Origin: a virus
Lineage: Duplodnaviria > Heunggongvirae > Uroviricota > Caudoviricetes
Length of the DNA stretch: 64,000 bases
Direction: 5' to 3' (one strand)
IMG/VR virus record: IMGVR_UViG_3300028260_000001
Coordinates: 120,333 to 184,332 of that record
Shown here in pieces: positions 1 through 64,000 of this stretch. The notes below the pieces were generated by a model. That model had not been told where the DNA came from and ran no database searches. It saw nothing but the letters and a program-made list of their open reading frames with translations. The translations under genes were made by a program, and so were the position numbers. Within the stretch, counting starts at the first letter, position 1, and every line of letters starts with the position of its first letter.

Positions 1-1
1 C

Positions 2-292
2 GAGCACACTGGTATGGTAGTGCGATACGCAGTTACTTGTGACGAAGCACGACGCCTAAGATTCTATATAAACGGCAACCTAGTCCAGATCCGTAATGGT
101 AATAACAGTAGTTCTTCTGCACCATTACAAGATTATTTCCAGTCGGGTCCCGCCGGTAACTTTGCTGCACTCACCACGTTGTACATGGGTGCACTTAACA
201 ACAACGCGAACAACGTAGCTCGTTACCTAGGTAATGTGCGGATCAGTAACTACGTGCGGTATCGCGGTAATTACACGCCTGTACCAATATAG
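2..292 (+). CDS. C-terminal fragment of a structural/receptor-binding protein (ConA/LamG-like lectin fold); 5' end lies off the window
   Basis: Open frame runs from window edge; RFYINGNLV / asparagine-rich lectin-like C-terminus. Confidence 0.45.
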   Translation, partial: EHTGMVVRYAVTCDEARRLRFYINGNLVQIRNGNNSSSSAPLQDYFQSGPAGNFAALTTLYMGALNNNANNVARYLGNVRISNYVRYRGNYTPVPI

Positions 293-301
293 GAAGACGC
301 T

Positions 302-796
302 ATGTTTGAATTATGGTTAAAACCTAAAGCAGATGACTCGTTACCCCCAGGGCAGTATAAAGAGTTTCGGTTGTATATTCTTACGGTTAACGGAGCGTCG
401 TACGCACAGCTAGCTGAATTAGAATTGTATGATGCTACTAATACTAACCGGCTAAGAATGGCTGGTGTGACAGCTAACCAATCAAGTTACTACAGTAGTG
501 GTGGCACCTATGATGCTTATTTAGCGATTGATGGTAATGGTCAGTCAAAATGGACTTCTTCAGCAGGCCAGCAGAATAACTCATGGGTTAGCTTTGTATT
601 ACCGGTAGCCATTACGCCAACCAGTTACGTATTGGTAAACGTAGGTTCTCCCTCTAACGAAGGTGTACGTATGCCAAACACATTTAGGTTGGAAGCGAAG
701 AACCAACAAGGTGAGTGGGTAACCTTGGATTCTCGATCAGCCCAAGCTAGTTGGGGTGCAGCAGAAAGACGAACGTACACCATTACACTTCCGTAA
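302..796 (+). CDS. F5/8 type C (discoidin) domain carbohydrate-binding protein
   Basis: AIDGNGQSKWTS...W motif typical of discoidin/galactose-binding-like domain; RBS-like AGGAAGA upstream. Confidence 0.6.
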   Translation: MFELWLKPKADDSLPPGQYKEFRLYILTVNGASYAQLAELELYDATNTNRLRMAGVTANQSSYYSSGGTYDAYLAIDGNGQSKWTSSAGQQNNSWVSFVLPVAITPTSYVLVNVGSPSNEGVRMPNTFRLEAKNQQGEWVTLDSRSAQASWGAAERRTYTITLP

Positions 797-812
797 TAAT
801 AAAATACTGATT

Positions 813-832
813 GTGTAATAGTATACGAGAGG
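813..832 (+). promoter_or_regulatory. conserved 20-mer GTGTAATAGTATACGAGAGG upstream of tRNA cluster 1 (promoter candidate)
   Basis: 17/20 identity with 3639-3659, which directly abuts tRNA-Leu(TAG). Confidence 0.35.
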
Positions 833-935
833 TTGCCGTTAGACCTCCATCAGAGCGTAAGTGAAGGCAGCCTAAAACCTTCACGTTCAGGGGTGAGATA
901 CCGGAACCTCACTTAAATAAACCCGGCCAATTTCA

Positions 936-1011
936 GGGTCATTAGTTCAATTGGCAGAACACCGGCCTCCAAAGCCGGGTGTTGGTGGTTCGAGTCCATC
1001 ATGGCCCGCCA
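936..1011 (+). tRNA. tRNA-Trp (anticodon CCA)
   Basis: Cloverleaf folded by hand: acceptor GGGTCAT/ATGGCCC, anticodon loop CUCCAAA, T-loop GGTTCGAGTCC, encoded CCA. Confidence 0.85.
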
Positions 1012-1768
1012 ATTTCATCACAGACTTCGGTCTGCAAGTCCTCTGGTCTAACACACCTTAGGCAATCGATTTTGTAAGAGCCCATGACAGGGTGTTGGGT
1101 AAGTGCACTCCACCCCACTGCGCTGAAAAGGTCGCCTGAGTCCGAATAGATGAAGGTAGAGGATCGTTTCATCACTCTCTTACAATACGTCTCTCCACTG
1201 AGAGATGCAAGACCTTGGACTTAATCCGTCCTAGGCTCTGGACTACACAGGTGTCTGATTAATCCTCAGACTAGGGCGCAGAGTTGCACTTGTGAGTTCT
1301 ATGAATGATACCCAATGACGACTGATAAAAGACTAGAGTAATCAGTTAACAGGGAAACTCGATGCCCGTACCCTCGATACCCCAAAGGCCAGATAGTCCT
1401 GGTTACTAAGGCGCTCATTCCGAAGAAGCGTGATGACTCGGCTACAACGGATTAGTAGATTCCGTCACCGGTCTACATTGAGAACCTAAGGGTTTTAGAT
1501 GTGAGGCCATCTGCACGACAGTGAGCCTTCGGGTGGTCATAGTCCCAATGAGGAAGGGCGTTTCCTCCGCGCACACGGGTGTACCTCTTGAGTGGTTACT
1601 TGGTGTGCACATATTCTCGAATACTTGCCCTCCATCGCATTCTGAAGCTGCTTGTGAGGTGAGTAGTAGATAGACCTAACTTCCGTGCTAGTCTTCATGA
1701 ACAGCGATGTGTTAGGTTGAAAAGTTCCCCAGTGGCGATCTACAAGTTTGTATAGCTGGGACTAATTA
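1012..1768 (+). ncRNA. ORF-free highly structured RNA region with group I intron-like core elements (candidate ribozyme/intron or large ncRNA)
   Basis: No ORF >=60 aa over 757 nt. CAGACTA at 1267-1273 and AGATAGTCC at 1391-1399 give the GACTA/TAGTC P7-like pairing (elements R and S). CAGGGAAACUCG GNRA hairpin at 1350-1361; multiple UUCG and GAAA hairpins. Confidence 0.3.
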
Positions 1769-1853
1769 GCCGGAATGGTGGAGTGGAATACACAACGCAC
1801 TTAAAATGCGTCGCCCATCGGGATCGCGAGTTCGAATCTCGCTTCCGGCACCA
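1769..1853 (+). tRNA. tRNA-Leu (anticodon TAA), class II with long variable arm
   Basis: Acceptor GCCGGAA/TTCCGGC, anticodon loop CUUAAAA, T-loop GAGTTCGAATCTC, CCA encoded. Confidence 0.85.
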
Positions 1854-1864
1854 AACAACATAGT

Positions 1865-1890
1865 GCTTCCCCTAGGGGAAGCTTTATGCC
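1865..1890 (+). repeat. intergenic hairpin cassette (GCTTCCCCTAGGGGAAGC + TTTATGCC)
   Basis: 18-bp perfect palindrome followed by TTTATGCCG; identical palindrome recurs at 2603-2620. Confidence 0.6.
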
Positions 1891-1970
1891 GCAATGTTAT
1901 GTTTAGGAGATAATAGAATGTTCAAACAACTATTAGCAGGTATAACTACAGTTTGGAATTGGTGACTTAA

Positions 1971-2588
1971 ATGATGGAAACATTATTAATGCGTGCTCAG
2001 GTGACACCGTCAAATGTACCAGGGCCAGCAACCCTACGTAATGGGGACAGTACATTAGGTTATTATGGACAAGTACCAACGTCTGAATTCATTACTAGTA
2101 CTGACTTAGCCACCCAAGTTAACTTGACGGCGGGTACAGCGCTTGCAAACAACGAGACATGGTTGAAGTTTGCATATAAAGGAAAGGTGCTCTTTGTTGC
2201 TATGCAACCATTCCGTAACTTCATCTCACCAACGCAACTAGAAGCAGCGAATCTAATCAACGGCGCTAAAACAATTACGTTCTTAGGTCGTCTATATAAA
2301 GTTCGTTTGATGTTGGGTGGTGCAGCATCGCCAGGTAATGGGAGCGAATGGAACGACCTGATCTACCGTGTACACGCTAGTGATCCTACAGGGTCTAATT
2401 GGGAAGCGTTCACAAACGCCGATCTGGTGGTAGGGGTTGGTAACGGGCGTACGTCGTGGTGTCAGGAAATACCATCCGGTACTAACCGTACGTATCGCGG
2501 ATATGCGTCATTAACAGAGTGGGCATCTGGCGGCACTGGTTCAGCCACAGCTACAACAGGTTGGCGTCCAGTGCTAGAATTGGTCTAG
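1971..2588 (+). CDS. hypothetical protein (possible tail-fibre/receptor-binding component)
   Basis: 205-aa ORF between lectin-domain genes; Gly/Ser/Thr-rich C-terminus; preceded by 15-codon upstream ORF 1918-1965. Confidence 0.5.
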   Translation: MMETLLMRAQVTPSNVPGPATLRNGDSTLGYYGQVPTSEFITSTDLATQVNLTAGTALANNETWLKFAYKGKVLFVAMQPFRNFISPTQLEAANLINGAKTITFLGRLYKVRLMLGGAASPGNGSEWNDLIYRVHASDPTGSNWEAFTNADLVVGVGNGRTSWCQEIPSGTNRTYRGYASLTEWASGGTGSATATTGWRPVLELV

Positions 2589-2602
2589 TGGAACGACATA
2601 AG

Positions 2603-2620
2603 GCTTCCCCTAGGGGAAGC
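2603..2620. repeat. palindromic hairpin between convergent genes (probable bidirectional terminator)
   Basis: Same 18-mer as 1865-1882; sits between the + gene ending 2588 and the - gene ending 2631. Confidence 0.55.
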
Positions 2621-2630
2621 CAATATGACA

Positions 2631-3590
2631 TCATTCAATGTAAAGGTGATCGGTACGAACCATAGACGCATCACCTGCCTTACCTAAACCGTTGAAGAAG
2701 TGGAACTCTCCATTCTCAACTGCTGAAGCGAAACCACCACGTTTGGTTAGCGTATCGCCAGTAAGGGTAAGATTACGCCAACTGTTTAGTCCAGGGATGT
2801 ATTCCCAGAAGTCAGCTAAGGAATCTGTAGCGTTACCATCCGTATAACCGCCGAACACATAGAACTTGCCATAAGCTGGAAGCAAACAGGAATAGCATCG
2901 AATGGCAGGTTGTGTGGCTGGAGCAACAAATCCGTTGTATACGTTATCGCCGATGGTATAACGAATTATGTCGTTATTCGTTTTAGATCCACCGTTAGTC
3001 AACCCACCGAAAATATAAACCCCAGTACCAGAAATTGCGATAGCGTGTCCATGTCTGGATTCTGGCAATTGTGCAATCACACGCCAAGTATTATTTGAAA
3101 TGGTGTAGACATCGGCTAACCTTAATTGCGGTGTAGCTTGAGTACCGTTCCAGCCACCAAAGAAATAGATCTCTCCTTGGTATACAACTGCACCATGGTA
3201 AGTACGTCCCAAGTTCGGAGTAGGGGTAAGAGAAGTCCAAGTGTCTGTAGCAATGTCGTAAGCATGCAACTCTTTGGTATAGGTCGATGAGTTGACCGTA
3301 TTACCGGAGAATAGATAGATCTTTCCATTCCAGTAAGACAGTGTACCACCTGACCGACCATTTGGTAAGTTAGCTAAGTTCACCCACTGTCGTGTAGTAA
3401 GATCAAATCTTCGGAAAGTCGATATTGCACCACCACTACCATCCTGAAGTCGACCACCTCCAAGGTATATACCACCGTTACAGCCAATGGCCATAGCTCC
3501 AGAGTTGCCGGGTAATAGGTCACCAACCAACGTTACGCGAGTCTCTAATTTCTTAGGGGGCTTCCCAGGAAATAATAATTGTTCAAACAT
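2631..3590 (-). CDS. Kelch-repeat beta-propeller protein (galactose-oxidase-like fold), probable receptor-binding/tail-associated
   Basis: Repeated GG....Y..D/N..T..W blades (YDIATDTWTSL, FDLTTRQWVNL, YTISNNTWRVI). Confidence 0.65.
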   Translation of the reverse strand: MFEQLLFPGKPPKKLETRVTLVGDLLPGNSGAMAIGCNGGIYLGGGRLQDGSGGAISTFRRFDLTTRQWVNLANLPNGRSGGTLSYWNGKIYLFSGNTVNSSTYTKELHAYDIATDTWTSLTPTPNLGRTYHGAVVYQGEIYFFGGWNGTQATPQLRLADVYTISNNTWRVIAQLPESRHGHAIAISGTGVYIFGGLTNGGSKTNNDIIRYTIGDNVYNGFVAPATQPAIRCYSCLLPAYGKFYVFGGYTDGNATDSLADFWEYIPGLNSWRNLTLTGDTLTKRGGFASAVENGEFHFFNGLGKAGDASMVRTDHLYIE

Positions 3591-3638
3591 CAGAATATAC
3601 CTAAGGCTAAGTCTTATAGGATGTCGGGAAAAAATACT

Positions 3639-3658
3639 ACGAGTATAATAATATACGA

Positions 3659-3659
<1 letters not shown>
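3639..3659 (+). promoter_or_regulatory. promoter candidate for tRNA cluster 2 (TATAAT at 3644-3649 + conserved TATACGAG)
   Basis: Perfect -10 hexamer 10 nt before the tRNA 5' end; 20-mer shared with 813-832. Confidence 0.4.
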
Positions 3660-3743
<84 letters not shown>

Positions 3744-3750
3744 ATTACCA

Positions 3751-3840
3751 GGAAGTATGGCCGAGTGGTCAATGGCTCGGGCCTTGAAAACCCGCGACCC
3801 TTAAGTGGGTCCTAGAGTTCGAATCTCTATGCTTCCGCCA
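3751..3840 (+). tRNA. tRNA-Ser (anticodon TGA), class II
   Basis: Acceptor GGAAGTA/TGCTTCC, loop CUUGAAA (31-39 C-A mismatch), 18-nt variable arm, T-loop TTCGAAT, G73, CCA. Confidence 0.8.
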
Positions 3841-3848
3841 GTTACAAA

Positions 3849-3934
3849 GCTGAGATGGCAGAGTGGTTGAATGCACGGGATTGCAAATCCTGCATCGAAA
3901 GATCTCGGGGGTTCGAATCCCTCTCTCAGCTCCA
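3849..3934 (+). tRNA. atypical class II (long variable arm, Ser/Leu-like body) tRNA with anticodon GCA (would read Cys codons UGY); discriminator U73
   Basis: Acceptor GCTGAGA/TCTCAGC, D-arm TGGCAGAGTGGTTGAATGCA, anticodon stem CGGGA/TCCTG with loop UUGCAAA, variable arm ATC-GAAA-GAT hairpin, T-arm GGGGGTTCGAATCCCTC, TCCA. Confidence 0.6.
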
Positions 3935-3935
3935 A

Positions 3936-4011
3936 GCCGCTATAGCTCAGTTGGTAGAGCAGCTGACTTGTAATCAGCAGGTCCCCGGTTCGAATCCGTG
4001 TGGCGGCACCA
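3936..4011 (+). tRNA. tRNA-Thr (anticodon TGT)
   Basis: Acceptor GCCGCTA/TGGCGGC, loop CUUGUAA, T-loop GGTTCGAATCC, CCA; 1-nt spacer to previous tRNA. Confidence 0.85.
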
Positions 4012-4038
4012 TATTGACCTTAGGGTCCCTTCGCATTA

Positions 4039-4066
4039 GGTCATCCTTAGGGGTGACTTTTATGCC
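4039..4066 (+). repeat. intergenic hairpin cassette + TTTTATGCC
   Basis: GGTCATCC-TTAG-GGGTGAC hairpin followed by TTTTATGCC; short ORF 4062-4094 overlaps the start of the 4091 gene as ATGA. Confidence 0.5.
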
Positions 4067-4090
4067 TTCAATTACCAATAGGAATTTCCA

Positions 4091-4471
4091 ATGACTCCAG
4101 AAACACTGCGTCGCCGTATTAACAATCGCCTGCTCTCTGCGGAACAACATCGTGAAATAACACAACGATTAGTAGCAGCGCAAAAGACTAAAGTAGTTCA
4201 GGTAGCCTTGCCACCTCCAACCCAAGAATGTGTGGTTGCTTACGGTTCTCGGCTAACTCCATTGCTTACACCACTGCTGGGAGATTGTACTTGGACTGAC
4301 GCCCAAATGGCGGCTGTAATCGAATCCAAGTTATATGAAGTTCGTAAGCAATTCCATGGGCCGAACAAAAGTTATGCTGACCCAGTACCTTCAGTAGAGA
4401 TCTGCGATGCTGGCCGCAGTCGATATTTCCGTCTGCTATTAAATGGTTACGAGATCGGGACTATTGGCTAA
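4091..4471 (+). CDS. hypothetical protein, translationally coupled (TAATG) to the radical SAM gene
   Basis: 126-aa ORF; AGGAAT RBS-like upstream; stop overlaps the next start. Confidence 0.55.
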   Translation: MTPETLRRRINNRLLSAEQHREITQRLVAAQKTKVVQVALPPPTQECVVAYGSRLTPLLTPLLGDCTWTDAQMAAVIESKLYEVRKQFHGPNKSYADPVPSVEICDAGRSRYFRLLLNGYEIGTIG

Positions 4472-5373
4472 TGGAAAATAAATTGATCTTCCGCGAACAT
4501 TGGTCTGAACTTGATCGGTCAGTAAACTTCGAACATCGTTTGGAAGATGGACCAGGTATGTTGGAAGCGCGGTATGTCCAACGGACTGACGATTACTTCA
4601 TCGTTTACCTGTCTTCTCAGACTGGATGTGAACAAGCCTGTCGTATGTGTTGGTTGACTCAAACAGGACAGAACAAATCTCGTGACGTTACTGTGGACGA
4701 ATATCTGCAACAAGCCGAACGAGTAATGGAACACTACGGACGACGGCTGTCTTACACCGGTAAGTTTGCTAATAAGGTCCACTTCAACTTCATGGCCCGT
4801 GGTGAACCATTGGCTAATAAGATCTTCTTGGAGAATGCCGATGAGATCTTGGGCCGCCTGCGGGACCTCGCAAAGAAATGGGCATTGACACCTAAGTTTT
4901 TGATCTCTACGATCATGCCTAAGGAGATGGGTGACTTAGCCCTGACAGATATCTTCAAAGACCCCAGCGTGTATCCTGAACTTTACTACTCAATGTATTC
5001 CACAGAGGTGAAGTTCCGTAAGCGTTGGTTGCCAAAAGCAATACCGTGTAACAATGCCTTGCGTATGCTCCGACAATGGCAAGAGCAAACAGGCAAAATC
5101 CCCAAGATTCATTACGCCTTTATCGATGGAGAAAATGACTCTGTAGACAATGTACTCGACTGCTGTAACATGGTCTATGCCTACGGTCTCACTGTGAACT
5201 GGAACATCGTACGTTACAACCCGCCGGAAGGACATGACTCAAAAGAACCACCAGAAGAATACATCTACTTCCTAGCGGATGTAATTCGAAACTTCCCTAA
5301 CGTAGGAAAGGTTAAAGTGATCCCTCGGGTGGGCACAGATGTAAAAGCTTCATGCGGTACATTCCTGAAATAA
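4471..5373 (+). CDS. radical SAM RlmN/Cfr-family RNA (adenine-C2/C8) methyltransferase-like enzyme
   Basis: LSSQTGCEQACRMCW (Cx3Cx2C as in RlmN SSQVGCALECKFC), MARGEPL, WNIVRYNPPEG and C-terminal ASCG each match an RlmN block. Confidence 0.75.
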   Translation: MENKLIFREHWSELDRSVNFEHRLEDGPGMLEARYVQRTDDYFIVYLSSQTGCEQACRMCWLTQTGQNKSRDVTVDEYLQQAERVMEHYGRRLSYTGKFANKVHFNFMARGEPLANKIFLENADEILGRLRDLAKKWALTPKFLISTIMPKEMGDLALTDIFKDPSVYPELYYSMYSTEVKFRKRWLPKAIPCNNALRMLRQWQEQTGKIPKIHYAFIDGENDSVDNVLDCCNMVYAYGLTVNWNIVRYNPPEGHDSKEPPEEYIYFLADVIRNFPNVGKVKVIPRVGTDVKASCGTFLK

Positions 5374-5676
5374 AATACTAGGAGTGTAATGTTATGAAAT
5401 AAACTGGTCTTAGCGGTTTACCAGTTCGGGCGGAAGGCCACTAATAACGGAGTCTGTCAAGCTCCTTACCGCAGCCTGGATTAGAGAGTGACTTCATTAA
5501 TCTGGGTAAGTCGTGTTGGATATCCGTGAGCATCCGTCGCCAGAGCCTCCCGTATGGGGAGGACAGACTGAGTTGCGAACTACCCCAATGCGGTGACTGG
5601 ACTTATCAATCTATTAACACGGAGGACGCTCTGTGTGTTAGACGATAATCTCTGGTTCTACTATATGGCATACGGT

Positions 5677-5700
5677 CTTCCCTGCGGGGAAGGCTTTATG
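5677..5700 (+). repeat. intergenic hairpin cassette (UGCG loop) + CTTTATGTCG
   Basis: CTTCCC-TGCG-GGGAAG followed by GCTTTATG; a 14-codon ORF 5698-5742 starts at the ATG. Confidence 0.5.
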
Positions 5701-5767
5701 TCGTTAAAAGAATACTCGTCAGGATACAGTATACTGGACTAACCGTTGACAACTACAAGGAAATGCA

Positions 5768-6124
5768 ATGGCATTTTCGCCTGTCAATGGAATCAGTAAC
5801 ATGTTTCACGAAACCTGGAAAGAAAACGGTCTTCAACAAATGCTCGAAGATTTTCGAATCGACGAGTCGGTAATCGCTGGCTGTGACATTGTTCACGCTT
5901 ATTACCACGATGATTATAGTAACTACTGCGGTAAAGCATACGTGCTATTCGTCAAAGATGGTAAGTACTACGAAGTCTTCGGATCTCATTGTTCATGCAT
6001 GGGCCTCGAAGATCAGTGGGAGCCGGAAGAAGTCACGCTGGAGTTCTTGTTAAAAGGACAGGCGAGTACTTACGACCGAGGTGATTACCATGAAGACTTA
6101 CAAACTTACTTGGCCAACCGTTAG
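5768..6124 (+). CDS. hypothetical protein (Cys/His-rich)
   Basis: 118-aa ORF with GGAAATGCAATG RBS spacing. Confidence 0.5.
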   Translation: MAFSPVNGISNMFHETWKENGLQQMLEDFRIDESVIAGCDIVHAYYHDDYSNYCGKAYVLFVKDGKYYEVFGSHCSCMGLEDQWEPEEVTLEFLLKGQASTYDRGDYHEDLQTYLANR

Positions 6125-6135
6125 TCTAGTTGTAG

Positions 6136-6161
6136 GGGAGGCTTCGGCCTCCTTTATTTCG
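6136..6161 (+). repeat. intergenic hairpin cassette (UUCG loop) + TTTATTTCG
   Basis: GGGAGGC-TTCG-GCCTCC then TTTATTTCG (variant of TTTATGCCG). Confidence 0.5.
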
Positions 6162-6190
6162 CAATCTCAATTCTTACGCGAGGTATCGCA

Positions 6191-6538
6191 ATGAAATGGG
6201 AACTTGGGCGTCAAGGAACAGGTTACGAAAAACTGAAGTTGATAAACCGTTGGCGGTACTTCAGTCGTTTCAAATGGGATCTCTACTTATTGCGATATCG
6301 GGTAGGTGCAGGGATACCACGGCATCGTGATCCATTGCCAGATCACAGTCACTACAGATTAAACATCTACTTGTGGAATGCACAAGCAGGTGGTGTACCA
6401 GAACACGATGATGTGATCATAAGCAATCGCTTCTTCACATTGTTCCGTCCTGATCTACACACTCACAGCGTAAGCCAAGTAACTAAAGGTACTCGTTACG
6501 TCCTTAGTTTTGGTTTGTCTAAACGCAATACCCTTTAA
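6191..6538 (+). CDS. small 2OG-Fe(II) oxygenase-like (double-stranded beta-helix) protein
   Basis: H-R-D ... H(THS) ... R-Y-V-L-S arrangement matches the HxD/H/RxS facial triad spacing; only 115 aa. Confidence 0.5.
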   Translation: MKWELGRQGTGYEKLKLINRWRYFSRFKWDLYLLRYRVGAGIPRHRDPLPDHSHYRLNIYLWNAQAGGVPEHDDVIISNRFFTLFRPDLHTHSVSQVTKGTRYVLSFGLSKRNTL

Positions 6539-6563
6539 ACTCTATTCCATCCGCGAGAGCTAT

Positions 6564-7826
6564 ATGAAACAGACACGTACATTCGAAATCATCGGCGGTG
6601 AACCAGCTCCAGGTTCCAAGCCAATCAAAGGCTGGACCGTTGGTGTTCCAGTTGAACCCGATGCGGTTAAGCAACTCAAGAACATTGCATCGCTACCGTT
6701 CATCTATTCCCACATTGCTGTGATGCCCGATGTACATCTGGGTAAAGGTGCAACGGTAGGTTCTGTGGTTGCCACCAAAGGTGCAATCATTCCAGCAGCT
6801 GTAGGTGTTGACATCGGCTGTGGAATGGCGGCACAACGTTTGACCTTTAAGTCGACCGCACTACCAGAGTCCTTGGGTCATCTGCGTGCAGCTATCGAAG
6901 CAGCCGTTCCACATGGCCGTACTGATAACGGCGGTAAGAATGACCGTGGTGCTTTCGGTACTGTAAAGGTATTCGATCACCCAGTCAAAGCTATTCGTGA
7001 CGAAGCATTCGAACTTCGTAAGCAACTGGATTGGATCTGTGAGAAACATCCTAAGTTGGCTAAAGCAGCACAGCGTGCATGGAATCACGTAGGTACTCTC
7101 GGTACTGGTAACCACTTCATCGAACTGTGTCTGGATGAAACTGATCAAGTGTGGGTAATGCTGCATTCTGGTTCGCGTGGTATTGGTAACGCAATCGGCA
7201 CTTACTTCATCGCCAAGGCAAAAGAAGAGATGCAACGTTTCTTCATCCATCTGCCAGATGGTGACCTCGCTTACTTGCCAGAAGGCTCGAAGTATTACCA
7301 AGACTACATTGGTGCTGTATCGTGGGCACAACGGTTTGCTGCACTGAACCGTTCTTTGATGATGCATGCCACCTTGGGTGCAATCCACAACGTACTGGGT
7401 CTGCCGATCGATTCAGATATGGGTGCGATCAACTGTCACCACAACTACGTGTCGGAAGAACGACACATGGGTAACAACGTACTCGTTACTCGTAAGGGTG
7501 CCGTAAACGCTTCTCAAGGGGTGTTGGGTATTATCCCTGGGTCGATGGGTGCAAAGTCCTTTATCGTTCGTGGTAAGGGTAACCGTGATTCGTTCTGCTC
7601 GTGTTCGCATGGCGCAGGTCGAGTGATGTCTCGTACCCAAGCAGCTAAAACCTTTACGCTCGAAGATCACATCCGTGATACCGCGGGTGTAGAATGCCGT
7701 AAGGATATCGACGTGATCGATGAAACTCCAAAGGCATACAAGAACATCGAAGACGTAATGGCTGCACAAGAAGAACTGGTAGAAATCGTTCATACGCTCA
7801 AACAGTTCCTTTGTGTAAAGGGGTGA
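6564..7826 (+). CDS. rtcB: RtcB RNA 3'-phosphate/2',3'-cyclic-phosphate-5'-OH ligase
   Basis: Hallmark motifs MPDVHLGKG, GVDIGCGM, SHGAGR; start placed at MKQTRT (GAGAG RBS) although the ORF opens at 6510. Confidence 0.85.
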   Translation: MKQTRTFEIIGGEPAPGSKPIKGWTVGVPVEPDAVKQLKNIASLPFIYSHIAVMPDVHLGKGATVGSVVATKGAIIPAAVGVDIGCGMAAQRLTFKSTALPESLGHLRAAIEAAVPHGRTDNGGKNDRGAFGTVKVFDHPVKAIRDEAFELRKQLDWICEKHPKLAKAAQRAWNHVGTLGTGNHFIELCLDETDQVWVMLHSGSRGIGNAIGTYFIAKAKEEMQRFFIHLPDGDLAYLPEGSKYYQDYIGAVSWAQRFAALNRSLMMHATLGAIHNVLGLPIDSDMGAINCHHNYVSEERHMGNNVLVTRKGAVNASQGVLGIIPGSMGAKSFIVRGKGNRDSFCSCSHGAGRVMSRTQAAKTFTLEDHIRDTAGVECRKDIDVIDETPKAYKNIEDVMAAQEELVEIVHTLKQFLCVKG

Positions 7827-7827
7827 C

Positions 7828-8796
7828 ATGGACTACATCAAGTATTGTGCGGCTGTCGATGCAGCCGCCTTGCGGTTCGTGAGTGAGGTAGCTGGACTAT
7901 GTTATCTCACCCAACAACAAATCGCAGTGTACATCATCGGACGTACTAATGAGGTCATTCGTGAGGCTTACCCACACGCAGAGATCTCTACCGATTACCG
8001 AACTTATTATGATCTACATGAGCTCGGTGTTTGGGATCATTACGTCACAACTACAATCCAACAAAATGGCCGCGCCTTCTATTACGAGACATTGATCCGT
8101 TACAAAGATGGCGAATACAAACACATCCAAAGAGAGGCACCACTCATCGTGCAATTCCAAGAACGCGCTCAACAATACGCTGTAACTGAATTCCGTGAAC
8201 TGAGTGGGAATTCGTCCCTCTCTACTTCCGAGTTCCTTAACCAACTGGAAGAACGGATCGCAGGGCGACTGGAAGACTACTACAGTCGTGAAGGTTTCGA
8301 AGTGTCCATTACAGCACACATCGGACTGAGTACCAGCTACACCATTCAAATCGAAGATCCAGCAGACGGACAAGAGGTTACCGTGGAAATCAAATCCACT
8401 CCATACGTAGAAGATGCACCTGTAACGCTCCCACCATTCATCCTCGAAGTTGAAGGTGAAAAACGCGGTGAGTGTTTCGAACTGAATATCAAAGATACCA
8501 CCGAAGCACAGGAACGTCTGACCAAAGTACAAGCGATTGTTGAAATCGTTAAACGTACGCAAGACAAACTCAGTGATATCCATTTGGAGCTCGAGGATCG
8601 TCTCGACGAAGAAGGTATTGCTGAGCAGATCCGTATAGACATCCATGCTTGGCTCGGCGCTGTCTTTGGGGAAAAGTTCACGTTCACTGTCCGTGTGGAA
8701 ACTACTGACGAACGTATTACTGTGTACGTCGAAGAAGCGTACAGTGGATGCAAAACTCGTCTCCGTTCAACTCGTAAACTGGAACCACAAGAATGA
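7828..8796 (+). CDS. hypothetical acidic protein
   Basis: 322-aa ORF, start 2 nt after the rtcB stop; no recognisable motif. Confidence 0.55.
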   Translation: MDYIKYCAAVDAAALRFVSEVAGLCYLTQQQIAVYIIGRTNEVIREAYPHAEISTDYRTYYDLHELGVWDHYVTTTIQQNGRAFYYETLIRYKDGEYKHIQREAPLIVQFQERAQQYAVTEFRELSGNSSLSTSEFLNQLEERIAGRLEDYYSREGFEVSITAHIGLSTSYTIQIEDPADGQEVTVEIKSTPYVEDAPVTLPPFILEVEGEKRGECFELNIKDTTEAQERLTKVQAIVEIVKRTQDKLSDIHLELEDRLDEEGIAEQIRIDIHAWLGAVFGEKFTFTVRVETTDERITVYVEEAYSGCKTRLRSTRKLEPQE

Positions 8797-9206
8797 AAAA
8801 GTTTCTCGTAGGTGCATTAGCCCTCGTGATGGTTGGCTGTTCACCTGCCTACGCCGCTAGTGTAGTAGAGCAACATTCCGCTTGGGTAGAAAACGCTAAC
8901 TGCGTACAAGTGGGTAAGAATGAATCCCTCTCGGGTGGCCTCGTAGGAGGCGCCCTGGGTGGTGCTGGGGGTGCACTGGTAGGTAGTATCTTCGGTAAGA
9001 AGGGACGTACCTTAGGTGCTATCGCTGGTGGTCTGGGAGGTGCCGCATATGGTGCCTCTGGCAACAAGATCTACAACTGCACGGTACTAGCTCGTCTGAA
9101 AGATGGCGAGAAAGTAATGGTCTCCAAACAAACAGAACAACCGATCGAACCGAACACTACCATGGGTGTGGTGAAGATGTCCGACGGTTCCTATCAAGCT
9201 CTCTAA
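8793..9206 (+). CDS. glycine-zipper lipoprotein (SlyB/Pcp-like)
   Basis: Signal peptide with lipobox LVMVGC; GGALGGAGGALVGSIFG glycine zipper; ATGA overlap with the upstream gene. Confidence 0.6.
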   Translation: MKKFLVGALALVMVGCSPAYAASVVEQHSAWVENANCVQVGKNESLSGGLVGGALGGAGGALVGSIFGKKGRTLGAIAGGLGGAAYGASGNKIYNCTVLARLKDGEKVMVSKQTEQPIEPNTTMGVVKMSDGSYQAL

Positions 9207-9215
9207 GGTCACAAC

Positions 9216-10985
9216 ATGTCTAACTCTGCTGAATTGATTTCAACGCTTACTTACGCCATCACCGAAGTATCGTGTGGTATGGCTCGACTGCCCGACAACT
9301 TCGGTCTGTTGGTTGCACGCTTCCTGCAAGCTACTCCACTGAACTACAGTGCCGCTACACAAGTAGTAGCTGCTAATACCCACCGGATCTACATCAGTGA
9401 CTTCAAGGACAAAGACTGGTTCTTGGATGTCTATATCAAAGACGACTTCAGTTTCCGTATCGACGGGCCTTATGAGATGTCCCGCGATGTCGCTGAGTGC
9501 ACCGAAGAAGAAATGGGTGAAGCTACTACTGCGCCAGAGCATGATATCGCAGGTGCAATGTCTACGCTGGCAGATGCCTTGCAAGCTGATCCTAGTTACG
9601 CATGGAGCTGGCAATCTAACCTGGCAATGGCCATCGTAGACGAACTTGGCGTCAGTCGTCAGGCGGGAAACAAAGCTGCTGCACGTATCATGCAACACGT
9701 ATTCAAAGTCGATGTCACTCAGATGAAAGAGTACAAAGACATTATTTCTTTCCGCCACATAACGCCACGGTATGTTCCTAACGAGGGAATCAAAGATACC
9801 AGTGTTGCACAAGTAGAAGAAATTCCAGACAATGTGATTCATATCACCGTAACTGGTTTCCAACCAAACTCTGGTGCAGAGGCATTGGCACAGCGTCTAC
9901 CACTGTTCTTGATCGGTGGTGGTTTCACCCATGAGATGAACATTGCCGATACTACCCTGGAACCATCAGAAATCGGTCCACTGCCATCTGATAAGAAAAC
10001 CCATGTGCTTATCACTGGTGTTGAATCTCGTTACCACACTGACATGGTTGGTGATGGCGAAGAAGCCGTAGATGAGTGCGAACCTGATTACGGCTTTGAT
10101 CAACCGGATCTTGGTGAAGACTGCGATGGTATCGATGACTCTCCACGTGAACCGTTCGGTTGCGCTGTCCAAGAACGTCCACGGATGACCATGCGTCTGA
10201 AGCTGGATGACAACGATCCGGATCCAGTGTCCACCATCGAATACTTCCGTGGTCATTACCCAGAGGCTAACCTCGAAGTGGAATACAAGGTCGATCAGTA
10301 TCTGACCGATTGCATCCACAAACAAGCTCGTGCACAGGTTGACCAACCCGATGATGGTTCTGATGAACCGGCGGGTCTGGTAATGCAGAAACCAGTTCAC
10401 CTGCTGAGTGACCCGAGTTCTCGTCGCAATGCTTACCTGTTCAAACGTAACGTAGATGAAGGTGTAACTGTAGCCTTGATGCACGTTGACATCGATGATC
10501 CTGAGTTCGATGTAGAACAGGTCTTGGGTGAAGGTTGGCTGATTGTACATGCTGGTAGTTTGGAAGCTTTCCGTAAAGTTCTCGGTAGCATCGAGTCGGC
10601 ATTGGAATACGCTGATGAGATCTACTGCAACAACGTACGTTGGCTGAACAAGTTTGGTGATGGTGAGAAGATTGAACTCCGTCACCATGAAGGTCCATTC
10701 ACCTTGTTCCATATTGCCCAGGGCAGTATTCCAAAAGAGATCTACGCTCACGTAGAGGATGCCTGGACTGCATTCCAAGATGTCCGTCGACTGCCATCTC
10801 TCGCTGAGGTATTGGGTGATCCATCCATTGTCATTGATGCTAAAGAATACGTCGAGGTAACTCGTGGTGGTTGCATGGTTGTTCGTGAACATCCACGGTT
10901 GGAAGAACTGTTCCTGACGTTCCTGAAATTCAAGGCAACTCAGAACCCGTTGATTGATCGTTGGATTAAGTCCTTCGGGAAATAA
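9216..10985 (+). CDS. hypothetical large acidic protein
   Basis: 589-aa ORF, last gene of the + block, followed by hairpin terminator. Confidence 0.6.
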   Translation: MSNSAELISTLTYAITEVSCGMARLPDNFGLLVARFLQATPLNYSAATQVVAANTHRIYISDFKDKDWFLDVYIKDDFSFRIDGPYEMSRDVAECTEEEMGEATTAPEHDIAGAMSTLADALQADPSYAWSWQSNLAMAIVDELGVSRQAGNKAAARIMQHVFKVDVTQMKEYKDIISFRHITPRYVPNEGIKDTSVAQVEEIPDNVIHITVTGFQPNSGAEALAQRLPLFLIGGGFTHEMNIADTTLEPSEIGPLPSDKKTHVLITGVESRYHTDMVGDGEEAVDECEPDYGFDQPDLGEDCDGIDDSPREPFGCAVQERPRMTMRLKLDDNDPDPVSTIEYFRGHYPEANLEVEYKVDQYLTDCIHKQARAQVDQPDDGSDEPAGLVMQKPVHLLSDPSSRRNAYLFKRNVDEGVTVALMHVDIDDPEFDVEQVLGEGWLIVHAGSLEAFRKVLGSIESALEYADEIYCNNVRWLNKFGDGEKIELRHHEGPFTLFHIAQGSIPKEIYAHVEDAWTAFQDVRRLPSLAEVLGDPSIVIDAKEYVEVTRGGCMVVREHPRLEELFLTFLKFKATQNPLIDRWIKSFGK

Positions 10986-11032
10986 AAAAAAAATAAGGCA
11001 CATTGGCTCTCCCGAAGGAGAGCCTTTATGCC
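10984..11032. terminator. bidirectional intrinsic terminator at the convergence of + and - blocks
   Basis: A10 + GGCTCTCCCGAAGGAGAGCC + TTTATGCC: hairpin with a U-rich tail on both strands (U10 on the minus strand). Confidence 0.7.
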
Positions 11033-11041
11033 GTAACAAAG

Positions 11042-11566
11042 TTACATGGGGGAAAGTTCTACGCCCAGAGGGATAGCACGGACGAATCTGGATTTGCCAT
11101 TCGTCATGAACAGGAACCCTGCAAGTGGGTGACCTACTTCATGAATGTTGAATGACACGAAACCGATGATGTCTTCACGCAACAAATTCGGCCAATGTTC
11201 AACGACGTGATACGTGCAGTCATCAGCCGATTCCTGAAGCTTATCGAAAACTGCATAGAGCTGTTGTCGCTGCTTCGCGCGGGTCAATGCTTCTTGATCC
11301 ACGTTAGCTTGTGATACGAGCTCATTGTAATGAACATGTGCATGACGACTCAGGCACCATTCTTGTGGGTTTGCTGCGCCAGCCAAACCCTTCACGTTAA
11401 TCTTTACACGCATCGGTTCCATCGTACCCGTGACAACGATAGCCACATCGTCATCAAGGCGTTGGATAGCACCGCGCAACAGAGCACCAGTTGCTGCATA
11501 AAACTCAACTGGTACTGACAGATCTTTTTCAGCGTATTGTGCAACCAAAGCTTTAAGCTGAGACAT
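11042..11566 (-). CDS. hypothetical protein
   Basis: ORF 11042-11593; start at MSQLKA (11566) preferred. Confidence 0.5.
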   Translation of the reverse strand: MSQLKALVAQYAEKDLSVPVEFYAATGALLRGAIQRLDDDVAIVVTGTMEPMRVKINVKGLAGAANPQEWCLSRHAHVHYNELVSQANVDQEALTRAKQRQQLYAVFDKLQESADDCTYHVVEHWPNLLREDIIGFVSFNIHEVGHPLAGFLFMTNGKSRFVRAIPLGVELSPM

Positions 11567-11567
11567 A

Positions 11568-11752
11568 TTAAGCACCGAATGGGGTAACCACAAACATTTG
11601 CCAGTCGCGCACTTGCTGACCCACGGTCAGGAATGGATACTCGCATTTGAGATCCAGACCAGTTTTGGTAACGGTGGTTACTTCCGAGCCGTTCAGGTCT
11701 TTGATTTCGAGCTGATACATCGAAGTGTTTTGCAGTTCCACGATCATTTCCT
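11568..11752 (-). CDS. hypothetical small protein (59 aa)
   Basis: Below the ORF-track threshold; AAAGGAAATG RBS; sits 25 nt downstream of promoter-like motif 11779-11795. Confidence 0.3.
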
Positions 11753-11778
11753 TTTTACGTTATTTGGGTATTGCACTA

Positions 11779-11795
11779 ATGTGATATAGATCTGA
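11779..11795 (-). promoter_or_regulatory. promoter-like motif (sense: GATCTATATCACATTAG)
   Basis: Member of the 7-copy CTATAT(T/C)AC family. Confidence 0.4.
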
Positions 11796-11806
11796 GATTG
11801 CTTGGG

Positions 11807-12160
11807 TTATGCCAGGTTGATTTTGTGTATCCCTGTAATATCCAACCCAACCATTACAGTAGCAGCCAAGAAGAAGACGAGTAAAATGGCTGAACCACCG
11901 ACCAGAATGGTAGCGTTGATTTTGTTATCCCAGAGCAACCGATTCTTGTGGTTGGTGTACAGTGCACTGCGGATAAGATTGTTAGGATCTTGACCCAAGG
12001 CGATAACCGCCGACCAGTCCCTGTCCTTTTTCCACATGCGCATAACTTCTTTGCTTGGGCGGAAAGTGAAGTCAATGTAAAAAGACATGAACATCCACCA
12101 AACACATAACGCCACTACGCTTCCTAGGAAGCCGTAAAAGACGATTTTATCTAACAACAT
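11807..12160 (-). CDS. hypothetical membrane protein
   Basis: Two predicted TM segments. Confidence 0.5.
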   Translation of the reverse strand: MLLDKIVFYGFLGSVVALCVWWMFMSFYIDFTFRPSKEVMRMWKKDRDWSAVIALGQDPNNLIRSALYTNHKNRLLWDNKINATILVGGSAILLVFFLAATVMVGLDITGIHKINLA

Positions 12161-12303
12161 ACACTGAGTCCCTTAATCAATTCATAAAGCGCTACAGCCA
12201 TTACAGAGGCTATGAACGCTATCATTGCGTAACGTTGCGCGGTGTCGAGCCGACGATCTTTCTGACGACGCTTCATCCTGTCTTGTAATGGGTTCAACAT
12301 AAA

Positions 12304-13032
12304 TCAATCCTCGTTGAGGTACTTCAATTCAGCCTCTACCCCAGAAAGGTCAATACGTGATTGCACACGCTTCAAGATGAACTCCATCTGCCGTTCAGAC
12401 AACCGACGATCATACGTCAGTTTGCCTGTGGCAATTTCGTAAGTGTCAAAGTTGCGCGATACGGTGTCTGTCTTTGCGGCAGCAATAACGAATGCTTCCA
12501 ACGCCGTCAGTCTGGTAGCCCCCTTCTCTTGGGTCTTCGGTATATTGAAGCGAATACCATTTACAGCGTGAACACCTGAACCCATGTGGGCGAAGTTCTT
12601 AAAACGAGCATGTTCAATGCGATCACCGTTATCGGCACTGAGGATATGGTGCGTACCCTCTTCAGTATGAACTAACACCGTTGTCGCCCCACTGAAGATA
12701 CGCCGTTCAGACTTGGGTTGGATATTAGCTTCAACCTTCATGTAATCCGAAAGATCAACTCCCTGGGTTAGTGCACCAAACATGTCGAGCTCATTACGTG
12801 CATCGCCAGCTAAGGCTATTAGCTTGATGGCCTCACCATTGTACTTACCCTTAGGCAGCGTGTAAAGCTTGAGGCAATCATTATGCCACGTAGTCTTACC
12901 CGGATGGCGTTTATGGAAATCCATAGAGCCGTCGTCATTAGGTTGCTGTCGTCCGACGATGTTATTGCCTTCGATGGTTTGCACCAAACGGTCAGCAATA
13001 ATGAAATGGCGGTCAGCTACGATGTATGTCAT
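12304..13032 (-). CDS. hypothetical protein
   Basis: 242-aa ORF in the minus array. Confidence 0.55.
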   Translation of the reverse strand: MTYIVADRHFIIADRLVQTIEGNNIVGRQQPNDDGSMDFHKRHPGKTTWHNDCLKLYTLPKGKYNGEAIKLIALAGDARNELDMFGALTQGVDLSDYMKVEANIQPKSERRIFSGATTVLVHTEEGTHHILSADNGDRIEHARFKNFAHMGSGVHAVNGIRFNIPKTQEKGATRLTALEAFVIAAAKTDTVSRNFDTYEIATGKLTYDRRLSERQMEFILKRVQSRIDLSGVEAELKYLNED

Positions 13033-13247
13033 TTGCGATCAGTCCACTTGCAATATTCATAGAACCCTAGGAAACACAAACCCAGAATAACTTTACCGAT
13101 AAGTGGTTTCCAACCATCTTCACCATTTATGGGTAGGATCTCTAACCCGTACGTCCATTCCATGCCTAGAGTGAATAGCCAGACACAGAAAATGAATAGT
13201 GCTACCTTGGCAATCTCTAAGGCAGCAATCGTCAGGAACTCTCTCAT
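13029..13247 (-). CDS. hypothetical membrane protein
   Basis: TM-rich 72 aa; ATGA overlap. Confidence 0.45.
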   Translation of the reverse strand: MREFLTIAALEIAKVALFIFCVWLFTLGMEWTYGLEILPINGEDGWKPLIGKVILGLCFLGFYEYCKWTDRK

Positions 13248-13263
13248 TTACAATCCTTAAGGC

Positions 13264-13289
13264 GGCATAAAGCCCAGCCTAAGCTGGGC
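13264..13289 (-). repeat. hairpin cassette (GGCATAAA + GCCCAGC-CTAA-GCTGGGC)
   Basis: Sense strand: hairpin + TTTATGCC. Confidence 0.5.
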
Positions 13290-13394
13290 CTTTAAATAGG
13301 TGGGATGCGTCGTGGCACCAACACAAGGACGGGTACTTGTTTAGCGCTGGGAGATGTTCCACGGAATCCCGATTCGTTTACATATAATGGTGCA

Positions 13395-13703
13395 TCAAGT
13401 ACTTTTAGCAACAAAGCACTTAATCGCCACAATGCAACCTTCGAGTCGGGAACCTTCATCTCCCCACACACGTTCCAGGAACCAGCCACCTTTAAGGTAG
13501 GTTTCCTTGAGCCAGAACCACAGTTCATCTGAATGGATCTGTGCTGGTGGATCGAAGTCAACCTGGACATAGGAATGATTACGATTGTCTTCCTGCAACG
13601 TGTTATAGAGAATACCATTGTTTAGCTTGTCAGTGACAGCGGTGATCTCGTCTTTGTAGCGGGTAGCTATCCGTTCTTGTTTAGTTGGGATTTCGATTTG
13701 CAT
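13395..13703 (-). CDS. hypothetical protein
   Basis: Preferred over the overlapping alternative frame 13292-13618. Confidence 0.45.
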   Translation of the reverse strand: MQIEIPTKQERIATRYKDEITAVTDKLNNGILYNTLQEDNRNHSYVQVDFDPPAQIHSDELWFWLKETYLKGGWFLERVWGDEGSRLEGCIVAIKCFVAKST

Positions 13704-13934
13704 TTACTTTCTCCAGTTATGGGCAGACCAGCGCATACCCATGTAAGCTACTCGGGCAGTGATGACCATAATAGGAACACTGATGAACACTGTCCACCAC
13801 GGCAAAGCTTTAGCCCCGAAGATAGCGAACAATGAGAAGAAACAAAATACGGCTACCCATGAAGAAAGAATCGCCACCGAAGTGATGGCGATCATTTTCA
13901 GTTCCCGTAACACCTTTTTCCGTAAATCAATCAT
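13704..13934 (-). CDS. hypothetical small membrane protein
   Basis: Start placed at MIDLRKK; two TM helices. Confidence 0.4.
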   Translation of the reverse strand: MIDLRKKVLRELKMIAITSVAILSSWVAVFCFFSLFAIFGAKALPWWTVFISVPIMVITARVAYMGMRWSAHNWRK

Positions 13935-14382
13935 ACACCGGTGTACCGAAGAAGTTGAAGGTGTGGAAGTTCTGGATGCGATGGCGGAACTTCTCGATCT
14001 GCTCCAAGAAGAATTCCTTGGTGTAGTGCTTACGAGAGCCATAGCGTTCCACGTTCTTGATGTCGCGTTCCGTTACCGTGATCGCTTCATTGCACAGCGT
14101 GCGACGCAGATAAGCGATAGCGTCGTTACGGTTCTCCAGAGCTCGTTCTTGCATTACTTGCACATTCAAGCGCAAGATGCTTCCGGAGTCTGGGCAGCTG
14201 ATCGTCAGGAACGGCGATACCTCACCGCTTTCTGGTACGACCATACGTACAACGGTGTTGTCACCGAAGTTAACGTGCTCGCCTTCTTCATACTGGCGAC
14301 GGATCACAGTAGCTTTGCAAGCAAAGCGAAGGAACGTTTGGAATTGGAACGGGAGTTCTTGCTCACTGAATGTATAGTTCAT
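13927..14382 (-). CDS. hypothetical protein
   Basis: 151-aa ORF. Confidence 0.5.
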   Translation of the reverse strand: MNYTFSEQELPFQFQTFLRFACKATVIRRQYEEGEHVNFGDNTVVRMVVPESGEVSPFLTISCPDSGSILRLNVQVMQERALENRNDAIAYLRRTLCNEAITVTERDIKNVERYGSRKHYTKEFFLEQIEKFRHRIQNFHTFNFFGTPVYD

Positions 14383-14410
14383 AAATATCCTCTTCTGGCC
14401 TAGTTAACAA

Positions 14411-14435
14411 CATAAAGCCTACCCGAAGGTAGGCT
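14411..14435 (-). repeat. hairpin cassette (CATAAAG + AGCCTACC-CGAA-GGTAGGCT)
   Basis: UUCG loop on the sense strand; lies in the 5' leader of the 13927 gene. Confidence 0.5.
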
Positions 14436-14604
14436 GTCTATAGCGTCTGGCATTCCAGAACGCAGGTATCAGTCGATGAAAGACACCAGCGGGTGTAAGG
14501 AATCTAACCTTACTAGTTGTTCAGCAATAAATTGTTAAAGAGCATCAAGAGAAAGGAAACAACACATGCAGTATCACCACATATATAGTTGTACTCAATT
14601 CTCA

Positions 14605-15039
14605 TTATACGGGTTCTCTCTTGGGAGGGTCTTCGAGTGTCCAGTCCAAATTTGTTGGGGATTCCCGATGCTCACCTTTCGGTTTGAATTGACACCGGGT
14701 GATCCGTCCCTCGTGGCGCACCAACGAACAAGACGCGTCTAAGACAACCTCATATTGCCTTTGCAATCGCAAGAGTTCAACGCTGAGTACTGTGTGTTCT
14801 AAGATCTCACCTAAAGCTGCTTCTCTGCGCTCTGGTAAATTCTCAGCTCGTCCCCAATCAATGATGATCTCAAAGATTGTAGCTCCATACTCAGGATGAT
14901 AACCGTACTGACGAATGGTGTATAGGTCGGTGACCTTGTCTGCGTAGGACTCCAAACACGTTAACGGTTCATTCGTCACTTGAGTGAACGTCAAAGGTTT
15001 GGGCGTAGGTGTAATTTCAACCAACACCAAGTGAGACAT
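14605..15039 (-). CDS. hypothetical protein
   Basis: 144 aa. Confidence 0.5.
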   Translation of the reverse strand: MSHLVLVEITPTPKPLTFTQVTNEPLTCLESYADKVTDLYTIRQYGYHPEYGATIFEIIIDWGRAENLPERREAALGEILEHTVLSVELLRLQRQYEVVLDASCSLVRHEGRITRCQFKPKGEHRESPTNLDWTLEDPPKREPV

Positions 15040-15689
15040 TATGCCTCCTTGCGTTTGTTCCGTGTACGATCAGCTGTCCGATCTACTTGGACGAAGTCAG
15101 CATCGTCTTCATCAAAGATCTCAGGAAACTGCCGGGTCAACGCTCGCGTAATCATACGCTTTGCAACTTCAGCGTCGATGTAGTTATACAGGATCACACC
15201 ACGGTGGTAAAGGAAGAAGTGATACCAACGTCCGTTCATTCGGACTTCACCCTCAAAACCACCGTAAGAAAGCGTATCAGCATTGTGATGCTCACGGTAC
15301 ACGTCCAGTTGCACATTACCATCGGTATGTAATTGCAGCAGGTCATTACCCATGCCACCGAAGATAGTCGGACGTTTACGTGAACTTACCACGTCACTAA
15401 TGGAATCCATCAGACGTGGCATATCTGTAACCAGTTCTTGGATATCGCAGATCTTATCTAGACCATTGCGAATCTCGGCTTCGATTTCATCACGGGTCTC
15501 TACAGACCAATGTTGAACAGGTGCCTCCAGGATGTGGACACCAAACCAAGCGAAGCCGTTGTTGTGTTTGACTTTGATGCAAAGGTGGGGAATGTTCCCC
15601 TCACCATACTGCCTGTTAACGGTATATTGTTCAATCCGTTTTAGGAGTATCCTGATTGTATCAGGGACCTCCACGATGTGTGCTGACAT
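15039..15689 (-). CDS. hypothetical protein
   Basis: 216 aa. Confidence 0.55.
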   Translation of the reverse strand: MSAHIVEVPDTIRILLKRIEQYTVNRQYGEGNIPHLCIKVKHNNGFAWFGVHILEAPVQHWSVETRDEIEAEIRNGLDKICDIQELVTDMPRLMDSISDVVSSRKRPTIFGGMGNDLLQLHTDGNVQLDVYREHHNADTLSYGGFEGEVRMNGRWYHFFLYHRGVILYNYIDAEVAKRMITRALTRQFPEIFDEDDADFVQVDRTADRTRNKRKEA

Positions 15690-15765
15690 GATAATAAAAC
15701 CTTTTGGAAACTTGAGAATTCTTTAAAGCAAACATTTTGCTCACCAGATAATAAACGGCAGTAGA

Positions 15766-16437
15766 TTAATCTACTGCCTTGAAGTTGAGGTTAACTCCGT
15801 ATTTGGAGTTGTCGATATATTCTTGCCGCTTCTTCCACTCGTCTTCACGATCAGTGAAGTTGCAGATGAAGTGGATCTCGAAACCACGTTGGTTCAGGAT
15901 ATCCGAAGCCTGATCCGTAACGAAGTCGTTCAGCTTTTCATTGCGGCTACCACCGGCCATGTTTACCAGCCGGACGTAGAAGTTGTTCAGCAGGGTCGAT
16001 TCAGCAATCCCTACTTGACGATTCGTCAGCACGAAATAGGCATGGGTGCTATTGTGACGCACCACGTACAGCGAACCAGCGCCAGTCTTGTCGATCTGTT
16101 TACGGGAAGCCAGCAGCTCCGCCTCGTACAGTTCGTTTTCCAGCTCTTGTGCAGAGAAGCGCAGCGGTTGGGTCAGGAACCACAGTTCCAGTTCGGCACC
16201 ACGTTGTTTAGCTTTCTTCACGCAATCAGCACCAGCCCCCGACTTGCTGTGGAAGTTGTTGATGATCGACGCGTAGTTGCTGGTCTCACCCAGCCACACT
16301 TCACCGGTATCGCCAATGATGATACCGAAGAAACCACCCTTTGCAGATTTCGGTGCAGTGCGTTGTTTGGTGTAATCCGCCATGTAACGACGCAGGATAC
16401 CACGGCTGATTTCACGGTTAGTCTTAACTTCTGCCAC
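15766..16437 (-). CDS. hypothetical protein with weak GIY-YIG-like N-terminus
   Basis: GFFGIIIGDTGEVWLGETSN loosely resembles GIY...YIG; weak. Confidence 0.5.
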   Translation of the reverse strand: MAEVKTNREISRGILRRYMADYTKQRTAPKSAKGGFFGIIIGDTGEVWLGETSNYASIINNFHSKSGAGADCVKKAKQRGAELELWFLTQPLRFSAQELENELYEAELLASRKQIDKTGAGSLYVVRHNSTHAYFVLTNRQVGIAESTLLNNFYVRLVNMAGGSRNEKLNDFVTDQASDILNQRGFEIHFICNFTDREDEWKKRQEYIDNSKYGVNLNFKAVD

Positions 16438-16483
16438 TTTTATTTACTCCTAATGTGGTGTATCTACAGCTGTTATATAGCTG

Positions 16484-16861
16484 TTAATTGTTTTTCAATT
16501 CTTCTTTGCGTGCTTCTTCTACACGCTTAGCCAAGTCTTTACGCCATTCTTCAAACGGCATGTACTTTACTTGTTGCACACTGGTTTGATGGCAACGTTC
16601 CATTACGCCATACGGAACAACAGCTTCACCAGTACGGTTTTGTTCGTAAAGCCATTTGTCCATGCAGTTACTGAGCATCGCATGACGCTCCGCGAGTCTC
16701 GGGGTTACTTCGAAGTTTACCCACAAGGCCAGGTCTTGGTCAAGAGCCGTATTAGAAGAAGCTTGGAAGAGATCTTTTGGATTGGTCACGATCTTTGCTA
16801 CACACAGCAGGCAGATGATTACCAACGCGCCAAAGCCAGCCCAACGAATATGTCCACGCAT
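16484..16861 (-). CDS. hypothetical membrane-anchored protein
   Basis: N-terminal TM; TTTAGGGATTTAACATG RBS. Confidence 0.5.
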   Translation of the reverse strand: MRGHIRWAGFGALVIICLLCVAKIVTNPKDLFQASSNTALDQDLALWVNFEVTPRLAERHAMLSNCMDKWLYEQNRTGEAVVPYGVMERCHQTSVQQVKYMPFEEWRKDLAKRVEEARKEELKNN

Positions 16862-16877
16862 GTTAAATCCCTAAACG

Positions 16878-16911
16878 AAATAAAGCAGCCCCGTAGGGCT
16901 GCATTTATGCC
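16878..16911. repeat. hairpin cassette (AAATAAAGC + GCAGCCC-CGTA-GGGCTGC + ATTTATGCC)
   Basis: Flanks symmetric; UACG loop on the minus strand. Confidence 0.5.
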
Positions 16912-17114
16912 ACGACTTCAGTAAAGTGAATCACAGACATTGGTGGGCAATTGTCATTGCTGCCACGCATGTAGTAATACCCAGCCAAAGTTTCGTGTGG
17001 TTTGATTACACGGAATGAATCACCCTTTTCACCGAGAACGATGTGCGAACGCCCTTTAAGCGCTTTGACTGCCAACCGCTCACGCAGAGTGACTACTTGA
17101 TTCTTTTCTAGCAT
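16905..17114 (-). CDS. hypothetical small protein
   Basis: 69 aa. Confidence 0.4.
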   Translation of the reverse strand: MLEKNQVVTLRERLAVKALKGRSHIVLGEKGDSFRVIKPHETLAGYYYMRGSNDNCPPMSVIHFTEVVA

Positions 17115-17148
17115 TGAATATACCTGATGTTGTTTACATCAGATGATG

Positions 17149-18066
17149 TTACCAGGTATATTTTTCGTCCCAGAACATTTTCTTCGTAATGGCATGGAAC
17201 TCGCGCCACTCTTCATTCCACACGCCGGTACGCGCATTTGGCAAACGCCACATGGTATCGTCATGCTTAAGGTCGAGTGTCAGCATTACTTTCTTCCACC
17301 CATTGCGAATCTTACGAAGCTGAGTAGCTACCGAGTAACGTACGGCACGGTTGTTACTGGCGGATTCTTTTGTAATACCAGGGCCACCGTCAATACGGAT
17401 ACCCAGGCGAATAGCTTCAGCTACCAACTCAGCAGTTGCACGTTCCCAGCGTACGACACGTTCAGCAATCGTCATGTGTACATCCATGCGATAGTTCTGA
17501 CCACCTGGAGTCATTGACATCCAATCTGGAAAACGGACGCTAACAAAATGCATGTAATCCGGATTGTCTTTATGCTTATTCAGGTGTTGGATCAAGCATT
17601 CACTAGTTTCTTTTGGTTCAGGTTCTGGTGCATCTGCCAGAGTTTTCATCTTGTTAGATGCTCTGTTGTGAATAGAATTACCTACGATGAAAGCTTTAAG
17701 TGCTACGCGGAATTCTTCCCACAAGCGCATATCTTCTTTGGTTTCAGGGACAGCCCACTCTTCAACTGCAGACCAGACCTTTTGAATTTTGCAGACGTTC
17801 TTCCACGACTTACGATCTTCGCGGAAGGTACCATGTTCAAGATAACGTTGCAGCAAACTGATCGCGCTATAACGCCGATGCTTCTTACCAGCCAACCCAA
17901 CATGGTTTACATCTAGCTCCTTCGCTTCATACAACAGAGCGAAAGCAGCTGCGTGAACCATTTTGATCCGATATTCCATCGGCTTGGTCAGGTCGTAGTT
18001 AATACCACCTGGGAAGTGCGATTGAAAAGTTGGTTGAGAAACAGTCAGGAACGATACGAGTGTCAT
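17149..18066 (-). CDS. hypothetical protein
   Basis: Start placed at MTLVSF so that it abuts the upstream stop. Confidence 0.55.
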   Translation of the reverse strand: MTLVSFLTVSQPTFQSHFPGGINYDLTKPMEYRIKMVHAAAFALLYEAKELDVNHVGLAGKKHRRYSAISLLQRYLEHGTFREDRKSWKNVCKIQKVWSAVEEWAVPETKEDMRLWEEFRVALKAFIVGNSIHNRASNKMKTLADAPEPEPKETSECLIQHLNKHKDNPDYMHFVSVRFPDWMSMTPGGQNYRMDVHMTIAERVVRWERATAELVAEAIRLGIRIDGGPGITKESASNNRAVRYSVATQLRKIRNGWKKVMLTLDLKHDDTMWRLPNARTGVWNEEWREFHAITKKMFWDEKYTW

Positions 18067-18067
18067 G

Positions 18068-18373
18068 TTAAGCCTTATTTTGAAATGCTGAGAGACCGGC
18101 GATAATGCGTACAACAGATTCCTTTACAACAGGGCGTTCCCGATGATAGATCGGGAGTTGTTGGTTACTAAGGTACTCAATCAACAGTTCCTTATTTACC
18201 TTACCCAAGTGCTTGACACGAATGATGTCTTCTACCAGTTCACCCTTCTTGTTCAAAGAACGGTAGACAGTAAGAACGAAGCAGTAGCCGTCTACTTCAT
18301 CAAACATGTCTTCTTCAGCCACGAACGTGTTATTCGCAGCTTTATACCACGGGATATAAACTTTACCTTGCAT
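18068..18373 (-). CDS. hypothetical protein
   Basis: 101 aa. Confidence 0.45.
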   Translation of the reverse strand: MQGKVYIPWYKAANNTFVAEEDMFDEVDGYCFVLTVYRSLNKKGELVEDIIRVKHLGKVNKELLIEYLSNQQLPIYHRERPVVKESVVRIIAGLSAFQNKA

Positions 18374-18573
18374 CAGTACTTGATCCCTAGATTATCAAAA
18401 GCAACAATCAAAAGAACGATCACCACGACGATGTAGTTACACGTCACGAGAGTTTTCTTTAAGTAGGTCATGGCATCGCTGGTAGGATCTATACCGGAGA
18501 TGAATCCACATCCCCACATGACCCAACCCGCACCCACCAGAATAAAGAATGCACTTACTACTGTGATGAACAT
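18373..18573 (-). CDS. hypothetical small membrane protein
   Basis: Start at MFITVV with GGAG RBS; two TM segments. Confidence 0.4.
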   Translation of the reverse strand: MFITVVSAFFILVGAGWVMWGCGFISGIDPTSDAMTYLKKTLVTCNYIVVVIVLLIVAFDNLGIKY

Positions 18574-18596
18574 GCTACTACTCCTAACGTCATAAG

Positions 18597-18623
18597 CGAG
18601 CCCGAAGGCTCGCCGTTTATGCA
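18597..18623 (-). repeat. hairpin cassette (GCGAGCC-CGAA-GGCTCGC)
   Basis: Sense strand: hairpin + CTTATGACGTTAGGAG...ATG. Confidence 0.5.
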
Positions 18624-19015
18624 GCTTGGGTATCCAGCAGATATTGGTCGCGAACAGTGCGCCATTGATCTGCAAGATTAACTCGGTTGTAATTCGACTT
18701 CAGGTGGTTCAGGAAGTCCTTAGCTGGACGACGCTCCAGGTACTCGAGATCGTTTGGATCCCATGGACTTCCGGTAACCGATACTTGTGCGGCTTTACCC
18801 AGTTCCAGCATCTCCAACGCTTTCTGTTGGAATGGACCTTCCCCAGCATAGCCAGCCATGCCAGGGAATTTATCCAGGAACTTAGGCCAATGCTCCAGAA
18901 TGTACTCACGACGCAGACGTGCCAGCTTTGCGTCTTTGGTTTCTACTACTACGGATTGGACTGTTTGATTACTCACTGTGATATCCTTGTTTGATTGCAC
19001 CAACAAATGGTTCAC
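18617..19015 (-). CDS. hypothetical protein
   Basis: 132 aa. Confidence 0.5.
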   Translation of the reverse strand: MNHLLVQSNKDITVSNQTVQSVVVETKDAKLARLRREYILEHWPKFLDKFPGMAGYAGEGPFQQKALEMLELGKAAQVSVTGSPWDPNDLEYLERRPAKDFLNHLKSNYNRVNLADQWRTVRDQYLLDTQAA

Positions 19016-19385
19016 CCACCAAATGGAAGGTCTGACACACCATTGGTTTGAAACGTAAATTTAAACTGGCACGCATGTCGACTTTGTACATCGTCATGAC
19101 GTGTGGTTCACCTTTAAGTTTCCGATGGTTGCCATCAACAGGATATACTTCATTCAGCTTAGTGAGTTGCGGTACAACGAAATCCACAATCCACTTGTTG
19201 TGATCGATGTGGCTACCGATCTGAGTTGTGGTAGGCAAACGAGACCACTCGGTCAAACCACCGGCACCACGAATATCGAAGTACCAGGAGTCTTGAGGAT
19301 CTTCCGAGTAGAACCCTTGCAGCATGAAAGCTACACCGTCGGCCTTACGAACGACTTCAATGACGTAGAACGATTCATTTACCAT
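18969..19385 (-). CDS. hypothetical protein
   Basis: 138 aa. Confidence 0.45.
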   Translation of the reverse strand: MVNESFYVIEVVRKADGVAFMLQGFYSEDPQDSWYFDIRGAGGLTEWSRLPTTTQIGSHIDHNKWIVDFVVPQLTKLNEVYPVDGNHRKLKGEPHVMTMYKVDMRASLNLRFKPMVCQTFHLVGEPFVGAIKQGYHSE

Positions 19386-19938
19386 CTTCGAGTACCTTTG
19401 ATAGTTCCCAACTGATGTCAGGGATTACATAGGAAGGACCGACGTAACGGACATGTGCTTCACCGTTAGCATCGATATGTACGCGGACCATATCCGATTC
19501 ATCGAACTGTTCCAGGTTATCTAGCGAACGATGCATCACAGGGCGACACACTTGAGAATAACCGTATTTCTCGTTTTCAGTCTGATCCGTGTCTTCCAGA
19601 TCAATCCAGAACGTGGTGTTGCGTGCAGGTACTCGCCACTCAATGTCATCGAAGATAAAGTCTTCACGATAACTATCGACTGGGAAGTGTTGGCGATGAG
19701 TCAGACGAACTGAGCGGAGTTTAAACATCCGCCAGCTTGGTACTACACGCCAACTCCATAGCGCTACGGCAACCCACGCACACAGCAGCATCAGCGCTAA
19801 ACCAATCAAAACAACAGTGTGCCAATTACTACTGGTGTCAGGAACGATCCAGCGAGCGACGTCACCCATGTAGTAAAGACCAGGGAAGTAAAGTGCGTAA
19901 GCGATCCATTGACCATACTTCTTAAGAAACTTGTACAT
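19375..19938 (-). CDS. hypothetical membrane protein
   Basis: Start MYKF (AGGAATCAAAATG); the ORF also opens in frame at the cassette ATG (MPTLGIK). Confidence 0.5.
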   Translation of the reverse strand: MYKFLKKYGQWIAYALYFPGLYYMGDVARWIVPDTSSNWHTVVLIGLALMLLCAWVAVALWSWRVVPSWRMFKLRSVRLTHRQHFPVDSYREDFIFDDIEWRVPARNTTFWIDLEDTDQTENEKYGYSQVCRPVMHRSLDNLEQFDESDMVRVHIDANGEAHVRYVGPSYVIPDISWELSKVLEDGK

Positions 19939-19950
19939 TTTGATTCCTAA

Positions 19951-19977
19951 TGTCGGCATAAAAGTGAGCCCGAAGGC
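19951..19977 (-). repeat. hairpin cassette (GGCATAAAA + GTGAGCC-CGAA-GGCTCAC)
   Basis: Sense: hairpin + TTTTATGCCGACATTAGGA. Confidence 0.5.
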
Positions 19978-20274
19978 TCACCCTTTAAAGTCAAACTCAA
20001 ACACAGCGTCAGAGCTACGGCGTTGTACGTTCCACAGCAGCACGTAGTATTCACCTGCCGGTTGTTTCAGCTTGGCGAGGAACTTCGACAATGCTTCTGG
20101 TTCATTCACAAACCCAGAAGCGATCATCATACCTACGTGGTAGTCCGCTGTATCAGCAATGGTGTTGCTGGTGTTCTTAGGGCACCAGATCAACTTCTTG
20201 ACACGGGACGCTTCACACACTTGACCGATTGGATCTGCACCCAACCGATCACGAGCTACACGGATTACGTGCAT
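19978..20274 (-). CDS. hypothetical protein
   Basis: 98 aa. Confidence 0.45.
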   Translation of the reverse strand: MHVIRVARDRLGADPIGQVCEASRVKKLIWCPKNTSNTIADTADYHVGMMIASGFVNEPEALSKFLAKLKQPAGEYYVLLWNVQRRSSDAVFEFDFKG

Positions 20275-20675
20275 TAGGCTTTGCCTCGCAGCTGTCCCAG
20301 ACCTTCTTCCAGTTTGCGCTCTACCAGGTCACCGTTGACGGCGAAGTAGATGCCTTCACTGGTGGTAATCAACAGATCCCCGATAGTGAACATCGAGTAC
20401 TCTTTCAGGGTTTGCTTATCCCACTTGGCCACGCGCATCATATCGCGCACAACAGCTTGTGGGTGTTGGTTACCCAGGCAAGCGATACCAGTGATCGGGT
20501 TACCTTCCATGGTACGTACTTCTTCAGCACGGAAAGGCACGTAAGCGTTGAAGTCCTGGGACTCTTCGTTCGACGTGATGGTCACGTCATTACCCTGCAC
20601 TTTCAGGTGATAGTGGTGGGTCGAACCATTGAACAGTTTCACGTCCAGGGTTTTTGCTTCAGCAGCTTGGGTCAT
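20274..20675 (-). CDS. hypothetical protein
   Basis: Start placed at MTQAAEAK. Confidence 0.45.
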   Translation of the reverse strand: MTQAAEAKTLDVKLFNGSTHHYHLKVQGNDVTITSNEESQDFNAYVPFRAEEVRTMEGNPITGIACLGNQHPQAVVRDMMRVAKWDKQTLKEYSMFTIGDLLITTSEGIYFAVNGDLVERKLEEGLGQLRGKA

Positions 20676-21030
20676 GCTTGATTTCCTTTTTAACGTAATG
20701 CGGAAGAACAGCAACAGGTTCATCCGAATTGGTTTCACGAATTTGAATGTTGTAATGTCCAACAGGAACATTACTAACAGCAGTTGAACCGATCTCGATC
20801 ATAGCGTACCGTGCAGCTTGATACTGATCGAAATAGATTCGTTCATGCTCTACTTCCGTAGGCATAAATAAAGCCTTGCGAGTAGACTTAACACGCGAAT
20901 AGAACTTTCCCACCATACGAGAGTATTCGTAGGGAACTTCCATTTTGTCATTCACCAAGACGATGTAATACCGCCTTGGTGGAATAACACCGCGCCGTTG
21001 GTCGTTTCTATAGTCCCACGGGCTGGGCAT
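20659..21030 (-). CDS. hypothetical protein
   Basis: 123 aa. Confidence 0.45.
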   Translation of the reverse strand: MPSPWDYRNDQRRGVIPPRRYYIVLVNDKMEVPYEYSRMVGKFYSRVKSTRKALFMPTEVEHERIYFDQYQAARYAMIEIGSTAVSNVPVGHYNIQIRETNSDEPVAVLPHYVKKEIKHDPSC

Positions 21031-21265
21031 AGGTGGTAGCCTCTGACAGCTTAGCGATAACTTCTTCCTTTACCGGAGCATTCCGATAAGGCTCATCGCT
21101 TTTACGAACACCCCAGACTTCAGGAGCCTTGGATGGATCGTAAGACATGATCTGAACAATCGTACCCTTGCCAGCATACAGCACTTGACCAACACCAGGT
21201 TTGGTAATGAACACGTCTTCTTTCAAGACGACGAATTCACGGACCTCAAAGTTCTTTTGCGACAT
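21008..21265 (-). CDS. hypothetical protein
   Basis: 85 aa. Confidence 0.4.
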   Translation of the reverse strand: MSQKNFEVREFVVLKEDVFITKPGVGQVLYAGKGTIVQIMSYDPSKAPEVWGVRKSDEPYRNAPVKEEVIAKLSEATTYAQPVGL

Positions 21266-21272
21266 TGTTACC

Positions 21273-21893
21273 TCAGTTCAAATACTTAGCACGTGCAGTT
21301 TGCAACGGTGTGCGTTCAAACCCGATGTGAGCACCAAACGGTTCCTTATCCAGAACCAATTGATAGTCTTCATCGTAACCCTGTTCCCATGGTAGTCGAC
21401 CAGCAGCATCCGACACTACCAGTTGATACACCATAGCTTTCTTGCGCTCGTCTTCGTTGTAGAACACAGCGTGTTGCCAGCCGTATCCTGCAAACCAGCG
21501 ATCAACGTCAATCCGACGCAGGTGAAGACGATCTGTCGGCAGTGCCGTGATCCCTTCGTATCCCCGTTGCCTCATGAGGAACTCGAAGAAGTCTTCAGTA
21601 ACTAGATCCCCATCGATTGGTTCTTTCGCCCAGTCCAGATACGCCAGCATGTCACCGATGTGATTGCGCATTGCACCGAGTTCCATGTCCGTAAGACTGA
21701 AACCCAGTACCAGATCAGGACGCCCATAACGAGCGTTGCCAATAGTAGCAAGCACAGGTGGTGCGTCTGGATCAGGAGACGAACTGATGAACTCCCATTC
21801 AGAGTCACCCAGAGCTTCACGAATCATCTCTACCGTGGCCAGGCGTGCTTCTTGAATGCCTTCTTTCGTGTGATGCGATGGAAACGCCAGCAT
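21273..21893 (-). CDS. hypothetical protein
   Basis: 206 aa. Confidence 0.5.
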   Translation of the reverse strand: MLAFPSHHTKEGIQEARLATVEMIREALGDSEWEFISSSPDPDAPPVLATIGNARYGRPDLVLGFSLTDMELGAMRNHIGDMLAYLDWAKEPIDGDLVTEDFFEFLMRQRGYEGITALPTDRLHLRRIDVDRWFAGYGWQHAVFYNEDERKKAMVYQLVVSDAAGRLPWEQGYDEDYQLVLDKEPFGAHIGFERTPLQTARAKYLN

Positions 21894-21902
21894 TTCATTT
21901 CC

Positions 21903-22280
21903 TCAATTCAAGAGACAGTAGTCAGTTGTGTTAGATGCTCTAATCGTTGCTTCAACCCTTTTGCAGTCTTTTGCAGAATGAATCGGTATTTCGATAAACT
22001 TCAGATCCATGTTGGAGAAATGGCTAGGGCTCGAATACTGTGCTTGCAGTTTCCGATTAGGATGCCGTCCAGCCTGCAACAAGGCAAGTTGTTTATCTAC
22101 TTCAGCGCTCACCGTACGAGATTGTCCGATGATAAACCAACCACTAGACACATGATCGATTATGTAAACGCCTTGGGTCACCAACGTACTGCGTGCTCCG
22201 TTGTTCGGCACAATCGCACCAGACTTCAGTTCACGGTATGTCAATGACCAGGTATATGCTTTTTCTTCAACGGTGTACAT
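21903..22280 (-). CDS. small GIY-YIG family nuclease (homing-endonuclease/EndoII-like)
   Basis: GVYIIDHVSSGWFIIGQS matches GIY-(x9-11)-YIG, followed by a RHPNRK motif. Confidence 0.55.
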   Translation of the reverse strand: MYTVEEKAYTWSLTYRELKSGAIVPNNGARSTLVTQGVYIIDHVSSGWFIIGQSRTVSAEVDKQLALLQAGRHPNRKLQAQYSSPSHFSNMDLKFIEIPIHSAKDCKRVEATIRASNTTDYCLLN

Positions 22281-22320
22281 CGCGCACTCCTAAATTCACA
22301 TTAGATTTAGGAGACAAGTA

Positions 22321-22740
22321 CTATTTGCCAAACAGAGGAATCCGACCACCGCTACCAAACCATTCCAGGAAACGAGTCCACAGATTTTGCTGAGGGTATA
22401 CCTGGACATAGTCGAGGATACGATCTTCATCAGTTGCACGAACGTCGTTGTTTGGCGCACGCTCTGGTTGCTTCGGTTGAGAGTTCTTGAGTTGTTCACA
22501 GAACTCGTAACGCAACTCCAGATACTTCGAACGCTTGGCATCTGGTTTCTCCAGAGCCCACAGATACAAAGCAGCCAGGTTATCCCAGGTAGTACCCGAT
22601 TGGATATTGCTGGTGCGATGAGCTTCCAGTGCTGCGAGTTTGATCAAGCTCTTCTGATCAGCATTTGTGATGATCAGGTGGTGTGGGACCAAATTACGCT
22701 TGCAGAGTTCACGGAAACGTTCGTTCAATTCAGAGGCCAT
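22321..22740 (-). CDS. hypothetical protein
   Basis: 139 aa. Confidence 0.5.
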   Translation of the reverse strand: MASELNERFRELCKRNLVPHHLIITNADQKSLIKLAALEAHRTSNIQSGTTWDNLAALYLWALEKPDAKRSKYLELRYEFCEQLKNSQPKQPERAPNNDVRATDEDRILDYVQVYPQQNLWTRFLEWFGSGGRIPLFGK

Positions 22741-22906
22741 TTACTTTGTCCTTGCTGGTGTAGAAATAGGTGCCTTTGGAGTTCTTTACTTCGATGATAT
22801 CCCCACCAGCATCTATTACCAGTTCGAGGGTATCACCTTTGTGTGCCACGGTAATAGGTGTTTCATTTACCGAGAGCACGATGTCTTCCTTAGCTGTTAA
22901 TGTCAT
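22730..22906 (-). CDS. hypothetical small protein
   Basis: Start at MTLTAKED. Confidence 0.35.
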   Translation of the reverse strand: MTLTAKEDIVLSVNETPITVAHKGDTLELVIDAGGDIIEVKNSKGTYFYTSKDKVNGL

Positions 22907-23243
22907 TCGCCCACTCTTTGTTGTCAAAGCCTTTGGATGGTGCTTGTGCCTTACCCGCTTTGTGGATAAGCATTTCGATATCGGCATGGATATCAGCCAA
23001 TTGGAACATCAGTTGAATCCGCGCCAGCTTCGTGACTTCGTGATCATACGCACCACGCTCGACACGAGCTGCCTCAGCAAAGAGCGCTTCAGCAGTCATG
23101 CCGGTGGTTTCGATGCCCAGTTTGGAAAGCAGGCGTACCAGTTTCAGGTACATCAACGAGTGGACGTTGTCGTTGAGGAACGAAGTGCTCAGCTCAACGC
23201 CGTAGACTTGGTCGATGTATTCCTGGATGTTATCAAACTGCAT
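22890..23243 (-). CDS. hypothetical protein
   Basis: 117 aa. Confidence 0.45.
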   Translation of the reverse strand: MQFDNIQEYIDQVYGVELSTSFLNDNVHSLMYLKLVRLLSKLGIETTGMTAEALFAEAARVERGAYDHEVTKLARIQLMFQLADIHADIEMLIHKAGKAQAPSKGFDNKEWANDINS

Positions 23244-23527
23244 TAGGTGTATTCCTTCAGTACGTCTTCGAGATCATGGGGATTTACAGAACCAACTTCG
23301 CCGTAGTTATCGACGTTAGTGCACACAAACAGATCGCCATCGCGCACATCATCCGCGTGCTCGACTTTGAGTTGATCGCCCTCATTCGCATAAGGAATAT
23401 CATGTTGCTGGCCATTACGATCCAGGACCGTAATGAAGATATCACGCGCGGCGGTCAAGACCATTCCGGGTTCGACTTTCGACGCTGCGATTCCGCGGAC
23501 TGCCATGGTTAGGATACGTGCGAGCAT
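23243..23527 (-). CDS. hypothetical protein
   Basis: AAGGAG RBS. Confidence 0.45.
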   Translation of the reverse strand: MLARILTMAVRGIAASKVEPGMVLTAARDIFITVLDRNGQQHDIPYANEGDQLKVEHADDVRDGDLFVCTNVDNYGEVGSVNPHDLEDVLKEYT

Positions 23528-23617
23528 GAGTGGGCTCCTTAACTTTCACTCGCCAAGTTTGGTCGAGGATGGAATTAATACAAGGACGGTTCATTTATTT
23601 TGGCTCTCCTGTCACTA

Positions 23618-23634
23618 AGGAGTAATGTAGAGCT
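23618..23634 (-). promoter_or_regulatory. promoter-like motif (sense: GCTCTACATTACTCC)
   Basis: Variant member of the CTATATTACT family, about 90 nt upstream of the 23527 start. Confidence 0.3.
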
Positions 23635-23646
23635 GTAATTTTTTAC

Positions 23647-23672
23647 AACATAAAAGAGTCCCCGAAGGGACT
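23647..23672 (-). repeat. hairpin cassette (ACATAAAA + GAGTCCC-CGAA-GGGACTC)
   Basis: As family. Confidence 0.5.
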
Positions 23673-23676
23673 CCGT

Positions 23677-24138
23677 TTAGTTGAACTGCAGCTTCAAGCC
23701 AACGATCGGTGATTCCCGATCAACATGAATGGTGCAGTAACCAGTTGTTGGGTCCAGCGTAAGGATAAAGCCCCAACGCAGTCCGCACAGTTTGGTTACA
23801 TGACCGATTTCGATACGAGCCTTACCACGACTTACATAAGCTGGATCACCCAACTCAGTAGGCTTCATGCGGGAGATATCATGAACACACAGGTTATCCC
23901 CAGCATCGATATACGCGATCTGCTTAACCGCCAGCGTTACAGACTTGCCGTCGTTCTGACACAGTGCATACAGATCAATCGGATCTTTATCCGTGATCTT
24001 GACAAAACCGGTTTCAACAACTTCACCACTCGGCAGGATTACCCGCTGTGGCATGGATTGCGCGTGCTGTACAAACAGCTGCGCGTTGTTATTACGTTGC
24101 AATACTGGGAATTGCCCAGGATTCAATTTTTCAGACAT
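23677..24138 (-). CDS. hypothetical protein
   Basis: 153 aa. Confidence 0.5.
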   Translation of the reverse strand: MSEKLNPGQFPVLQRNNNAQLFVQHAQSMPQRVILPSGEVVETGFVKITDKDPIDLYALCQNDGKSVTLAVKQIAYIDAGDNLCVHDISRMKPTELGDPAYVSRGKARIEIGHVTKLCGLRWGFILTLDPTTGYCTIHVDRESPIVGLKLQFN

Positions 24139-24241
24139 GCGAGATTCCTTACGAACGTTGACGTCACTACGATACCCAGTGTCATTACAACACTTAGGAG
24201 GAACGTGATCTCGCTAATGGGCGGTTCACCAACTTTCCTCA

Positions 24242-24655
24242 CTAAGCTTTGCTCCAACGGAGCGTAGCCACAGGCTTGGACAAATTGGTTTGTTCGAATC
24301 GAGTGATCCGTTCACCTACCAATTTGATCTGTACCCGGAAGAACAAAACGTCTTCAGAGTTTCGTAGGATTGGGCTCAGCTTCGCCACTTCCTCAGACTT
24401 GTGGTAACGTACCTCAGTGCCTGTGATCGTGATATAGAAGTCATTCAGCCCAGCGTGTAGCTTCTTACTCCCATCAGGAGAAACAAGCTTAGAACGCTCT
24501 ACAACGCGCTGGTTACCGTACATCGTGGTAACGTCTACGCTGTCAAAGTTCATTTCCATTACTGGCTTTCGTGCCCAACTGAGCAACCACCAAACACCAG
24601 CCACCATGCCCAGAAAAATCAGGGCCAAATTTCCTGCACTTACATCTACTAACAT
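24242..24655 (-). CDS. hypothetical membrane protein
   Basis: N-terminal TM. Confidence 0.45.
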   Translation of the reverse strand: MLVDVSAGNLALIFLGMVAGVWWLLSWARKPVMEMNFDSVDVTTMYGNQRVVERSKLVSPDGSKKLHAGLNDFYITITGTEVRYHKSEEVAKLSPILRNSEDVLFFRVQIKLVGERITRFEQTNLSKPVATLRWSKA

Positions 24656-24924
24656 CTTGCCCCCACAAATGGCTTAGTTGCTTTTATCATGCCAGCCACG
24701 GAATGACGCTTAGGGATATCTAGTTCAGATATCTCTTCCCCCGTATAAATAGAACGCACACTGGTAAGGGAACCGTCAGGATCAACATTGAACTCGACGG
24801 CCCCGGAAGGATGAATACCCAATGAACGCCAAGAGACCAAATCGGTTTCAATAATGAAATGCCGCAACTTACCCAAAAACTCAGTAACCCACACATTGTC
24901 TTGTTTGATCAGCTTGACGTCCAT
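24649..24924 (-). CDS. hypothetical protein
   Basis: 91 aa. Confidence 0.4.
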   Translation of the reverse strand: MDVKLIKQDNVWVTEFLGKLRHFIIETDLVSWRSLGIHPSGAVEFNVDPDGSLTSVRSIYTGEEISELDIPKRHSVAGMIKATKPFVGARC

Positions 24925-24929
24925 TTTAG

Positions 24930-25352
24930 TTATCCTTGTTTAGCCATGGCTTCCCGCAAAAGATCACCCATGGTCGAGGTGGGTTTCTTTTTGATGCGTT
25001 CACCGAAACCGTGTTCTTTTGCTAATCGTTCGATCATATCGAGGTTTTCGATGATCTTATCGATCTGCAAACCAGCGCTCAATACTCGGGCCTGTGCATA
25101 CTGTCCAGCCTCGGCCTTGATCAGAATGTCATGAGCTTGCATGTACTCGGCGCGACGTTCTGCCAGTTGTTTGCTATCGAACCCAGCGTAAGGACGGAAG
25201 CGGATATGCATGAACCCGACTTCCATACCTGCGAAAGCTTCACTTACAGCGATTTGTTTTTCTTTCGGTACATGAAACCCGAAGGATTGGAACAACGCAA
25301 TCGGAGACCGAACTTCGGTCTTTGCTGGTGCAACGTAATTCGAGAGATCCAT
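24930..25352 (-). CDS. hypothetical protein
   Basis: 140 aa. Confidence 0.5.
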   Translation of the reverse strand: MDLSNYVAPAKTEVRSPIALFQSFGFHVPKEKQIAVSEAFAGMEVGFMHIRFRPYAGFDSKQLAERRAEYMQAHDILIKAEAGQYAQARVLSAGLQIDKIIENLDMIERLAKEHGFGERIKKKPTSTMGDLLREAMAKQG

Positions 25353-25786
25353 TATACTTCCTTAGGTACAAATGCTTCGTAGTGTTTCATGGCATAAAGC
25401 ATCGGAGTAACTTTACGCTTGGAATTATGATGCACGTATGGCTGGTTACGCAGATCACGGTTAATCCGAAACCATTCAATCGCTTGCTCTTGAATCTTTT
25501 GCACCGAGTCACCCAAGAACAACACATGGGCTGGCTCGTATTTGAAAGTCCCATCATGCCAACGACTAGCATGCACGCAAACCCGAACTTCAAAGATACC
25601 GAACCCAGCAAAACCATTATACTGACAATTCTGCCAGATCAGGTCTTCAGGCTTGACTACCAACAGATCACTGTGACAGTATTTAACCGAAAGGATGAGT
25701 TGCTCAATCGTGGTGTCTTTGGAGATGTCGTAGAATTTGTAGGACTGGTTTGTAGTACATTGCCGAATATCAGTACACTCAAGCAT
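25352..25786 (-). CDS. hypothetical protein
   Basis: Start at MLECTDIR. Confidence 0.45.
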   Translation of the reverse strand: MLECTDIRQCTTNQSYKFYDISKDTTIEQLILSVKYCHSDLLVVKPEDLIWQNCQYNGFAGFGIFEVRVCVHASRWHDGTFKYEPAHVLFLGDSVQKIQEQAIEWFRINRDLRNQPYVHHNSKRKVTPMLYAMKHYEAFVPKEV

Positions 25787-26513
25787 GTTCACACTCGAAC
25801 TGTTGACTGATAGAGGCACGCATTGCAGCGATGTCTTCAGCAGTGATGAGATTGAATGCCACCAGCTGCACAGAGTGATGGTAGGTTTTATCCCCATCAA
25901 TCAATGTGAAGTGAACAATTGCGCTACCTTCGTATTTGTCGATAGCTGTACAGCGCCAGTCGAAGTTAAGGAAAGAGAACAGCACGCGATGTGCGCGTTC
26001 CAGTTCTTCATCAACCATGTTTGCCAACAGATAGTCGATCTCACCAAGGACTTCATCACGGTCGAAATCACCATCACGTCCTACGGTCACATGCCCCACG
26101 TCAGCAGAGATTGGCATCCCCAGTTGGTCATAAGCTGCCATGGTGGCGCTCCAGGTTTGCAAGAAGGTACGTGCAGCATGCAGTTCCGATTTAGTGGGTT
26201 GTTTAGGACCCAGCTTACGGAATGGAGCACATGGATTACCAGCTTCGGTGATACCATGATAACCTATAACATCACGACCAGCAATCAAGGCGATACCAGC
26301 ATTACGTTGAACAAAATTCTGCACGAACGTTTCAGCTTCTTTTTGATTCTTGAAGATAGCGCAACGAGAGTCCAACGTGAACAAACGCTTGGAGTGTTCG
26401 TATTCATCCCAGAACGGCATATGCATGCCGAGCGAACCATGTTCGTTCAGATAGGTACGCTGTGAATGCTGACCACGAATTTGGGTTTCAATGTAAACTA
26501 CACATTTAGTCAT
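25779..26513 (-). CDS. hypothetical protein
   Basis: Start at MTKCVVYIE (ATGA overlap with the upstream stop). Confidence 0.5.
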   Translation of the reverse strand: MTKCVVYIETQIRGQHSQRTYLNEHGSLGMHMPFWDEYEHSKRLFTLDSRCAIFKNQKEAETFVQNFVQRNAGIALIAGRDVIGYHGITEAGNPCAPFRKLGPKQPTKSELHAARTFLQTWSATMAAYDQLGMPISADVGHVTVGRDGDFDRDEVLGEIDYLLANMVDEELERAHRVLFSFLNFDWRCTAIDKYEGSAIVHFTLIDGDKTYHHSVQLVAFNLITAEDIAAMRASISQQFECEHA

Positions 26514-26514
26514 C

Positions 26515-26745
26515 TTAAATGGACCTATTGTTTTCTTTGTCAAAGAGACGGTTAACAGCGAAGAAGAACTGTACGTTAAACCGATAAGGCCAACCAAACG
26601 GTTTAGGGTCTGGTGGATTAGCTTCATCATGGATTAAACGCACAGAGTTATTTACAACTTTGATGCGGCGGTCAGGCATGTAGACTTGTGGCCCATAAGT
26701 AGGACACGTATCATACTCGCCATCGGGTAATTCGGTTATAGGCAT
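26515..26745 (-). CDS. hypothetical small protein
   Basis: 76 aa. Confidence 0.4.
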   Translation of the reverse strand: MPITELPDGEYDTCPTYGPQVYMPDRRIKVVNNSVRLIHDEANPPDPKPFGWPYRFNVQFFFAVNRLFDKENNRSI

Positions 26746-26748
26746 ACG

Positions 26749-26970
26749 TCATTCTACCCCCGCTATTGTGTAAATGATAGGGGTGGACAGATACAGCAGA
26801 AACAACACGGCGACCGTACAAGTAAACCACTTGTAGAGCTGACGATCAATCTTTCCATTCCCTGCCAATAAAGCTACGGAACTGGAAAGCCATACCCACA
26901 AGACACCACCCATGAGAAAAGTAAGTGCCCACATCATGCCTTTGAACATGTTAGTACCCGAACTTCTCAT
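26749..26970 (-). CDS. hypothetical membrane protein
   Basis: Two TM segments. Confidence 0.4.
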   Translation of the reverse strand: MRSSGTNMFKGMMWALTFLMGGVLWVWLSSSVALLAGNGKIDRQLYKWFTCTVAVLFLLYLSTPIIYTIAGVE

Positions 26971-27649
26971 TTACGAATGGAACTTTGAACAACTGGAGCA
27001 GATCCATGACTTTGTACTTCTCTTCGTCATTGGTCGGCATGAAACGCAGCTCATCGCCCGGTAACCAGATGTAAGGAACCTGTGTTTCGTCTTCGATCAT
27101 TTCAACCAGATCGAGGATACCTTTCTCAGCCCACTCATAAGGATCGAGTTTGATGTCGGTACGACGCCACACCAACAAATCTTTGTGGTGTTCGATCATC
27201 TCGATCACGTACAGTGCATCAGCGCCATCTTTAGGAATATAGGTCATGAGACCTTCATCCCGACGATCTGGTTGGTACCAGCCTTCCATGAAGTTGTGGA
27301 TACCATCAGCAGCTTCCACAGCCTTAGTGCTCAATGGGTCAAACTTGACTGTGATCTCCAGTGGCTTACCGTCGTTATCCAACAAGTTAAGCCGACGCTT
27401 CAACAGGGTACGGAACTCAGTCCAATCAGAGCCCCAGAACTCGATGAACACCCATTCACCATCAGGTGCATCGAAACCACCCTGGAAGAAGGCATTGCAT
27501 TTCTGCCGTGCCTTGTAGTATTCGCAGGTGTAGTACTGGGAACGCATGAAGCGAGAAAAGATCTGGTGCACAGATTCGGTAACGTGCTTACCGTAAATGT
27601 TGATACCTGGACCTTTACCGGGTTGTGGCTTTACTGGAATCTTGATCAT
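26951..27649 (-). CDS. hypothetical protein
   Basis: 232 aa. Confidence 0.55.
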   Translation of the reverse strand: MIKIPVKPQPGKGPGINIYGKHVTESVHQIFSRFMRSQYYTCEYYKARQKCNAFFQGGFDAPDGEWVFIEFWGSDWTEFRTLLKRRLNLLDNDGKPLEITVKFDPLSTKAVEAADGIHNFMEGWYQPDRRDEGLMTYIPKDGADALYVIEMIEHHKDLLVWRRTDIKLDPYEWAEKGILDLVEMIEDETQVPYIWLPGDELRFMPTNDEEKYKVMDLLQLFKVPFVNEKFGY

Positions 27650-27650
27650 T

Positions 27651-27830
27651 ACGCAATCCTTACGTGTGGTTCGTTAGCCCGAGGTTTGTGATCTACACGA
27701 GCGATTTCTTTTACATCTTGCTCATGGAGATTAGTAGCCCGGTAGAACGAGTCGAGCGCTGCTTCCAGCGACATCGAATTCTTAGCGGTCCACTGAGTGC
27801 CATTGAAGGCAGTAACTTGCCAGATCATGC
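27651..27830 (-). CDS. hypothetical small protein (59 aa)
   Basis: Fills the gap; stop overlaps the downstream start (TAATG). Confidence 0.3.
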
Positions 27831-28190
27831 GGCTTCCTTAAAGAGGTAGGTGCGTTGAGAAGTTGCTGTTTGAATCAAACCGTTGTTGTCATCCTGTCGA
27901 CGGATGAATATTCGGACAGGCTGATCGAAATCTTTGTCTACCTTGAGTAGCTTTCGCATTGCAGCTGGCGATAGCTCCATCATGCTTGCCAGGAAACCAC
28001 GGGCTTCCTTGTACGTGTCAATAACCAACGCATTACGTTCCTGGGAACACAGCCCTGCTTTCACCACGGGTTTAAACAGCGTGCTCTCAGGTTGCTTTTC
28101 AGCGGTAATGAAAAGCTTGGAATCACCTTTGCGTACTTCAAAAATATACTTCGACATCATTTCATCTCCACGGAATGCAGTGTATACCAT
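27825..28190 (-). CDS. hypothetical protein
   Basis: 121 aa. Confidence 0.45.
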   Translation of the reverse strand: MVYTAFRGDEMMSKYIFEVRKGDSKLFITAEKQPESTLFKPVVKAGLCSQERNALVIDTYKEARGFLASMMELSPAAMRKLLKVDKDFDQPVRIFIRRQDDNNGLIQTATSQRTYLFKEAA

Positions 28191-28624
28191 GACTTGAAGA
28201 AACCGAAATAGGTACGTTCTTCTAGAAGTTCTACTATGATGGGTCCTTTCTTCCAGTTATGGACTGTTTCCATCTTTAGGATGGAACCATCTTCATAGAA
28301 ACTGTAGACCCCCTTCGCATCTGCATATGAATCATACTTGGCCGCAAAGCGTAGATATTCGTTCATTCCCCACACACTACCGGGCTCACGTATACCTACC
28401 TTACCATTGGCATCGGCAAAGCATTGATACTCATGTTTCCACCGGACTTCAAGTCCTTTGAAGTACTTGTAGCGAAAGCGAATAACATAACGGCCACCCA
28501 GCCCACGAGTAGACGAATTGTTATATCGGCAGTCTTGCCAGTAACCGACAATACCAATCGATCCCAACAGTGCAGAAAGTCCCAGTGCACCGATAGCAAA
28601 CCAACCATAGATACCAATTTCCAT
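28157..28624 (-). CDS. hypothetical membrane/secreted protein
   Basis: N-terminal hydrophobic segment. Confidence 0.45.
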   Translation of the reverse strand: MEIGIYGWFAIGALGLSALLGSIGIVGYWQDCRYNNSSTRGLGGRYVIRFRYKYFKGLEVRWKHEYQCFADANGKVGIREPGSVWGMNEYLRFAAKYDSYADAKGVYSFYEDGSILKMETVHNWKKGPIIVELLEERTYFGFFKSWYTLHSVEMK

Positions 28625-28654
28625 CGTACTTCCTTAGTTTCACACAAAAAGAAA

Positions 28655-28674
28655 ATGGGCCCCGAAGGGCCCAT
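28655..28674 (-). repeat. hairpin (ATGGGCC-CGAA-GGCCCAT)
   Basis: Family member. Confidence 0.5.
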
Positions 28675-28677
28675 CTT

Positions 28678-29055
28678 TTAAGGCTGGGCGTCCACCACTA
28701 GCTTCCGGAAACCAACGGAGGCTTTGTGATGAACGGCATCGGCCTTAAAGATGATTTTGATGAAGCGTTGCAGCGCAAACTGCTTAAGCTCGGTGTCCGG
28801 GGTGTAGATGAGGTTTTCGAAACCAACACCTACCCAAACAACCAGAAACTTTACGTGATCTTCTTTAACATCCATACGGATGCTGGTAACCTTACGATCT
28901 GGATTTACAACAAACAGATCGAAAAGTGGAGATTCGGGGCCAAGGTGCTCATGGTACTGGCGCAGCGTTTCAGTCAGTGCATCATTGTGTTTTGCAACGT
29001 GCTTCGGGAGAGCTGCAGCAATTTGTTCTTTAGTAGGCATATCGTGTTGCTCCAT
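28678..29055 (-). CDS. hypothetical protein
   Basis: Possible true start at the second Met (MPTKEQ) with GGAG RBS. Confidence 0.5.
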   Translation of the reverse strand: MEQHDMPTKEQIAAALPKHVAKHNDALTETLRQYHEHLGPESPLFDLFVVNPDRKVTSIRMDVKEDHVKFLVVWVGVGFENLIYTPDTELKQFALQRFIKIIFKADAVHHKASVGFRKLVVDAQP

Positions 29056-29071
29056 AGTTTTCTTAATCCAC

Positions 29072-29088
29072 GAAAGTAATATAGGCTT
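29072..29088 (-). promoter_or_regulatory. promoter-like motif (sense: AAAAGCCTATATTACTTTCG)
   Basis: CTATATTACT family; shares a 29-mer with 41698-41726. Confidence 0.45.
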
Positions 29089-29117
29089 TTAAAATGTTTA
29101 AATCAAGTCTTTTCTTC

Positions 29118-29156
29118 AAAAAAAAAATACGGCATAAAGCTTCCCCGAAGGGAAGC
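29118..29156 (-). terminator. intrinsic terminator (GCTTCCC-CGAA-GGGAAGC + CTTTATGCCGTA + U10)
   Basis: Stable UUCG hairpin followed by a T10 run on the minus strand. Confidence 0.7.
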
Positions 29157-29163
29157 AGTATGA

Positions 29164-29712
29164 TTAAGCAGTAACGGTAACAGTCTTGGTGACGCTGTAC
29201 TTGCCAGCTTCAGCAATGGTGATAACCGAGGTACCGGCTTCAACACCAGTAACCAGACCAGTCGAATTAACGGTGGCCTTAGCGGTGCTACCAGAAGTGA
29301 AGGTCGGCGATGCGGTGTATGGCTGGCCGTTCTTGGTGACGGTTACAACCAGTTGTACGGTAGCGCCAACAGCAGCGCTAGGCGAGGCTGGAGTTACAGT
29401 AGCAACGTAGACGTCAGGTACGACTGGAGCAGCTTTGTCAGCGAAAGAAACAACTACACGAGTAGCTTCTTGGGTGACAACTACTTGTTCCCAGCCAGCA
29501 GCTTCAACAGCTTCTTTCAAAGCGGCTTGAGCAGCAACGGTCAGAACAGTCTTATCGACAATCACTTTCAGGTTGTGAGTTTCGATTTCATCGTTGCCGA
29601 GGTAATCGATAACACGTTGGGTAGTCAGGTGCGCATTGATCGCTTCTTCGAGTGGAGCATTGTCCAGTTCGATACGTTGTGCAACAGCAGCAGCTTGAGT
29701 TAGAATAGCCAT
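29164..29712 (-). CDS. Ig-like (Big_2-type) domain protein, possibly a capsid/tail decoration protein
   Basis: C-terminal Thr/Val-rich beta-sandwich signature (ATVNSTGLVTGVEAGTSVITI). Confidence 0.6.
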   Translation of the reverse strand: MAILTQAAAVAQRIELDNAPLEEAINAHLTTQRVIDYLGNDEIETHNLKVIVDKTVLTVAAQAALKEAVEAAGWEQVVVTQEATRVVVSFADKAAPVVPDVYVATVTPASPSAAVGATVQLVVTVTKNGQPYTASPTFTSGSTAKATVNSTGLVTGVEAGTSVITIAEAGKYSVTKTVTVTA

Positions 29713-29773
29713 AGTGGGCTCCTTTGTGATCTCAGAGGAATCTACATAGGTAGATACATAAGATCACACACCC

Positions 29774-30052
29774 TCAGCTATTAATGTAACTTGCCCACAT
29801 GTCGGCAATAGGAACGATGTCTGGTTCATCACCAGACAGATCAACGTTCAGCATGCGCTCACGACCATCGGTCATTACTACCGAGCAGTTATCGATACTG
29901 ACCAACGTAGCTTCTACGCCAGCGTCCATACCCATTCGGTAAGCTTGGGACATGGTAGCCCCTTTAGCAAACGCCGGAATGTTACGGTCATTTACTTGAG
30001 TTTGGATTTCAGAGAAGAAAGCTACACGAGCAACACGTGAGCTTTCAACCAT
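29774..30052 (-). CDS. hypothetical protein (start uncertain)
   Basis: ORF 29774-30217 overlaps the upstream gene; ATG at 30052 or GTG at 30136. Confidence 0.3.
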   Translation of the reverse strand: MVESSRVARVAFFSEIQTQVNDRNIPAFAKGATMSQAYRMGMDAGVEATLVSIDNCSVVMTDGRERMLNVDLSGDEPDIVPIADMWASYINS

Positions 30053-30119
30053 CTTCCGTTCCAGGTCTTTAAGAACAGCATGCGCGTGTTCGAGTTCTTG
30101 CCGTGTTACGGCTGGTGCA

Positions 30120-30572
30120 TTAATCGTGTCGCTCACAAGCGGAGTCCTCGATGATTGGTTCGATTTCGGTGATAGAGATTTTCTTGAACTTCTCGGTAAT
30201 AGCCAATTGACCACCAACGAGTTGTTCGATTTCTACACCGAAGTCATAAGCACATTGTTCTTTATCACGGATATTCCAAGCGTGCTGGTCAGCTGCACCG
30301 AAAGCACCCAGACGACCAGACTCGTCATACTCAAGGAACAGCGGTTGTTCCAACATGGCAATAGCATCAACACCATGTCGTTTGAAACGGAACCCGGTGA
30401 ACCATGTTCTTTTGGGCGTGTGTACGACTTCAGGGAAATCGTTATCAACCCATTCTTTCAATCCGCCACCTTGGATGTTGATGAGATACACCCAGGTGTA
30501 GTATGCCACAAGTGCAACAATGACGATACATACGGCAGTAACGGTGACGGTAGGCGAAGGCAGCGTAAACAT
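30120..30572 (-). CDS. hypothetical membrane-anchored protein
   Basis: N-terminal TM. Confidence 0.45.
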   Translation of the reverse strand: MFTLPSPTVTVTAVCIVIVALVAYYTWVYLINIQGGGLKEWVDNDFPEVVHTPKRTWFTGFRFKRHGVDAIAMLEQPLFLEYDESGRLGAFGAADQHAWNIRDKEQCAYDFGVEIEQLVGGQLAITEKFKKISITEIEPIIEDSACERHD

Positions 30573-30739
30573 TTCGGATTCCTGTTAGGTCATTTTGGTG
30601 TAGAGGACAAAAGAGATGTAAAGCAAGCCTACCGCTGCGAGCCCGATAGGTGCACGATAAGCATAGACAAACGAGAGCAGTTTTTGTTTCATTGCAAAGT
30701 TCCTGGTTGTGGTACATACCAGAAAGCAGTGCGTATTTA

Positions 30740-30976
30740 TTAATCGAAAAACAACCCAACGTATTCGTAAAACTTGCTGGTCATTGGTGCAAAGTTCTCA
30801 TGCTCTTTAGGCACACGCACAATGTCGATGTAATCCATCACTTGTGCAGCCCCTTCAACCCTTAGGCGATCTGCACCAGCTTCACCATCGGACTGGGCAG
30901 ACATGTGTTTGGCTAAGCCTTCTAAGAAAGCTTCCTGATCGTTGATGACAATCATGGGTTGTTTGACAGTGCTCAT
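30740..30976 (-). CDS. hypothetical protein
   Basis: Start at MSTVKQ. Confidence 0.4.
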   Translation of the reverse strand: MSTVKQPMIVINDQEAFLEGLAKHMSAQSDGEAGADRLRVEGAAQVMDYIDIVRVPKEHENFAPMTSKFYEYVGLFFD

Positions 30977-30977
30977 G

Positions 30978-31262
30978 TTACTCTCGCTCCGAACGTTCTT
31001 TAATAACGGTATCCCGATACACCCGTGGGTCTTCCATTGCTTTAGAATACACGAATTCGTGCCACCCTTCATAAATAGCTTGCGGTAGATGGCCAGCTTC
31101 AGCCATCGTACGGAAACCTAGGGTAATACCGTGGAGTATCCCATGTCGTTGACCATTGTAATAGCCAAGCATGATAGGACATGGATCTTGATGGTTCTCT
31201 GCGTACGACTTACCCTGAGACTCTACGATCATGTCATGGAATAGTTCTCTGTAATCTGTCAC
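30978..31262 (-). CDS. hypothetical protein
   Basis: 94 aa. Confidence 0.45.
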   Translation of the reverse strand: MTDYRELFHDMIVESQGKSYAENHQDPCPIMLGYYNGQRHGILHGITLGFRTMAEAGHLPQAIYEGWHEFVYSKAMEDPRVYRDTVIKERSERE

Positions 31263-31489
31263 ACTGCGGTTTCCTCAGGGTTAGCGTAGAATATATCAAC
31301 GTGCTTTTGGAACTCTTCTGAGATCATACTTGTGTTAGATTCACCAGACGAGATGGTGAGCTCAAAGTAATCCAGAGCAAGCTTAGTCCCTAGGTGAACA
31401 GACCTAAGCTCAGATTCATCCACATGGGGGAGTGCATCATGAATGTATGCCACCAAACCAGAAAAGAATTTATCATTATTACCAAACAT
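31259..31489 (-). CDS. hypothetical protein
   Basis: Start at MFGNND. Confidence 0.4.
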   Translation of the reverse strand: MFGNNDKFFSGLVAYIHDALPHVDESELRSVHLGTKLALDYFELTISSGESNTSMISEEFQKHVDIFYANPEETAV

Positions 31490-31510
31490 AAGAAACCTCG
31501 AAAAAAGAAA

Positions 31511-31537
31511 CGGCAGAAAGCCTCCCCGAAGGGAGGC
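31511..31537 (-). repeat. hairpin cassette (GGCAGAAA + GCCTCCC-CGAA-GGGAGGC)
   Basis: Same 18-mer hairpin as at 36085 and 63509. Confidence 0.55.
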
Positions 31538-31544
31538 ATCTGTA

Positions 31545-32408
31545 TTACTTGCCGAACATGCGGTTAGACATGCCCGAGGTACCGATAGCTTCGTATGGCA
31601 CGAAGATAGCAGCGTTGTTCTTAGCCATTTCGCCTTGAACTTCCAGGGCTTTGTATTGCAGCAGGCGATCACTCAGGCCATCAGCAGTGATGGCGTTGGA
31701 GTCACGCAGGGTCTTGGCTTTAGTTAGCTCGATATCGCGATCCAGTTGGGCCAGCGCCAGAGCGTTGGTACGCTTGGCAGTTTCGATGGCTTGCTGGTTG
31801 GTTTCGGTTTCGATAGCCAGCTTACGCTCGGATTGTTTCTCGATGGCATCGGTAATAACTTTAGGGTATTGCAGGTTACCCAGAGTTACGTTGGAAACTT
31901 CCAGAGGAGAAGAGGCCATTGCTTTAACCAGACGATCGCCGAGGTCTTTGGTGATGTTGTCGAAGTTGGCAGCTACGTCTTCGGTTTTGTACTTGCCTAC
32001 AACCGAACGGGAAACCGACTGCACTACGTCCAGACCGTAGACACCGTAGACTTGCTGCAGAGTAACGCGTTTGTCTTTGACCTGGATGTCGTTGAACATC
32101 TGGTTAAGAATTTTCTCGTTACCACCGATACGAGTACGGAACTTGACGTCGAAAGTCAGGTCCAGTTTGTCTTCCATCTTCACGGTGATGGTTTCGGCAA
32201 CGGTGCGAGTACCGGTTTCCAGCAAGACCAGTTCATCACGGCCCCACAGAGTTTCTTTACCTGGTTCCAGGATCTCTGGGTTGTAGCCTGAGGTGGTCAG
32301 GACCTTACCTTTGTAAGCAGGTGGGATGACTTCGAACGAGCAGCCTTGCAGTGCAACGACAGCAACCATGGCGAGTGCAGCAGATTTGATAACAGACAGC
32401 AGTTTCAT
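31545..32408 (-). CDS. SPFH/band-7 (prohibitin/HflKC-like) domain lipoprotein
   Basis: Lipobox LQGCS; SPFH-like core and C-terminal coiled-coil AIETAKRTNALALAQLDRD. Confidence 0.7.
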   Translation of the reverse strand: MKLLSVIKSAALAMVAVVALQGCSFEVIPPAYKGKVLTTSGYNPEILEPGKETLWGRDELVLLETGTRTVAETITVKMEDKLDLTFDVKFRTRIGGNEKILNQMFNDIQVKDKRVTLQQVYGVYGLDVVQSVSRSVVGKYKTEDVAANFDNITKDLGDRLVKAMASSPLEVSNVTLGNLQYPKVITDAIEKQSERKLAIETETNQQAIETAKRTNALALAQLDRDIELTKAKTLRDSNAITADGLSDRLLQYKALEVQGEMAKNNAAIFVPYEAIGTSGMSNRMFGK

Positions 32409-32469
32409 GCAGCTATTCCTTTTGAATTTGAGAGGTGCAGCAGACAGCCCGACTTATCGGGCTATCGAA

Positions 32470-32820
32470 TTATTTGTCGAGATTGCCAGCGTCAATTTCT
32501 TTACGCAGTTCAGCAGCAGCTTTCTTTGTCGACTCAGGAGAAGCGGATTCAGGACGAACCACTTCACGCTTTTCGGTCAGTGTACCAACCTGATCGAAGC
32601 GAGCACGATCGCCTTGGACTTGATGGACGCCGACGTTGATGAAGCTACCAGTCCAAAGCACGAGGACTGCGATGCTCAGCAGCCAACGCCATTTGGCGGT
32701 AATACCAGCGACCAGTTCGGCTTTCGAACGGATCAGCCAGATACCCAGGGTGACGATCAAGGCAATGCCCATGACCGCACCGATAACACTACCTTGCCAG
32801 TAAACAGGGAAGTCCATCAT
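32470..32820 (-). CDS. membrane protein, putative SPFH partner
   Basis: Three TM helices; located immediately upstream of the SPFH gene. Confidence 0.5.
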   Translation of the reverse strand: MMDFPVYWQGSVIGAVMGIALIVTLGIWLIRSKAELVAGITAKWRWLLSIAVLVLWTGSFINVGVHQVQGDRARFDQVGTLTEKREVVRPESASPESTKKAAAELRKEIDAGNLDK

Positions 32821-32826
32821 TGTTCC

Positions 32827-33453
32827 TTACGAGTTAACGGTCTCAGCCCAGGAAGCATTCAGCGATTCGCTCAGACCTTGAACAGTGGAGATGCCACCCG
32901 ATGCAAAGGCTTCTTCCAGAACGACAACGGTGCCGGTGATGGCGGTGTTGACAGCCAGGGTCTTGTCTTCAACAGCCAGTGCTTCGGTGCGCATGACGTT
33001 GATTGCGGCAACTACAGCAGCGTTGTTTTCGGTGGTGGTGTTGCCAGCTTGAGTATCGGACATTACAGAGTTCCTTGTTTGAGTGTTCCAGAGGTTTAGA
33101 TGTAAACCCCAGAGTTCGGTATGGCCACAGTCGACCATTCTGACTTGATTGTTGATGGTGCACGCTGTGTCTGTGATCGCATCTTGTAACGCGGCACTGA
33201 TCACTGCATGGTATTGCATTGGCAAGTGATTTTTTGCACGAGCCAATACATCGTCACGAACATCACGAAGTTGTGGGCGTAGATACTCCAGTGCAAATGA
33301 CGGAGTTTCATACGCTGTCCATGACATGTCGTCATCTGTAGACGGGTGAGGGATACCTAGGGCATGTAGTTCTGAAGCTGTCTCGTATGTGAGACTACTC
33401 TGATCGTACTTATCCTCCCACTCGTCTTGTGTAGGTAGGGGATCAAGAACCAA
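32827..33453 (-). CDS. hypothetical acidic protein; C-terminal third belongs to the ETxNS paralog family
   Basis: Ends ...SWAETVNS. Confidence 0.45.
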   Translation of the reverse strand: MVLDPLPTQDEWEDKYDQSSLTYETASELHALGIPHPSTDDDMSWTAYETPSFALEYLRPQLRDVRDDVLARAKNHLPMQYHAVISAALQDAITDTACTINNQVRMVDCGHTELWGLHLNLWNTQTRNSVMSDTQAGNTTTENNAAVVAAINVMRTEALAVEDKTLAVNTAITGTVVVLEEAFASGGISTVQGLSESLNASWAETVNS

Positions 33454-33679
33454 AGAAATCCTCCAGTGCCTGTTCTTCTTCTGCCGTGGAAATCGCTTTC
33501 ATCGATTCCAATACGCGCGATTGGAAATCAGGTTCGAGGATACCAGCAGCAGTAAGGGCGTTCAGAGCTCCCTCAAGCCCCGGAGCGTGGCGTTCGAAGT
33601 CTTCGCCATGTTGGTCACGGGCCCAGTTGATGAACTGCTGTGCAGCGATATCTACAGCTTCATCAGTGATCTGGCTCAT
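33443..33679 (-). CDS. hypothetical small acidic protein
   Basis: 78 aa. Confidence 0.45.
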   Translation of the reverse strand: MSQITDEAVDIAAQQFINWARDQHGEDFERHAPGLEGALNALTAAGILEPDFQSRVLESMKAISTAEEEQALEDFFGS

Positions 33680-33939
33680 GAGTTGACTTCTTCGATGAAA
33701 CGATCGGCTGCCCCCATGAACTCAGTAGCGCAACCTTCAGCCGATACTTCCAGGCAGAAAGCATTTTCATACACACGCGCCGTTTCAGCAATGGCGTGGA
33801 CAATGCCTTGTTCTTGCGGCAATGCGCTGGCTTCGATACGAATACCTACCAACGAATCCAGGATTTCTTTTTGCTTTGCATCGTTAGCATCTGCAACCGA
33901 AGCAGCTACCGCGTCAATGTTTTCTTGTGTGAGGGCCAT
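33676..33939 (-). CDS. small acidic protein, ETxNS paralog family
   Basis: Ends ...FIEEVNS. Confidence 0.45.
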   Translation of the reverse strand: MALTQENIDAVAASVADANDAKQKEILDSLVGIRIEASALPQEQGIVHAIAETARVYENAFCLEVSAEGCATEFMGAADRFIEEVNS

Positions 33940-33948
33940 CTCAGTTCT

Positions 33949-34233
33949 CTACGAGTTAATGGTTTCGATGTACGCTTCGACTAGTTCATCTTCATCGAAG
34001 AATGGGGTGCTACCCAGGTTGTAACCAGCTGGGCAAATTTGTGCTGCACTATCGATGACACGCAACGTACCGATAGTTGTGTTTTGAATCGCTTGCTGCA
34101 CTGCTACGGATTGATCAATAGTAAAACCGAGGTCTTGGCTATCGAGTTCATCCTGAACAGTTTTGTTCATTTCCAACAGACCAGTGAGAATGTGATCTCG
34201 TGCCGCAGTCATGCTGTTGAAGGGTTTGCTCAT
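33949..34233 (-). CDS. small acidic protein, ETxNS paralog family
   Basis: Ends ...YIETINS. Confidence 0.45.
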   Translation of the reverse strand: MSKPFNSMTAARDHILTGLLEMNKTVQDELDSQDLGFTIDQSVAVQQAIQNTTIGTLRVIDSAAQICPAGYNLGSTPFFDEDELVEAYIETINS

Positions 34234-34415
34234 ACGTGTACATCCACGAGGTATTCTGGGTTAGGTTTCAATACCAGTTTGTCAGCTCCTTCTTGGGGCT
34301 CTGGACTAGTGGTTTTTGCCTCTTCGCGTTTATGTCGAATCAACAATGCGCCACCAGCCACAGAAGCCAAAACTTCTTCAAACGACAGGTTTTCTGGGAA
34401 AGGTTCTTTTGCCAT
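34230..34415 (-). CDS. hypothetical small protein
   Basis: 61 aa. Confidence 0.35.
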   Translation of the reverse strand: MAKEPFPENLSFEEVLASVAGGALLIRHKREEAKTTSPEPQEGADKLVLKPNPEYLVDVHV

Positions 34416-34459
34416 TTCTTAGTCCTCCATGGAATTAGATAACCTGCGTAAAAAGTTTC

Positions 34460-34822
34460 TTACGAAGCCAGGTGGGCTATGCCTTTATCACTAGGCCAAC
34501 CTTCGAGATTGTAGGCGGTATGCTCGATGATCGCATCACCGATTTGAGCCGGTGGAGGGATGATACCCGCCAGCGAGTTCTGATCAGAAGCCAAGGCTAC
34601 TGCACGACGCGCTTCAGCATCTGGTACGAACAGATACTGGTAGTATTCGCCACGATCCGAATACGCCCAGATTTCCATACCCTGTTGTTGCATGACTTCC
34701 GCAAATTTCTTCACGGTTTCATTGTCATCCTTACGGAACGAACATACCACATCACCCGGACGGAAGATATCCACAGCGGCGAGATCAAACACGGCATCCA
34801 TCCTCTTGGTTATATTCGTCAA
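34460..34822 (-). CDS. hypothetical protein
   Basis: 120 aa. Confidence 0.45.
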   Translation of the reverse strand: MTNITKRMDAVFDLAAVDIFRPGDVVCSFRKDDNETVKKFAEVMQQQGMEIWAYSDRGEYYQYLFVPDAEARRAVALASDQNSLAGIIPPPAQIGDAIIEHTAYNLEGWPSDKGIAHLAS

Positions 34823-35150
34823 TTTGAGCCCAGTATTCCTCGTAGCGTTCTACGGTCGGAAGGGCGTATTCAATAGCTGTACCCAGATCACGACTAGGGG
34901 CATCGTAGAATTCGATAGCGATGAAGCCAAGAGAACGGAGTTCTTGGATGATCTTCTTACCAGCCAGCGATTCACTGCGGATGTCTACTGGGTGGTGAAT
35001 AATGAATACCAGACCGTTGTGGGTAACACGAGCGGGACCTGGGATTGGTTTCTCGTAGTGCTTTTCCATCACGGCATCGATAACAGCTTTAGCGATGCTT
35101 TCCTGGATTTCTACGACATGCTTGTCAGCATCTTGGTACATATGGCACAT
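34785..35150 (-). CDS. hypothetical protein
   Basis: 121 aa. Confidence 0.45.
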   Translation of the reverse strand: MCHMYQDADKHVVEIQESIAKAVIDAVMEKHYEKPIPGPARVTHNGLVFIIHHPVDIRSESLAGKKIIQELRSLGFIAIEFYDAPSRDLGTAIEYALPTVERYEEYWAQIDEYNQEDGCRV

Positions 35151-35488
35151 TACTTTGGATCGCTCTTCAGGACAGTAAGGGACATACGGGTGAACCCGTC
35201 TTCGAAAGCATTGTAGTCATTGAAATGCACAATGCTGAATTCTTTATCTGCAAGCTTGTCACGCACAGCATGCTGCACGTATTCAGAAACATGGAATGGC
35301 AATTCAATATACCACTTCCATGCGTTCTGGTTATCTTGAACGTTCAGGAAAGGGTCGTAACCCTGATCGCCGCAGAATACAGCAACGACGAGTTCCAGGA
35401 TTTGTTTCACTTCATGAGCGGTACCACGTTCGATGAGTTCATTCCGATTAGGAATGTTACTCAACAACTGTTCAATGACATTTGCCAA
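35150..35488 (-). CDS. hypothetical protein
   Basis: 112 aa. Confidence 0.45.
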   Translation of the reverse strand: MANVIEQLLSNIPNRNELIERGTAHEVKQILELVVAVFCGDQGYDPFLNVQDNQNAWKWYIELPFHVSEYVQHAVRDKLADKEFSIVHFNDYNAFEDGFTRMSLTVLKSDPK

Positions 35489-35984
35489 CTTTCATTCGCC
35501 TCAATATCTCGATGATCTGCCCATCGAATTGATTAGTTTCAATTGCGTCTGTAATACATACCAGACCTGGTTCCATTTGTTGCACATGCCACTTGATTGC
35601 TGCATTTAAAACGATTAACGCCATAATCGGAGAACTGTTGTTACACAATTCTCCAAGTACGTGAAAATTCTGATCCGGTGTTAGCGGTTCCAACCACTGT
35701 CGGTACGCTGGTATTGCGGCTTGCCCATAGCCTCGCCCAACCGCGTCACAGGCTTGGGTGGAGGTGCAAACGAAAGTACTCGACGGTTTGCTGCATGTTG
35801 AGTTTGATCGTCTGCCAGTTGCTGCGAATGCTGATACATGTTGCGTGTCCCCGTTGCGGTCTATTAGTTCAAGAGTAGGGCGAACATAGAGACGGATGAC
35901 CCCATCAGGATCAAGTTGCCATTCTCCACGAACAATAGCCAACCGTGCATAAGCCATTGCTGCTCCTATATCAAATACACGCAA
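35472..35984 (-). CDS. hypothetical protein
   Basis: 170 aa; first gene after the 36032 promoter motif. Confidence 0.45.
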   Translation of the reverse strand: MRVFDIGAAMAYARLAIVRGEWQLDPDGVIRLYVRPTLELIDRNGDTQHVSAFAATGRRSNSTCSKPSSTFVCTSTQACDAVGRGYGQAAIPAYRQWLEPLTPDQNFHVLGELCNNSSPIMALIVLNAAIKWHVQQMEPGLVCITDAIETNQFDGQIIEILRRMKVGKCH

Positions 35985-36031
35985 GTAGTTTACTACAAGC
36001 TTTTGCCTTGCTCCTATAACAGATGCATCAC

Positions 36032-36048
36032 GAGAGTAATATAGATTT
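36032..36048 (-). promoter_or_regulatory. promoter-like motif (sense: AAATCTATATTACTCTCG)
   Basis: CTATATTACT family, directly downstream of terminator 36065-36102. Confidence 0.45.
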
Positions 36049-36064
36049 GAGATTTTTTGGAGTC

Positions 36065-36102
36065 AAAAAAAAAATAGCATAGAAGCCTCCCCGAAGGGAG
36101 GC
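36065..36102 (-). terminator. intrinsic terminator (GCCTCCC-CGAA-GGGAGGC + ...U10)
   Basis: UUCG hairpin + T10 on the minus strand. Confidence 0.7.
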
Positions 36103-36109
36103 ATTCTAT

Positions 36110-36529
36110 TTAGCGCTTAGGAACTTCGTATAACGAGTTCTCCGATGTAGCGCACAGTTGTTTCATTCGCACGCCAAACAATTGCATCTGGTTATAGCGT
36201 GGAAGGATCTTCTTCAGGTCCTTTACTTCTTTGGAATCATATTTAGCCAACGTGGTGGGGATAGCTGACCGAACCATGTACGTAGCCAAATACAGATCTG
36301 GTTCATCCGTACTACGTTCGAGTTCGCCGTCAAACCATGCTGTAGCTTGATTGTCCCCGAGAGCCTTTTGTAAGACCACTGCAGACTGTGACAACGTTTC
36401 CACGTAGTTACAAGCCTTAGGAGTGATACGTAGGAACTCGGTTTCTTCTGCGTGTGCAGGCCAACATGCAATACCGGCAAACACCAGTGACATGTATATC
36501 AGCATCACACGGAAAGCACCAGCGGTCAT
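36110..36529 (-). CDS. hypothetical secreted protein
   Basis: Signal peptide ...AGIACWPAHA. Confidence 0.5.
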   Translation of the reverse strand: MTAGAFRVMLIYMSLVFAGIACWPAHAEETEFLRITPKACNYVETLSQSAVVLQKALGDNQATAWFDGELERSTDEPDLYLATYMVRSAIPTTLAKYDSKEVKDLKKILPRYNQMQLFGVRMKQLCATSENSLYEVPKR

Positions 36530-36990
36530 TCGCTGATACCATCGATCTTCAGTGGATCCATGGTTTCATCTGGCATAACTCGATTGTCCAGGTTATAGCA
36601 CACAGCTTGGACGTCGTAATGTTTGGCTTGCATCTCACGATGCTTGAGCATTACGTACTGTTCCTTCTTATCGAAGTCTGGCGGCAATACGGTCAGTTCC
36701 AGCTTGTAGCCTTGCTGGATCAAACGGGTAGCCAGTTCACGAGGACCGTTGTACGGATCGATTGGCTTTTCGATGCCATCGATCTCAGCATCATAGCGGA
36801 GCATCGATTCGTAGTGGCGACGTACAATGTCCTCGCCACGAGCGTTGTCAACAATGATCCACAACACCGCGTGGTCATGGCCCATGGCTGGAGTTGCAAC
36901 GGTGTTCAGTGACTTGCGGAAAAGATCTTCAGCGGATACATAGCGATCGCCGAAGTTATCACGCAGTGCACGAATCAGGGAGAGTTCCAT
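36526..36990 (-). CDS. hypothetical protein
   Basis: 154 aa. Confidence 0.5.
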   Translation of the reverse strand: MELSLIRALRDNFGDRYVSAEDLFRKSLNTVATPAMGHDHAVLWIIVDNARGEDIVRRHYESMLRYDAEIDGIEKPIDPYNGPRELATRLIQQGYKLELTVLPPDFDKKEQYVMLKHREMQAKHYDVQAVCYNLDNRVMPDETMDPLKIDGISE

Positions 36991-36993
36991 AGC

Positions 36994-37410
36994 TTATTTC
37001 CTTACTACCATAAATTCTTGGTTTACAGAGTCCAGACAATTGTTCATGGACTTCTGGCGGATGACACCTTCTTTATACGCTTTGCTCAAGGCAACACGTA
37101 GATTTGAAACATTCAGCTTTGTCCACAAAACCCCGAGGTATCCTTGTGGTTCTACATTTACATCCGGTGTAACAGAATCCAACCACGACATGATTTCGAT
37201 GTTCGATTTACCATCCTGAATCAGATGGATGGTATCACGTGCGTATTGATCAGCGACTTGACAACTGGTTGCCGTAAGTGCTACCTTATTATCCTGCATA
37301 GCCATGACGGGATGACACGTAGTCATCCCCAACATAGCGACAGTACCCAACAGCAACTTGAGAAATCGCATCAGTCTCTCCAGAAATGATTCTTCGGATC
37401 GAACAGCCAA
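36994..37410 (-). CDS. hypothetical secreted protein
   Basis: Signal peptide. Confidence 0.5.
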   Translation of the reverse strand: MAVRSEESFLERLMRFLKLLLGTVAMLGMTTCHPVMAMQDNKVALTATSCQVADQYARDTIHLIQDGKSNIEIMSWLDSVTPDVNVEPQGYLGVLWTKLNVSNLRVALSKAYKEGVIRQKSMNNCLDSVNQEFMVVRK

Positions 37411-37838
37411 CCTGTGAAACTTTCGGCGTGTAGATCTTTACCTTCAGGAGTTGTGAAGGCTGGAGTTTCAATGGTAAGCTTCACCATGTCCACTTCATTA
37501 ACCGGACCGATCTTCAGAAGTTCCATGTGGCGCTTCAGAGGGATCTTTTTATCAGGTAGAGAATCTGCGATCCATGTCCACCCATCGGCAACTGAGTGGA
37601 TCGAATAACCACGGCGCACACGATCATTGATCGGGCGCTTATCGTTGAAATCGCTATGGCGTTTCCATACGAAACCATCTACCGACGTGTTGTCAGTAGA
37701 CTGAGCAAAGTCTAGACGATACGCCATAGACTTCTGCCATGCTTCCAATACAGCCGTAGTCATTTTGTAACGTTTGAGTTGCCCACCCGTCAGAATACCG
37801 GTGAGCATTTTCATACACTGTGTATCAAGGTGATCCAT
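37371..37838 (-). CDS. hypothetical protein
   Basis: Start at MDHLDT. Confidence 0.45.
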   Translation of the reverse strand: MDHLDTQCMKMLTGILTGGQLKRYKMTTAVLEAWQKSMAYRLDFAQSTDNTSVDGFVWKRHSDFNDKRPINDRVRRGYSIHSVADGWTWIADSLPDKKIPLKRHMELLKIGPVNEVDMVKLTIETPAFTTPEGKDLHAESFTGWLFDPKNHFWRD

Positions 37839-38100
37839 GTACTGCCCCGAAATAAGTAATAATCGAAACTGCTGTGAATGCACACCACGTGAAACAGGTG
37901 TATCCACAGGCAAAGTAATATTGGTCGAACTTACGCCGCCAACGTTCCCGGTAATCCTCACCGTGATAACTAGGCTTGTAGTTCAGAGAGAACCGCGCGT
38001 GTTCACGATAGAGCCGAACTGTTCGCGCCAGCGTCCATGCAGCTAGGATCGCCAGCGGAATCAGTAGCACCATCATTTCAGAAGTGCTATACCGAAGCAT
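37825..38100 (-). CDS. hypothetical membrane protein
   Basis: Two TM segments. Confidence 0.45.
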   Translation of the reverse strand: MLRYSTSEMMVLLIPLAILAAWTLARTVRLYREHARFSLNYKPSYHGEDYRERWRRKFDQYYFACGYTCFTWCAFTAVSIITYFGAVHGSP

Positions 38101-38588
38101 TAGTTAGCCGTCGCCAGTGGTGCATTATTACGGAAGTTCTGGAAAGAGTTTGCAGCTACGTCGCCTTCCAGACGGGAGTAACCTTTGCCAGCTGGTTGAT
38201 CTGGTACGACTTCACCATCAACGGTCAAGCGTCCCAGTACACCACCTACCGCCTTAGCAATATACACCGCCAGCTTAAGGTAGTCGATGCGTTGTTGGTT
38301 GGAGATGTTCTCTTCAACCATGATTTCACTTACACCCATTGCTGCTTGGGTGTACATGACTTTCTCACTGGTGCCGCTACGTTTGTTCCGCACAGTAACG
38401 TGCAGTTCATAACGCTTGCCTTCACGTGGAATCTTTTCGAAGATCACATCGGTATCAACCGTCACGTTCACGACACGGGCAGACGGATCTTTGTCGAACA
38501 TATCCATGAACCCAGCCATGACGAAGTTCACGATTGGAACTTCCAGCATTTGCATACCGATACGTTTTTCGAAAGTGTTGGTCATCAT
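38100..38588 (-). CDS. hypothetical protein
   Basis: 162 aa. Confidence 0.5.
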   Translation of the reverse strand: MMTNTFEKRIGMQMLEVPIVNFVMAGFMDMFDKDPSARVVNVTVDTDVIFEKIPREGKRYELHVTVRNKRSGTSEKVMYTQAAMGVSEIMVEENISNQQRIDYLKLAVYIAKAVGGVLGRLTVDGEVVPDQPAGKGYSRLEGDVAANSFQNFRNNAPLATAN

Positions 38589-38611
38589 TTCTTACTATTT
38601 CCTAAGTCTAG

Positions 38612-38797
38612 TTATTGTGCAGCTGGCAGACGCATTTTAGCCAAAGCGGTTTCGCGTTCTTTCCCCGTAACACGAGTGCAGTAACGGCATTTCTTGCGAA
38701 GCGAATAAACGTAAGGCGATTTGCTATCAGCCTGACATTTATATACAGCGAGTTCTTCTGGTTCTTCTACAACAGGTGCGACAGCAGCAGGGTTCAT
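38612..38797 (-). CDS. small zinc-ribbon-like protein
   Basis: Cys pairs CQ...C..YC. Confidence 0.4.
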   Translation of the reverse strand: MNPAAVAPVVEEPEELAVYKCQADSKSPYVYSLRKKCRYCTRVTGKERETALAKMRLPAAQ

Positions 38798-38806
38798 ACG
38801 GAGTCC

Positions 38807-39259
38807 TTAGAGGTTGTTGCAGACACGCATATCAGAGATTTCTTGCATCGAACGGCGTTCACCATTCCAGTGATAGCCACAACGTGCGCTGGTGAATACA
38901 CGATGCAGGTTAGTAGCGATCTCCAAAGCCGTATGGCTAGGCGATTCAACTTCCAGTCCCTTCACTTGGAAATGGAAGTCTAGACGAACGTGTACCTTGT
39001 ACCACGAATTTGCATCGTGATCACGACGAATAATACGGAAGACGTAACCATCAACCTCTGGATTGAACTCATCGAATTCAATCGTTACATGATCTTCACC
39101 TGCCTGATGACACCGGCGATAGATCGGGCGTCCTTCTTTAGCAAACACATGGAATGCCGTGAAGTAACCGAGTTCTAGCACATGGTCCAACAAACCACGA
39201 ATCATGTGCACAGCGAAGTCTTTCGAAGTGTTCGGTTCGTTGGGTTCAATAAAGCTCAT
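38807..39259 (-). CDS. hypothetical protein
   Basis: 150 aa. Confidence 0.5.
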   Translation of the reverse strand: MSFIEPNEPNTSKDFAVHMIRGLLDHVLELGYFTAFHVFAKEGRPIYRRCHQAGEDHVTIEFDEFNPEVDGYVFRIIRRDHDANSWYKVHVRLDFHFQVKGLEVESPSHTALEIATNLHRVFTSARCGYHWNGERRSMQEISDMRVCNNL

Positions 39260-39260
39260 G

Positions 39261-39674
39261 TTAATCCTTTTTGTAATGGGTCAGCATTTCCGCAGCTACG
39301 AAGTCACCGAAGATTTCAGGCAGGATGCACAGGTCACTGAACTGTGGACCACTCAAACTGTTAACCCCTTCAGCTTCCAGATAGATAGCTGGGAAGTAAC
39401 AGTTCTTGCATTGGTTGGAACCCAACACATCGATAGAGAACCGATAATGTTCTTCCCCAGGTTCACTGTGCCAAATCTCAACTTCCAGCGAATGACGGAT
39501 CTGTAGGCCGATGCCTTTAGTAGCACTAACACGCACGTTCCAGCCATCGTTTACTACGGCAACTGGAACTTCATTGATCTGTTCTGCGTTCATGAAACCC
39601 AGACGAGCGGCCAATGCGATCAGCTGATCTTTAACCAGAATGAAACGGGCTTCACGCCAAGACTTGATGTTCAT
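39261..39674 (-). CDS. hypothetical protein
   Basis: 137 aa. Confidence 0.5.
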   Translation of the reverse strand: MNIKSWREARFILVKDQLIALAARLGFMNAEQINEVPVAVVNDGWNVRVSATKGIGLQIRHSLEVEIWHSEPGEEHYRFSIDVLGSNQCKNCYFPAIYLEAEGVNSLSGPQFSDLCILPEIFGDFVAAEMLTHYKKD

Positions 39675-40366
39675 TACTTGCCTTCCATTTCTTGCAGTTG
39701 ACGCTGAATGTCATCCAGCTGTTCTTTTTCGTAGTTATCGTTGTGCTGCTTAGCGAGAATCCGTTTCTCTTCTTGGTTCGGGCTTACCACTTCATTGACT
39801 TTGAAGTTGAATACCCGGTTATCACAGAACCCTTTCTTTTTTGGGTAATCTTTTTCTAGTCCTAGTGATTCAGCCAGATAATCGGCATCCCAGTCTTTCG
39901 GGTGCTCGGAAGAAATTGCTGGGTCGTCAATGTCAAGGGACATAGCGCGTTCCCAACAATAGCTTACACCTTGACGAGAATGAACCAGTGTATCGCTAGG
40001 ATCAACCCAGTAGATATAGTCACAGGCGTCGAATTCTTCGTAACAGGTACGTGCCAGAATTTCACCTTCACGCATGTCAATCCATGGATAGATCTCATGC
40101 AGGAAGAATGCAAGTTTGTTATTATCATGTTTCCAGCAACCATTTACTTTAAGGCGCCAGTAATCACCAAACTGTTGGTCGCCTTCGACATAACGGAGAC
40201 CACCACCTTTCCAGTTTTTGAAGTACTCAGGACCAGCAGTGAACATCGAGTTCATGTCTTTCAGGTCGCCTTCGCCTTGAGTGTGCTTGGCCAACCATAC
40301 AACGATTTGTGGGGGCAGACTTTTCTTCAACCGAAGATCAATCTGAACACCAGTATACATACCCAT
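39674..40366 (-). CDS. hypothetical protein
   Basis: 230 aa. Confidence 0.55.
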   Translation of the reverse strand: MGMYTGVQIDLRLKKSLPPQIVVWLAKHTQGEGDLKDMNSMFTAGPEYFKNWKGGGLRYVEGDQQFGDYWRLKVNGCWKHDNNKLAFFLHEIYPWIDMREGEILARTCYEEFDACDYIYWVDPSDTLVHSRQGVSYCWERAMSLDIDDPAISSEHPKDWDADYLAESLGLEKDYPKKKGFCDNRVFNFKVNEVVSPNQEEKRILAKQHNDNYEKEQLDDIQRQLQEMEGK

Positions 40367-40367
40367 A

Positions 40368-40793
40368 TTAGTTCCTTAATGTTGCAGCAATGTTTTCAAG
40401 TTGATTTGCTGTGTTTGAATACAGTGTATCGTAGAACTGATCCACGGTCAACACTTTCCGGCTGATGACATCTTCAGGACGAAATCGAATTTGATTACGA
40501 CCCTTCGTCAATTCAGACACTTCAACTTCCACGATGTGTCCTTGTTTTTCGTAGATGTCTTCTGGGTTGATATCATCCATCCAGCGGATCAATTGATCTG
40601 GATTAGCGAAACCGTATTGCTCGGTAGGGGCAAGCATGCCATCACACAAACCGTCTGCCGATGGGGCTGGACGAACAGGACAGTTATCTTGCGTCATCCC
40701 CAACCGCTTGGCTAGAGACCACTGGAACTCACCAACCCGATACAAGCCTTCGCCATCGGTGTCTTCAATCCTTAGGATTTTGTGGGTCATCAT
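40368..40793 (-). CDS. hypothetical protein
   Basis: 141 aa. Confidence 0.5.
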   Translation of the reverse strand: MMTHKILRIEDTDGEGLYRVGEFQWSLAKRLGMTQDNCPVRPAPSADGLCDGMLAPTEQYGFANPDQLIRWMDDINPEDIYEKQGHIVEVEVSELTKGRNQIRFRPEDVISRKVLTVDQFYDTLYSNTANQLENIAATLRN

Positions 40794-41040
40794 TCCACTC
40801 CTGCTGTTCCATTTCCAAGGCTTCCATGTACTGCTGCTTTTCGTACTTCACTTCAGCGCTGTGAACCATACCACTCGTAAAGAACCACAATTGCAAGCAG
40901 AAGCACAAGAGATGCACAGTGCCGTTAAAGAGATCAACTTTAGTCAGCACTTCCTTTGGCTGCAGCATAGCGAGCCCGATTGCTGCCCACAACATGAAGC
41001 CTACTGACCAGTACATCCAAACCGAGATACCTGACAACAT
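40765..41040 (-). CDS. hypothetical membrane protein
   Basis: Two TM segments. Confidence 0.45.
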   Translation of the reverse strand: MLSGISVWMYWSVGFMLWAAIGLAMLQPKEVLTKVDLFNGTVHLLCFCLQLWFFTSGMVHSAEVKYEKQQYMEALEMEQQEWNDDPQNPKD

Positions 41041-41084
41041 TTTCTTTCCCCAAAAGAGAAGGGCCTCCGAAGAGGCCCAACTTG

Positions 41085-41294
41085 TTACGCTACAGTGCGG
41101 AGGCGTTCAATTGCTTCGCGTTGAAGAGCAGCACGCTCTTTGTCCGAGAGGCTGAACACCGCCAGCGTTTCTGCTACAGCAATCCCCACCGGTTTATGGG
41201 TTTCACGGCCTTCTGCGACAGCAGCTCGCAGAACATCGTGAAGGTAACCACAGCGCAGCTGGGTGGAAATGTGCAGCAGGTCTTCATAACGCAT
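41085..41294 (-). CDS. hypothetical small protein
   Basis: 69 aa. Confidence 0.4.
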   Translation of the reverse strand: MRYEDLLHISTQLRCGYLHDVLRAAVAEGRETHKPVGIAVAETLAVFSLSDKERAALQREAIERLRTVA

Positions 41295-41415
41295 TTGTTG
41301 CTTCCTTAATGTGTGTTTTTAGTTTGCTTCTTTGCAGCTACCTAGTATCGCTACCAGGTGTTTGTATAATAGCTAAACCCGATGCAGGCGTCAAGCTATT
41401 TCTACAAAAATCTTT

Positions 41416-41667
41416 TTACAGCGTAATCTGGGCACAGCTGGATTCACGGCGGACCATATCGTTGCCATACTTGTCAACCGAAATCTTTACTTCCCCTGAG
41501 GCCGTTGGTACACCCATGTGGAAATTACTTTCCAGCCGACGACATACCGCCATTGCATTGCTGCCTTGCAACACAACAGTTTCTTTTTCAACGACAGGTG
41601 GTCGAGAGCTTGAGTTGCCGATACCTACCATCACAGTCATGAAAACTACAGCGATTGACGATGCCAT
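41416..41667 (-). CDS. hypothetical secreted small protein
   Basis: Signal peptide. Confidence 0.45.
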   Translation of the reverse strand: MASSIAVVFMTVMVGIGNSSSRPPVVEKETVVLQGSNAMAVCRRLESNFHMGVPTASGEVKISVDKYGNDMVRRESSCAQITL

Positions 41668-41697
41668 CTTTTAAATCCTTTTGATGTGTGAATACAC

Positions 41698-41714
41698 CGT
41701 AGTAATATAGGCTT
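41698..41714 (-). promoter_or_regulatory. promoter-like motif (sense: CAAGCCTATATTACTACGG)
   Basis: CTATATTACT family. Confidence 0.45.
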
Positions 41715-41736
41715 GTAAAACGTTTAAATAAAAATT

Positions 41737-41763
41737 GGCATAAGGCTACCCCGAAGGGTAGCC
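41737..41763 (-). repeat. hairpin cassette (GGCATAA + GGCTACCC-CGAA-GGGTAGCC)
   Basis: Family member. Confidence 0.5.
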
Positions 41764-41769
41764 GTTATG

Positions 41770-41947
41770 TCATTCGATGGCGTAGAACGCCGATACTTCA
41801 TGGCGCAACATTTGGAGTTCCTGTGCACGCTCGATACGGTGGCACAGAACTTTGTTCATCTTGGTGGATGGTTGGAAACGCATTGGTCTTGGCGACCACA
41901 GATCTTTCCAACCACTTTTGCTACGCCTGCTGTACGATTTTGCCATG
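41770..41947 (-). CDS. hypothetical small basic protein (58 aa)
   Basis: Below the ORF-track threshold; MAKSYSRRSKSGWKD... Confidence 0.3.
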
Positions 41948-42116
41948 GTCTTCCCTCCGAACGGGTTACGGTAATAAGACCCGGACGGAGTTGGTTATAA
42001 GTTGGCATTATGGTTCCTTAGATATCAGGACGTTCGTCTTGTTTCATACCCATTCCTCTTCCTGAGTAACCAGATCATCGTGTTCGTCGAACAGATCCCA
42101 ATCGATTTCACGCATG

Positions 42117-42443
42117 TTACAGGCCCTCGTATTCTTCTGACCATTCTTTGGTCAAACGCCCGCCAGCCAAACGACGGCGGAGTTGATGTTTCTCGCACAT
42201 ACCTTGTTTCTCCAACTGCAGGTTAAAGCGGAATTGCTTTGCAACCCGATCCCAACCACGGCAAGTACGGCAGCTGCAGTTCATAGCCTTACGCTTACGG
42301 AACCCTGGTTGCTTATTAGCAGCCAACCATTCCGTACCGTTATACAACAAATAGATAGCGGTCTGATTACGGGTTACACGGAAGTCATGGTAACGATTAA
42401 GGGCACGGGTTTGCTTATCTGCGGACATAGCGAATTCTCTCAC
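42117..42443 (-). CDS. hypothetical protein with a Cys-rich (zinc-finger-like) segment
   Basis: CSCRTCRGW...C..H. Confidence 0.45.
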   Translation of the reverse strand: MREFAMSADKQTRALNRYHDFRVTRNQTAIYLLYNGTEWLAANKQPGFRKRKAMNCSCRTCRGWDRVAKQFRFNLQLEKQGMCEKHQLRRRLAGGRLTKEWSEEYEGL

Positions 42444-42650
42444 TGCGACGCCCGCCTCGGAGATGAGACGGGCTATCGTGTGATTAAATTAACCATACTT
42501 ATTCCCCTTTGTTTAGTCGACGTGATTGTTCAAGCTGTTTCATAAGGAGATCACGAATGAATTCCTTACGTTCGGCTCTAGTCATACCATTCGGTATTTG
42601 AGTAGATCCTACTTGGTCCTGTAATCGAACGATCTCTAGGATCTCAGGCC

Positions 42651-42881
42651 TTACGATTTCAGGAGGGCTTGATTCCATGGGATTCTTCCTTCAAGCATCT
42701 GCTCACGTTCGGTGAGTTCATCAGCGGGTTTGCGGCCCTCTGCATCACGCCAATCGGTGTCAAGCTGTTTCATGTGCTTGTCGAGTTCTTTAGTTTTACC
42801 ATCTGCTTTCAGTTGTGCAGCGGTGGTGTTAGCAGCTACACGTGTACCATCACGATAACGAAATGCTTTTGGATCAGCCAT
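42651..42881 (-). CDS. hypothetical small protein
   Basis: 76 aa. Confidence 0.4.
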   Translation of the reverse strand: MADPKAFRYRDGTRVAANTTAAQLKADGKTKELDKHMKQLDTDWRDAEGRKPADELTEREQMLEGRIPWNQALLKS

Positions 42882-43377
42882 CTACTTCACCCTTCTTACC
42901 AAAGATACCTTCGTACCACTGAGGGACTTGTTTCTGCCACGCATGATCGAGTTCATACGGCAGCATGATTGGGCCATGTTCTTTAGCAACAACCATTGCA
43001 GCATTGCAAGCCGTGGCTGGATGATTTTCCCAATAGGTCATGATCTCGATTACATCTGGATAACGCTGCTTGGTTTCATCCGGCAGATATAGCCAAATAT
43101 CGTAATAGGTAGCAAACCGAATCGATGCTCCCACACGCGGCCCATTACCATTCGTGGTGAATACCCGATGGAAATCCCGTAACAGAGCAATGTACTGCTC
43201 CAGGATAGGTCCATCTATTTCACCTAGGAACCAACGCACCATTGGATGTTGATGCATTGCATTATCAATGGTGGCTTTGTTCTTAGGATCGGTTAAGGCT
43301 TTCCGCCACTCCGTCATCCACTTCTTGTTTTCTATCGCCCGTTCTTCCAGGGTCGGTAACAGTGTTTCGCCCATCAC
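42874..43377 (-). CDS. hypothetical protein
   Basis: 167 aa. Confidence 0.5.
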   Translation of the reverse strand: MMGETLLPTLEERAIENKKWMTEWRKALTDPKNKATIDNAMHQHPMVRWFLGEIDGPILEQYIALLRDFHRVFTTNGNGPRVGASIRFATYYDIWLYLPDETKQRYPDVIEIMTYWENHPATACNAAMVVAKEHGPIMLPYELDHAWQKQVPQWYEGIFGKKGEVDG

Positions 43378-43469
43378 GCATCATCCTTTTACGATATTTA
43401 GGGGACATACCCAACATGGAATCCATTTGTAATCCCACTTGGGGATTCGCATGGATTGTCGCTAGCATG

Positions 43470-43796
43470 TCAACGTAGTGTTCCTGGCCCGCCATGTTTG
43501 ATAATCTCGAATTGTTCTTGCAATTGCTCAGGTGATCCACTATCATAGCCATCACTGTCATCCCAGATGTAGTATCCGGGTTTGAGATGCAGGCTACCAT
43601 AACCGACAGTTACGATAGCATCGCCATTACGGTGGAATCGGTACTGTGCATACGGACCTACGAAGCTTTCCAGTGCAGTGCGACTGAAGCCATCCCAACG
43701 GAAAGCTAGTCGACCGCTGTTGTTGCAGCGTTCACGAATAACCGAGTGTTCAAGTGTTTGGTTCTGGAGGAAGCTCTCGAGTTTCTTTCGTGACAT
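43470..43796 (-). CDS. hypothetical protein
   Basis: Start at MSRKKLES; overlaps the upstream gene by 47 nt. Confidence 0.4.
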   Translation of the reverse strand: MSRKKLESFLQNQTLEHSVIRERCNNSGRLAFRWDGFSRTALESFVGPYAQYRFHRNGDAIVTVGYGSLHLKPGYYIWDDSDGYDSGSPEQLQEQFEIIKHGGPGTLR

Positions 43797-44157
43797 TAAA
43801 GCCAAGCTTAACTTGTTCGCCGATGTACGGTACAAACGAGCCATCGATGAACAGAAGGAGATCGCCCGGATAAAGAGTGGTGACGTATTGGTCGTTATCG
43901 CCATGTGTAACTTCCCAGATAATGTAATCGACAGGTGCACGGTGAGAGATGAAAACTTGTTTGCTAAGAGCGGCTTTCTTTTCAGGCGACCATTCCTCGT
44001 ACGCTTTGGTGACGTAAATCATCTCACCGTCGTAACCAGGTTTACCGCCACACTTTTCAGCCAGGCCGAGTTGCAGACCGTCATAGACAATACCGTGTTT
44101 ATCGGTAATGGTTACAAAGGTCTTCAGTCGTCGTATAACTTTAGGTTGTTCAGTCAT
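43750..44157 (-). CDS. hypothetical protein
   Basis: 135 aa. Confidence 0.5.
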   Translation of the reverse strand: MTEQPKVIRRLKTFVTITDKHGIVYDGLQLGLAEKCGGKPGYDGEMIYVTKAYEEWSPEKKAALSKQVFISHRAPVDYIIWEVTHGDNDQYVTTLYPGDLLLFIDGSFVPYIGEQVKLGFNVTKETRELPPEPNT

Positions 44158-44450
44158 TTGGTAATCTCCAGGATTCGGAATTCACCTTCCTTCACGTTAA
44201 CGACAGTTACAGGTTTACCCAGCAACTTATCGTACTCTGCTTCAACAGGGAAAGCCTGTGTCTTACCTTCCTCGGATTCAACCACAGCTAAGCAATCCAT
44301 TACGGCTGGGTAAGGTTCGCCGTAACGTGGAACAACTTTGTAATGCTTGCAGGTAGATCCTGTCAACGTACCGTTAACAACGAATTCTGCTTTGCGTACA
44401 TCACAACCCGCTATTGACAACAGTACTGCTAAAGCGATAAGATATTTCAA
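44154..44450 (-). CDS. lipoprotein
   Basis: Lipobox LSIAGC. Confidence 0.5.
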   Translation of the reverse strand: MKYLIALAVLLSIAGCDVRKAEFVVNGTLTGSTCKHYKVVPRYGEPYPAVMDCLAVVESEEGKTQAFPVEAEYDKLLGKPVTVVNVKEGEFRILEITK

Positions 44451-44638
44451 CGACGTTGCTCCAGCTGGAATCGTTCAACCACAGTGTAGTTCAACGCAAA
44501 GTATGTGCACCCTGCCAGCATTGCACCAATCACAATTGCTGTTACCCACTTCCATGGGCTATACTTGCGGTTCTTCTTTTGTTCTTGGCGATACTCGTAT
44601 ACCGCTCGATTAGTCAGGCCATCACAGCTCATCTTCAT
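44447..44638 (-). CDS. hypothetical small membrane protein
   Basis: One TM segment. Confidence 0.4.
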   Translation of the reverse strand: MKMSCDGLTNRAVYEYRQEQKKNRKYSPWKWVTAIVIGAMLAGCTYFALNYTVVERFQLEQRR

Positions 44639-44648
44639 TTTCCTCTAT

Positions 44649-44672
44649 TGGCATAAAGCCACCCGAAGGTGG
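44649..44672 (-). repeat. hairpin cassette (GGCATAAA + GCCACC-CGAA-GGTGGC)
   Basis: Family member. Confidence 0.5.
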
Positions 44673-44679
44673 CTCGATG

Positions 44680-46020
44680 TTATTCGTCAGCTTTCTTCAG
44701 CAGGTAGGAGTTCGAGATCGACTTCCACGACATGATCTTGTTACGTGCTTTGAATACCAGACCTTCACGGTAGGTACCTTTCTTCTGGTTAAAGGCACGT
44801 TGGCCCTCAGCCATTTCCAGGATATCCTTGACGGTAGTTTCAGCACCGATGACGAAGTTCTCATCGAATACCGGAACGTAGGTCAGACCGATTTCAGCTA
44901 CGATGCGACGAGCTTCATCCGGCAGGACTTCTTCGCTACCATTGCGGTATACCGAGAAGACGTAGTATTCGTGTTTCTCGACACCCTCGAAGTTCGATTG
45001 GATGTCAGGACCGATCAGCTCACCTTGGAGAGTGATGAACTCACCAGTACGAGCTTGGTAGGCTTTCAGCTTCTGGATGACTTCGTGTTCTTTCACGTAA
45101 CGGGTGAAGTTGTTCTCAGTTACCAGTGCAGCCTTCCGCCATTCAGGCCAGTGTATGCGTTTAACTTTGAACATCTTACGGTTACGAGCCAGGAACGAAC
45201 CAGTCCAATAACGGACTTGATCAAACAGCGACCAAGGAGCATCGTCACCCAGCGACAGCTCGTAGTTACGCGAGCAGACACCAGTACGTACACCATCGTC
45301 GTTGATGCAGAACACAGTCATCGAAGAACCATCCAGCTTGTAGGTTACTTCAAACGAGGTCTGATCTGCTTTTGCAGTAGCGAAAGCAACAGTCTTGTTC
45401 TGTACACGATCTTGATCCGACTTGGTCAGTTGGGCAGGCCATGGCATCAGAGAACCATCCAGACCTTTCAGGATACGGCGAACGAGATTACCATACCAGT
45501 CCGAGGCTACTTCGCCACCCGAACCATCACGCTCACGTTGAGGCTTAGGTTCGTACTTCAGGATACCGAGTTCCAGGGTCACGTTAGTGTCAACCGGAGT
45601 ATCCTTGAACTTCTCAGGTACTGGCACCAGCAGACCTTGCGACAGTTCCTTACGCAGCTTGATGGTTTTCAGACGGTGGTAGTTCTCACCGTTAACCCGA
45701 CGGTTATCGGAACGACGAGCTTCCAGGAAACCAAACAGTTCTACGTTGGACAGCGGGAGCAGAGAGTCAATCTCGCAGTAAATAGCGCGATCACCTTTCT
45801 TGTATTCGCCCAGCTTAACACACAGTTGCCAGCCACCAATTACAGCCAGCTCCAGTGCATCGGCATTGGGGTGCGGAACCACATCGTCAATTTCAACAAT
45901 GCGGGCCAGCTTGCGATCTTTTTCTACAACACCAAAACCTTCACGGATTGGCTTTTCTTCTACAACCACTTCGGTCATTGCATTTTCCTCGTGAGATATT
46001 GAAAGCAGATTCCTCTGCAA
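44680..46020 (-). CDS. ATP-dependent polynucleotide (RNA) ligase-like enzyme with N-terminal extension
   Basis: Nucleotidyltransferase motif I YKLDGSS (KxDGS), motif IV-like EGLVFKAR, terminal lysines; 446 aa. Confidence 0.65.
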   Translation of the reverse strand: MQRNLLSISHEENAMTEVVVEEKPIREGFGVVEKDRKLARIVEIDDVVPHPNADALELAVIGGWQLCVKLGEYKKGDRAIYCEIDSLLPLSNVELFGFLEARRSDNRRVNGENYHRLKTIKLRKELSQGLLVPVPEKFKDTPVDTNVTLELGILKYEPKPQRERDGSGGEVASDWYGNLVRRILKGLDGSLMPWPAQLTKSDQDRVQNKTVAFATAKADQTSFEVTYKLDGSSMTVFCINDDGVRTGVCSRNYELSLGDDAPWSLFDQVRYWTGSFLARNRKMFKVKRIHWPEWRKAALVTENNFTRYVKEHEVIQKLKAYQARTGEFITLQGELIGPDIQSNFEGVEKHEYYVFSVYRNGSEEVLPDEARRIVAEIGLTYVPVFDENFVIGAETTVKDILEMAEGQRAFNQKKGTYREGLVFKARNKIMSWKSISNSYLLKKADE

Positions 46021-46043
46021 TCAATAATCAACACGAGTACTTT

Positions 46044-46430
46044 TTAGCAGCTCACGCGGAACGTATGGGCTTTGTCGTTACTAACACCACCATAGACTTT
46101 AAACTTCCACACGTCATGGCCGATACTAAAACTTGGGTAACGAGCAATGGTTAGTTCAGTATCATCGGGATAAGATTCCTTGATGTGCTTGATAATCTTG
46201 TCAACCGAGTAAGGATGATCCTTCTTATCGATCTCAAGTTTACCCACGGTAGAGCGTTCCCACGACCAACCACGCCAAGGCCACGAACACACCCACCATA
46301 CCCACACGATGGATACGATCAGAAAGTTCGAGAATCCGTTACTCAGGAACCAGAACCACGGGGTGTCTTTAGGCTTACGGCGTTTTGCTTCACCGCCCAC
46401 CATAGACAGAAACATCAACAGCTTTTCCAT
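46044..46430 (-). CDS. hypothetical membrane protein
   Basis: Trp-rich TM segments. Confidence 0.45.
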   Translation of the reverse strand: MEKLLMFLSMVGGEAKRRKPKDTPWFWFLSNGFSNFLIVSIVWVWWVCSWPWRGWSWERSTVGKLEIDKKDHPYSVDKIIKHIKESYPDDTELTIARYPSFSIGHDVWKFKVYGGVSNDKAHTFRVSC

Positions 46431-46849
46431 TACTTCACTTTCTCCAATTCAAAATCAACGTGCTGGTGTTCTGGGATCATGTCGAAGTTACAGATCTCGA
46501 TGACCTTTCCTTTTGTGTCTTTCATCAAGCGTGCAGCCAGTACGAACTTGACACCACGATTAGTGTCGAACTCGTAACGATCACGACAAGGACCATAAGC
46601 CCGTACATCGAATGTTACAGTGTTATCTTCAAACACCGGGTTATGCAGGTCAGCGCACGCTAACGCTGGATTGATTTGACGCATCCGCCACAACACCCGC
46701 TTAGGGTCAGTATAGATACGCAGATTAGGAGTACCGAGTTCACAGATCAACCCATGTACGCCGCGTTTCTCCAGGAGCTTCTCCAGCGCTTGACGGAAGC
46801 CTTCAGGTTTATCCGTGAAATCAATGGTTGTCTTAGTGAAGTATTCCAT
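46430..46849 (-). CDS. hypothetical protein
   Basis: 139 aa. Confidence 0.5.
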   Translation of the reverse strand: MEYFTKTTIDFTDKPEGFRQALEKLLEKRGVHGLICELGTPNLRIYTDPKRVLWRMRQINPALACADLHNPVFEDNTVTFDVRAYGPCRDRYEFDTNRGVKFVLAARLMKDTKGKVIEICNFDMIPEHQHVDFELEKVK

Positions 46850-46851
46850 GC

Positions 46852-47391
46852 TTATAGCACCTTGCAGATTTTAGAACGGGTATCATTACTTACCCAAGCG
46901 GCGTAGACCTTATAAACGTCGGATTGAACAAACAACATATCACCGTCTTTCAATTCACGCTCAACCTTGTCATCACTGAAAGTATGAATCAGTTCCTTGC
47001 CATCAGAAACCATAGCAATGTGATCACGTTTCAAAGCGCCGTCCAACGCCATATTCAAAACACGTTCCCGCATTTCGTTAGACGTGAATCGCATCTTACG
47101 ATCATGGGTAAGACGCATCAGATCTAGACGCGGTTTACCTGTGGCTACCCATTCACCGATGAAATACAATGAGTAAGGGGAGTTAGTTGTGTCGGGGATA
47201 CCCTCACGGTCTAACTTATTCATCAGAGCATCGATGGTTCGATCCGAACTGACAACCAGCATGCTGTCATAGTCCGCCACCGTACGGATAACTGGAGTAT
47301 CGCGAGAACCTGAGAATACAGGATGCTTGGTCAGGTTGAAAAGGGTGATGCGTTCTTCAAGCGAAAGTTTGCGAGTCATTGCCAGATCCAT
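46852..47391 (-). CDS. hypothetical protein
   Basis: 179 aa. Confidence 0.5.
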   Translation of the reverse strand: MDLAMTRKLSLEERITLFNLTKHPVFSGSRDTPVIRTVADYDSMLVVSSDRTIDALMNKLDREGIPDTTNSPYSLYFIGEWVATGKPRLDLMRLTHDRKMRFTSNEMRERVLNMALDGALKRDHIAMVSDGKELIHTFSDDKVERELKDGDMLFVQSDVYKVYAAWVSNDTRSKICKVL

Positions 47392-47594
47392 TTAAGAGGG
47401 GTTGAGCTGAATAAGCTAACCAGGTACAATGTGCACCAAGCGCTTATTGCGACAAGTGGGGGAACATACCACCAGCTAAATATTTCTTTGTACTTCTTTT
47501 TGTCGGATTGCAGTATTGCCACCAGTACGATTACAATCATACCCAGTGTACCTATGGATGCTAACGCGATTCCTGCTTCGGCTAGTACAGACAT
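47376..47594 (-). CDS. hypothetical small membrane protein
   Basis: Start at the second ATG (GGAGG RBS). Confidence 0.4.
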   Translation of the reverse strand: MSVLAEAGIALASIGTLGMIVIVLVAILQSDKKKYKEIFSWWYVPPLVAISAWCTLYLVSLFSSTPLKWIWQ

Positions 47595-47604
47595 GTTACC
47601 TCCA

Positions 47605-47630
47605 GACATAAAGCTCTCCCGAAGGAGAGC
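47605..47630 (-). repeat. hairpin cassette (ACATAAA + GCTCTCC-CGAA-GGAGAGC)
   Basis: Same hairpin core as 11005. Confidence 0.5.
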
Positions 47631-47640
47631 CTTTTTGACG

Positions 47641-49041
47641 TTAAACAGCTACGGGGGCTTCGATAGCAGGATCAGGATCGTAACCGATTACTTCCAGGTC
47701 ACGCCACGTCAGATCCAGCACCGATGTACCTACAGGTTGGTTGATCTTCAGTCGAGGCATCTCACGAGGTGTACGATAGAGCTGGGTAGTTACTTGGGCT
47801 TGATGGTTGTTGTAGATATGTGCATCACCTACAACGTGAATCAGTTCCTCACCCCAGTAGTTCAGTTCATGGGCGATCTTGTGGGTCAGCGAAGAATAGA
47901 ACGTAAGATTATACGGCGCACCCAGGAATGCATCGTTACTACGCATGTACACCAGACACTTCAATGCACGGCGTGGGATCAGGCGACTATCCATGTAACT
48001 GTGCATTTTATCTTCATCCAAATGCACACACTCGTCACGCTTTCTCACAAACGCTTCATGCGGTAGGGGTTCAGTGATTGGGTAGTCTGGAGTTTCACTT
48101 TGCTCAGGACCATGCTTCAACATCTGGATGTGTTGACTTAGAGCTTCGTTATACTGTACCTTCATGATCATCCAGCGCTCATTCACACTCAGTTCACGAG
48201 TCCAGAACTGGATGAACGAATGGCATGGTGGTAACGCTTGCTCATCGAGATAAGCTGGGTTCCATGGACACAGAATGTGACGACGAGAATCCGGATTCTC
48301 ACGTAACCCATCGATCAGATCAGTGAATTGGTCAATACGACGAGTAATAACCGCTAGTGGTTTACCAGTGACTTCACCAACCATCACAAAGCCGCGATCC
48401 AAATACGGTTGTAGTTCATCAGTATCCGCAATCAGACGAGTGTCTTCGATGCTACGGAACATCTGTCCGTATACTGCACCGAGTTCGCCTTCCACTACGG
48501 TCTGCGTTGGGACACCAACCATCTCATAGAAAATCGACCAAGCACTATGGGAATAGTCACATTCCATTCGACCGGTTTCTGCTGGATGCTTATGGTAGAT
48601 AGCGTACGCCTGACCGGGGAACACATAAACAACGAAGTGATCGTTGTCCCCTACCAATTCACCTTCTGGCTGGGCCTGTGGGTTATAGGCGCTGTGGTAT
48701 GGATCTTTCCATCCGAAGTGTGTACGGCGGTAATTGCGTTCCATCTCCTTCTGAGTAGCTGGACGATACACACCTGTACCAGCTTTAACCCATTCGTCCC
48801 AAATGCTAACATTGTTCTCTTTCAAGAACTTAACGTTAGTATCGCCAGACAACATCCAGTCTTCTTCAACGAAGCCAGTCTTCAGGTGCAGCTTTTTGGA
48901 TTGCACAGCAGCCAAGCGATTGTTGCTGATATCGTAACGACGTACTACCCCAAACTTAGATGTAGTGCCAGTGCCTGTACGATCACCTTTAGGAACGCCG
49001 TCTTGCAGGATTTCTTCAAGGTAAGAATGATATTGTTCCAT
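47641..49041 (-). CDS. thymidylate synthase family enzyme (ThyA / dNMP hydroxymethylase-like) with two large insertions
   Basis: Aligned by eye to ThyA: DRTGTGT, GDTNVKFLKENNVSIWDEW, ENPDSRRHILCPWNP, LPPCHSF(IQF), C-terminal IGYDPDPAIEAPVAV. Insertions of about 110 and 70 aa; 466 aa total. Confidence 0.75.
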   Translation of the reverse strand: MEQYHSYLEEILQDGVPKGDRTGTGTTSKFGVVRRYDISNNRLAAVQSKKLHLKTGFVEEDWMLSGDTNVKFLKENNVSIWDEWVKAGTGVYRPATQKEMERNYRRTHFGWKDPYHSAYNPQAQPEGELVGDNDHFVVYVFPGQAYAIYHKHPAETGRMECDYSHSAWSIFYEMVGVPTQTVVEGELGAVYGQMFRSIEDTRLIADTDELQPYLDRGFVMVGEVTGKPLAVITRRIDQFTDLIDGLRENPDSRRHILCPWNPAYLDEQALPPCHSFIQFWTRELSVNERWMIMKVQYNEALSQHIQMLKHGPEQSETPDYPITEPLPHEAFVRKRDECVHLDEDKMHSYMDSRLIPRRALKCLVYMRSNDAFLGAPYNLTFYSSLTHKIAHELNYWGEELIHVVGDAHIYNNHQAQVTTQLYRTPREMPRLKINQPVGTSVLDLTWRDLEVIGYDPDPAIEAPVAV

Positions 49042-49064
49042 TGTAGTCCCCTGTTAATAACACA

Positions 49065-49652
49065 CTATTGCCACAGTGCGTCATTTTTCCAGGTATCGTG
49101 GGTTGGGTTGAACAACACACAGAGGGCTTGATCATGGTGTAGTAGCAACACTGGCCATTCCGTGTTCTCACGAAAGCCCCGTTGCACAGCTACCAACGTA
49201 CTGTCCCAGATATCCAGGTCATTGCTCAGATGGATACCTGCGAGGTAATCCGGTACGCGATAAACACCATCGCCTAGTTCCAGGTATGGTTTCTTTTCAA
49301 TGTGCTTTTTCGTAAAGGTCAAACGAACTTTCGCGAATTCAACCAGCGAAAATTTCTCAACCTTCAACCCACCAGTCGAGGAGTTGAACTGGATGGTAGC
49401 CATGAGTTCATCGAAAGGCAACCGATTACGGTAGATGTTGATGTGCTTTCGATCACCATAACTGTGGAACTGAATCTGGAACCCACCTTTCGGCATAGCG
49501 CCATCAGCAGTCAACAAAATACCGCTAACGAAGTCGACGTCTTCACCAATGATATCCCGCTCAGTAATAGTAGTAGAGATATCGAAGTGAACATCCACGT
49601 CGAATTCAACCCGGTTACTTACATCCTTCTTGCAATCTTCACAGCAGCTCAT
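49065..49652 (-). CDS. hypothetical protein
   Basis: Start at MSCCEDCK with AGGAG RBS. Confidence 0.5.
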   Translation of the reverse strand: MSCCEDCKKDVSNRVEFDVDVHFDISTTITERDIIGEDVDFVSGILLTADGAMPKGGFQIQFHSYGDRKHINIYRNRLPFDELMATIQFNSSTGGLKVEKFSLVEFAKVRLTFTKKHIEKKPYLELGDGVYRVPDYLAGIHLSNDLDIWDSTLVAVQRGFRENTEWPVLLLHHDQALCVLFNPTHDTWKNDALWQ

Positions 49653-49688
49653 TTCAGCTCCTAACGACATAAAAGAAAAATAGAGGTT

Positions 49689-49706
49689 GGGGACCCGAAG
49701 GTCCCC
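49689..49706 (-). repeat. hairpin (GGGGACC-CGAA-GGTCCCC)
   Basis: Family member. Confidence 0.5.
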
Positions 49707-49712
49707 TTCCAA

Positions 49713-51539
49713 TTAGGCTTCGACTACCAGTTCATCCAGATCGAATTCTTCCATCTCATCAGCGATGGATTCTTCGATGTAGTTGCGCATGTTAGCCAGA
49801 GTAGTGGTGTGAACGAATTGACCACCCATCCACAGAGGTTTCAGTTCGCCAGACTTGGTAGCCAGATCCAGCCAATCCATGTCGACGCCTTGTGCCAGCT
49901 TGAAGTCGAAGCAATCTTCATCTACCCGCAGGAAACCACGAGCCGATTTCTTCGATGCAGCAGTCTTCGGATCTTTGTACAGTTCCACCAGACGTTCACG
50001 CACTTCACACGCGGTAGCTTTCATAGCCATACCGAAGGTGTCGCGAGTGTTATACTGATAGGTATACGAACCGATACCCAACACGACGTTCGACGAAGCG
50101 AAACCTTTGTTAGCCAGGCGCTGGAAGATCTGTTCGGTGCGTTCTACAGTGATCGAGTCACCATAGATCAGGCCGATGTATTCGTTCAGGACTTTGTAGC
50201 CCTTTCCGTTTACGTGACCACCGAAGGATTCCCACAGCGATTCAATTGCACCGATCGCTTCCGCACGAGACATCTCACGACCAATGTAACTATCAGGATC
50301 ATTCCCAATATAGTCTTGGTTGTCCAACTCGAAATAGCGATCACCGATGCGAATAGCTTCGCCATTGACTGCACACCAACCGATGTTGTACAATGCCTGT
50401 TGGAATGCTGACATCGACTCGTATTCGACCAAGGTAAAGCCAGTGATGACTTTAACAGGATCACCCGAGTCAGGACGCACTACGACTTTCGCCAGACCCA
50501 GAGCGTTCTTCTTACGTGCTTCAATCTCTACCCGCAGAGAAGGCAGTACGTTTGCAATCACACCCCAGAAGTCGAACGAGTCACATACCAGCGACACGAT
50601 ACCTTCGTTGACTTTCTTGCTGATGATCTCCAGGATGAACTCACGTTCACACTGTAGTTTCAGACGATCGATCAAACCAACGTATTGCTCGTGTGGCATT
50701 GCTGCCAGTTCAGCTGGATCAATAGCTTCCAACATGTCTTGCAGGCGCGACAGGATATTCGCAGTAGCTACGGCGTGCTCAGTAGCAGTAACCGAAGCAC
50801 CTACCAGTTCCTTATCGGAATCAGCACCGTACAGCGCTTCGAGGTAGTCGATCGACGGGATGGTATCGGTACCAGCGAATGCCAGCAGGTGACCACCGTT
50901 AGAACGACCAGCAGCTTCTGGACCAGGCATACCACGGAACGAGAAGTCGTGACCTTGGAACAGGATGTGGTCACGGTTATCACAGGTCTTGGCTGCCCAA
51001 CGTTCCATCACACGACGATATTCGTAGGCGATAGTGGCGTTGGTAATTTGCTGCCAGTTGTACGACGACAGGATGGTTTCCAGGTAGTTAACCAACCAGT
51101 AGTGTTCTTTGTGCTCTTCTTCGTTGTACAGTACCCACAGCGGAATACCGATGTTAACGCGTTTGCCTTCTTCCAGAGCCAGCACGGTTACAGGCAGGTA
51201 GCCTACGTCATGCAGTGCAGCGATCTGTTTGACCGAGATGACATCAACACCACAAGCATTGTCGAAGCGACGCTTGATCTTCTTGATGGCCTTCTCTTTT
51301 TCGACCTTGAAGAAGGTACGATCCCACAGCTCAACCAGTTCTTGCCAGGTACCGTAGATACCGAAGTTTACGACTTTGTTGTCGTAGTACGACGAAGCCG
51401 ATTTCGAGCGCATGAAGTTCTTGGCCGAACGCGGGGTGAAGTTCGAATACTTACGGGTGGTGCCTTCCGGGTACAGAGGACCGTGGCCTGGTTTGTAGAA
51501 GTCAGTACCGGTACCAGCTTGAAGCCAAAGTGCAGACAT
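49713..51539 (-). CDS. nadV: nicotinamide phosphoribosyltransferase family protein (NadV / Namat-like)
   Basis: FYKPGH, GHDFSFRGMPGPEAAG, GTDT, VVRPDSGDPVKVI align to NAMPT/NadV blocks; 608 aa. Confidence 0.8.
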   Translation of the reverse strand: MSALWLQAGTGTDFYKPGHGPLYPEGTTRKYSNFTPRSAKNFMRSKSASSYYDNKVVNFGIYGTWQELVELWDRTFFKVEKEKAIKKIKRRFDNACGVDVISVKQIAALHDVGYLPVTVLALEEGKRVNIGIPLWVLYNEEEHKEHYWLVNYLETILSSYNWQQITNATIAYEYRRVMERWAAKTCDNRDHILFQGHDFSFRGMPGPEAAGRSNGGHLLAFAGTDTIPSIDYLEALYGADSDKELVGASVTATEHAVATANILSRLQDMLEAIDPAELAAMPHEQYVGLIDRLKLQCEREFILEIISKKVNEGIVSLVCDSFDFWGVIANVLPSLRVEIEARKKNALGLAKVVVRPDSGDPVKVITGFTLVEYESMSAFQQALYNIGWCAVNGEAIRIGDRYFELDNQDYIGNDPDSYIGREMSRAEAIGAIESLWESFGGHVNGKGYKVLNEYIGLIYGDSITVERTEQIFQRLANKGFASSNVVLGIGSYTYQYNTRDTFGMAMKATACEVRERLVELYKDPKTAASKKSARGFLRVDEDCFDFKLAQGVDMDWLDLATKSGELKPLWMGGQFVHTTTLANMRNYIEESIADEMEEFDLDELVVEA

Positions 51540-51548
51540 GTTGAATCC

Positions 51549-52493
51549 TTAGAGGTGCTTGAATGCGATCAGGTTTTCAGGATTGTTCTCACGGGAAGGC
51601 AGATCCACGTGATAGGTATTCATGGTGTAAACTTTGTCGAAGACATCGGTCAACACATTGATGCCAGCCGAGAAGATGCCGTGAGTGACGTAGAGCGACA
51701 ACGAACCCAGGTCATATTGCTTCAGGACCTTAGCGAGCTCAGTGAAGGTACGGCCACCATCACAGATGTCATCAACGATCAACAGTTCTTCGCCGCGGAG
51801 TTCATCGAGTTCCAGAACTTCTTCACCGCAAACAAAGCTGTCTACAGTAGTGCGCAGGATCTTGCCGTCACGAGTGTTACGTACCTTGTTAGCGTACACA
51901 ACACCTTTGAAGCCGAATTCCTTTGCCAGCGATTCGACTTTCTTACGTGCACCAGCATCTGGAGCAACCAAGATGGTCTTAGCTGGGTTGATTCGATCGA
52001 CACTGCCGATATCTAGCATGTGCTTGCGGAACAGATCATTCAGCGAGAACACACGAGCATTGTTCAGCACCGAACCAATCACGTCAGAGTGAGGGTCTGT
52101 CAGAACAACACGCTCAACATTCAAACTGTTGATGACGTGGGCAAACGCCTTAGCTGAATTCGCTTCACCTGGATTGCACACACGGTCTTGACGAGCGTAT
52201 GGCATGTAGCCGATGTCCAGAGTAATCTGTGGGTTAGCTACGGTCGCGTTTTCACGGATAGCGTTAACAGCCATGATCAAAGACCAAGCAGCAGCTGCGT
52301 CAGGTAGAGCAGCTACAATGCGATAAGTCTCGCCTTTATACCAGACACCCTTGCGACCATGTACATCCTCACGTGGGATAGATACGTTCACTTCACCCGC
52401 AGGGAACATTCGCCCATCGCGGATTTCGGTAGGGAAGGACTGGGAGTGACCCAATCCCTCCTGAGTAACGATCAACTTCAGATTCTGTGTCAT
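51549..52493 (-). CDS. prs: ribose-phosphate pyrophosphokinase family protein (Prs / Adps-like)
   Basis: GEVNVSIPRED, YMPYARQDR, LIVDDICDGGRTF (PRPP-binding loop). Confidence 0.8.
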   Translation of the reverse strand: MTQNLKLIVTQEGLGHSQSFPTEIRDGRMFPAGEVNVSIPREDVHGRKGVWYKGETYRIVAALPDAAAAWSLIMAVNAIRENATVANPQITLDIGYMPYARQDRVCNPGEANSAKAFAHVINSLNVERVVLTDPHSDVIGSVLNNARVFSLNDLFRKHMLDIGSVDRINPAKTILVAPDAGARKKVESLAKEFGFKGVVYANKVRNTRDGKILRTTVDSFVCGEEVLELDELRGEELLIVDDICDGGRTFTELAKVLKQYDLGSLSLYVTHGIFSAGINVLTDVFDKVYTMNTYHVDLPSRENNPENLIAFKHL

Positions 52494-52834
52494 GCAGCTT
52501 CCTTTTGTTCCATTGCAAAGTCGGCATCGAAAAGCAACTCGACATCACCGAGCTTCGTTTTGATGTTGCTATCAGCTTCGTACCGGCAAGTCTCCAGATC
52601 CATAACCAGATCTGTTTCCTGATCACCACAGCGTACCAGGAAACGTGCAACCTTGCCAAGTTCAACACCACGAGCGATAACTTCAACTTCGTTCGTGAGT
52701 ACATGTTCGCCATGATAAGCAGCAACGAACTTAACCGAAACCACTTTCGCTCCTTCAGTAACAAAGAAGCGATCTTTGTGGTAAGTCATTTCATCAGGCA
52801 GTACGCGGAAAAAGTGATGCAGTTTTGGTTCCAT
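52490..52834 (-). CDS. hypothetical protein (coupled to prs-like gene)
   Basis: ATGA overlap with the downstream start. Confidence 0.45.
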   Translation of the reverse strand: MEPKLHHFFRVLPDEMTYHKDRFFVTEGAKVVSVKFVAAYHGEHVLTNEVEVIARGVELGKVARFLVRCGDQETDLVMDLETCRYEADSNIKTKLGDVELLFDADFAMEQKEAA

Positions 52835-52843
52835 GATATCCTC

Positions 52844-54220
52844 TTACACAGCTGGTTCGCCCACAGCTTCAATTGGTACCGCACCACGTTTAGCGGGTGC
52901 TTTCTTTACTGGGGCAGGTTCTGGTCTCAATGCGTAGTTCTCAGCGATATAGCTGTCGCTGAGAGTACCGAGATGTTCGATGAACGCACTGGCGTCATGT
53001 GGATGTTCCGTAAACAGGCCGGACAATACTGCAGCCGCCGTATCCGGGAACATTACATTACGGTCGTAAGTAGGATTATCATACATCGCATCGATGTAGC
53101 GCTTAACTTCAGCGTCTTTCAAGAATGGTACGTGGATGTTTTTATCCACACGAGAAGGACGATATACAGCTGGGTCGATCTTCTCGATGTGGTTGGTGGT
53201 CATCACGATGATCAGGTCTTCGAGTTCCACTACACCCTGCAAGATGTTGAGGAACGTGGACAGCTGAATATCACAGTCCATGAAGGCCAGTTCTTTAGCG
53301 ATGCCATCATCACCCATTTCGAGACGCTTCTCAGTCGGTTCAGCTGCTACACGACGGTGCAGCGACTTAACGTCATCGAAGTCTTCAATGCAGAGCATGT
53401 CCCCAGGCGAAAGCTGGGAGATCAGTTTCTGCAATGCACGACCATCGGTAGCCAAGTTAATGAAGTGTACGTCTCGTTTGAATCTACGAGCCGCAGCTTT
53501 AATTAACGAGGTTTTACCCGTACCAGGTGGACCTTCGAGAATCACGGTGTGTTTGTACGCACGACCACGCTTACGGTACCACTGTTCGTTGTCGATGAAT
53601 CGCTGAATCGAACCGAAGAACTCTTCCTCAACGGTTGGATCGATTACGAGAATCTCACCTTGGTTCAGCTTGAGCTTACCCGTGATAGACCAACGACCTT
53701 CTTCTGGAGCATAGATCCGCACAGCATTTTTATCTTTCTTGATGCGGAACTCTTCTACCAGTCGTTCGAATGGTTCTGTACTACGACCGAACGTATAAAG
53801 AGTGAACTCTTCTTTTTCAATGTCCGTACCTGAAGATGCCAGGCGTTGTACATTGAACCAGAAGTAACGCCCTTCAAAGAAGAACCAGTGGAATCCCATA
53901 CCCGGACCGAATGCAGGATCGTCACGATCAAACGTTACACGCCGGTTACGATCGTACTTCGCCCACTTGGTGCGAGCAAACCACTTCATAAACTCAGCGT
54001 AGTTATGCAGGTCCATCGAGTACGACCCAGCACGGGTAAACGTCATCGATGCCACGGTGTTACGACGAATGAAGTTCCAGATGGTCTGCGGGATAGTTCG
54101 ACCGAACCAACCTAATACGCCCATCAGACCCAAGGTCATAAAACCTTTAACCGTCGAATCGCCAGAACTCAGCAATTCGAGGGTATTATGGAAGAACGAC
54201 AAAACCTCATTAACAATCAT
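52844..54220 (-). CDS. BCS1-like AAA+ ATPase with N-terminal membrane anchor
   Basis: Walker A GPPGTGKTS, Walker B LCIEDFDD, MTTNHIEKIDPAVYRPSRVD matching the BCS1 TNYIDRLDPALIRPGRVD. Confidence 0.75.
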   Translation of the reverse strand: MIVNEVLSFFHNTLELLSSGDSTVKGFMTLGLMGVLGWFGRTIPQTIWNFIRRNTVASMTFTRAGSYSMDLHNYAEFMKWFARTKWAKYDRNRRVTFDRDDPAFGPGMGFHWFFFEGRYFWFNVQRLASSGTDIEKEEFTLYTFGRSTEPFERLVEEFRIKKDKNAVRIYAPEEGRWSITGKLKLNQGEILVIDPTVEEEFFGSIQRFIDNEQWYRKRGRAYKHTVILEGPPGTGKTSLIKAAARRFKRDVHFINLATDGRALQKLISQLSPGDMLCIEDFDDVKSLHRRVAAEPTEKRLEMGDDGIAKELAFMDCDIQLSTFLNILQGVVELEDLIIVMTTNHIEKIDPAVYRPSRVDKNIHVPFLKDAEVKRYIDAMYDNPTYDRNVMFPDTAAAVLSGLFTEHPHDASAFIEHLGTLSDSYIAENYALRPEPAPVKKAPAKRGAVPIEAVGEPAV

Positions 54221-54894
54221 CAGTTAAGCCCAGGTTGGATTGTAACGACACTGTCCCAGTTTTCACCGGCAGCTTGTACGTATTCGTAGAATGCATCAAT
54301 TGCTTCGGGAGAAGATATGTGGTTCACCCCTTCTTTGGTTGGTTCCAGCTTCTGGTCTGTAAGAGTCCAGTGGAACTCTTCGTTGTCGTACATCAGGGCG
54401 AAAACGTCATAACGAACATTTAGTACAACAGTTACTTCGAGCAGGTTAGTGAAGCCAACCTTGTTCGTATTAACACCCACGACAGTCGCATCGACATATG
54501 GCTGGAGCTGCTCGTAGCTGTATGCACCAGCGAGTTTGGAAAGGCGGAGACCCCAATCCATAACTTGGTCCATTAGTCCACGTTCAACCATGTCCACAAA
54601 CGGTACCATGTCGTTACCAACTTGCTCCATATTCGGAGCATGTGTATATTGACGAGTACTAACATCCATGTGGTATAGGTGTCCGTTATTCTGGCGGTGC
54701 ACCGGAAGGAAGTTGAAGACGATTCGATGGAGCTCTTCCGAGTGTACCAGAGTTTCCTCAGGGCACCAGATCAAGTCCTTATAGAACATGTCGTTAAGGG
54801 CGTAAAGATCCACGGGTGTGAACCGTGGAGTCTTTGCCATGAAATCGAATACCGCTGTCTTACGTACAGCAGGAACCAGACGATCCAGGTTCAC
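54220..54894 (-). CDS. hypothetical protein
   Basis: 224 aa; ATGA overlap with neighbours. Confidence 0.5.
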   Translation of the reverse strand: MNLDRLVPAVRKTAVFDFMAKTPRFTPVDLYALNDMFYKDLIWCPEETLVHSEELHRIVFNFLPVHRQNNGHLYHMDVSTRQYTHAPNMEQVGNDMVPFVDMVERGLMDQVMDWGLRLSKLAGAYSYEQLQPYVDATVVGVNTNKVGFTNLLEVTVVLNVRYDVFALMYDNEEFHWTLTDQKLEPTKEGVNHISSPEAIDAFYEYVQAAGENWDSVVTIQPGLN

Positions 54895-55583
54895 GCTTTA
54901 CCCCCTTGGATAACACGCAGGTGTGGCGGACATACACGACGTTTACGTGGAGTAGGCAGCGAGAAGCCACCAACGTCGCCGAAGTCGAGGAGTGGTTTGG
55001 GTTGTTCTTTTGGTGCAGGTGCAGCAGGACGTTGTGCCAGAGGCTTGCGTTTCATCAACTCTTGAAGCGTCGGCAGTTGATTGCCGTCTTCATCATGCGT
55101 CAGTGGTTCTACGCCATGCACTGCGTAAGCACCATCGGGCAGTGTGTCACCTTCCATATCACCCATCGGACCTTGCATACCACTTTGGGCCAGAAGGTCT
55201 TGCAGTTCTTCACGGAGTTGAATACCCAGCAGTTCACGCTCGACATTCGGGATAGGCAGGAAGCTTTGAGTCGAATCGGAAGTCGGAACGATGAAACCCA
55301 GTACAGCAGCGTACGGAACTTCTACGAAAACGTCTTGACGATTGTAGCCACAGTTGAAGCTGAAGTTTTCTTCATTGTAGCTGAAATTCTTGGTTGCGTT
55401 TGCAGCGATGTTCAGTTTGATCTGATACAGCCCGTTTACTTCAGGTTCCATGATACCGACATCAAACATGCGGGCATCAGCAACCAACAGGATACGACGT
55501 GGCATATCCATGTCGATGAACCACTGGATCATGGTGTTCATTACGGCACGGGTCATGTTCAGCTCAGGTGCGGCTTGCAGCAT
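54891..55583 (-). CDS. SspB-like ClpXP adaptor homologue with C-terminal tail ending LRVIQGGKA
   Basis: QIKLNIAANATKNFSYNEENFSFNCGYNRQDVFVEVPYAAVLGFIV aligns to the E. coli SspB block QIVLNIAPRAVGNLELANDEVRFNARFGGIPRQVSVPLAAVLAIYA. N-terminal IQWFIDMDMPRRILLVAD matches YEWLLDNQLTPHLVVDV. Confidence 0.6.
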   Translation of the reverse strand: MLQAAPELNMTRAVMNTMIQWFIDMDMPRRILLVADARMFDVGIMEPEVNGLYQIKLNIAANATKNFSYNEENFSFNCGYNRQDVFVEVPYAAVLGFIVPTSDSTQSFLPIPNVERELLGIQLREELQDLLAQSGMQGPMGDMEGDTLPDGAYAVHGVEPLTHDEDGNQLPTLQELMKRKPLAQRPAAPAPKEQPKPLLDFGDVGGFSLPTPRKRRVCPPHLRVIQGGKA

Positions 55584-55614
55584 TGTCTTACTCCAATTTT
55601 AGCGTTAGAATTCA

Positions 55615-55631
55615 AAGTAGTGATATAGATT
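55615..55631 (-). promoter_or_regulatory. promoter-like motif (sense: AAAGTTTGAAATCTATATCACTACTTTG)
   Basis: Near-identical 28-mer at 63461-63488. Confidence 0.45.
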
Positions 55632-55647
55632 TCAAACTTTTTGCACT

Positions 55648-55821
55648 TCACACCCAGATGCAGATTAAAATAGCCACCAGCATCATTACCAAACCAGGGA
55701 ACTTCTCGTCTTTGTGAGAACGACCGATGTCATCAGCATCCAGGTATTCTTCACGTGGACCGAAGAAGATCAACGCACCAAATACGAATATAACAAAGGC
55801 AACTAGATAAGCAGCCCACAT
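55648..55821 (-). CDS. hypothetical small membrane protein
   Basis: Start at MWAAYL with GGAG RBS. Confidence 0.4.
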   Translation of the reverse strand: MWAAYLVAFVIFVFGALIFFGPREEYLDADDIGRSHKDEKFPGLVMMLVAILICIWV

Positions 55822-55838
55822 CTCTTTTGCTCCAATGG

Positions 55839-55865
55839 GACATAAGGCCCTCCCGAAGGAAGGCC
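55839..55865 (-). repeat. hairpin cassette (GACATAAGG + GGCCCTCC-CGAA-GGAAGGCC)
   Basis: Family member. Confidence 0.45.
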
Positions 55866-55870
55866 AAACA

Positions 55871-56245
55871 TCAATAGTTGAGTACGACTGTTTTGCCGTA
55901 GTCATTCGCCATACAGCTGACGTATGAAGTTTGATACGTATCCATCGGAGTTTTACGTTCCTGATAAACACGATCTACTTCTGTTACCGCTTTAGGAAGA
56001 ATGCTGTAAAGAACGTTATCTTTATTCTTCACAACGTATCCCTTTAGGGAGAGAAGGTTAGAGCGCCATTGTTGCTGGGACTCCCCGCGCGATTTTGCTT
56101 CTGCTCCAGCTTTAGCCATCAAGGCCAAACTATCACAGTAGTTATTATCCGCGACAACCGTCTCTGTTGCCATCGCATTGCCTGAAACCGCAAGTGCGGT
56201 TACAAGAACCAACGACCTCAGTACGTGTGTTAAACATTGCATCAC
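55871..56245 (-). CDS. hypothetical secreted protein
   Basis: Signal peptide ...AVSGNAMA. Confidence 0.5.
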   Translation of the reverse strand: MMQCLTHVLRSLVLVTALAVSGNAMATETVVADNNYCDSLALMAKAGAEAKSRGESQQQWRSNLLSLKGYVVKNKDNVLYSILPKAVTEVDRVYQERKTPMDTYQTSYVSCMANDYGKTVVLNY

Positions 56246-56289
56246 GTTGCCTCATGTTGAAGGATCAGAATATAATGGCACTCAAGCCA

Positions 56290-56745
56290 TTATTCGTGCA
56301 GCCCTCGCAGGCGCAATACACGATATCCTTCTTCCTCTGTCATGAGCTGCCAGCCCAAAGCAGTGGTCTTTTTGGGACGCAGTGCAGGGGCTACCAGATA
56401 GTTAGCCAGCCCGTACATTTGCCCGATAATCGAACGCAATGGAGTTTCGTATTCCTTGTGTGGGGCGAACAGATCACAGTCCATGCTTTTGAATTCACCG
56501 TCGTCACGCCAAGCGCAGGTGACACCCATCAACATCTTACCAGCTGGGGCAATGACCTTTTCACAATCGATCGGTTGATCGTGTTCAATGCGTTCCAGGT
56601 GTTTATCCAGGAAATCGTAAAGCGGACATTCAGGTCCAATGCCAGTGCACCAACGTGGTGACTCTGGTGGTGTACTGACCAGCGGTAAGTGGGCAGCAAT
56701 TGCATCAAAGTGCTGTTCATCCAACACGTAAAGAATAGTAGACAT
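56290..56745 (-). CDS. hypothetical protein
   Basis: 151 aa. Confidence 0.5.
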   Translation of the reverse strand: MSTILYVLDEQHFDAIAAHLPLVSTPPESPRWCTGIGPECPLYDFLDKHLERIEHDQPIDCEKVIAPAGKMLMGVTCAWRDDGEFKSMDCDLFAPHKEYETPLRSIIGQMYGLANYLVAPALRPKKTTALGWQLMTEEEGYRVLRLRGLHE

Positions 56746-56753
56746 TTGTTTCC

Positions 56754-57215
56754 TTAAAGGTTACGTTCGATGTGTGTGACACTGGCTACGTGATTACGGC
56801 AGAGGGCAATGACATCACCTTCAGGTGAAGAACCCATACCCCAGCCACGCAAGGCTTCACCCAACATGATGAAGCCGTGTGTTTCGCGAGCTTTAGCGAC
56901 AGTTGTATCGTGGCCCGTGGTTACCAGTTCTGTGAGAGAGGTTGATTCATCGCCATGTAGGTTAGACCAGAACACATCGGTGGCTTGGACAGTACCGTTT
57001 TGATTCAATACCAAACGGGAACCGATCTGGAGGTCTTCTTTAGGATCGAAGCCTACCAGTACACCAGCTTTGTTACGTGATAGCCATCGGGCTTCACGCA
57101 TCAAGATCTTTTCCACCAGATGTGCGTTAACCGAACCTTCTGGGATGTACGTGTTAGATCGGATATCGATTCCTACATCTGCGAAATGTTTTCGTGCTAC
57201 TACAGGATGCAACAT
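56754..57215 (-). CDS. hypothetical protein, weak dUTPase/dCTP-deaminase-fold resemblance
   Basis: Start at MLHP (GGAGG RBS); ADVGIDIRS / RWLSRNKAGVLVG loosely resemble dUTPase motifs. Confidence 0.4.
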   Translation of the reverse strand: MLHPVVARKHFADVGIDIRSNTYIPEGSVNAHLVEKILMREARWLSRNKAGVLVGFDPKEDLQIGSRLVLNQNGTVQATDVFWSNLHGDESTSLTELVTTGHDTTVAKARETHGFIMLGEALRGWGMGSSPEGDVIALCRNHVASVTHIERNL

Positions 57216-57216
57216 C

Positions 57217-57426
57217 TTACCTCCGAGGGACTCCCACTTTACGTGTGTGCCCATTAACTTTTTCCAGCAATCGTTCGTACTTTCGACCCAACGTATCTAA
57301 ACGCTTTTCCATCTCGGTCTCACGTTTAAGCAACGCTGACATTTGCTTTACCAGATCCTCGTTAGTTTGGATCAGCAAATCAATATCTTCACGTTGCTTT
57401 TCAATCAACTCTGTTTTAGTAGGCAT
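57217..57426 (-). CDS. hypothetical small coiled-coil protein
   Basis: 69 aa. Confidence 0.4.
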   Translation of the reverse strand: MPTKTELIEKQREDIDLLIQTNEDLVKQMSALLKRETEMEKRLDTLGRKYERLLEKVNGHTRKVGVPRR

Positions 57427-57428
57427 AA

Positions 57429-57860
57429 TCAGATCGTGTTATCGAATACCCAATCGCCGTGATGGGTTTTGTTATGGAATGCCACAGGAGCAGGAGGTCG
57501 GTTATACTCGCCATGTACATGGAAAGTCATGTTCAACCTACGACGTTGGTAATAAGGTTCCAGTTTAACATGATACTGGTCCTTAGCTGTATCTACCGTA
57601 ATCGTAGCCACTAGTTTCCTATTGGACTGACTCCGCTTATCCCAAATCTGGAATTGTTTGATTCCTTCATACGAGTGTAACGTGGGTACTGTTTTAAATG
57701 CATGTACCGGTTGACCATCTGTTTCGAAAGTCAATCCCGGTGTAATCCAAAAAGGTTTCCCTAAGGTTTTGTCTTCAGTGCCTCGAACACAACTCCCTAG
57801 ATCACCAATGCAGTCGTCGTACAAACCAATGGTTAGTTCTATCATACCGCTATACTCCAT
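57429..57860 (-). CDS. hypothetical protein
   Basis: 143 aa. Confidence 0.5.
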   Translation of the reverse strand: MEYSGMIELTIGLYDDCIGDLGSCVRGTEDKTLGKPFWITPGLTFETDGQPVHAFKTVPTLHSYEGIKQFQIWDKRSQSNRKLVATITVDTAKDQYHVKLEPYYQRRRLNMTFHVHGEYNRPPAPVAFHNKTHHGDWVFDNTI

Positions 57861-58219
57861 AGATGCGATGGAATAGCTGGATCTTGCGATAGTTCCAACA
57901 CGGTTTGGAAAGGCGTTAACCGACGCATGCTAACAGGTTTAATCCAACGCATTCGCTTGAGCTGTAATTCAACTTCCAGCTCAGCAATCATCTCGTTTTG
58001 GATGCGATCAAAGAAAATAAACACAATCCGATTGGGGAACTCAAGCTGGGGTTCTTTATAAACACCCAGCTCAGATTCATAGTTCTGTGGCCCTTGTGTG
58101 ATCGACAGTACATTAGCATCAATGAACGTGTGATCTGGTGAACCTATGTGTACCAGGGAATTAGACCGTCCCGATACAACGCCCCGATTGGAGTAATCCA
58201 GGGTTATCGACGTCTTCAT
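57842..58219 (-). CDS. hypothetical protein
   Basis: Start at MKTSIT with GAGGA RBS. Confidence 0.45.
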   Translation of the reverse strand: MKTSITLDYSNRGVVSGRSNSLVHIGSPDHTFIDANVLSITQGPQNYESELGVYKEPQLEFPNRIVFIFFDRIQNEMIAELEVELQLKRMRWIKPVSMRRLTPFQTVLELSQDPAIPSHLWSIAV

Positions 58220-58628
58220 GGGTATCCTCGATTTGTACGAGGAAAGCAATAGTACAACGTTCGATAGCCGCACCCAGTTCTACTGGAATAATAGCATCGA
58301 GAGCAGCATTGTCAGTAACGATCCGTTTGTGTGGACCACCGAACATTACAGACGAAACTTTCTGTAGGTTGTAGACAACAGTAACGACCTGGGCTGTACC
58401 GCGCTCAGTCCAATTTGGTTGGAGGCAGAAAGTAAACCCTTTTGCTGGGATACCTGTGTATTGCTCCGACACTTGGACTGGTGTAATCCACTGAATCTTA
58501 CTGGCATCAACCCCAAGCATCTCCGGCAGTTGATAGCATTCAGATCCCATGATTGGAACTTGAACGATAACTTGCTTCACGCCGCTGCTATCGTCGACTG
58601 GCAATCTGCGGATTGACATTTCGTACAT
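58161..58628 (-). CDS. hypothetical protein
   Basis: 155 aa. Confidence 0.45.
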   Translation of the reverse strand: MYEMSIRRLPVDDSSGVKQVIVQVPIMGSECYQLPEMLGVDASKIQWITPVQVSEQYTGIPAKGFTFCLQPNWTERGTAQVVTVVYNLQKVSSVMFGGPHKRIVTDNAALDAIIPVELGAAIERCTIAFLVQIEDTHEDVDNPGLLQSGRCIGTV

Positions 58629-58957
58629 TTGCTTTCCTTCGGTTGGATGATGAGATGAAGATCGACACCGGCAGGACGATCCATTGGGTTCTCGAGCTTC
58701 AGAAAATAATGCCCAGTACCGATGTCTAGCATCAGGCTACCCAGCTTTACAGATTCTTCACGACCCTTACGATAGATCGTTCGTTGGTACACGCCAGGGA
58801 TAATGGCCTCGTTGCAGATGAGGTAATCCTTGACTTCTTCGCCATGTGCATCCAATAGCTTGCAGCTGATAACCTTTTCAATTTCAGTGCCATCTTTGAA
58901 AAGGAGTTTGGACTCTTTGCCAGCGTCCAATACGGGAATACGTGCAACTAGGTTCAA
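58577..58957 (-). CDS. hypothetical protein
   Basis: 126 aa. Confidence 0.45.
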   Translation of the reverse strand: MNLVARIPVLDAGKESKLLFKDGTEIEKVISCKLLDAHGEEVKDYLICNEAIIPGVYQRTIYRKGREESVKLGSLMLDIGTGHYFLKLENPMDRPAGVDLHLIIQPKESKCTKCQSADCQSTIAAA

Positions 58958-59157
58958 CTTAGTTACTCCAGGTTGTTGTTAGTTTTAAGGATAAGGATGT
59001 TGCTATGCAACCATGTTACGATAAAAAGCCCCACTCCTTTGCTCTTAGTGTAGTCGTTCACCTATACTAAGGGGGAGCTGAGTATAAAAAATAAAAAGAG
59101 TAGTGGATGGACTCCCCTAACCCGAAGGCCAGAGGAGTCCATCCTGAATAGGAAGAA

Positions 59158-59523
59158 CTATACGGGTTCAACTTTCAACGCATAGTTCACTACGTGCTTA
59201 GGGTTACCCTTTACACGGATATCCACTTTAGCACTGTCGATGTGATACCACTCGAGTTCGATCTCATGGATCTCACACTTGTGCCACCAGTCGTACAGAG
59301 CTTGCAGAGTGGAATCATTTTCACCATGCATTACCACCGACGATACTTCAACGCCTTCATGGCGCTTGTCAGTAGCGGTAATGGTCATGGAGCGATCGAT
59401 AGGTTTACGAGAGAACCGATCAACCAGGGTGAACTTGAGCTTCTCAGCATCTTGTCCAACTGGGATCAGGTCTTCATAAACAACAGTGCTATCGGTCAGG
59501 TTAAGATAAAGTGCTTTGCACAT
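59158..59523 (-). CDS. hypothetical protein
   Basis: 121 aa. Confidence 0.5.
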   Translation of the reverse strand: MCKALYLNLTDSTVVYEDLIPVGQDAEKLKFTLVDRFSRKPIDRSMTITATDKRHEGVEVSSVVMHGENDSTLQALYDWWHKCEIHEIELEWYHIDSAKVDIRVKGNPKHVVNYALKVEPV

Positions 59524-59566
59524 GGGAACCTCCTTGGAATGAGTTATTATTCCGGCTCCCGTATTG

Positions 59567-59872
59567 TTACGGTCGTCGGATAGTTTTGAGTTGTAGCTGG
59601 ATGAGATTTAAGCGTTGTGCGGAGGGCAAGATGTCTCTGTCTCCGTGATGGTCAAACGAGGCATGTATCTGGAACGTTATGGCTTCCAGCAATGCCATAG
59701 CTCGACTGACAGCAGGATCAAACACCAACTCAGTGTTGAGTATGATGTTCAGGTGTTTTACAACTTTTCGTAGTTCTTGTTCTTCAGCTCCTTGTAGGAA
59801 GAGACGCGCAGTCTCTAGCACGCAGAGCTTCCACAGCTCTAGTACATCCATTATAGCGATCTCTGGCGGCAT
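59567..59872 (-). CDS. hypothetical protein
   Basis: 101 aa. Confidence 0.45.
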   Translation of the reverse strand: MPPEIAIMDVLELWKLCVLETARLFLQGAEEQELRKVVKHLNIILNTELVFDPAVSRAMALLEAITFQIHASFDHHGDRDILPSAQRLNLIQLQLKTIRRP

Positions 59873-59896
59873 AAAGGCTTACCTTGTGGGTAAGCC
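59868..59896 (-). repeat. hairpin cassette (GGCATAAA + GGCTTACC-TTGT-GGGTAAGCC)
   Basis: Family member with a different loop. Confidence 0.45.
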
Positions 59897-59909
59897 TAAG
59901 CCATGGGTT

Positions 59910-60203
59910 TCATACTACGTAATCGTCAAGACGAGGCATCTGGATCGGACGCCCTTCCGAGCTTTGATCCTTCAGGCAGTCTTGTACGAACACGTAGAAG
60001 TCTTTGTTGCTCGAATCCCGAATCCATTGCAGGATTTCTGGGTGTTCACCTTGCTTAGTCCGACGGTCAAGAACTTGACGACGGATTTCAGCCAACTTGG
60101 CTGGGAAAGTCAGACCAGTGTTGATTGTGATGTCCATCACACCGTAAGAGACTTTCTGAACAATGCGTTCACGGGAAGTGTGCTGCGAAACAGGGAATTC
60201 CAT
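59910..60203 (-). CDS. hypothetical protein
   Basis: 97 aa. Confidence 0.45.
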   Translation of the reverse strand: MEFPVSQHTSRERIVQKVSYGVMDITINTGLTFPAKLAEIRRQVLDRRTKQGEHPEILQWIRDSSNKDFYVFVQDCLKDQSSEGRPIQMPRLDDYVV

Positions 60204-60277
60204 GGCGTAATCCTTACTATTAAAAGGGCTATATTCACGATTGTAATATAGCCTTTTAATTAGTTTAAATCATGCCA

Positions 60278-61531
60278 TTAGTAAGTAGGTTCCACCGGAT
60301 ACAATTCGTTTGTGATGATGTATGGACCACTGTAGTACCAGACATGCGTATGCTGACAACGGTCACGTGTAGTGCGTTCCCATTTCGGAAGATATGGCTC
60401 AGCACCAATCGTAGCAAAGCCTGCTGTGTTAGGTGAGTGCTCCGAACCATCCAAACGCTTGTAACGAATGTTGTCCACAAATAGTCGCCCATCCAGTTCA
60501 CACCCTTCTAACTTAAGCCGTTCTGCAACAGCCGCGTACAACGTGGTCAGATCCACGATGACGTCTCGATAGAGCATCTCTGAGTCGACTTCGACGCGAT
60601 ACCGTTGACGAGTGAAGGTATTTGCCAACTTGCCTTCTAACAGCGCTACGTAGGCTTCCTGGCCCTGGTCTTCATCAGCTGCAAGCTTCGACACACGGAT
60701 AGGATCAAATAGTTCAACATAGTCACCGAGTGCTACATCGAACAAACGGAATTTCTTGTAACGGTCAATTAACGGCAACATGACCCACACGTGTTGTCCA
60801 GCTTCACCGATGATTTTCTTTTCTTCGGTATCGTAGACATAGTACCGTACATTCATGTTGAATGTACGATTTTTTATCTGTCCCCGATCCTCGAATGACA
60901 CCAGCAATAACCGGGTGGGGGACAGTTCACCAATAACGATGTATTTTTCCAGATTCCAACGGTTAGCCAGTTCCCATCTTGCGTAGGTATCTCTTAGCCC
61001 CTTATACATCCAAGAATCGCTTGAGTCAGGGAGGGCGCGGTAAGGATAGTAGTCGTGCCGCCCCCTGCGTTTACGATAAGTACATTTGTTCTCGAATCGA
61101 GGGATTACTTCGAAAGTAGCCGGATCTTTCTCTTCCGTCGAATTCCGTTCTAACGAAGTCAGTTCTAAGTGGCTATATTTACTACCCCACTCAATAAGAC
61201 TAGTTGAGTAATACGCGCCGCTGGAGATACCTTTCTCGTAGATATCCGACAGCGTGACTTGTTCTAGTGTATCACAGTTGAACAAGTGCATATTGTGTTC
61301 GAGATTATTTTCCCCTTGGATCAAACCACGATACCGTGCCGGGTCGTCAAAGCAATGGATCTCAACCAGATCAGCTTTTGTATTCTTGATATCCTTCGAC
61401 ATCGCATCCAACCACTCTTGGTAGCGGTTGGTACGGCAGAAAGTTTCTGGTGGTTTCTTCGCAGGCGCAGCTGGAGTTACAGGTTCTTTCTTGCCCCAGA
61501 ACAGTTCAGAAACGAAACTACAGATCGACAT
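60278..61531 (-). CDS. hypothetical protein
   Basis: 417 aa. Confidence 0.6.
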   Translation of the reverse strand: MSICSFVSELFWGKKEPVTPAAPAKKPPETFCRTNRYQEWLDAMSKDIKNTKADLVEIHCFDDPARYRGLIQGENNLEHNMHLFNCDTLEQVTLSDIYEKGISSGAYYSTSLIEWGSKYSHLELTSLERNSTEEKDPATFEVIPRFENKCTYRKRRGRHDYYPYRALPDSSDSWMYKGLRDTYARWELANRWNLEKYIVIGELSPTRLLLVSFEDRGQIKNRTFNMNVRYYVYDTEEKKIIGEAGQHVWVMLPLIDRYKKFRLFDVALGDYVELFDPIRVSKLAADEDQGQEAYVALLEGKLANTFTRQRYRVEVDSEMLYRDVIVDLTTLYAAVAERLKLEGCELDGRLFVDNIRYKRLDGSEHSPNTAGFATIGAEPYLPKWERTTRDRCQHTHVWYYSGPYIITNELYPVEPTY

Positions 61532-61539
61532 ATGAATCC

Positions 61540-62451
61540 TTACGGGAATTTGGTTGGCAGCTTGTTAGTATAGGTGTATAGACCGGTTCCGAAACCGGGA
61601 CTATTCGATTCTTTCAAGAAGAACCGATGACCAGGAAGATCTACGTCTAGTTTACCGATTGCGATGGGTTCCGGCATCATACCCACACGCAATTTGATCT
61701 CATCAATATTCAAAGACCATTCTTTACAATCGTGGTCGTAATTGTTGTGAATTGCAGTCATGAACGGAGCCAGATCAACTACTGGAATGCCAGAGTTATC
61801 TAACGTATTGATATTGATGATTACGTCATAGGACAGATAATCATAAACACCTGGGCAATTGGGGACTTCTACTAAACGCGTGTATGCACCAATCGGATCG
61901 AGTCGTTCATTGGTGATCTCGATGATCGGACGATAACTGGAATCACCTTCACAGCAAAGATCTTCAATCTTGGCAGTATATGGGTGGACATCATTGAACC
62001 AGCCATATTGGAATTCACGAAGCATAACCGAGGGGATGCTAACTGCCTGCCCCCCTCGGGTATACAACACGATCCAATCACCTTTGATGCTATCACGCTT
62101 CAGGTAATACTTGACATCATTCTTTGGCCAAGTAATAAAGTGAATACCGCAATGATCACTTACATTGCGCATTTCCATATGGCTAACAAGAGCTACAGCA
62201 TGATTGTGCCAACTCGAGTGGGTACGCTGATCTCGAAGAATCCAGTTGAACCTGTCCTTCTTTGGAATATCCAAAGTACATGCAGGAACTGGATACAACG
62301 AGTTCTTATGGAAGAAGACGAGTTCTCCGTTCTTCATTACCAGGTACATGTCGCGATACTCTGGATGTCTGAAGAATGGAACATAATCTTTGAAGCTTTC
62401 GTCTTCTACCAGACTGGCCAATCGACTCTTGTTGATATACGACCTGAACAT
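61540..62451 (-). CDS. hypothetical protein
   Basis: 303 aa. Confidence 0.6.
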   Translation of the reverse strand: MFRSYINKSRLASLVEDESFKDYVPFFRHPEYRDMYLVMKNGELVFFHKNSLYPVPACTLDIPKKDRFNWILRDQRTHSSWHNHAVALVSHMEMRNVSDHCGIHFITWPKNDVKYYLKRDSIKGDWIVLYTRGGQAVSIPSVMLREFQYGWFNDVHPYTAKIEDLCCEGDSSYRPIIEITNERLDPIGAYTRLVEVPNCPGVYDYLSYDVIININTLDNSGIPVVDLAPFMTAIHNNYDHDCKEWSLNIDEIKLRVGMMPEPIAIGKLDVDLPGHRFFLKESNSPGFGTGLYTYTNKLPTKFP

Positions 62452-62460
62452 CTTATTTCC

Positions 62461-63429
62461 TTATGCGAAAGTACGAGGGAACAATCCATCATTACGGATT
62501 TGGAATGAAGCGGACTTCGATCCATTAGGGAAATGGAAGAAGTATTTGTTTTCATAAAGCGAATGCATAACCATACCGTGACTGAGTACACCGTCAATGA
62601 TAAAGTCAATGCGATCCAGATCGATCAATACAGCTCGTCCATGGAACTCAGCTGCCACAATGTGGTTGATCAGGTAGTAGACGTTCAAGACTTGATTGTC
62701 TCCAGCCATACCCGACAGATCGATAGCCAGTCGATAAGAGTGCTTATCGGACAAACCTTCGCCTGCACCCTTCAATGCAATGACCGAATCATCCTTGTCC
62801 ATCTCGGTTAAGGTGTAACGCTCACGCAGTGTCTTGCGGATAGGCAGATTAGATACATCTGTAACTGCCATGCTGTTGTCGATGACTACTCGATTTTTAT
62901 ACGAGAGGTTATCGAGATGCCACGTTCCACCATATTGGTCCAATAGAAAAAACATGAACCAACCAGTTCGACGAACCGACAATGCATCCGGCATGGTATA
63001 CAGATTCAACCTGGGACCCCGGCTGGAATCACAAGCTGCATACCACTTAATACCTCTTGCATCGGTGTAGACATGTATTCCTTCATGAGCTGCGAGTTGA
63101 CGCACAATAGCAATGCGGTCATTCATGAAGTTCACAACGCTATCGGCATCAGGGCGATGCGACAGATGCTTTACATGGGTGGAGTCATTACGCGTACAGA
63201 ACTCAAACGTATACTGACTGGCGTCATTACCGGTCAGATGCATGCGTCCAAGTTCTGGTCCTTCCCCGATACGATGGAACCCAACTTTCCCTTCGTAGTC
63301 ATCTTCGACGAAGACAAGCCAGCGCTTCTGATTCTCATCAGTAGCAATTGCAAAGTGCACGTCATGCAAGTGCATTACACGTGCAAGCCATGCCTCCTTG
63401 CTTTCTAGCAAGCGTCTACGGATACCCAT
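62461..63429 (-). CDS. hypothetical protein
   Basis: Start at MGIRRR; the upstream Met would place the promoter motif inside the gene. Confidence 0.55.
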   Translation of the reverse strand: MGIRRRLLESKEAWLARVMHLHDVHFAIATDENQKRWLVFVEDDYEGKVGFHRIGEGPELGRMHLTGNDASQYTFEFCTRNDSTHVKHLSHRPDADSVVNFMNDRIAIVRQLAAHEGIHVYTDARGIKWYAACDSSRGPRLNLYTMPDALSVRRTGWFMFFLLDQYGGTWHLDNLSYKNRVVIDNSMAVTDVSNLPIRKTLRERYTLTEMDKDDSVIALKGAGEGLSDKHSYRLAIDLSGMAGDNQVLNVYYLINHIVAAEFHGRAVLIDLDRIDFIIDGVLSHGMVMHSLYENKYFFHFPNGSKSASFQIRNDGLFPRTFA

Positions 63430-63460
63430 CTTTATTTTTCCTTTTGGTGAATTAAGCCAA

Positions 63461-63477
63461 AGTAGTAATATAGATCT
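63461..63477 (-). promoter_or_regulatory. promoter-like motif (sense: AAAGTTTGAGATCTATATTACTACTTTGG)
   Basis: CTATATTACT family; directly downstream of terminator 63494-63526. Confidence 0.45.
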
Positions 63478-63493
63478 CAAACTTTTTGTGATG

Positions 63494-63526
63494 AAAAAAA
63501 AAACATAACGCCTCCCCGAAGGGAGG
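63494..63526 (-). terminator. intrinsic terminator (GCCTCCC-CGAA-GGGAGGC + GTTATG + U10)
   Basis: UUCG hairpin + T10 on the minus strand. Confidence 0.7.
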
Positions 63527-63536
63527 CTATATGCTG

Positions 63537-63800
63537 TTACGACAATTGCATTATCTGGTCGTTGATAGCGTCCAGTTGTTCCTGGGCACGAATAACGGCA
63601 GGGATCTTTGAGCGATTGTGTTTACGTCCACAGATTCGCTGTAGGCAGCAAGGACACAGGAACCGAGAGGTTGATGTATCGTAAGCTATACCATCGGCAC
63701 AAGATCTATTAATCAAGCGCAGACGCTCATTACGGAGCTGACGAATTTTCTTACGGACTAGATATCGTTTCCAGATACCAGATAAAAGGGGTATTTCCAT
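63537..63800 (-). CDS. small zinc-ribbon protein
   Basis: CPCC...C motif. Confidence 0.45.
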   Translation of the reverse strand: MEIPLLSGIWKRYLVRKKIRQLRNERLRLINRSCADGIAYDTSTSRFLCPCCLQRICGRKHNRSKIPAVIRAQEQLDAINDQIMQLS

Positions 63801-63805
63801 TTTGT

Positions 63806-64000
63806 TTACGGCTTCCTCAAGCCAGCACGAATACGGGTTCTTTTTACGTACTCTTGTGCTTTGTCAAATTTGTCATAGAACGCATTCACGCGGTTCTGTA
63901 AAGTGTTGTCACCAACCATGATATCGGGGTCAAAACTACCAACAACATTCCGACTGTACAACATCGCACTGGTATTGTATTTGACCCAGTCCTGAAGCTT
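63806..64000 (-). CDS. hypothetical protein, 3' end only (start beyond window)
   Basis: Open minus-strand frame from the window edge to a stop at 63806. Confidence 0.4.
   Translation of the reverse strand, partial: KLQDWVKYNTSAMLYSRNVVGSFDPDIMVGDNTLQNRVNAFYDKFDKAQEYVKRTRIRAGLRKP

Follow-up and report, generated by a model that had tools for sequence, protein, structure and literature searches.

A candidate family of large folded RNAs within the tRNA clusters of Pseudomonas jumbo phages

Very large and intricate RNAs are rare in bacteria and their phages, the known cases being rRNAs, group I and group II introns, RNase P, OLE, GOLLD, ROOL, HEARO and raiA, and RNAs of such size and complexity have historically been ribozymes, RNP cores or, most recently, self-assembling nanocages. 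Phage T4 carries the stable RNAs "species 1 and 2" (rnaC and rnaD) within its tRNA cluster, both ~120-140 nt long and structurally simple. In Escherichia coli, the leader of the S10 operon is a known mimic of the H18-H19-H20 junction of 23S rRNA.

GOLLD and ROOL are phage and prophage RNAs found near tRNA islands (PMC12286853; PMC5737381), and kissing loops detected in them by covariation proved to be intermolecular bridges (PMC12286853). On a wider scale, a catalogue built from IMG/VR lists ~10,000 candidate structured RNAs, with an average of 67 nt per motif (PMC10690425).

Here we describe the 757-nt region 1012-1768 on the + strand of a jumbo Pseudomonas phage, within a window of 64,000 nucleotides, by which we mean the whole stretch of DNA analysed. 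We think it likely that this region specifies a member of a previously undescribed family of large folded ncRNAs, released from a tRNA operon and acting in trans as a scaffold. The RNA appears to resemble GOLLD and ROOL in kind, by size, complexity and context only, no similarity of sequence or structure having been found: at 757 nt it exceeds 500 nt, its comparative fold holds ~23 helices and four covariation-supported pseudoknot or kissing contacts, and it is phage-encoded within tRNA clusters. Like GOLLD, it is longer than 700 nt, rich in helices and pseudoknots, and encoded in the phage/prophage sphere beside tRNA genes, with a conserved 3' region, a less conserved 5' or central part, and a variable linker; unlike GOLLD, it gives no match to the Rfam GOLLD model (E<=10), has other conserved motifs, and is carried by Pseudomonas jumbo phages of the Chimalliviridae. 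With ROOL it shares a large multi-junction, multi-pseudoknot organization, loop contacts backed by covariation, and a place in phages or prophages near tRNA islands with which it may be co-transcribed, whereas it has no Rfam ROOL match, exceeds the 581-nt average length of ROOL, and has a much narrower distribution. Likened by description, T4 rnaC and rnaD are non-tRNA stable RNAs of a phage tRNA transcription unit, freed by tRNA-processing enzymes, as the 757-nt RNA would be, but they are far smaller and simpler.

The tRNA locus and its homologues

The region fills the gap between tRNA-Trp and tRNA-Leu(UAA) (Table 1). The original prediction, a structured RNA free of ORFs of 60 aa or more between two intact tRNAs, held in each of these respects: the longest ORF touching 1012-1768 on either strand encodes 58 aa, both tRNAs are complete, and homologues together with base-pair covariation strongly confirm the structured RNA. 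With stop-to-stop frames of at least 100 codons counted as ORFs, no other ORF-free stretch of the window comes close in length to 797-1970. Genes for RtcB and a radical-SAM (RlmN-like) protein lie near the element. In existing annotations the locus is either blank or occupied by spurious ORFs, such as PHABIO_450.

A promoter-like motif precedes the tRNA-Trp/RNA/tRNA-Leu unit, and its form TAGTATACGAGA is kept upstream of tRNA-Trp in D6, RVTF4, Psa21, L039, L056 and L069, occurs ahead of other tRNA clusters as well, and lies directly 5' of the RNA in Phabio. In the window, the related AATAATATAC stands at 3647-3656, just ahead of the second tRNA cluster. A promoter scan found no sigma-70-type promoter at the 817 region, and the 817 motif is taken as a putative phage promoter. 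Downstream of tRNA-Leu, a terminator-like hairpin is followed by a U-rich tail; the scan reported this palindromic hairpin (1865-1887) on the - strand, with a second copy at 2603-2620. Behind the tRNAs that come after the element, D6, RVTF4, L038, Phabio and L010 likewise have a hairpin with TTTATGCC, the tail having the variants TTTATGCT in RVTF4 and TTTATGTC in Psa21. In Viktualia, a hairpin with TTTATGCC comes after the D1-like piece, while the hairpin behind its tRNA-Leu continues into TTTATTTC.

Read from this arrangement, the RNA probably shares a transcript with the tRNAs and is freed from it when they are processed. A phage promoter at the 817 motif would drive an operon consisting of tRNA-Trp, the RNA, tRNA-Leu(UAA) and the hairpin terminator, from which host tRNA-processing enzymes would release a discrete stable RNA. 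The 3' end of tRNA-Trp is the likely 5' processing boundary, set by 3' trimming of that tRNA, and the 5' end of tRNA-Leu, the RNase P site, is the likely 3' boundary, set by RNase P cleavage.

Eleven syntenic homologues were found in ~300-kb Pseudomonas jumbo phages of the Chimalliviridae, with pairwise identities of 47-81%, drawn from D6, RVTF4, Psa21, Phabio, four IMG/VR contigs plus two contig-end fragments, and one metagenome contig; Psa21 and Phabio belong to two genera of that family. Viktualia adds a rearranged copy, which brings the family to ~12 sequences, all located inside tRNA clusters of jumbo-phage genomes or contigs. The element spans ~640-950 nt across the family. Its 3' tails and 5' boundaries differ between homologues, five of which have a CDS inserted at the 5' boundary. 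The syntenic loci of 201phi2-1 and HPP-Temi, reached via the radical-SAM neighbour, are devoid of the element, and a single-protein search for related loci yielded no further locus. Exact-pattern scans gave one true match in the metagenome collection, none in the genome collection, and nothing beyond the same jumbo-phage set among viral contigs. One match of the genome-collection scan, L132, was a chance match with no other motif and no tRNA. Literature searches turned up no ncRNA for Psa21, Phabio, D6 or the Chimalliviridae, and overlap with the IMG/VR catalogue (PMC10690425) could not be compared.

In every homologue whose 3' end is intact, the element is directly followed by tRNA-Leu(UAA) or a 5' remnant of it, and in Viktualia the tRNA adjoins the rearranged core. 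This constant neighbour, together with a 3' pseudoknot strand that ends just 8 nt before the tRNA, would fit a cis-acting leader or spacer that controls the maturation, stability or expression of tRNA-Leu(UAA), in place of a trans-acting RNA. We consider such a leader improbable. A multi-pseudoknotted element of 640-950 nt far exceeds any known tRNA leader, inspection found no conserved tRNA-complementary segment, and a by-eye search for T-box-like or anticodon-complementary segments gave nothing consistent. Moreover, D6 and Psa21 keep the RNA fully conserved although their original tRNA-Leu is truncated, its place taken by another copy that arrived with an HNH gene. As the family is small (~12) and syntenic, the adjacency to tRNA-Leu and part of the conservation could also stem from shared ancestry.

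Covariation and the fold of the RNA

Covariation was scored on structure-blind MAFFT alignments, with the same pairings slid out of register serving as controls, and in all alignments the cells of the proposed pairs were paired in 88-95% of cases against 26-43% in the controls. For 94 pairs in alignment A2, 88.2% of cells were paired (35-43% when slid) and 32 pairs changed on both sides (10-13 when slid); for 30 pairs in A3, the values were 92.4% (26-43%) and 13 (0-3); and for 41 pairs in A4, which includes Viktualia, 94.8% (26-43%) and 22 (3-6), all of these being counts and not phylogenetically independent events. None of 500 shuffles of A2 reached values as high as those observed. The pair tables contain G.U pairs only when the + strand is read. 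Single-sequence folding gave a modest z-score against shuffles, -1.9 for the + strand and -1.6 for the - strand. The pseudoknots and the variable region kept RNAalifold from reaching a good global structure on the full-length MAFFT alignment, and comparative analysis was instead carried out block by block.

Judged from the aligned homologues, region 1012-1768 is conserved as RNA structure and not as protein. A non-functional remnant, whether a gene that has decayed, the scar of a mobile element or a piece of captured rRNA, would be in keeping with the narrow family, the variable central region, the contigs that break inside the element (L010 and L019), and the one rRNA-like piece seen in homologues. 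Such a remnant is, however, effectively refuted by covariation, and we give it next to no credence: helices are preserved by dozens of compensatory changes, single-stranded joiners stay invariant while the stems vary, indels among homologues are not multiples of three and keep no reading frame, and the window has no significant rRNA similarity.

As derived from these comparisons, the fold has a variable "expansion" region at its centre, with a conserved core on one side and a highly conserved 3' domain on the other, and its four pseudoknot or kissing contacts are the core crossings B3 x B4 and K2 x B9, the loop-loop kiss K1, and the 3' pseudoknot D2 x K3 (Table 1).

Table 1. Features of the tRNA-Trp/RNA/tRNA-Leu unit, in window coordinates
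Feature	Position	Strand	Description or basis
Promoter-like motif AATAGTATACGAGA	817-830	+	upstream of the tRNA-Trp/RNA/tRNA-Leu unit
tRNA-Trp(CCA)	936-1011	+	ARAGORN; Rfam tRNA model, 65 bits
Large structured ncRNA, whole element	1012-1768	+	no ORF of at least 60 aa; homologues; covariation
5' hairpin CAGAC-UUCG-GUCUG (CAGACTTCGGTCTG)	1021-1034	+	read from sequence
Domain A	1074-1183	+	closing helix GUAAGAG 1074-80 / CUCUUAC 1177-83
Domain A inner helix	1084-87 / 1169-72	+	AUGA/UCAU
Domain A inner stem	1088-1125	+	CAG/CUG, GUG/UGC, UGGG/CCCA
Hairpins B1 and B2	1188-1235	+	B1 1188-95 / 1200-07; B2 1213-20 / 1228-35; single-sequence folds
Pseudoknotted core	1246-1367	+	covariation
B3	1246-53 / 1287-94	+	crosses B4 and B4a
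Core hairpin	1254-70	+	within core
B4a	1274-77 / 1364-67	+	
B4	1281-85 / 1356-60	+	GAGUU/AACUC
B6	1311-13 / 1352-54	+	within core
Hairpins B5 and B7	1321-1403	+	B5 1321-26 / 1341-46; B7 1388-92 / 1399-1403; loops pair (K1)
Kissing contact K1	1331-35 / 1394-98	+	GACUA/UAGUC; B5 loop with B7 loop
K2/B9/B10 segment	1411-1465	+	hairpin B10 1447-51 / 1461-65
Pseudoknot K2 across B9	1411-14 / 1428-31	+	K2 GCGC/GCGU; B9 CCGA 1420-23 / UCGG 1438-41
Variable central region C	1470-1620	+	optional modules; comparative
Hairpin D1	1623-1664	+	ACUUGCC 1623-29 / GGUGAGU 1658-64; near-invariant loop CCUCCAUC..CUGAAGC
3' domain pseudoknot	1666-1760	+	D2 encloses D3, crossed by K3; covariation (A3)
D2	1666-71 / 1738-43	+	GUAGAU/AUCUAC
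D3	1675-80 / 1711-16	+	CCUAAC/GUUAGG; 4 pairs with both-side changes
K3	1728-32 / 1756-60	+	CCCAG/CUGGG
tRNA-Leu(UAA)	1769-1853	+	ARAGORN; Rfam
Terminator-like hairpin GCUUCCCCUAGGGGAAGC, then UUUAU(GCC)	1865-1887	+	read from sequence

The 5' leader (1012-1072), which holds the first hairpin, is missing or displaced in homologues with an upstream CDS, and other hairpin sequences occupy the same position in D6 (CCGGUU/AACCAG) and L019 (CUACUG-GAAA-CGGUAG). Long-range pairs between this leader and region C, present in a constrained fold, had no comparative support. In domain A, helices 1-3 are paired in 87-97% of cells with eight pairs changed on both sides (A2), the closing GUAAGAG/CUCUUAC becoming AUGAGAU/AUCUCAU in Psa21; the domain is tandemly duplicated in L056 and missing in Phabio. 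Hairpins B1 and B2 recur, with differing sequences, in the independent single-sequence folds of 8/9 homologues, L039 folding differently, and four pairs of B1 show two-sided changes even when scored on the MAFFT alignment.

Within the core, B3 changes from CACAGGUG/CACUUGUG to CGUUAGCGAUG/CAUGCUAACG in RVTF4 and L019, B4 to GAGCU/AGCUC or GCCU/AGGC in homologues, B4a from GGGC/GCCC to GGGU/ACCC in Viktualia, and B6 from CCC/GGG to CUC/GAG in D6. All six pairs of B5 and three pairs of B7 change on both sides (A4). The kissing contact K1 between their loops is paired in 100% of cells at 5/5 pairs across 10 sequences, with the haplotypes GACUA/UAGUC, GAUCA/UGAUC and CAUCG/CGAUG (A4). Further downstream, B9 is replaced by CCAC/GUGG in RVTF4 and L019 and, by eye, by CCCU/AGGG in Phabio; K2 is mostly invariant, with one compensatory case read by eye (GCGU/ACGU in L038), and B10 is invariant among close homologues and reads CGUAC/GUACG, by eye, in Phabio.

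Region C varies from ~45 to 250 nt among homologues. The window's version consists of a plain hairpin (1470-1507) and a module closed by GCACAC 1570-75 / GUGUGC 1603-08, with CCTTCGGG read from the sequence at 1526-1533; the closing stem reads GCACAU/AUGUGC in L039 and GCAUAU/AUAUGC in RVTF4. Downstream of region C, the D1 stem interchanges G.U, A-U and G-C pairs (A3), while its loop motif is kept in all homologues, with 24 nt identical between RVTF4 and Viktualia; a by-eye search for a pairing partner of the invariant CCUCCAUC loop gave nothing consistent. D2 becomes AUAGAU/AUCUAU in RVTF4. K3, paired in 97.9% of cells over the eight sequences aligned there, becomes UCCAAC/GUUGGA in RVTF4 and UCCAGC/GCUGGA in Psa21, the latter form being also present by eye in D6, which like the window is gapped at the 3' columns of A3.

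The core pseudoknot and group I introns

Beyond the structured RNA, the original prediction had proposed a group I intron-like core, and here it fared less well, so that its interpretation is partly supported overall. The motifs on which it drew do occur where it had placed them: CAGACTA at 1267-1273, AGATAGTCC at 1391-1399, CAGGGAAACTCG at 1350-1361, and CAGACTTCGGTCTG and CCTTCGGG. A group I intron or ribozyme, whether free-standing or degenerate, would form its P7 from CAGACUA (1267-73) and AGAUAGUCC (1391-99), both of which resemble the classical R and S elements of the general consensus, and the crossing helices B3 x B4 follow a P3/P7-like strand order. Likeness to group I introns, including those of tRNA-Leu(UAA), extends to the R/S-like words, a core pseudoknot, and proximity to tRNA-Leu(UAA).

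The pairing itself is contradicted by covariation. The proposed P7 (GACUA 1269-73 with UAGUC 1394-98) has no compensatory changes and shows C.A mismatches in L038, RVTF4 and L019, the three homologues in which the 3' strand changed; that strand instead covaries perfectly with the B5 loop (1331-35), as contact K1. The first CAGACUA falls within hairpin 1254-70, which RVTF4 and L019 lack entirely, and this 17-nt hairpin, absent in those two homologues, is all that fills the P4-P6 position of the B3 x B4 core, in which no guanosine-binding site could be assigned. What had been taken for a GAAA-tetraloop hairpin at 1350-61 is a multi-helix junction, in which GGG 1352-54 pairs with CCC 1311-13 and AACUC 1356-60 with GAGUU 1281-85.

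Nor is the setting that of an intron: the element lies upstream of an intact tRNA and not within one, its flanks are complete tRNAs and not exons, P1, omega-G and an identifiable P4-P6 domain are absent, the last base before tRNA-Leu is A with no conserved G at the 3' boundary, and the 5' boundary varies with the CDS insertions noted above. The Rfam check that had been suggested, with group I (RF00028) and the full library, found no match in the gap at gathering scores or at E<=10 to any model, including group I, GOLLD, ROOL and RNase P; Intron_gpI gave none at E<=10 with permissive filters over 780-2000, and none at its gathering score over the whole window. We therefore regard a group I intron or ribozyme as extremely improbable, and the evidence supports the third alternative that had been offered, a large structured ncRNA of another kind that is processed together with the tRNAs.

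Known large RNAs were equally absent elsewhere, the window giving no match to RNase P RNA, group II introns, tmRNA or other large Rfam RNAs, and seven homologue loci searched against Rfam (E<=1) returning just tRNAs and a short LSU-rRNA-like module, with no GOLLD or ROOL. A group-II-D1D4-4 match in L056 was at chance level (E = 0.5) and arose from the word GGUGAAAGUCC within the rRNA-like module.

An optional 23S rRNA-like module and possible roles

In seven homologues the variable region includes a module like H18-H20 of 23S rRNA, which the window does not have. It can be aligned with E. coli 23S nt ~289-345 column by column, reproducing the H18 stem, the H19 hairpin and the H20 sequence GGUGAYAGYCCCGUA, and the H19 loop is UGGAAU in 4/7 homologues, UGGAAA in Phabio, and different in L039 and L019. 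Positions 330-384 of the Rfam LSU model matched L056 with E = 7.5e-8, a match that was lost in a search of the sub-range by itself, so that we rely on blastn and direct alignment; against E. coli 16S and 23S rRNA, RVTF4 aligned by blastn with 23S nt 298-339 at 76% identity (E = 4e-5). The H20 arm is missing from the window, where 1470-1507 is a plain hairpin, from L038, and probably from Psa21. Compared with the 23S junction, three arms and the key loop sequences are reproduced in the seven homologues, but as one optional module, truncated in the window, the rest of the element having no significant rRNA similarity.

The window has no LSU match at E<=10, and its best blastn words against E. 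coli 16S/23S have E = 2-18. Several rRNA-like words were noticed, CAGGAUGUUGG resembling H43, GAAGCGUGAUGA resembling nt 1514 and UACUAAGGCGC resembling nt 1636; of all rRNA-like stretches, significance is reached only by the homologues' H18-H20 module. Since such words are at chance level and not collinear, we rejected the idea that the element in its entirety is a mosaic or degenerate 23S rRNA.

The presence of the mimic in most homologues suggests a link with the translation apparatus, yet its absence from the window, L038 and probably Psa21 means that it cannot be the core function. On one reading of the mimic, the RNA would bind host ribosomal proteins, or other translation machinery, as a decoy or scaffold, for example by sequestering or recruiting uL4 and uL24. 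Besides the significant Rfam and blastn matches, the matched junction is the primary binding site of these early assembly proteins (PMC6426284), and ribosomes were reported bound to GOLLD in pull-downs (PMC12286853). Against it, three members including the window's copy want the H20 arm (Psa21 probably), no part of the RNA is less conserved than the one that houses the module, the other rRNA-like words of the window do not rise above chance, the LSU match depended on the search range, and a junction that folds by itself could have been borrowed without any protein to bind. On these grounds we find the decoy doubtful.

For the preferred reading, a trans-acting scaffold, the RNA would act as a folded whole in the manner of GOLLD and ROOL, by analogy with them, and K1 would be either intramolecular or a bridge that joins copies into a multimer. 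Its target, the least certain step given that the window's copy is without the mimic, might lie in the host translation or RNA-processing apparatus, as suggested by the island of tRNA, RtcB and radical-SAM RNA-enzyme genes and by the mimic in most members.

A symmetric cage or ring, self-assembled from copies of the RNA alone and bridged by K1 and possibly other loops, is a possibility that we take seriously while thinking it unlikely. Size, the number of helices and pseudoknots, phage origin and tRNA-island context all match GOLLD and ROOL, the variable central region parallels their disordered linkers, and K1 is of a type that turned out to join separate molecules in ROOL (bridge B4) and GOLLD (bridge B7) (PMC12286853). 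However, the RNA has no homology to either, covariation is blind to whether a pairing is intra- or intermolecular, and no conserved palindromic loop for symmetric self-kissing was found. More speculative, and in our view rather unlikely, is a further giant-RNA class that works as a self-assembling particle or RNP capturing uL4/uL24 or other translation components, or as a new ribozyme acting on tRNA or rRNA; if true, the particle or RNP would be used by nucleus-forming jumbo phages via the H18-H20 mimic of most members.

A further giant-RNA class in culturable Pseudomonas jumbo phages (D6, Psa21, Phabio and RVTF4), whose hosts are genetically tractable, would make the role of tRNA-island-associated giant phage RNAs directly testable, with uL4/uL24 binding by the optional mimic as a concrete first hypothesis. 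The natural variants amount to a ready-made deletion series, made up of the domain A duplication in L056, its loss in Phabio, and the separation in Viktualia, where the core and the D1 hairpin lie ~3 kb apart, so that the RNA may work there in two pieces.

A structured RNA between two tRNA genes

The element at 1012-1768 fills the interval between tRNA-Trp(CCA) and tRNA-Leu(UAA) and lies in by far the biggest ORF-free stretch of the 64-kb window (797-1970; stop-to-stop, 100 codons). As the original prediction held, no ORF of at least 60 aa overlaps it on either strand, the longest having 58 aa, and the motifs quoted there all lie where it placed them. Single-sequence folding gives an energy just slightly more favourable than shuffled sequences do (z = -1.9 on the plus strand, -1.6 on the minus strand), so the case for structure must rest on relatives. 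Helices (A to D2 in the table, with the loop-loop contact K1 and the pseudoknot helices K2 and K3) were worked out blockwise from homologues and then counted on structure-blind MAFFT alignments, the 3' partner slid by 1-3 columns serving as control.

Over 1073-1474 (nine sequences, 94 pairs), 88.2% of cells are paired against 35-43% after sliding, and 32 pairs have changed on both sides against 10-13; none of 500 shuffles of this alignment reached the observed values. The corresponding figures are 92.4% against 26-43% and 13 against 0-3 for 1620-1768 (ten sequences, 30 pairs), and 94.8% against 26-43% and 22 against 3-6 for the core at 1270-1470 with the rearranged copy of phage Viktualia included (ten sequences, 41 pairs). 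All these figures count cells in a small family rather than independent evolutionary events; even so, several helices occur in three or four wholly different sequence versions; B3 reads CACAGGUG/CACUUGUG in the window versus CGUUAGCGAUG/CAUGCUAACG in RVTF4, and all six pairs of B5 have changed. Independent single-sequence folds recovered B1 and B2 in eight of nine homologues despite differing sequences, while contig L039 folds otherwise. Frequent G.U pairs place the element on the plus strand, the same as the tRNAs.

At gathering scores, Rfam 15 finds six tRNAs in the whole window and nothing else. A permissive scan of 780-2000 (E<=10) gave no credible match inside the gap, with group I and group II introns, RNase P, GOLLD, ROOL, tmRNA and rRNA all unmatched, and our literature search found no ncRNA described at this locus. 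Short pieces might be among the structured RNA candidates catalogued from IMG/VR, whose average length is about 67 nt (PMC10690425). We regard it as nearly certain that the element is a functional structured RNA and a new family.

Features of the element, its surroundings and its relatives (window coordinates unless a record is named)
Feature	Position	Strand	Remarks
Motif TAGTATACGAGA	817-830		conserved upstream of tRNA-Trp in D6, RVTF4, Psa21, L039, L056, L069
tRNA-Trp(CCA)	936-1011	+	Rfam tRNA score 65 bits
5' leader	1012-1072	+	hairpin at 1021-1034
Domain A	1074-1183	+	closing helix GUAAGAG/CUCUUAC
Hairpins B1, B2	1188-1235	+	
Pseudoknotted core	1246-1367	+	B3 (1246-53 with 1287-94) crosses B4 and B4a (1274-85 with 1356-67)
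Hairpins B5, B7	1321-46, 1388-1403	+	loop-loop pairing K1
K1	1331-35 with 1394-98	+	GACUA with UAGUC
Second pseudoknot K2/B9	1411-41	+	
Hairpin B10	1447-65	+	
Variable region C	1470-1620	+	
Hairpin D1	1623-64	+	nearly invariant loop CCUCCAUC..CUGAAGC
D2	1666-71 with 1738-43	+	GUAGAU with AUCUAC; crossed by K3
K3	1728-32 with 1756-60	+	CCCAG with CUGGG; ends 8 nt 5' of tRNA-Leu
tRNA-Leu(UAA)	1769-1853	+	Rfam tRNA score 59 bits
G+C-rich hairpin, then UUUAUGCC	1865-1887		3' of tRNA-Leu
Second tRNA cluster	3659-4011		four tRNAs: Leu-UAG, Ser, Cys, Thr
Radical-SAM (RlmN-like) gene	4471-5373		D6 and Psa21 orthologues annotated RlmN
RtcB	6510-7826		neighbour gene
rRNA-like module	L001 3741-3830		
rRNA-like module	L002 3610-3680		
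rRNA-like module	L037 about 3235-3340	-	
rRNA-like module	L056 5817-5871	-	
rRNA-like module	L039, L069, L019		
Viktualia pieces	L136 1081-1446 and 4283-4578		

The group I intron reading

The original prediction saw a group I intron-like core here, with P7 formed by 1269-1273 and 1394-1398. The crossing of B3 and B4 does have a P3/P7-like strand order, but the rest of a group I core is unassignable, and the proposed P7 shows zero compensatory changes. Its 3' strand becomes UGAUC in L038, RVTF4 and L019, leaving C.A mismatches with the proposed partner, which still reads GACUA in L038 and is absent in RVTF4 and L019, where the hairpin holding the first CAGACUA is missing entirely. The 3' strand instead covaries perfectly with the B5 loop, the K1 haplotypes being GACUA/UAGUC, GAUCA/UGAUC and, in Viktualia, CAUCG/CGAUG. 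The supposed GAAA tetraloop hairpin at 1350-1361 is actually a junction, in which GGG pairs with 1311-1313 (CUC/GAG in D6) and AACUC with 1281-1285 (AGCUC/GAGCU in Psa21 and L038, AGGC/GCCU in RVTF4 and L019).

No exons flank the element, its 5' boundary varies because a CDS lies upstream in Psa21, L039, L056, L069 and L019, and the base 5' of tRNA-Leu is A. Together with the missing Rfam match, these results lead us to reject a group I intron or ribozyme as extremely improbable. The observation itself is confirmed, and the fallback reading, a large structured RNA co-processed with the tRNAs, is supported.

Distribution and modular variation

Searches of GenBank phages (blastn) matched the element in the Pseudomonas jumbo phages D6, RVTF4 and Psa21, and Phabio was recognised through a divergent copy. 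Exact-motif scans added the metagenome contig L039 and four uncultured contigs, about 310-317 kb long or pieces of contigs that size (L038, L056, L069; L019 and L010 break within the element). Both L019 and L010, which are IMG/VR contigs and come from one sample, end at their position 1 inside the conserved D1 loop, which suggests assembly breaks from co-occurring strain variants with a common invariant D1 stretch. Measured across the element, pairwise identity is 47-81%. Psa21 (Tepukevirus) and Phabio (Phabiovirus) represent separate genera of Chimalliviridae, the nucleus-forming jumbo phages, and the window is itself a new relative, with ~80% identity to D6 across half of its first 20 kb. 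The element is absent from 201phi2-1 and HPP-Temi, and its motifs gave a single chance match in 185,579 bacterial and archaeal genomes.

The domains act as modules. The 3' domain (D1, D2, K3) is highly conserved, the length of region C varies between about 45 and 250 nt, and domain A is absent from Phabio and tandemly duplicated in L056, where a Psa21-type copy (GUUCGGAUAUUGGGUAAGGUAGUUGCCUCC...) precedes a D6-type one (about 6290-6400, minus strand). A 76-aa 'hypothetical protein', PHABIO_450, is annotated within the Phabio element (L133 1636-1866), overlapping B9, B10 and the rRNA-like module, and is probably a spurious ORF call.

Region C of seven homologues (D6, RVTF4, Phabio, L039, L056, L069, L019) contains a three-way junction that can be aligned, column for column, to nt about 289-345 of E. 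coli 23S rRNA. Its stem resembling 23S helix H18 covaries, the H19-like hairpin loop is UGGAAU in four of the seven, UGGAAA in Phabio and different in L039 and L019, and the H20 part reads GAAGGUGAYAGYCCCGUA. The L056 copy matches positions 330-384 of the Rfam LSU model (E = 7.5e-8), and RVTF4 is 76% identical to 23S nt 298-339 (E = 4e-5; blastn against E. coli rRNA only). The remaining rRNA-like words noticed match no better than chance. In the ribosome, uL4 and uL24, two early assembly proteins, have their primary binding site at the H18/H19/H20 junction (nt 281-359; PMC6426284). The window copy keeps the outer stem and one hairpin (1470-1507) without the H20 arm, which is also missing in L038 and probably Psa21; the module is thus optional, a lead on what the family touches and not its core mechanism. 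Engagement of ribosomal proteins by the family seems improbable.

Viktualia, reached via its radical-SAM neighbour, carries a divergent core directly 5' of its tRNA-Leu(UAA) (nhmmer E = 0.002) that keeps B4a, B4, B5, K1, B7 and B10 with new compensatory variants. The D1 loop motif, which shares 24 identical nt with RVTF4, is found about 3 kb upstream, between a tRNA-Ser and a hairpin terminator of its own. Viktualia could thus hold a naturally split, two-piece form of the RNA, whose parts might act together in trans. By eye, the D1 piece also resembles the domain-A word GAAAAGGUCGCC and the H20-like motif.

Transcription, release and comparison with known RNAs

The TAGTATACGAGA motif also stands upstream of other tRNA clusters, and in Phabio, whose locus has no tRNA-Trp, it immediately precedes the element; a related motif is found ahead of the second cluster of the window (3647-3656). 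In the form (A)ATAGTATAC(GAGA), the motif shows conservation ahead of the tRNA clusters of these related phages, which makes it a candidate phage promoter for tRNA operons; no sigma-70-like promoter is present. Downstream tRNAs are followed by a hairpin and near-identical tail (TTTATGCC, TTTATGCT or TTTATGTC) in D6, RVTF4, Psa21, L038, Phabio and L010, and the combination of hairpin and TTTATGCC seems to recur in these phages as terminator or promoter punctuation. The hairpin GCTTCCCCTAGGGGAAGC has two exact copies and one with 2 mismatches in the window (1865-1882, 2603-2620, 29139-29156), and 2593-2627 (35 nt) is 100% identical to Psa21 176927-176961.

Because the upstream motif and downstream hairpin accompany a tRNA-Leu(UAA) that is constant in every homologue with an intact 3' end, we infer a single transcription unit, which would run from promoter through (tRNA-Trp), RNA and tRNA-Leu to terminator. 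The RNA would be freed by RNase P cutting at tRNA-Leu together with 3' processing of the upstream tRNA, and its release as a stable species in this way seems somewhat favoured. Species 1 and 2, stable RNAs of the T4 tRNA cluster, offer a parallel on a smaller scale for an RNA that is released along with tRNAs. Genes near the element form an RNA-centred island.

Closest in kind are GOLLD and ROOL, very large multi-pseudoknotted phage or prophage RNAs of unknown function, often beside tRNA islands and maybe co-transcribed, which form RNA-only nanocages where the kissing loops detected by covariation act as bridges between molecules (PMC12286853; PMC5737381). The element shares their size, complexity, host type, tRNA context, conserved 3' part and variable linker, but matches neither family model and therefore belongs to neither; it is a large ornate phage RNA in kind, outside both families. 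Multimerisation, argued by analogy, is doubtful.

The tRNA surroundings vary. A tRNA-Ser(GCU) lies between tRNA-Trp and the RNA in D6 (L001 3221-3310), RVTF4 (L002 3082-3171) and Psa21, and is lacking in L038 and the window (at 1012); in Psa21 the inserted CDS, annotated as a polysaccharide lyase family 7 protein, sits between it and the RNA. In D6 (L001 3973-4894) and Psa21 (L003 3600-4523), a 5' fragment of an ancestral tRNA-Leu(UAA) remains beside the RNA (GCCGGAGTGGTGAAATTGGTTAGACGCACCACTC in D6, stopping in the anticodon stem; homologous in Psa21). After it come a complete tRNA-Leu(UAA), distinct from the fragment, and a gene for an HNH endonuclease. The arrangement resembles a homing-endonuclease cassette that has cleaved the tRNA gene and supplied a replacement copy of its own.

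Follow-up and report, generated by a model that had tools for sequence, protein, structure and literature searches.

The window, the whole 64,000-nucleotide stretch of phage DNA that was analysed, carries a gene for a tRNA-Cys with the anticodon GCA and a long variable arm. The gene is real; its syntenic conservation and the way in which the extra arm and the T stem change in a compensatory manner place it far beyond chance. It is most likely a functional phage tRNA-Cys that would be charged by the host CysRS, decode UGU and UGC and tolerate the additional hairpin.

The earlier note on this DNA had drawn attention to a tRNA in which a Cys anticodon and U73 are combined with a long variable arm. 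The ARAGORN fold, the Rfam alignment and the sequence itself confirm the combination, and the note was also right in placing it outside the textbook class II set. To our knowledge, textbooks and reviews limit the long variable arm (class II) to the Leu, Ser, bacterial Tyr and Sec tRNAs, and the listed exceptions that we know of (allo-tRNA, selC* and nev-tRNA) are all linked to unusual acceptor branches or to miscoding. A long-arm tRNA-Cys with a 7/5 fold was not found described in the full-text literature searched, which lies outside the subscription journals and includes a review of non-canonical tRNAs (PMC7609411). The genome paper of Pseudomonas phage D6 lists 14 tRNAs without comment.

Gene structure and fold

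The coordinates of the gene, its structural elements and its neighbours are given in Table 1. The match to the Rfam tRNA model covers positions 3849-3931 and puts GCA into the anticodon columns; it scores 57.7 bits with E=7e-11, against a gathering score of 29. Within the Rfam clan the best match is the generic tRNA model and not tRNA-Sec. Model R1, which has the window tRNA itself in its seed, gives 87.9 bits.

Table 1. Positions in the window of the tRNA-Cys gene, its structural elements and the neighbouring genes
Feature	Position	Strand	Description	Basis
tRNA-Trp(CCA)	936-1011	+		ARAGORN
tRNA-Leu(UAA)	1769-1853	+		ARAGORN
tRNA-Leu(UAG)	3659-3743	+		ARAGORN
tRNA-Ser(UGA)	3751-3840	+	ends 8 nt upstream of tRNA-Cys	ARAGORN
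tRNA-Cys(GCA)	3849-3934	+	86 nt including the encoded CCA	ARAGORN; Rfam RF00005, 57.7 bits
Acceptor stem, 5' strand	3849-3855	+	GCUGAGA, pairs with 3924-3930; 2:71 is C:G, unlike G:C of Ser	ARAGORN fold; 6/7 pairs covary
D-arm	3858-3874	+	GCA-GAGUGGUUGAA-UGC; 3-bp stem, 11-nt loop, G13.A22 mismatch, G15, G18 G19	ARAGORN fold
Anticodon arm	3876-3892	+	CGGGA-UUGCAAA-UCCUG; 5 bp with one G.U; U33, A37	ARAGORN, Rfam; identical in orthologues
Anticodon	3883-3885	+	GCA, in a 7-nt loop	ARAGORN and Rfam alignment
Variable region	3893-3906	+	14 nt: C44, hairpin AUC-GAAA-GAU (3894-3903), unpaired CUC ending in C48	fold; 3/3 pairs covary
T-arm	3907-3923	+	GGGGG-UUCGAAU-CCCUC, 5-bp stem	Rfam, ARAGORN fold; compensatory GCUGG/CCAGC in RVTF4
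Acceptor stem, 3' strand	3924-3930	+	UCUCAGC	ARAGORN fold
Discriminator and CCA	3931-3934	+	U73 (3931), encoded CCA (3932-3934)	sequence
tRNA-Thr(UGU)	3936-4011	+	begins 1 nt past the CCA of tRNA-Cys	ARAGORN
Radical-SAM enzyme gene	4471-5373		downstream of the tRNA array	
RtcB gene	6510-7826		2.6 kb downstream of tRNA-Cys; conserved in D6 and RVTF4	

The fold drawn by ARAGORN is a 7/5 cloverleaf followed by U73 and the encoded CCA, with U8 and G9 between the acceptor stem and the D-arm. Divided by element, the gene reads GCTGAGA TG GCA-GAGTGGTTGAA-TGC A CGGGA-TTGCAAA-TCCTG C ATC-GAAA-GAT CTC GGGGG-TTCGAAT-CCCTC TCTCAGC T CCA. The universal tRNA positions are all intact (U8, A14, G18 G19, U33, GTTCGAATC and the encoded CCA) and the core pair is G15:C48. 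The structural details described in the earlier note were thus all present in the ARAGORN and Rfam results, at the positions it gave. The note had named a different anticodon on refolding as a refutation, and none was obtained. An 8/4 refold or another anticodon register was rejected: no alternative pairs, and the eighth acceptor pair would be U8:C65.

When the bare sequence is folded thermodynamically, the minimum free energy structure differs from the cloverleaf (-29.8 vs -24.6 kcal/mol), as is common for tRNA genes, and such folding is uninformative here. The extra hairpin is thermodynamically weak, with -0.3 kcal/mol when folded alone.

The neighbouring tRNA-Ser(UGA) is a true class II tRNA with a 5-bp extra stem, one unpaired 3' base, G2:C71 and G73. 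A scan for promoters and terminators around the tRNA cluster gave nothing above the shuffled expectation. Positions 1012-1768 of the window form a conserved block free of open reading frames.

The extra arm in phages and in Phycisphaerae

The phage of the window is related to the Pseudomonas jumbo phage D6, a member of the phiPsa21 group (PMC11139720), with about 79% nucleotide identity over 62% of a 12-kb query. Syntenic orthologues of the tRNA-Cys gene are found in D6, in RVTF4 and in two IMG/VR contigs of about 315 kb each (L015 and L020). The order Ser-Cys-Thr is kept in all four, with the radical-SAM gene and RtcB downstream. These orthologues differ little in U73, the acceptor stem and the anticodon arm, which are near-identical, and the extra arm is retained across 20-35% divergence of the flanking genes. 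The orthologues carry compensatory variants in the extra arm (ATC/GAT, TTC/GAA and TGC/GCA) and in the T stem (GGGGG/CCCTC and GCTGG/CCAGC). The extra arm of the two IMG/VR contigs has shrunk to 2 bp and a U.U mismatch.

Covariation was analysed in two alignments. The first (A2) is free of gaps and consists of 23 distinct sequences, the window tRNA and Phycisphaerae tRNAs of equal arm length. In this alignment 99.8% of the cells are paired and 16 of the 23 pairs have changes on both sides; in the extra arm all three pairs covary, with GC, UA, AU and CG types. Such values did not occur in any of 500 shuffles, and partners slid by 1-3 columns were paired in 30-52% of cells. The second (A3), with 15 phage sequences only, was aligned by a covariance model built from the first and has 98.5% of its cells paired; for the extra helix the figure is 88%, and each of its three pairs shows compensatory changes. 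All 12 pairs of the acceptor/T branch (7/5) of the window tRNA-Cys are formed and covarying.

Long tRNA-Cys(GCA) genes were also found in unrelated phages by BLAST with the tRNA alone: the E. coli phage EcS1 (Straboviridae), the Vibrio phages pv27, phiKT1024 and Va1 and the Caulobacter phage CcrPW. Those of EcS1, pv27 and CcrPW are annotated in GenBank, where the label is simply tRNA-Cys. Vibrio phage D479 and Xanthomonas phage RTH11 were hit in this search as well, each through a class I tRNA-Cys whose body is similar, as were phage tRNA-Tyr genes with 76-79% identity. Tyr tRNAs also come directly after the long-arm Cys tRNAs in the ranking by model R1.

A pattern scan of IMG/VR, which required a Cys anticodon arm followed by a T-arm 15-32 nt later, identified 25 loci. 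Of these, 23 contain a tRNA-Cys(gca) that ARAGORN called with a length of 81-92 nt, and model R1 matches the remaining two (L012 and L026) at 51 bits. With the spacing set to that of class I, the pattern gave at least 120 viral tRNA-Cys, so the long-arm forms are a minority among viral tRNA-Cys, though no rarity. Extra arms were seen in several phage tRNA isotypes, namely Cys, Asn, Thr, His and Met.

When the long-arm pattern was applied to one genome per bacterial species, at least 120 genome stretches were obtained and, among the matches listed, all belong to the class Phycisphaerae of the Planctomycetota. Each listed stretch contains a 7/5 tRNA-Cys(gca), 81-88 nt long, that has U73 and an arm of 12-18 nt, and the loops of the extra arms are mostly GNRA. 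The long-arm form is present in more than 100 Phycisphaerae genomes, usually as the sole tRNA-Cys of the 8-kb locus.

Two Phycisphaerae loci, L111 and L132, contain a 74-nt and an 81-nt tRNA-Cys close together within one 8-kb locus. Both acceptor stems of the L111 pair are GGCCGCG, those of the L132 pair are GGCCGCG and GGGCGCG, and the D-arm type is common to both forms. Where the class I form has the loop TTGTC, the long form has T[GGGAAACC]TTC. The common acceptor stem and D-arm type of the paired genes suggest insertion of a hairpin into the variable loop, and such an insertion accounts for the layout of the window tRNA, with one base, a hairpin and three bases. Remolding of a tRNA-Tyr was considered as an origin and rejected, as the Tyr profile is poor and the adjoining class I and long-arm tRNA-Cys of Phycisphaerae favour hairpin insertion; in the phage lineage a remolded tRNA-Tyr may have been the origin.

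Probable cysteine identity and function

The body of the tRNA was compared with position-wise profiles from which the variable region, the anticodon loop and all positions anchored by the search pattern had been left out. The class I Cys profile scored 23.9 bits and the Ser profile 11.5 bits; the Tyr profile was not among the top five. The class I Cys profile was also best for 21 of the 24 phage long-arm Cys tRNAs, and leave-one-out controls were 81-98% correct. The comparison set for the D-arm consisted of 82 different class I tRNA-Cys sequences of viral contigs, among the matches listed. Positions 13 and 22 are G.A or A.A in 69 of these (G13.A22 in 58 and A.A in 11), G9 is present in 71, G15:C48 in 54 and a D-arm of 17 nt in 38. 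The D-arm of the window tRNA is therefore a normal Cys D-arm, its traits being usual in class I phage tRNA-Cys. The tRNA-Cys of E. coli likewise has a 3-bp D stem, but with A13.A22. U73, which lay outside the search pattern, was found in all 116 parsed long- and short-arm tRNA-Cys with a readable discriminator and, among the matches listed, in 24/24 phage and 88/88 Phycisphaerae long-arm tRNA-Cys in which it could be read.

The Ser/Leu-type body and Ser-like D-arm proposed in the earlier note were consequently not recovered, since the best profile is class I Cys and the D-arm traits are those of class I phage tRNA-Cys. Another of its suggestions, an unusually built tRNA-Cys, is the reading with the best support.

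The tRNA-Cys would probably be transcribed within the Leu-Ser-Cys-Thr array and then processed. It would be charged with cysteine by the CysRS of the host (Pseudomonas) by means of the GCA anticodon and U73, and would then decode the UGC and UGU codons of phage mRNAs, adding to the Cys-tRNA supply of a phage with a codon usage far more A/T-rich than that of the host. CysRS identity is described as depending above all on U73 and GCA, and for the long-armed selC* tRNA-Cys charging by CysRS is supported by in vitro cysteinylation and in vivo opal suppression (PMC5389517). By analogy, a long arm appears to be compatible with CysRS. Expression, charging by CysRS and neutrality of the arm are what we infer from these sequence comparisons. 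E. coli CysRS reportedly prefers a G15:G48 / A13:A22 core, a preference attributed to Hou and co-workers; the G15:C48 and G13.A22 of the window tRNA differ from it, and most class I phage tRNA-Cys are alike in this.

The cysteines of the CxxxCxxC motif in the radical-SAM enzyme and the metal-binding Cys of RtcB ('DIGCGM') are encoded by TGT, so the phage needs UGY to be read as Cys. The GC content of the window is 47.5%, and 53% of the Cys codons in it are TGT. The anticodons of the other phage tRNAs (UAA, UAG, UGA and UGU) would read codons ending in A, which fits the usual role in codon supply in a GC-rich host. E. coli has one tRNA-Cys gene per genome, and Pseudomonas is assumed to be like it in this respect.

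In structure the molecule is a normal tRNA-Cys body with a short hairpin in the variable loop, between 44/45 and 46-48. Most likely the arm is merely put up with and does not serve as an identity element, though it may stabilise the core somewhat; it is rated in this way because its length and sequence drift freely and because it is thermodynamically weak. For the phage of the window the gene thus most likely means added Cys-tRNA supply and nothing more exotic.

It is unlikely that the tRNA decodes Cys but owes its arm to a nuclease directed against tRNA-Cys, whether a defence or toxin of the host or an enzyme with which the phage depletes host tRNAs, from which the arm would spare the phage copy while RtcB repairs the cuts. 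The conserved RtcB gene nearby, the occurrence of extra arms in phage Cys, Asn, Thr, His and Met isotypes and the retention of the arm despite the divergence of the flanking genes are consistent with such a role. A nuclease specific for tRNA-Cys exists, according to a passage of PMC13096801, in VapC4 of M. tuberculosis, and a passage of PMC13273310 describes another VapC that cleaves tRNA in the variable or anticodon loop. The anticodon stem-loop of the window tRNA is, however, canonical GGAUUGCAAAUCC and identical to that of E. coli tRNA-Cys. Nucleases that read the loop would therefore not be evaded, and any escape would have to come from the shape of the body. We know of no Cys-directed nuclease in Pseudomonas, and none was found within the window. 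The arm is moreover present in free-living Phycisphaerae, where no phage-host conflict is required, and its drift in length spans 10 to 20 nt.

A broader reading, which we also consider improbable, is that large phages and, independently, Phycisphaerae have repeatedly made extra-arm forms out of class I tRNAs, most clearly for Cys but for Asn, Thr, His and Met too, and that the phage arm is a selected shape mark or confers a second identity. A shape mark would let tRNA-directed nucleases or repair enzymes tell phage from host tRNAs, and the second identity would be partial serylation.

Full missense decoding, in which SerRS takes the long arm and ignores the anticodon and Ser is placed at UGU/UGC with Cys-to-Ser ambiguity, is very unlikely. 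It can be likened to Candida CUG or to the nematode nev-tRNAs. C11:G24, an identity element of E. coli SerRS, is present in the window tRNA-Cys. SerRS recognises its tRNAs chiefly by the long variable arm and does not read the anticodon (PMC7609411). U73 fits Ser identity as well: allo-tRNAs have G73 or U73 (PMC5389517), and U73 is no bar to SerRS because five of 31 phage Ser tRNAs carry it, among them Ser(GCU) of D6 and RVTF4.

Comparison with these 31 tRNA-Ser (Table 2) nevertheless argues against serylation. The arm of the window tRNA, with 14 nt, a 3-bp stem and three unpaired 3' bases, has a geometry unlike that of every Ser tRNA examined; it lacks the stem of at least 5 bp with one unpaired 3' base, and C2:G71 stands in place of the G2:C71 of all 31. 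The body profile prefers Cys to Ser by 12 bits, U73 and GCA are retained in every member of the long-arm tRNA-Cys family, and the essential cysteines of the radical-SAM enzyme and RtcB use UGU/UGC. The identical architecture is, besides, usually that of the sole tRNA-Cys of the locus in the Phycisphaerae genomes. The serylation and misreading of UGC/UGU raised in the earlier note is thus not supported, the arm being short and otherwise oriented, G2:C71 being absent and catalytic cysteines lying on UGU/UGC.

Table 2. Phage tRNA-Ser compared with the phage long-arm tRNA-Cys of the same loci
Trait	tRNA-Ser (n=31)	Long-arm tRNA-Cys (n=24)
Length of variable region	16-23 nt	10-20 nt
Stem of extra arm	mostly 5-8 bp, at least 5 bp in 26/31	mostly 3-4 bp
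Unpaired bases before T stem	one in 29/31	usually two to five
G2:C71	31/31	2/24
Discriminator	G73 26, U73 5	U73 24/24

A relic or regulatory tRNA-like RNA, that is a decaying and uncharged class II paralogue such as a tRNA-Tyr changed from GUA to GCA, can be dismissed as extremely improbable: the resemblance to tRNA-Tyr in the BLAST search and under model R1 extends to the layout of the extra arm (one unpaired base, a short stem and about three unpaired), but the universal positions including GTTCGAATC and the encoded CCA are intact, pairing reaches 98-100% of the stem cells and the orthologues show compensatory changes, Tyr lies outside the five best body profiles and the A73 and U35 of Tyr are absent.

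Comparison with known tRNA families

A plain 7/5 tRNA-Cys with an extra arm is a design common to several unrelated phage lineages and to more than 100 Phycisphaerae genomes. It offers a natural test case for the tolerance of an extra arm by CysRS and for its rejection by SerRS, LeuRS and TyrRS, a warning for annotation pipelines that assign the isotype from arm length, and a possible scaffold for engineered orthogonal tRNAs. The window tRNA is moderately surprising to tRNA specialists and ordinary in its likely function.

With tRNA-Ser it shares the long variable arm, the 3-bp D stem with an enlarged D loop and C11:G24, and is set apart by the arm of 16-23 nt with 5-8 bp, the single unpaired 3' base and the G2:C71 of the former; the discriminator of tRNA-Ser is mostly G73, with U73 in a minority. 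Bacterial tRNA-Tyr(GUA) has a similar D-arm and extra-arm layout and an anticodon only one base apart, but has U35 and A73 (in 4/4 phage Tyr tRNAs), whereas the window tRNA has C35, U73 and a Cys-like body. The nematode nev-tRNAs, attributed to Hamashima et al. in 2012, are reportedly class II tRNAs with Gly or Ile anticodons that are charged with Leu. They likewise combine a class II shape with an anticodon of a class I family, but their body carries Leu identity and they therefore miscode, whereas the body and discriminator of the window tRNA match its Cys anticodon.

The earlier note had also considered membership in the allo- or selC-like families, which does not hold: as described in PMC5389517 those have 8/4 or 9/3 branches, together with D-arms of the Sec type or lengthened anticodon stems, and the window tRNA is 7/5. 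Allo-tRNAs (Ser identity, varied anticodons) have in common with it the long arm, an anticodon other than Ser or Leu, and G73 or U73, and differ in the 8/4 or 9/3 branch and in the long D stem with a tetraloop, neither of which is found here (PMC5389517). The selC* tRNA-Cys has a long variable arm too, with U73, a GCA or UCA anticodon and Cys identity through CysRS. It has, however, a modified, Sec-like 8/4 structure with longer acceptor and anticodon stems, in contrast to the 7/5 branch and the anticodon stem of 5 bp in the window tRNA, and it occurs in anaerobes with Sec machinery (selB*, cysS*) instead of a phage tRNA array (PMC5389517). No selB*, cysS* or other Sec machinery was found beside the window tRNA-Cys, the neighbours being tRNAs, the radical-SAM enzyme and RtcB. 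tRNA-Sec was rejected as a candidate, as it has an 8/5 branch of 13 bp, UCA and G73 and the window tRNA has 7/5, GCA and U73.

The closest agreement is with canonical class I tRNA-Cys of bacteria and phages. GCA, U73, the 7/5 branch, the 3-bp D stem, purine13.A22, G9 and the GGAUUGCAAAUCC anticodon arm are the same, G15:C48 is as in most phage copies, and the body profile is the best matching one. The only difference is the variable loop, which has 4-6 nt in class I and 14 nt with a 3-bp GAAA hairpin in the window tRNA. In all but the short variable loop, and by its determinants, the window tRNA is a tRNA-Cys.

A conserved block and interrupting protein genes in the tRNA cluster

The stretch between the genes for tRNA-Trp and tRNA-Leu(UAA) in the window is free of open reading frames and is a candidate for a new large structured RNA within the tRNA cluster. 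Among the related jumbo phages the block is more conserved than the neighbouring protein genes, with 82-90% nucleotide identity to the Pseudomonas phage D6, to phage RVTF4 and to the IMG/VR contig L020, compared with 65-73% for the flanking protein genes. A core of about 90 nt is invariant in the related phages compared. RNAalifold analysis of five sequences predicted 109 pairs, 37 of which have compensatory double changes, and a comparison of the block with Rfam gave no match, even at E<=10.

Two protein genes break up the tRNA cluster of the window. The place corresponding to these genes is occupied in D6 by an HNH endonuclease, which suggests that insertions are frequent at this cluster, as at a hot spot. 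The radical-SAM gene has kept its position downstream of the tRNA array in D6, RVTF4, L020 and a second related contig, L015, and its counterpart in D6 is annotated as RlmN. The encoded protein may be an enzyme that methylates A in tRNA or rRNA and is tied to the phage tRNAs.

Locations of the features in the window and in other phage and bacterial loci (L numbers)
Feature	Location	Strand	Remark
ORF-free block, ~757 nt	window 1012-1768		between tRNA-Trp and tRNA-Leu(UAA)
205-aa ORF, fragment-like	window 1971-2588	+	matches virion structural protein families
319-aa Kelch-repeat protein	window 2631-3590	-	opposite strand to 205-aa ORF
300-aa radical-SAM protein, CxxxCxxC motif, phrog_27142	window 4471-5373	+	directly 3' of tRNA array
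tRNA-Ser(GCU) of D6 and RVTF4	L001 90-179; L002 924-1013		immediately after tRNA-Trp
Predicted permuted tmRNA, tag VNDNDAPVMEQRLAA	L007 1602-2017 (Caulobacter phage CcrPW)		ARAGORN
Phycisphaerae long-arm tRNA-Cys, examples	L042 6198-6280; L109 910-992		
Extra-arm Asn/Thr/His/Met tRNAs, first loci	L154 1590-1675 (phAPEC8); L020 9812-9896; L008 1494-1578 (PX29)		
Extra-arm Asn/Thr/His/Met tRNAs, further loci	L016 1014-1094; L025 8887-8973; L007 2748-2834 (CcrPW); L021 6998-7084		
Predicted tRNA-Ile(UAU), 88-94 nt	L011 4629-4720; L018 1170-1263; L030 4225-4313		ARAGORN

Unusual tRNAs and a predicted tmRNA

Both copies of tRNA-Ser(GCU), in D6 and RVTF4, have the discriminator U73 and not G73; the window has no tRNA-Ser(GCU), the corresponding site after tRNA-Trp being positions 1011-1020. 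The predicted tmRNA of CcrPW lies 36 nt downstream of the long-arm tRNA-Cys of that phage, and the examined stretch of the GenBank record has no annotation for it.

Long-arm tRNA-Cys(GCA) of the 7/5 type, 81-88 nt in length and with U73 and a hairpin arm of 12-18 nt, is found in at least 120 genome stretches of Phycisphaerae (Planctomycetota; L034-L153). It is usually the sole tRNA within its 8-kb locus. A search for a published description of these tRNAs found none.

Extra arms in other tRNA families

Hairpin extra arms are also present in phage tRNAs of the class I families Asn(GUU), Thr(UGU and GGU), His(GUG) and Met(CAU), which are 81-87 nt long. Several of these keep the discriminator expected from the anticodon (Asn G73, His C73). 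In the tRNA-Ile(UAU) predicted at three loci, the segment called as variable by ARAGORN is 23-24 nt and the motif CCAGATTAG is common to all three. The anticodon of these predicted tRNA-Ile, UAU, is the one that predominates among the allo-tRNAs.

Follow-up and report, generated by a model that had tools for sequence, protein, structure and literature searches.

A putative RNA-centred accessory island with a short RlmN/Cfr-like radical SAM branch, a conserved structured RNA and RtcB in a Pseudomonas jumbo phage

Results

Gene content and layout of the locus

The 64-kb stretch of DNA analysed here (the window) derives from a ~305-kb Pseudomonas jumbo phage with ~80% identity to phage D6. Its tRNA cluster 2 (3659..4011, + strand), identified by ARAGORN, Rfam tRNA matches and the anticodon loops, comprises Leu(UAG), Ser(UGA), Cys(GCA) and Thr(UGU), the tRNA-Cys being 86 nt long with a long variable arm and U73; according to ARAGORN, the first ORF starts 80 nt downstream. 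The cluster is preceded by the promoter-like motif AATACT-N4-GTATAATAATATA (3633..3655, +), which ends 3 nt before tRNA-Leu. A regular expression for this motif, which we interpret as a putative promoter, has four matches in the window (803, 3633, 5374 and 5711), all on the + strand.

Directly downstream of the tRNA genes lie the three enzymes whose superfamilies had been named in a sequence-only reading of the locus: a radical SAM protein, a 2OG/Fe(II) oxygenase and the RNA ligase RtcB. All features listed in that reading are present at or very near the positions given, but it missed a structured non-coding RNA (ncRNA) in the gap at 5374-5767 and the 118-aa ORF that follows. This ORF (5768..6124, +) is a member of a large family of proteins of unknown function that share an invariant H-C-S-C motif; the regular-expression scan places a promoter-like motif ahead of it (5711..5733, +), and a hairpin, GGAGGC-TTCG-GCCTCC, followed by TTTATTT, lies on its 3' side (6137-6159). 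The locus ends with a 322-aa ORF of unknown function (7828..8796, +), which abuts the RtcB stop codon and follows RtcB in related cassettes as well.

A short branch of RlmN/Cfr-like radical SAM proteins

The radical SAM protein (300 aa; 4471..5373, +) contains the CX3CX2C cluster motif at residues 53-60 (C53-x3-C57-x2-C60) and a C-terminal cysteine, Cys295, within the sequence ASCG. It matches the RlmN model TIGR00048 with E=4e-17, yet at 62 bits against a cutoff of 290, the homology spanning positions 78-341 of the 355-position model; Cfr models match at ~1e-11, and PDB chains of Cfr (9p0p) and RlmN are also retrieved. With the class A enzymes RlmN and Cfr (TIGR00048, TIGR04432; PDB 3rfa, 5hr7, 9p0p) it shares the CX3CX2C core, a beta-extension ahead of the cluster motif, homology over ~260 residues and the C-terminal xxCG cysteine, the methyl carrier in RlmN, where Cys295 corresponds to Cys355. 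Unlike these enzymes, the phage protein has no N-terminal RlmN_N (HhH-like) domain and carries Tyr46 at the position of the resolving Cys118 of RlmN. The assignment to the RlmN/Cfr type, with its cysteine motifs, is thus retained at the level of the family, but orthology with RlmN or Cfr is rejected; by sequence, the protein is a remote homologue from a short, uncharacterised branch.

A search for relatives returned 2686 proteins, and those among the 120 best listed are ~295 aa long. Tyrosine at position -7 from the cluster is found in all relatives checked (118/118 and 144/144), and the ASCG cysteine is kept in 118/118 and 139/144, with ISCG in 2. The branch occurs in jumbo phages, Planctomycetota and Myxococcota. 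Among 50,697 phage records it is present in 30, almost all of them contigs of jumbo-phage size, and the oxygenase described below in 27, so both are indeed unusual phage cargo, as had been suggested.

Whether this branch methylates RNA has to be weighed against its active site. RlmN lacking Cys118 is trapped as a covalent enzyme-RNA adduct, and catalytic methylation by the short branch is therefore not assured. Its members might act on another substrate, or deliberately form a stable covalent adduct with a target RNA; this possibility, which we consider unlikely but not negligible, is favoured by the invariant tyrosine, the missing N-terminal RNA-binding domain and the genomic context in most cellular genomes, since ~77 cellular loci yielded no conserved RNA-related neighbour except in a single Myxococcota case. 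That exception is a contig on which the short radical SAM gene stands in a row with canonical rlmN and a gene for a pseudouridine synthase, an arrangement that suggests RNA modification by a paralogue of RlmN that has not taken its place. Retention of the methyl-carrier cysteine and of the RlmN-type core also speaks against this possibility, as does the enrichment of phage copies on contigs of jumbo-phage size, where self-encoded tRNAs are common. Of ~50 more distant viral loci, just 6 have tRNA genes no more than 6 kb from the radical SAM gene.

The earlier suggestion that m2A37 is installed on the phage tRNAs was not upheld. In E. coli, the tRNAs that carry m2A37 are those for Arg(ICG), Asp, Gln, Glu and His. 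The six tRNAs that the phage encodes here (Trp, Leu, Leu, Ser, Cys and Thr) have G37 next to anticodons that end in A, U or G, and so fall outside the m2A37 class, which makes m2A37 a poor fit.

The 126-aa ORF (4091..4471, +) upstream of the radical SAM gene is coupled to it as described previously, its stop codon overlapping the start codon (TAATG), but it is not a conserved partner. It has no match in Pfam, PHROG or NCBIfam, and a search of 5.8 billion proteins returned only the protein itself; relatives with 29-41% identity are confined to D6-like loci, and the ORF is lineage-specific. Across relatives, at least four unrelated families occupy this variable slot 5' of the radical SAM gene.

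A conserved structured RNA

The 395-nt non-coding gap between the radical SAM gene and the 118-aa ORF contains a conserved structured RNA of ~305 nt (5399..5705, +), supported by covariation, minimum free energy (MFE) and conservation, in a region where the + strand has no ORF of at least 50 aa. The MFE z-score is -3.65 on this strand versus -0.84 on the opposite one. The RNA is conserved in D6, RVTF4, Psa21 and five metagenomic phage contigs; compensatory changes occur in 18/18 modelled pairs, and 90.8% of cells are paired versus 31-47% in slid controls. The stems covary around invariant loop sequences. The 5' domain consists of three hairpins: P1, with GCGGUUU in its loop; P2, with a 5-bp stem and the 7-nt loop C(U/C/A)GUCAA; and P3, with the loop GUGAC(A/U). 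A GC-rich hairpin followed by UUUAU forms the 3' end, and the promoter-like motif AATACTAGGAGTGTAATGTTATG (5374..5396, +), conserved at homologous loci, lies upstream. Judged by these features, this is a conserved, structured RNA with a terminator and a putative promoter motif of the tRNA-cluster type. No match was found in Rfam.

P2 resembles an anticodon loop (5-bp stem, 7-nt loop CUGUCAA), and the RNA has been detected solely where the radical SAM gene precedes rtcB. By analogy with bacterial operons of Rsr (Ro60), Y RNA (YrlA) and RtcB, in which a structured ncRNA likewise stands beside RtcB, it might be the centre of a ribonucleoprotein, as a scaffold or target for RtcB and perhaps for the radical SAM protein, or as a decoy for host anticodon nucleases through P2. 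The invariant loops and covarying stems, the promoter motif common to the ncRNA and the tRNA clusters, and the Ro/Y-RNA/RtcB linkage known from bacteria and some phages would suit such a role. It is nonetheless improbable in our estimation: unlike in those operons, a scan of neighbouring ORFs gave no Ro/TROVE protein and no tRNA-like module is present, Rfam gives no YrlA or tRNA-like match, U33 of the anticodon-like loop varies and the P3 loop is 6 nt long, not 7. Moreover, the co-occurrence is confined to one subclade, and phylogeny alone could explain it.

The oxygenase and the RNA ligases

The minimal 2OG/Fe(II) oxygenase (115 aa; 6191..6538, +) is of the PF13640/prolyl-hydroxylase type. 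The HxD...H...R triad reported previously is present, its residues (H45-x-D47, H92 and R102) being invariant or nearly so across 40 relatives; the match to PF13640 (E=1.2e-3) lies under the gathering score, and 30/40 relatives match this family. The AlphaFold model is a double-stranded beta-helix (pLDDT 94.6). The protein groups with PF13640 and the prolyl/protein hydroxylases OGFOD1, P4H, PHD and PiuC, sharing the double-stranded beta-helix, the HxD...H iron triad and the 2OG-binding arginine with enzymes such as OGFOD1 (4nhx), PBCV-1 vCPH (5c5t), Pseudomonas P4H (4iw3), PHD (6f0w) and PiuC (9qn0). The proposed link to nucleic-acid demethylation finds no support in this grouping; with no AlkB-family match to the protein, an AlkB-type demethylase was rejected.

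RtcB (420 aa; 6564..7826, +) matches PF01139 over its full length (1-426/426, E=4e-128), and its SHGAGR motif aligns with PDB RtcB chains, which bears out its previous annotation; RtcB is a bona fide ligase. Translation probably starts at ATG 6564, giving 420 aa as in D6, rather than at TTG 6510. The protein shares 83-85% identity with its D6 and Psa21 counterparts, and RtcB is present in 408 phage records; it has in common with phage and bacterial RtcB (PF01139; phrog_1075) the full-length domain, conserved motifs for metal binding and His-GMP and its proximity to phage tRNA genes, and all its sequence features are those of a canonical, phage-common RNA 3'-P/5'-OH ligase. RtcB near phage tRNAs in jumbo phages is generally read as a counter to ribotoxins, and a review of jumbo phages places RtcB, together with ATP-dependent ligases, in tRNA repair (PMC7824862).

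The KxDGS-type ligase noted in the minus-strand array is likewise confirmed. This ATP-dependent RNA ligase (44680..46020, - strand) combines PF09414 (RNA_ligase), with the motif KLDGSS, and the N-terminal OB domain of PHA02142. It matches the Naegleria gruberi RNA ligase (Rnl5; 5cot) with E=2.5e-41 and has the same arrangement of N-terminal OB and KxDG nucleotidyltransferase domains, but is ~100 residues longer through an insert. Its gene is 37 kb away from the island, within an NAD-salvage/ThyA array with PRPP synthetase (51549-52493), NAMPT (49713-51539) and ThyA (47641-49041). As stated before, no polynucleotide kinase was found among the Walker-A ORFs of the window, the scope of this search, where the sole such ORF encodes a BCS1-like AAA ATPase.

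Discussion

The order radical SAM-ncRNA-RtcB recurs in nine loci (the window, D6, RVTF4, Psa21, L083, L088, L089, L092 and L158), whose radical SAM proteins are just 61-66% identical to that of the window. As judged from sequence comparison, this cassette is conserved in one subclade and each protein belongs to the family given above. A single conserved operon was rejected, as the radical SAM protein, RtcB and the oxygenase are found apart in related phages: 201phi2-1, Phabio and ~50 other viral loci have the first without RtcB, other chimalliviruses have RtcB without the first, and the oxygenase is absent from several cassettes identical in all else.

The sequence-only reading had proposed one coordinated tRNA-repair programme, in which an RlmN-like m2A37 installer, an RNA-acting oxygenase, RtcB and the second ligase would counter damage by anticodon nucleases. 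The position directly downstream of four tRNA genes, the matching gene order in D6, RVTF4 and L083, the homology to RlmN and the presence of both RtcB and an Rnl5-like ligase fit this view. Against it stand the radical SAM protein, without Cys118 or RlmN_N and far below the RlmN cutoff; the phage tRNAs, outside the m2A37 class; the P4H type of the oxygenase; the promoter motifs and terminator hairpins that split the genes; the independent occurrence of the components in related phages; and the distance of the second ligase, which belongs to another conserved array. Real as the genes are, they are linked within one subclade only and appear to lie in separate transcription units; the sequence-only reading is supported in part, and an integrated programme appears improbable.

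A more credible alternative, although still a minority view for us, is that unrelated cargo has accumulated in a plastic region rich in tRNA and HNH genes and that adjacency has no functional meaning. Relatives differ in HNH endonuclease insertions (D6, Psa21), tRNA sets and the presence of the oxygenase and the 118-aa ORF, and the slot 5' of the radical SAM gene is equally variable; RtcB has evidently been relocated from the array with PRPP synthetase, NAMPT and RNA ligase that it adjoins in other chimalliviruses. The linkage of the radical SAM protein and of the oxygenase to RtcB is confined to one close subclade, and shared descent rather than function may explain it. Pure hitch-hiking, however, is at odds with an order held in nine loci despite the divergence of the radical SAM proteins, with an ncRNA seen only at loci that have both genes and with the fact that every identifiable function in the region concerns RNA or translation.

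On balance, we favour, with some reserve, an RNA-centred accessory island of 201phi2-1/Psa21/D6-type Pseudomonas jumbo phages that consists of several apparent transcription units rather than one operon. The first would comprise the tRNA cluster, which has no obvious terminator, the small variable ORF and the short radical SAM gene; the second, the ncRNA with its own promoter motif and terminator; the third, the 118-aa protein; and the last, the oxygenase, RtcB and the 322-aa protein. RtcB would reseal tRNAs or other RNAs cut by host metal-independent ribonucleases to 2',3'-cyclic-phosphate and 5'-OH ends. The radical SAM protein, with its [4Fe-4S]/SAM site and conserved C-terminal cysteine, may C-methylate adenine in an RNA; the invariant tyrosine in place of the resolving cysteine and the missing N-terminal RNA-binding domain suggest that its target or resolution step differs from that of RlmN/Cfr. 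The likelier target for hydroxylation by the oxygenase would be a protein, possibly one of the translation machinery, rather than a nucleic acid, and the ncRNA may serve one of the island enzymes as substrate, guide or decoy. The novel parts of the island are the radical SAM branch and the ncRNA.

Organization of the island

The first 9 kb of the window share ~80% DNA identity with Pseudomonas phage D6 (307 kb), which infects P. syringae; other relatives include the phages 201phi2-1, Psa21, Phabio, RVTF4 and Viktualia, and the protein database record for the radical SAM protein of the window lies on a 305,357-bp contig. The ORF list, a scan for tRNA genes and inspection of the sequence itself gave the gene order on the plus strand. 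Genes for tRNA-Leu(UAG), Ser(UGA), Cys(GCA) and Thr(UGU) (3659-4011, +) are followed by a 126-aa ORF (4091-4471, +), the 300-aa radical SAM ORF (4471-5373, +), which overlaps the preceding ORF in TAATG, and a 395-nt gap (5374-5767) with no plus-strand ORF of 50 aa or more. Beyond the gap are a 118-aa ORF (5768-6124, +), a 115-aa ORF encoding a small oxygenase (6191-6538, +), RtcB (6564-7826, +), the open frame of which reaches back to a TTG at 6510, and a 322-aa ORF (7828-8796, +) that abuts the RtcB stop codon. The same order is found in D6 and, with some genes present or absent, in RVTF4, Psa21 and five metagenomic phage contigs.

Several other proteins are encoded in this region. A six-bladed Kelch-repeat protein, annotated in D6 as galactose oxidase, lies between the two tRNA clusters (2631-3590, -), an F5/8 type C (discoidin) domain protein is encoded at 302-796 (+), and the stop codon of the 322-aa ORF is overlapped by the gene of a 137-aa protein (8793-9206) with an N-terminal lipoprotein-like signal and a glycine-zipper domain (phrog_15869). 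The 118-aa ORF belongs to a family defined by an H-C-S-C domain, with 1828 representative clusters, which has neither a Pfam model nor a structural neighbour; the domain is repeated seven times in one 3623-aa protein (our protein handle P0298).

The sequence-only reading had proposed that the 126-aa ORF encodes a translationally coupled partner of the radical SAM enzyme. The overlap with the radical SAM start codon is real, but the protein is not conserved: it matches no family, a large word-indexed search returned only the protein itself, and its relatives, at 29-41% identity, are confined to D6-like loci. It has no similarity to gp399 of Psa21, and in RVTF4 there is no ORF in the slot upstream of the radical SAM gene. 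Nearly every locus of the Pseudomonas clade does have a small ORF with a stop codon that abuts or overlaps the radical SAM start (the slot is seen in loci L001, L007, L082-L093 and L151-L158), and among 15 loci these ORFs sort into four or more groups between which BLASTP and hhalign detect no similarity (hhalign probabilities <5%). A conserved partner was rejected on account of these unrelated occupants, the ORFan status of the 126-aa protein, its dissimilarity to gp399 and its absence from RVTF4; as judged by these comparisons, the slot is conserved and the protein that fills it is not.

A short branch of the RlmN/Cfr family with tyrosine in place of the resolving cysteine

The 300-aa protein had been read as an RlmN/Cfr-type methyltransferase. 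It contains the CX3CX2C cluster motif (C53, C57 and C60), and it aligns with the PDB chains of Cfr and RlmN at E-values of 2e-8 to 5e-4 and with positions 78-341 of the 355 positions of the RlmN model TIGR00048 (E = 4e-17), at 62.1 bits, below the curated cutoff of 290. The score against TIGR04432 is 40.9 bits, with a cutoff of 550, and the Cfr models overall give about 41-43 bits. There is no match to the N-terminal domain RlmN_N (PF21016), the protein beginning at approximately position 78 of the RlmN model. Cys295, in the motif ASCG, aligns with the AACG or AGCG of Cfr and RlmN and so corresponds to the methyl-carrier Cys355 of E. coli RlmN; in contrast, the position of RlmN Cys118, 7 residues before the first cluster cysteine, is occupied by Tyr46 in three independent alignments. 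By these sequence features the protein is a remote homologue of RlmN and Cfr, and we class it as a variant of the family and not as RlmN itself.

A database search returned 2686 relatives, the best 120 of which average ~295 aa. Among these best relatives, both the tyrosine at position -7 and the ASCG motif are present in all of those with the cluster motif (118/118 in each case). Across the loci collected from bacterial genomes and viral contigs, the tyrosine is again invariant (144/144), and ASCG is found in 139 of 144, with ISCG in 2 more. The branch extends over Planctomycetota, Myxococcota, some Rhizobiales, Actinomycetota and two roughly 1-Mb Pseudomonas plasmids, and its viral members are almost exclusively on contigs of jumbo-phage size. 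The plasmids are pMPCFBP13716 (971 kb; locus L045) and pPLMAXa (949 kb; locus L050); the proteins encoded around the short gene have no Pfam match, and no informative neighbour was identified in this megaplasmid context.

In one Myxococcota metagenome-assembled genome (JAWKRQ010000103; locus L006, 4008-6888), a canonical rlmN gene, an S4/pseudouridine synthase gene and a short Tyr-type radical SAM gene follow each other on one strand. The canonical RlmN of this locus does carry RlmN_N, and its presence in the same row makes the short enzyme a paralogue with a role of its own; the company it keeps suggests RNA modification. Among 77 cellular loci compared by all-against-all clustering, this is the sole informative case, with no conserved RNA-related neighbours of the short gene detected. 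The same clustering gave only lineage synteny, consisting of an LRR protein and a sulfotransferase-like protein on the opposite strand. What looked like another radical SAM gene upstream in cellular loci was discarded, being composed of wrong-frame, Arg-rich ORFs in high-GC DNA, and literature searches on phage RlmN-like proteins returned nothing relevant.

In RlmN, the methylated C-terminal cysteine forms an adduct with the adenine ring. This adduct is resolved by Cys118, and enzymes mutated at that residue stay cross-linked to RNA. If this mechanism is valid here, the short branch must resolve the adduct otherwise, possibly via the invariant tyrosine, or never do so.

The sequence-only reading had further offered m2A37, the tRNA product of RlmN, as a possible modification of the phage's own tRNAs. 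In E. coli, m2A37 occurs on the Arg(ICG), Asp, Gln, Glu and His tRNAs. The window encodes six tRNAs, Trp(CCA), Leu(UAA), Leu(UAG), Ser(UGA), Cys(GCA) and Thr(UGU), and since no tRNA of the m2A37 class is encoded there or in the related loci, this suggestion fits poorly. The tRNA-Cys(GCA) (3849-3934) is unusual in its own right: bacterial tRNA-Cys is normally class I, and this one has 86 nt, a U73 discriminator and a variable arm of ~15 nt that gives it a class II shape. The long-armed form is conserved in four related phage loci (L001, 7217-7303; L009, 5774-5861; L083, 1493-1579; L089, 5434-5520).

A structured RNA between the radical SAM and RtcB genes

D6, RVTF4, Psa21 and the phage contigs L083, L088, L089 and L092 all conserve the 395-nt gap, which harbours a structured RNA of ~305 nt (5399-5705, +). 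Folding of the plus strand is much more stable than that of shuffled sequence (z = -3.65), which is not the case for the minus strand (z = -0.84). The 5' domain comprises three hairpins with compensatory changes in the stems and the fixed loops GCGGUUU, C(U/C/A)GUCAA and GUGAC(A/U), and the 3' end consists of a GC-rich hairpin followed by UUUAU. A covariance model of the 5' domain recovered all 8 seed copies and one independent copy (contig L158, E = 1e-8), with no further hits across 375 kb of DNA from related phages. In the model alignment, which was fitted to the model, 90.8% of cells pair, compared with 31-47% with slid partners, all 18 pairs have double changes and the observed values were not reached in any of 500 shuffles.

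Assignment to a known family was rejected: Rfam gave no match for the window copy with E-values of up to 10 allowed, 7 homologous loci had no hit above the gathering thresholds, ARAGORN detected no tmRNA, and literature searches found nothing. By blastn, the RNA was recovered from only D6 and Psa21 among 50,697 phage genomes.

Upstream of the RNA stands a copy of the 23-nt motif AATACT-N4-6-GTRTAAT..TATR. The motif has only four copies in the 64 kb, all on the plus strand (803-825, 3633-3655, 5374-5396 and 5711-5733), which precede tRNA-Trp, tRNA cluster 2, the structured RNA and the 118-aa ORF, respectively. It is a candidate phage promoter class that would largely serve RNA genes.

In searches with nhmmer and the covariance model, the RNA was found only where the radical SAM gene precedes RtcB. 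It was not found in the radical SAM loci lacking RtcB (201phi2-1, Phabio, L084, L086, L090, L093 and L151-L156), nor in three searched RtcB loci lacking the radical SAM gene. Because all carriers belong to one subclade, the co-occurrence with the radical SAM-RtcB pair may be phylogenetic. P2 of the RNA fits a 5-bp stem and 7-nt loop of the anticodon type, with a variable U33, and the P3 loop has 6 nt; a role as an anticodon-loop decoy for Asp/His-type tRNAs is speculation only. Psa21 and D6 were isolated on named P. syringae hosts, so the RNA is open to direct study.

The small oxygenase

The 115-aa protein has 93 relatives in phages (Lu11, Phabio, RP12 and others), in Microbulbifer and in an archaeon. 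The predicted iron triad (H45, D47 and H92) is invariant, and R102, the predicted basic residue for the C5 carboxylate of 2OG, is at least 90% conserved among 40 relatives. The score against PF13640 is 20.2 bits (gathering score 27), and 30 of 40 family members match this model, the best at E = 5e-8; the AlphaFold model of the protein (pLDDT 94.6) is a small double-stranded beta-helix. Tested for membership in the AlkB 2OG family, the protein gave no AlkB-type match, and the profile of its own family matched no PDB sequence. The assignment to the 2OG oxygenase superfamily holds. The accompanying hint of nucleic-acid demethylation is not upheld, because the closest relatives with a characterised function are hydroxylases of proteins, several of which belong to the translation apparatus. 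The oxygenase gene immediately precedes RtcB in the window, D6, RVTF4, the contig L083 and Viktualia. It is missing from the cassettes of Psa21, L088, L089 and L092, and it lies apart from RtcB in RP12 and from the radical SAM gene in Phabio.

RtcB and the second ligase

RtcB is matched by PF01139 over the full profile (1-426/426; E = 4e-128, 428.6 bits, cutoff 27), and the motifs MPDVHLGKG, GVDIGCGM, GTGNHF, HSGSRG and SHGAGR align with the RtcB structures of T. thermophilus and P. horikoshii; we take the residues of these motifs to have the metal-binding and guanylyl-histidine roles described in the published structures. The identification is thus borne out, and it is an ordinary one: 408 phage records contain relatives (tblastn, E <1e-40), and RtcB and ATP-dependent ligases beside jumbo-phage tRNAs have been described as RNA-repair equipment against host ribonucleases (PMC7824862). 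The KxDGS-type ligase noticed in the minus-strand array is also present (44680-46020, -). It combines an N-terminal PF21189 OB domain with a PF09414 RNA_ligase domain containing the motif KLDGSS, matches the Naegleria RNA ligase NgrRnl (5cot) at E = 2.5e-41 and has the features of the Rnl5 type. The array itself (44680-55583, -), conserved in chimalliviruses, encodes an SspB-like protein, a BCS1-like AAA ATPase, PRPP synthetase, NAMPT (NAD salvage), ThyA and the Rnl5-like ligase.

RtcB stands at the front of the PRPP synthetase/NAMPT array in RP12, Viktualia and HPP-Temi, followed in RP12 and HPP-Temi by an RNA ligase. In the window, RtcB is missing from the NAD-salvage array and located 45 kb away, having evidently moved to the tRNA/radical SAM region in the present subclade. 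The RtcB of the Ralstonia phages RP12 and RP31 (4983-6251 in the RP12 locus, L148) is 82.7% identical to that of the window, as close as the RtcB of the Pseudomonas relatives, a similarity that suggests that jumbo phages infecting different hosts have recently exchanged this gene.

No polynucleotide kinase and no HAD phosphatase was detected by motif scans of the 64-kb window, in which the only ORF with a Walker-A motif encodes the BCS1-like AAA ATPase. The bacterial Rsr/Y-RNA/RtcB system includes Ro60/TROVE and a YrlA-type RNA, neither of which was found here: none of the eleven plus-strand ORFs scanned between 302 and 10985 matches TROVE, and the sole weak YrlA hit overlaps tRNA genes, with none in the region of the structured RNA.

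Discussion

The features on which the sequence-only reading was built are all present, but the single programme of tRNA maintenance into which it joined them has only partial support, its RtcB part being sound and already known. The radical SAM protein is not RlmN, the oxygenase is not of a nucleic-acid type, the proposed partner is not conserved, the genes lie in separate apparent transcription units, and they travel independently in related phages. The most defensible description is that of an RNA-centred accessory island assembled in one lineage. As objects of study, the short RlmN/Cfr branch with Tyr for Cys and the structured RNA, which had no annotation, are new; RtcB next to phage tRNAs is textbook and adds little.

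A wider proposal, which we put forward tentatively and consider rather unlikely, is that the short branch, with its ~2,700 relatives in jumbo phages, Planctomycetota, Myxococcota and Pseudomonas megaplasmids, represents, within the class A radical SAM enzymes, a third functional class. Its members would carry the invariant tyrosine in place of the resolving cysteine and would either act on a new RNA target or resolve, or keep, the enzyme-RNA adduct in a new way, and in one phage subclade the enzyme would form an RNA-based unit with the ~305-nt RNA and RtcB.

If upheld, a branch that replaces the resolving cysteine with tyrosine and keeps the methyl-carrier cysteine could serve as a test of the two-cysteine rule that defines the class A radical SAM methylases, and it would point to an overlooked modification of RNA, or of other substrates, in bacteria and jumbo phages. 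Likewise, a covarying RNA with a tRNA-type promoter motif, placed between the radical SAM and RtcB genes, could, if upheld, reveal phage-encoded, RNA-based counter-defence or translation control.
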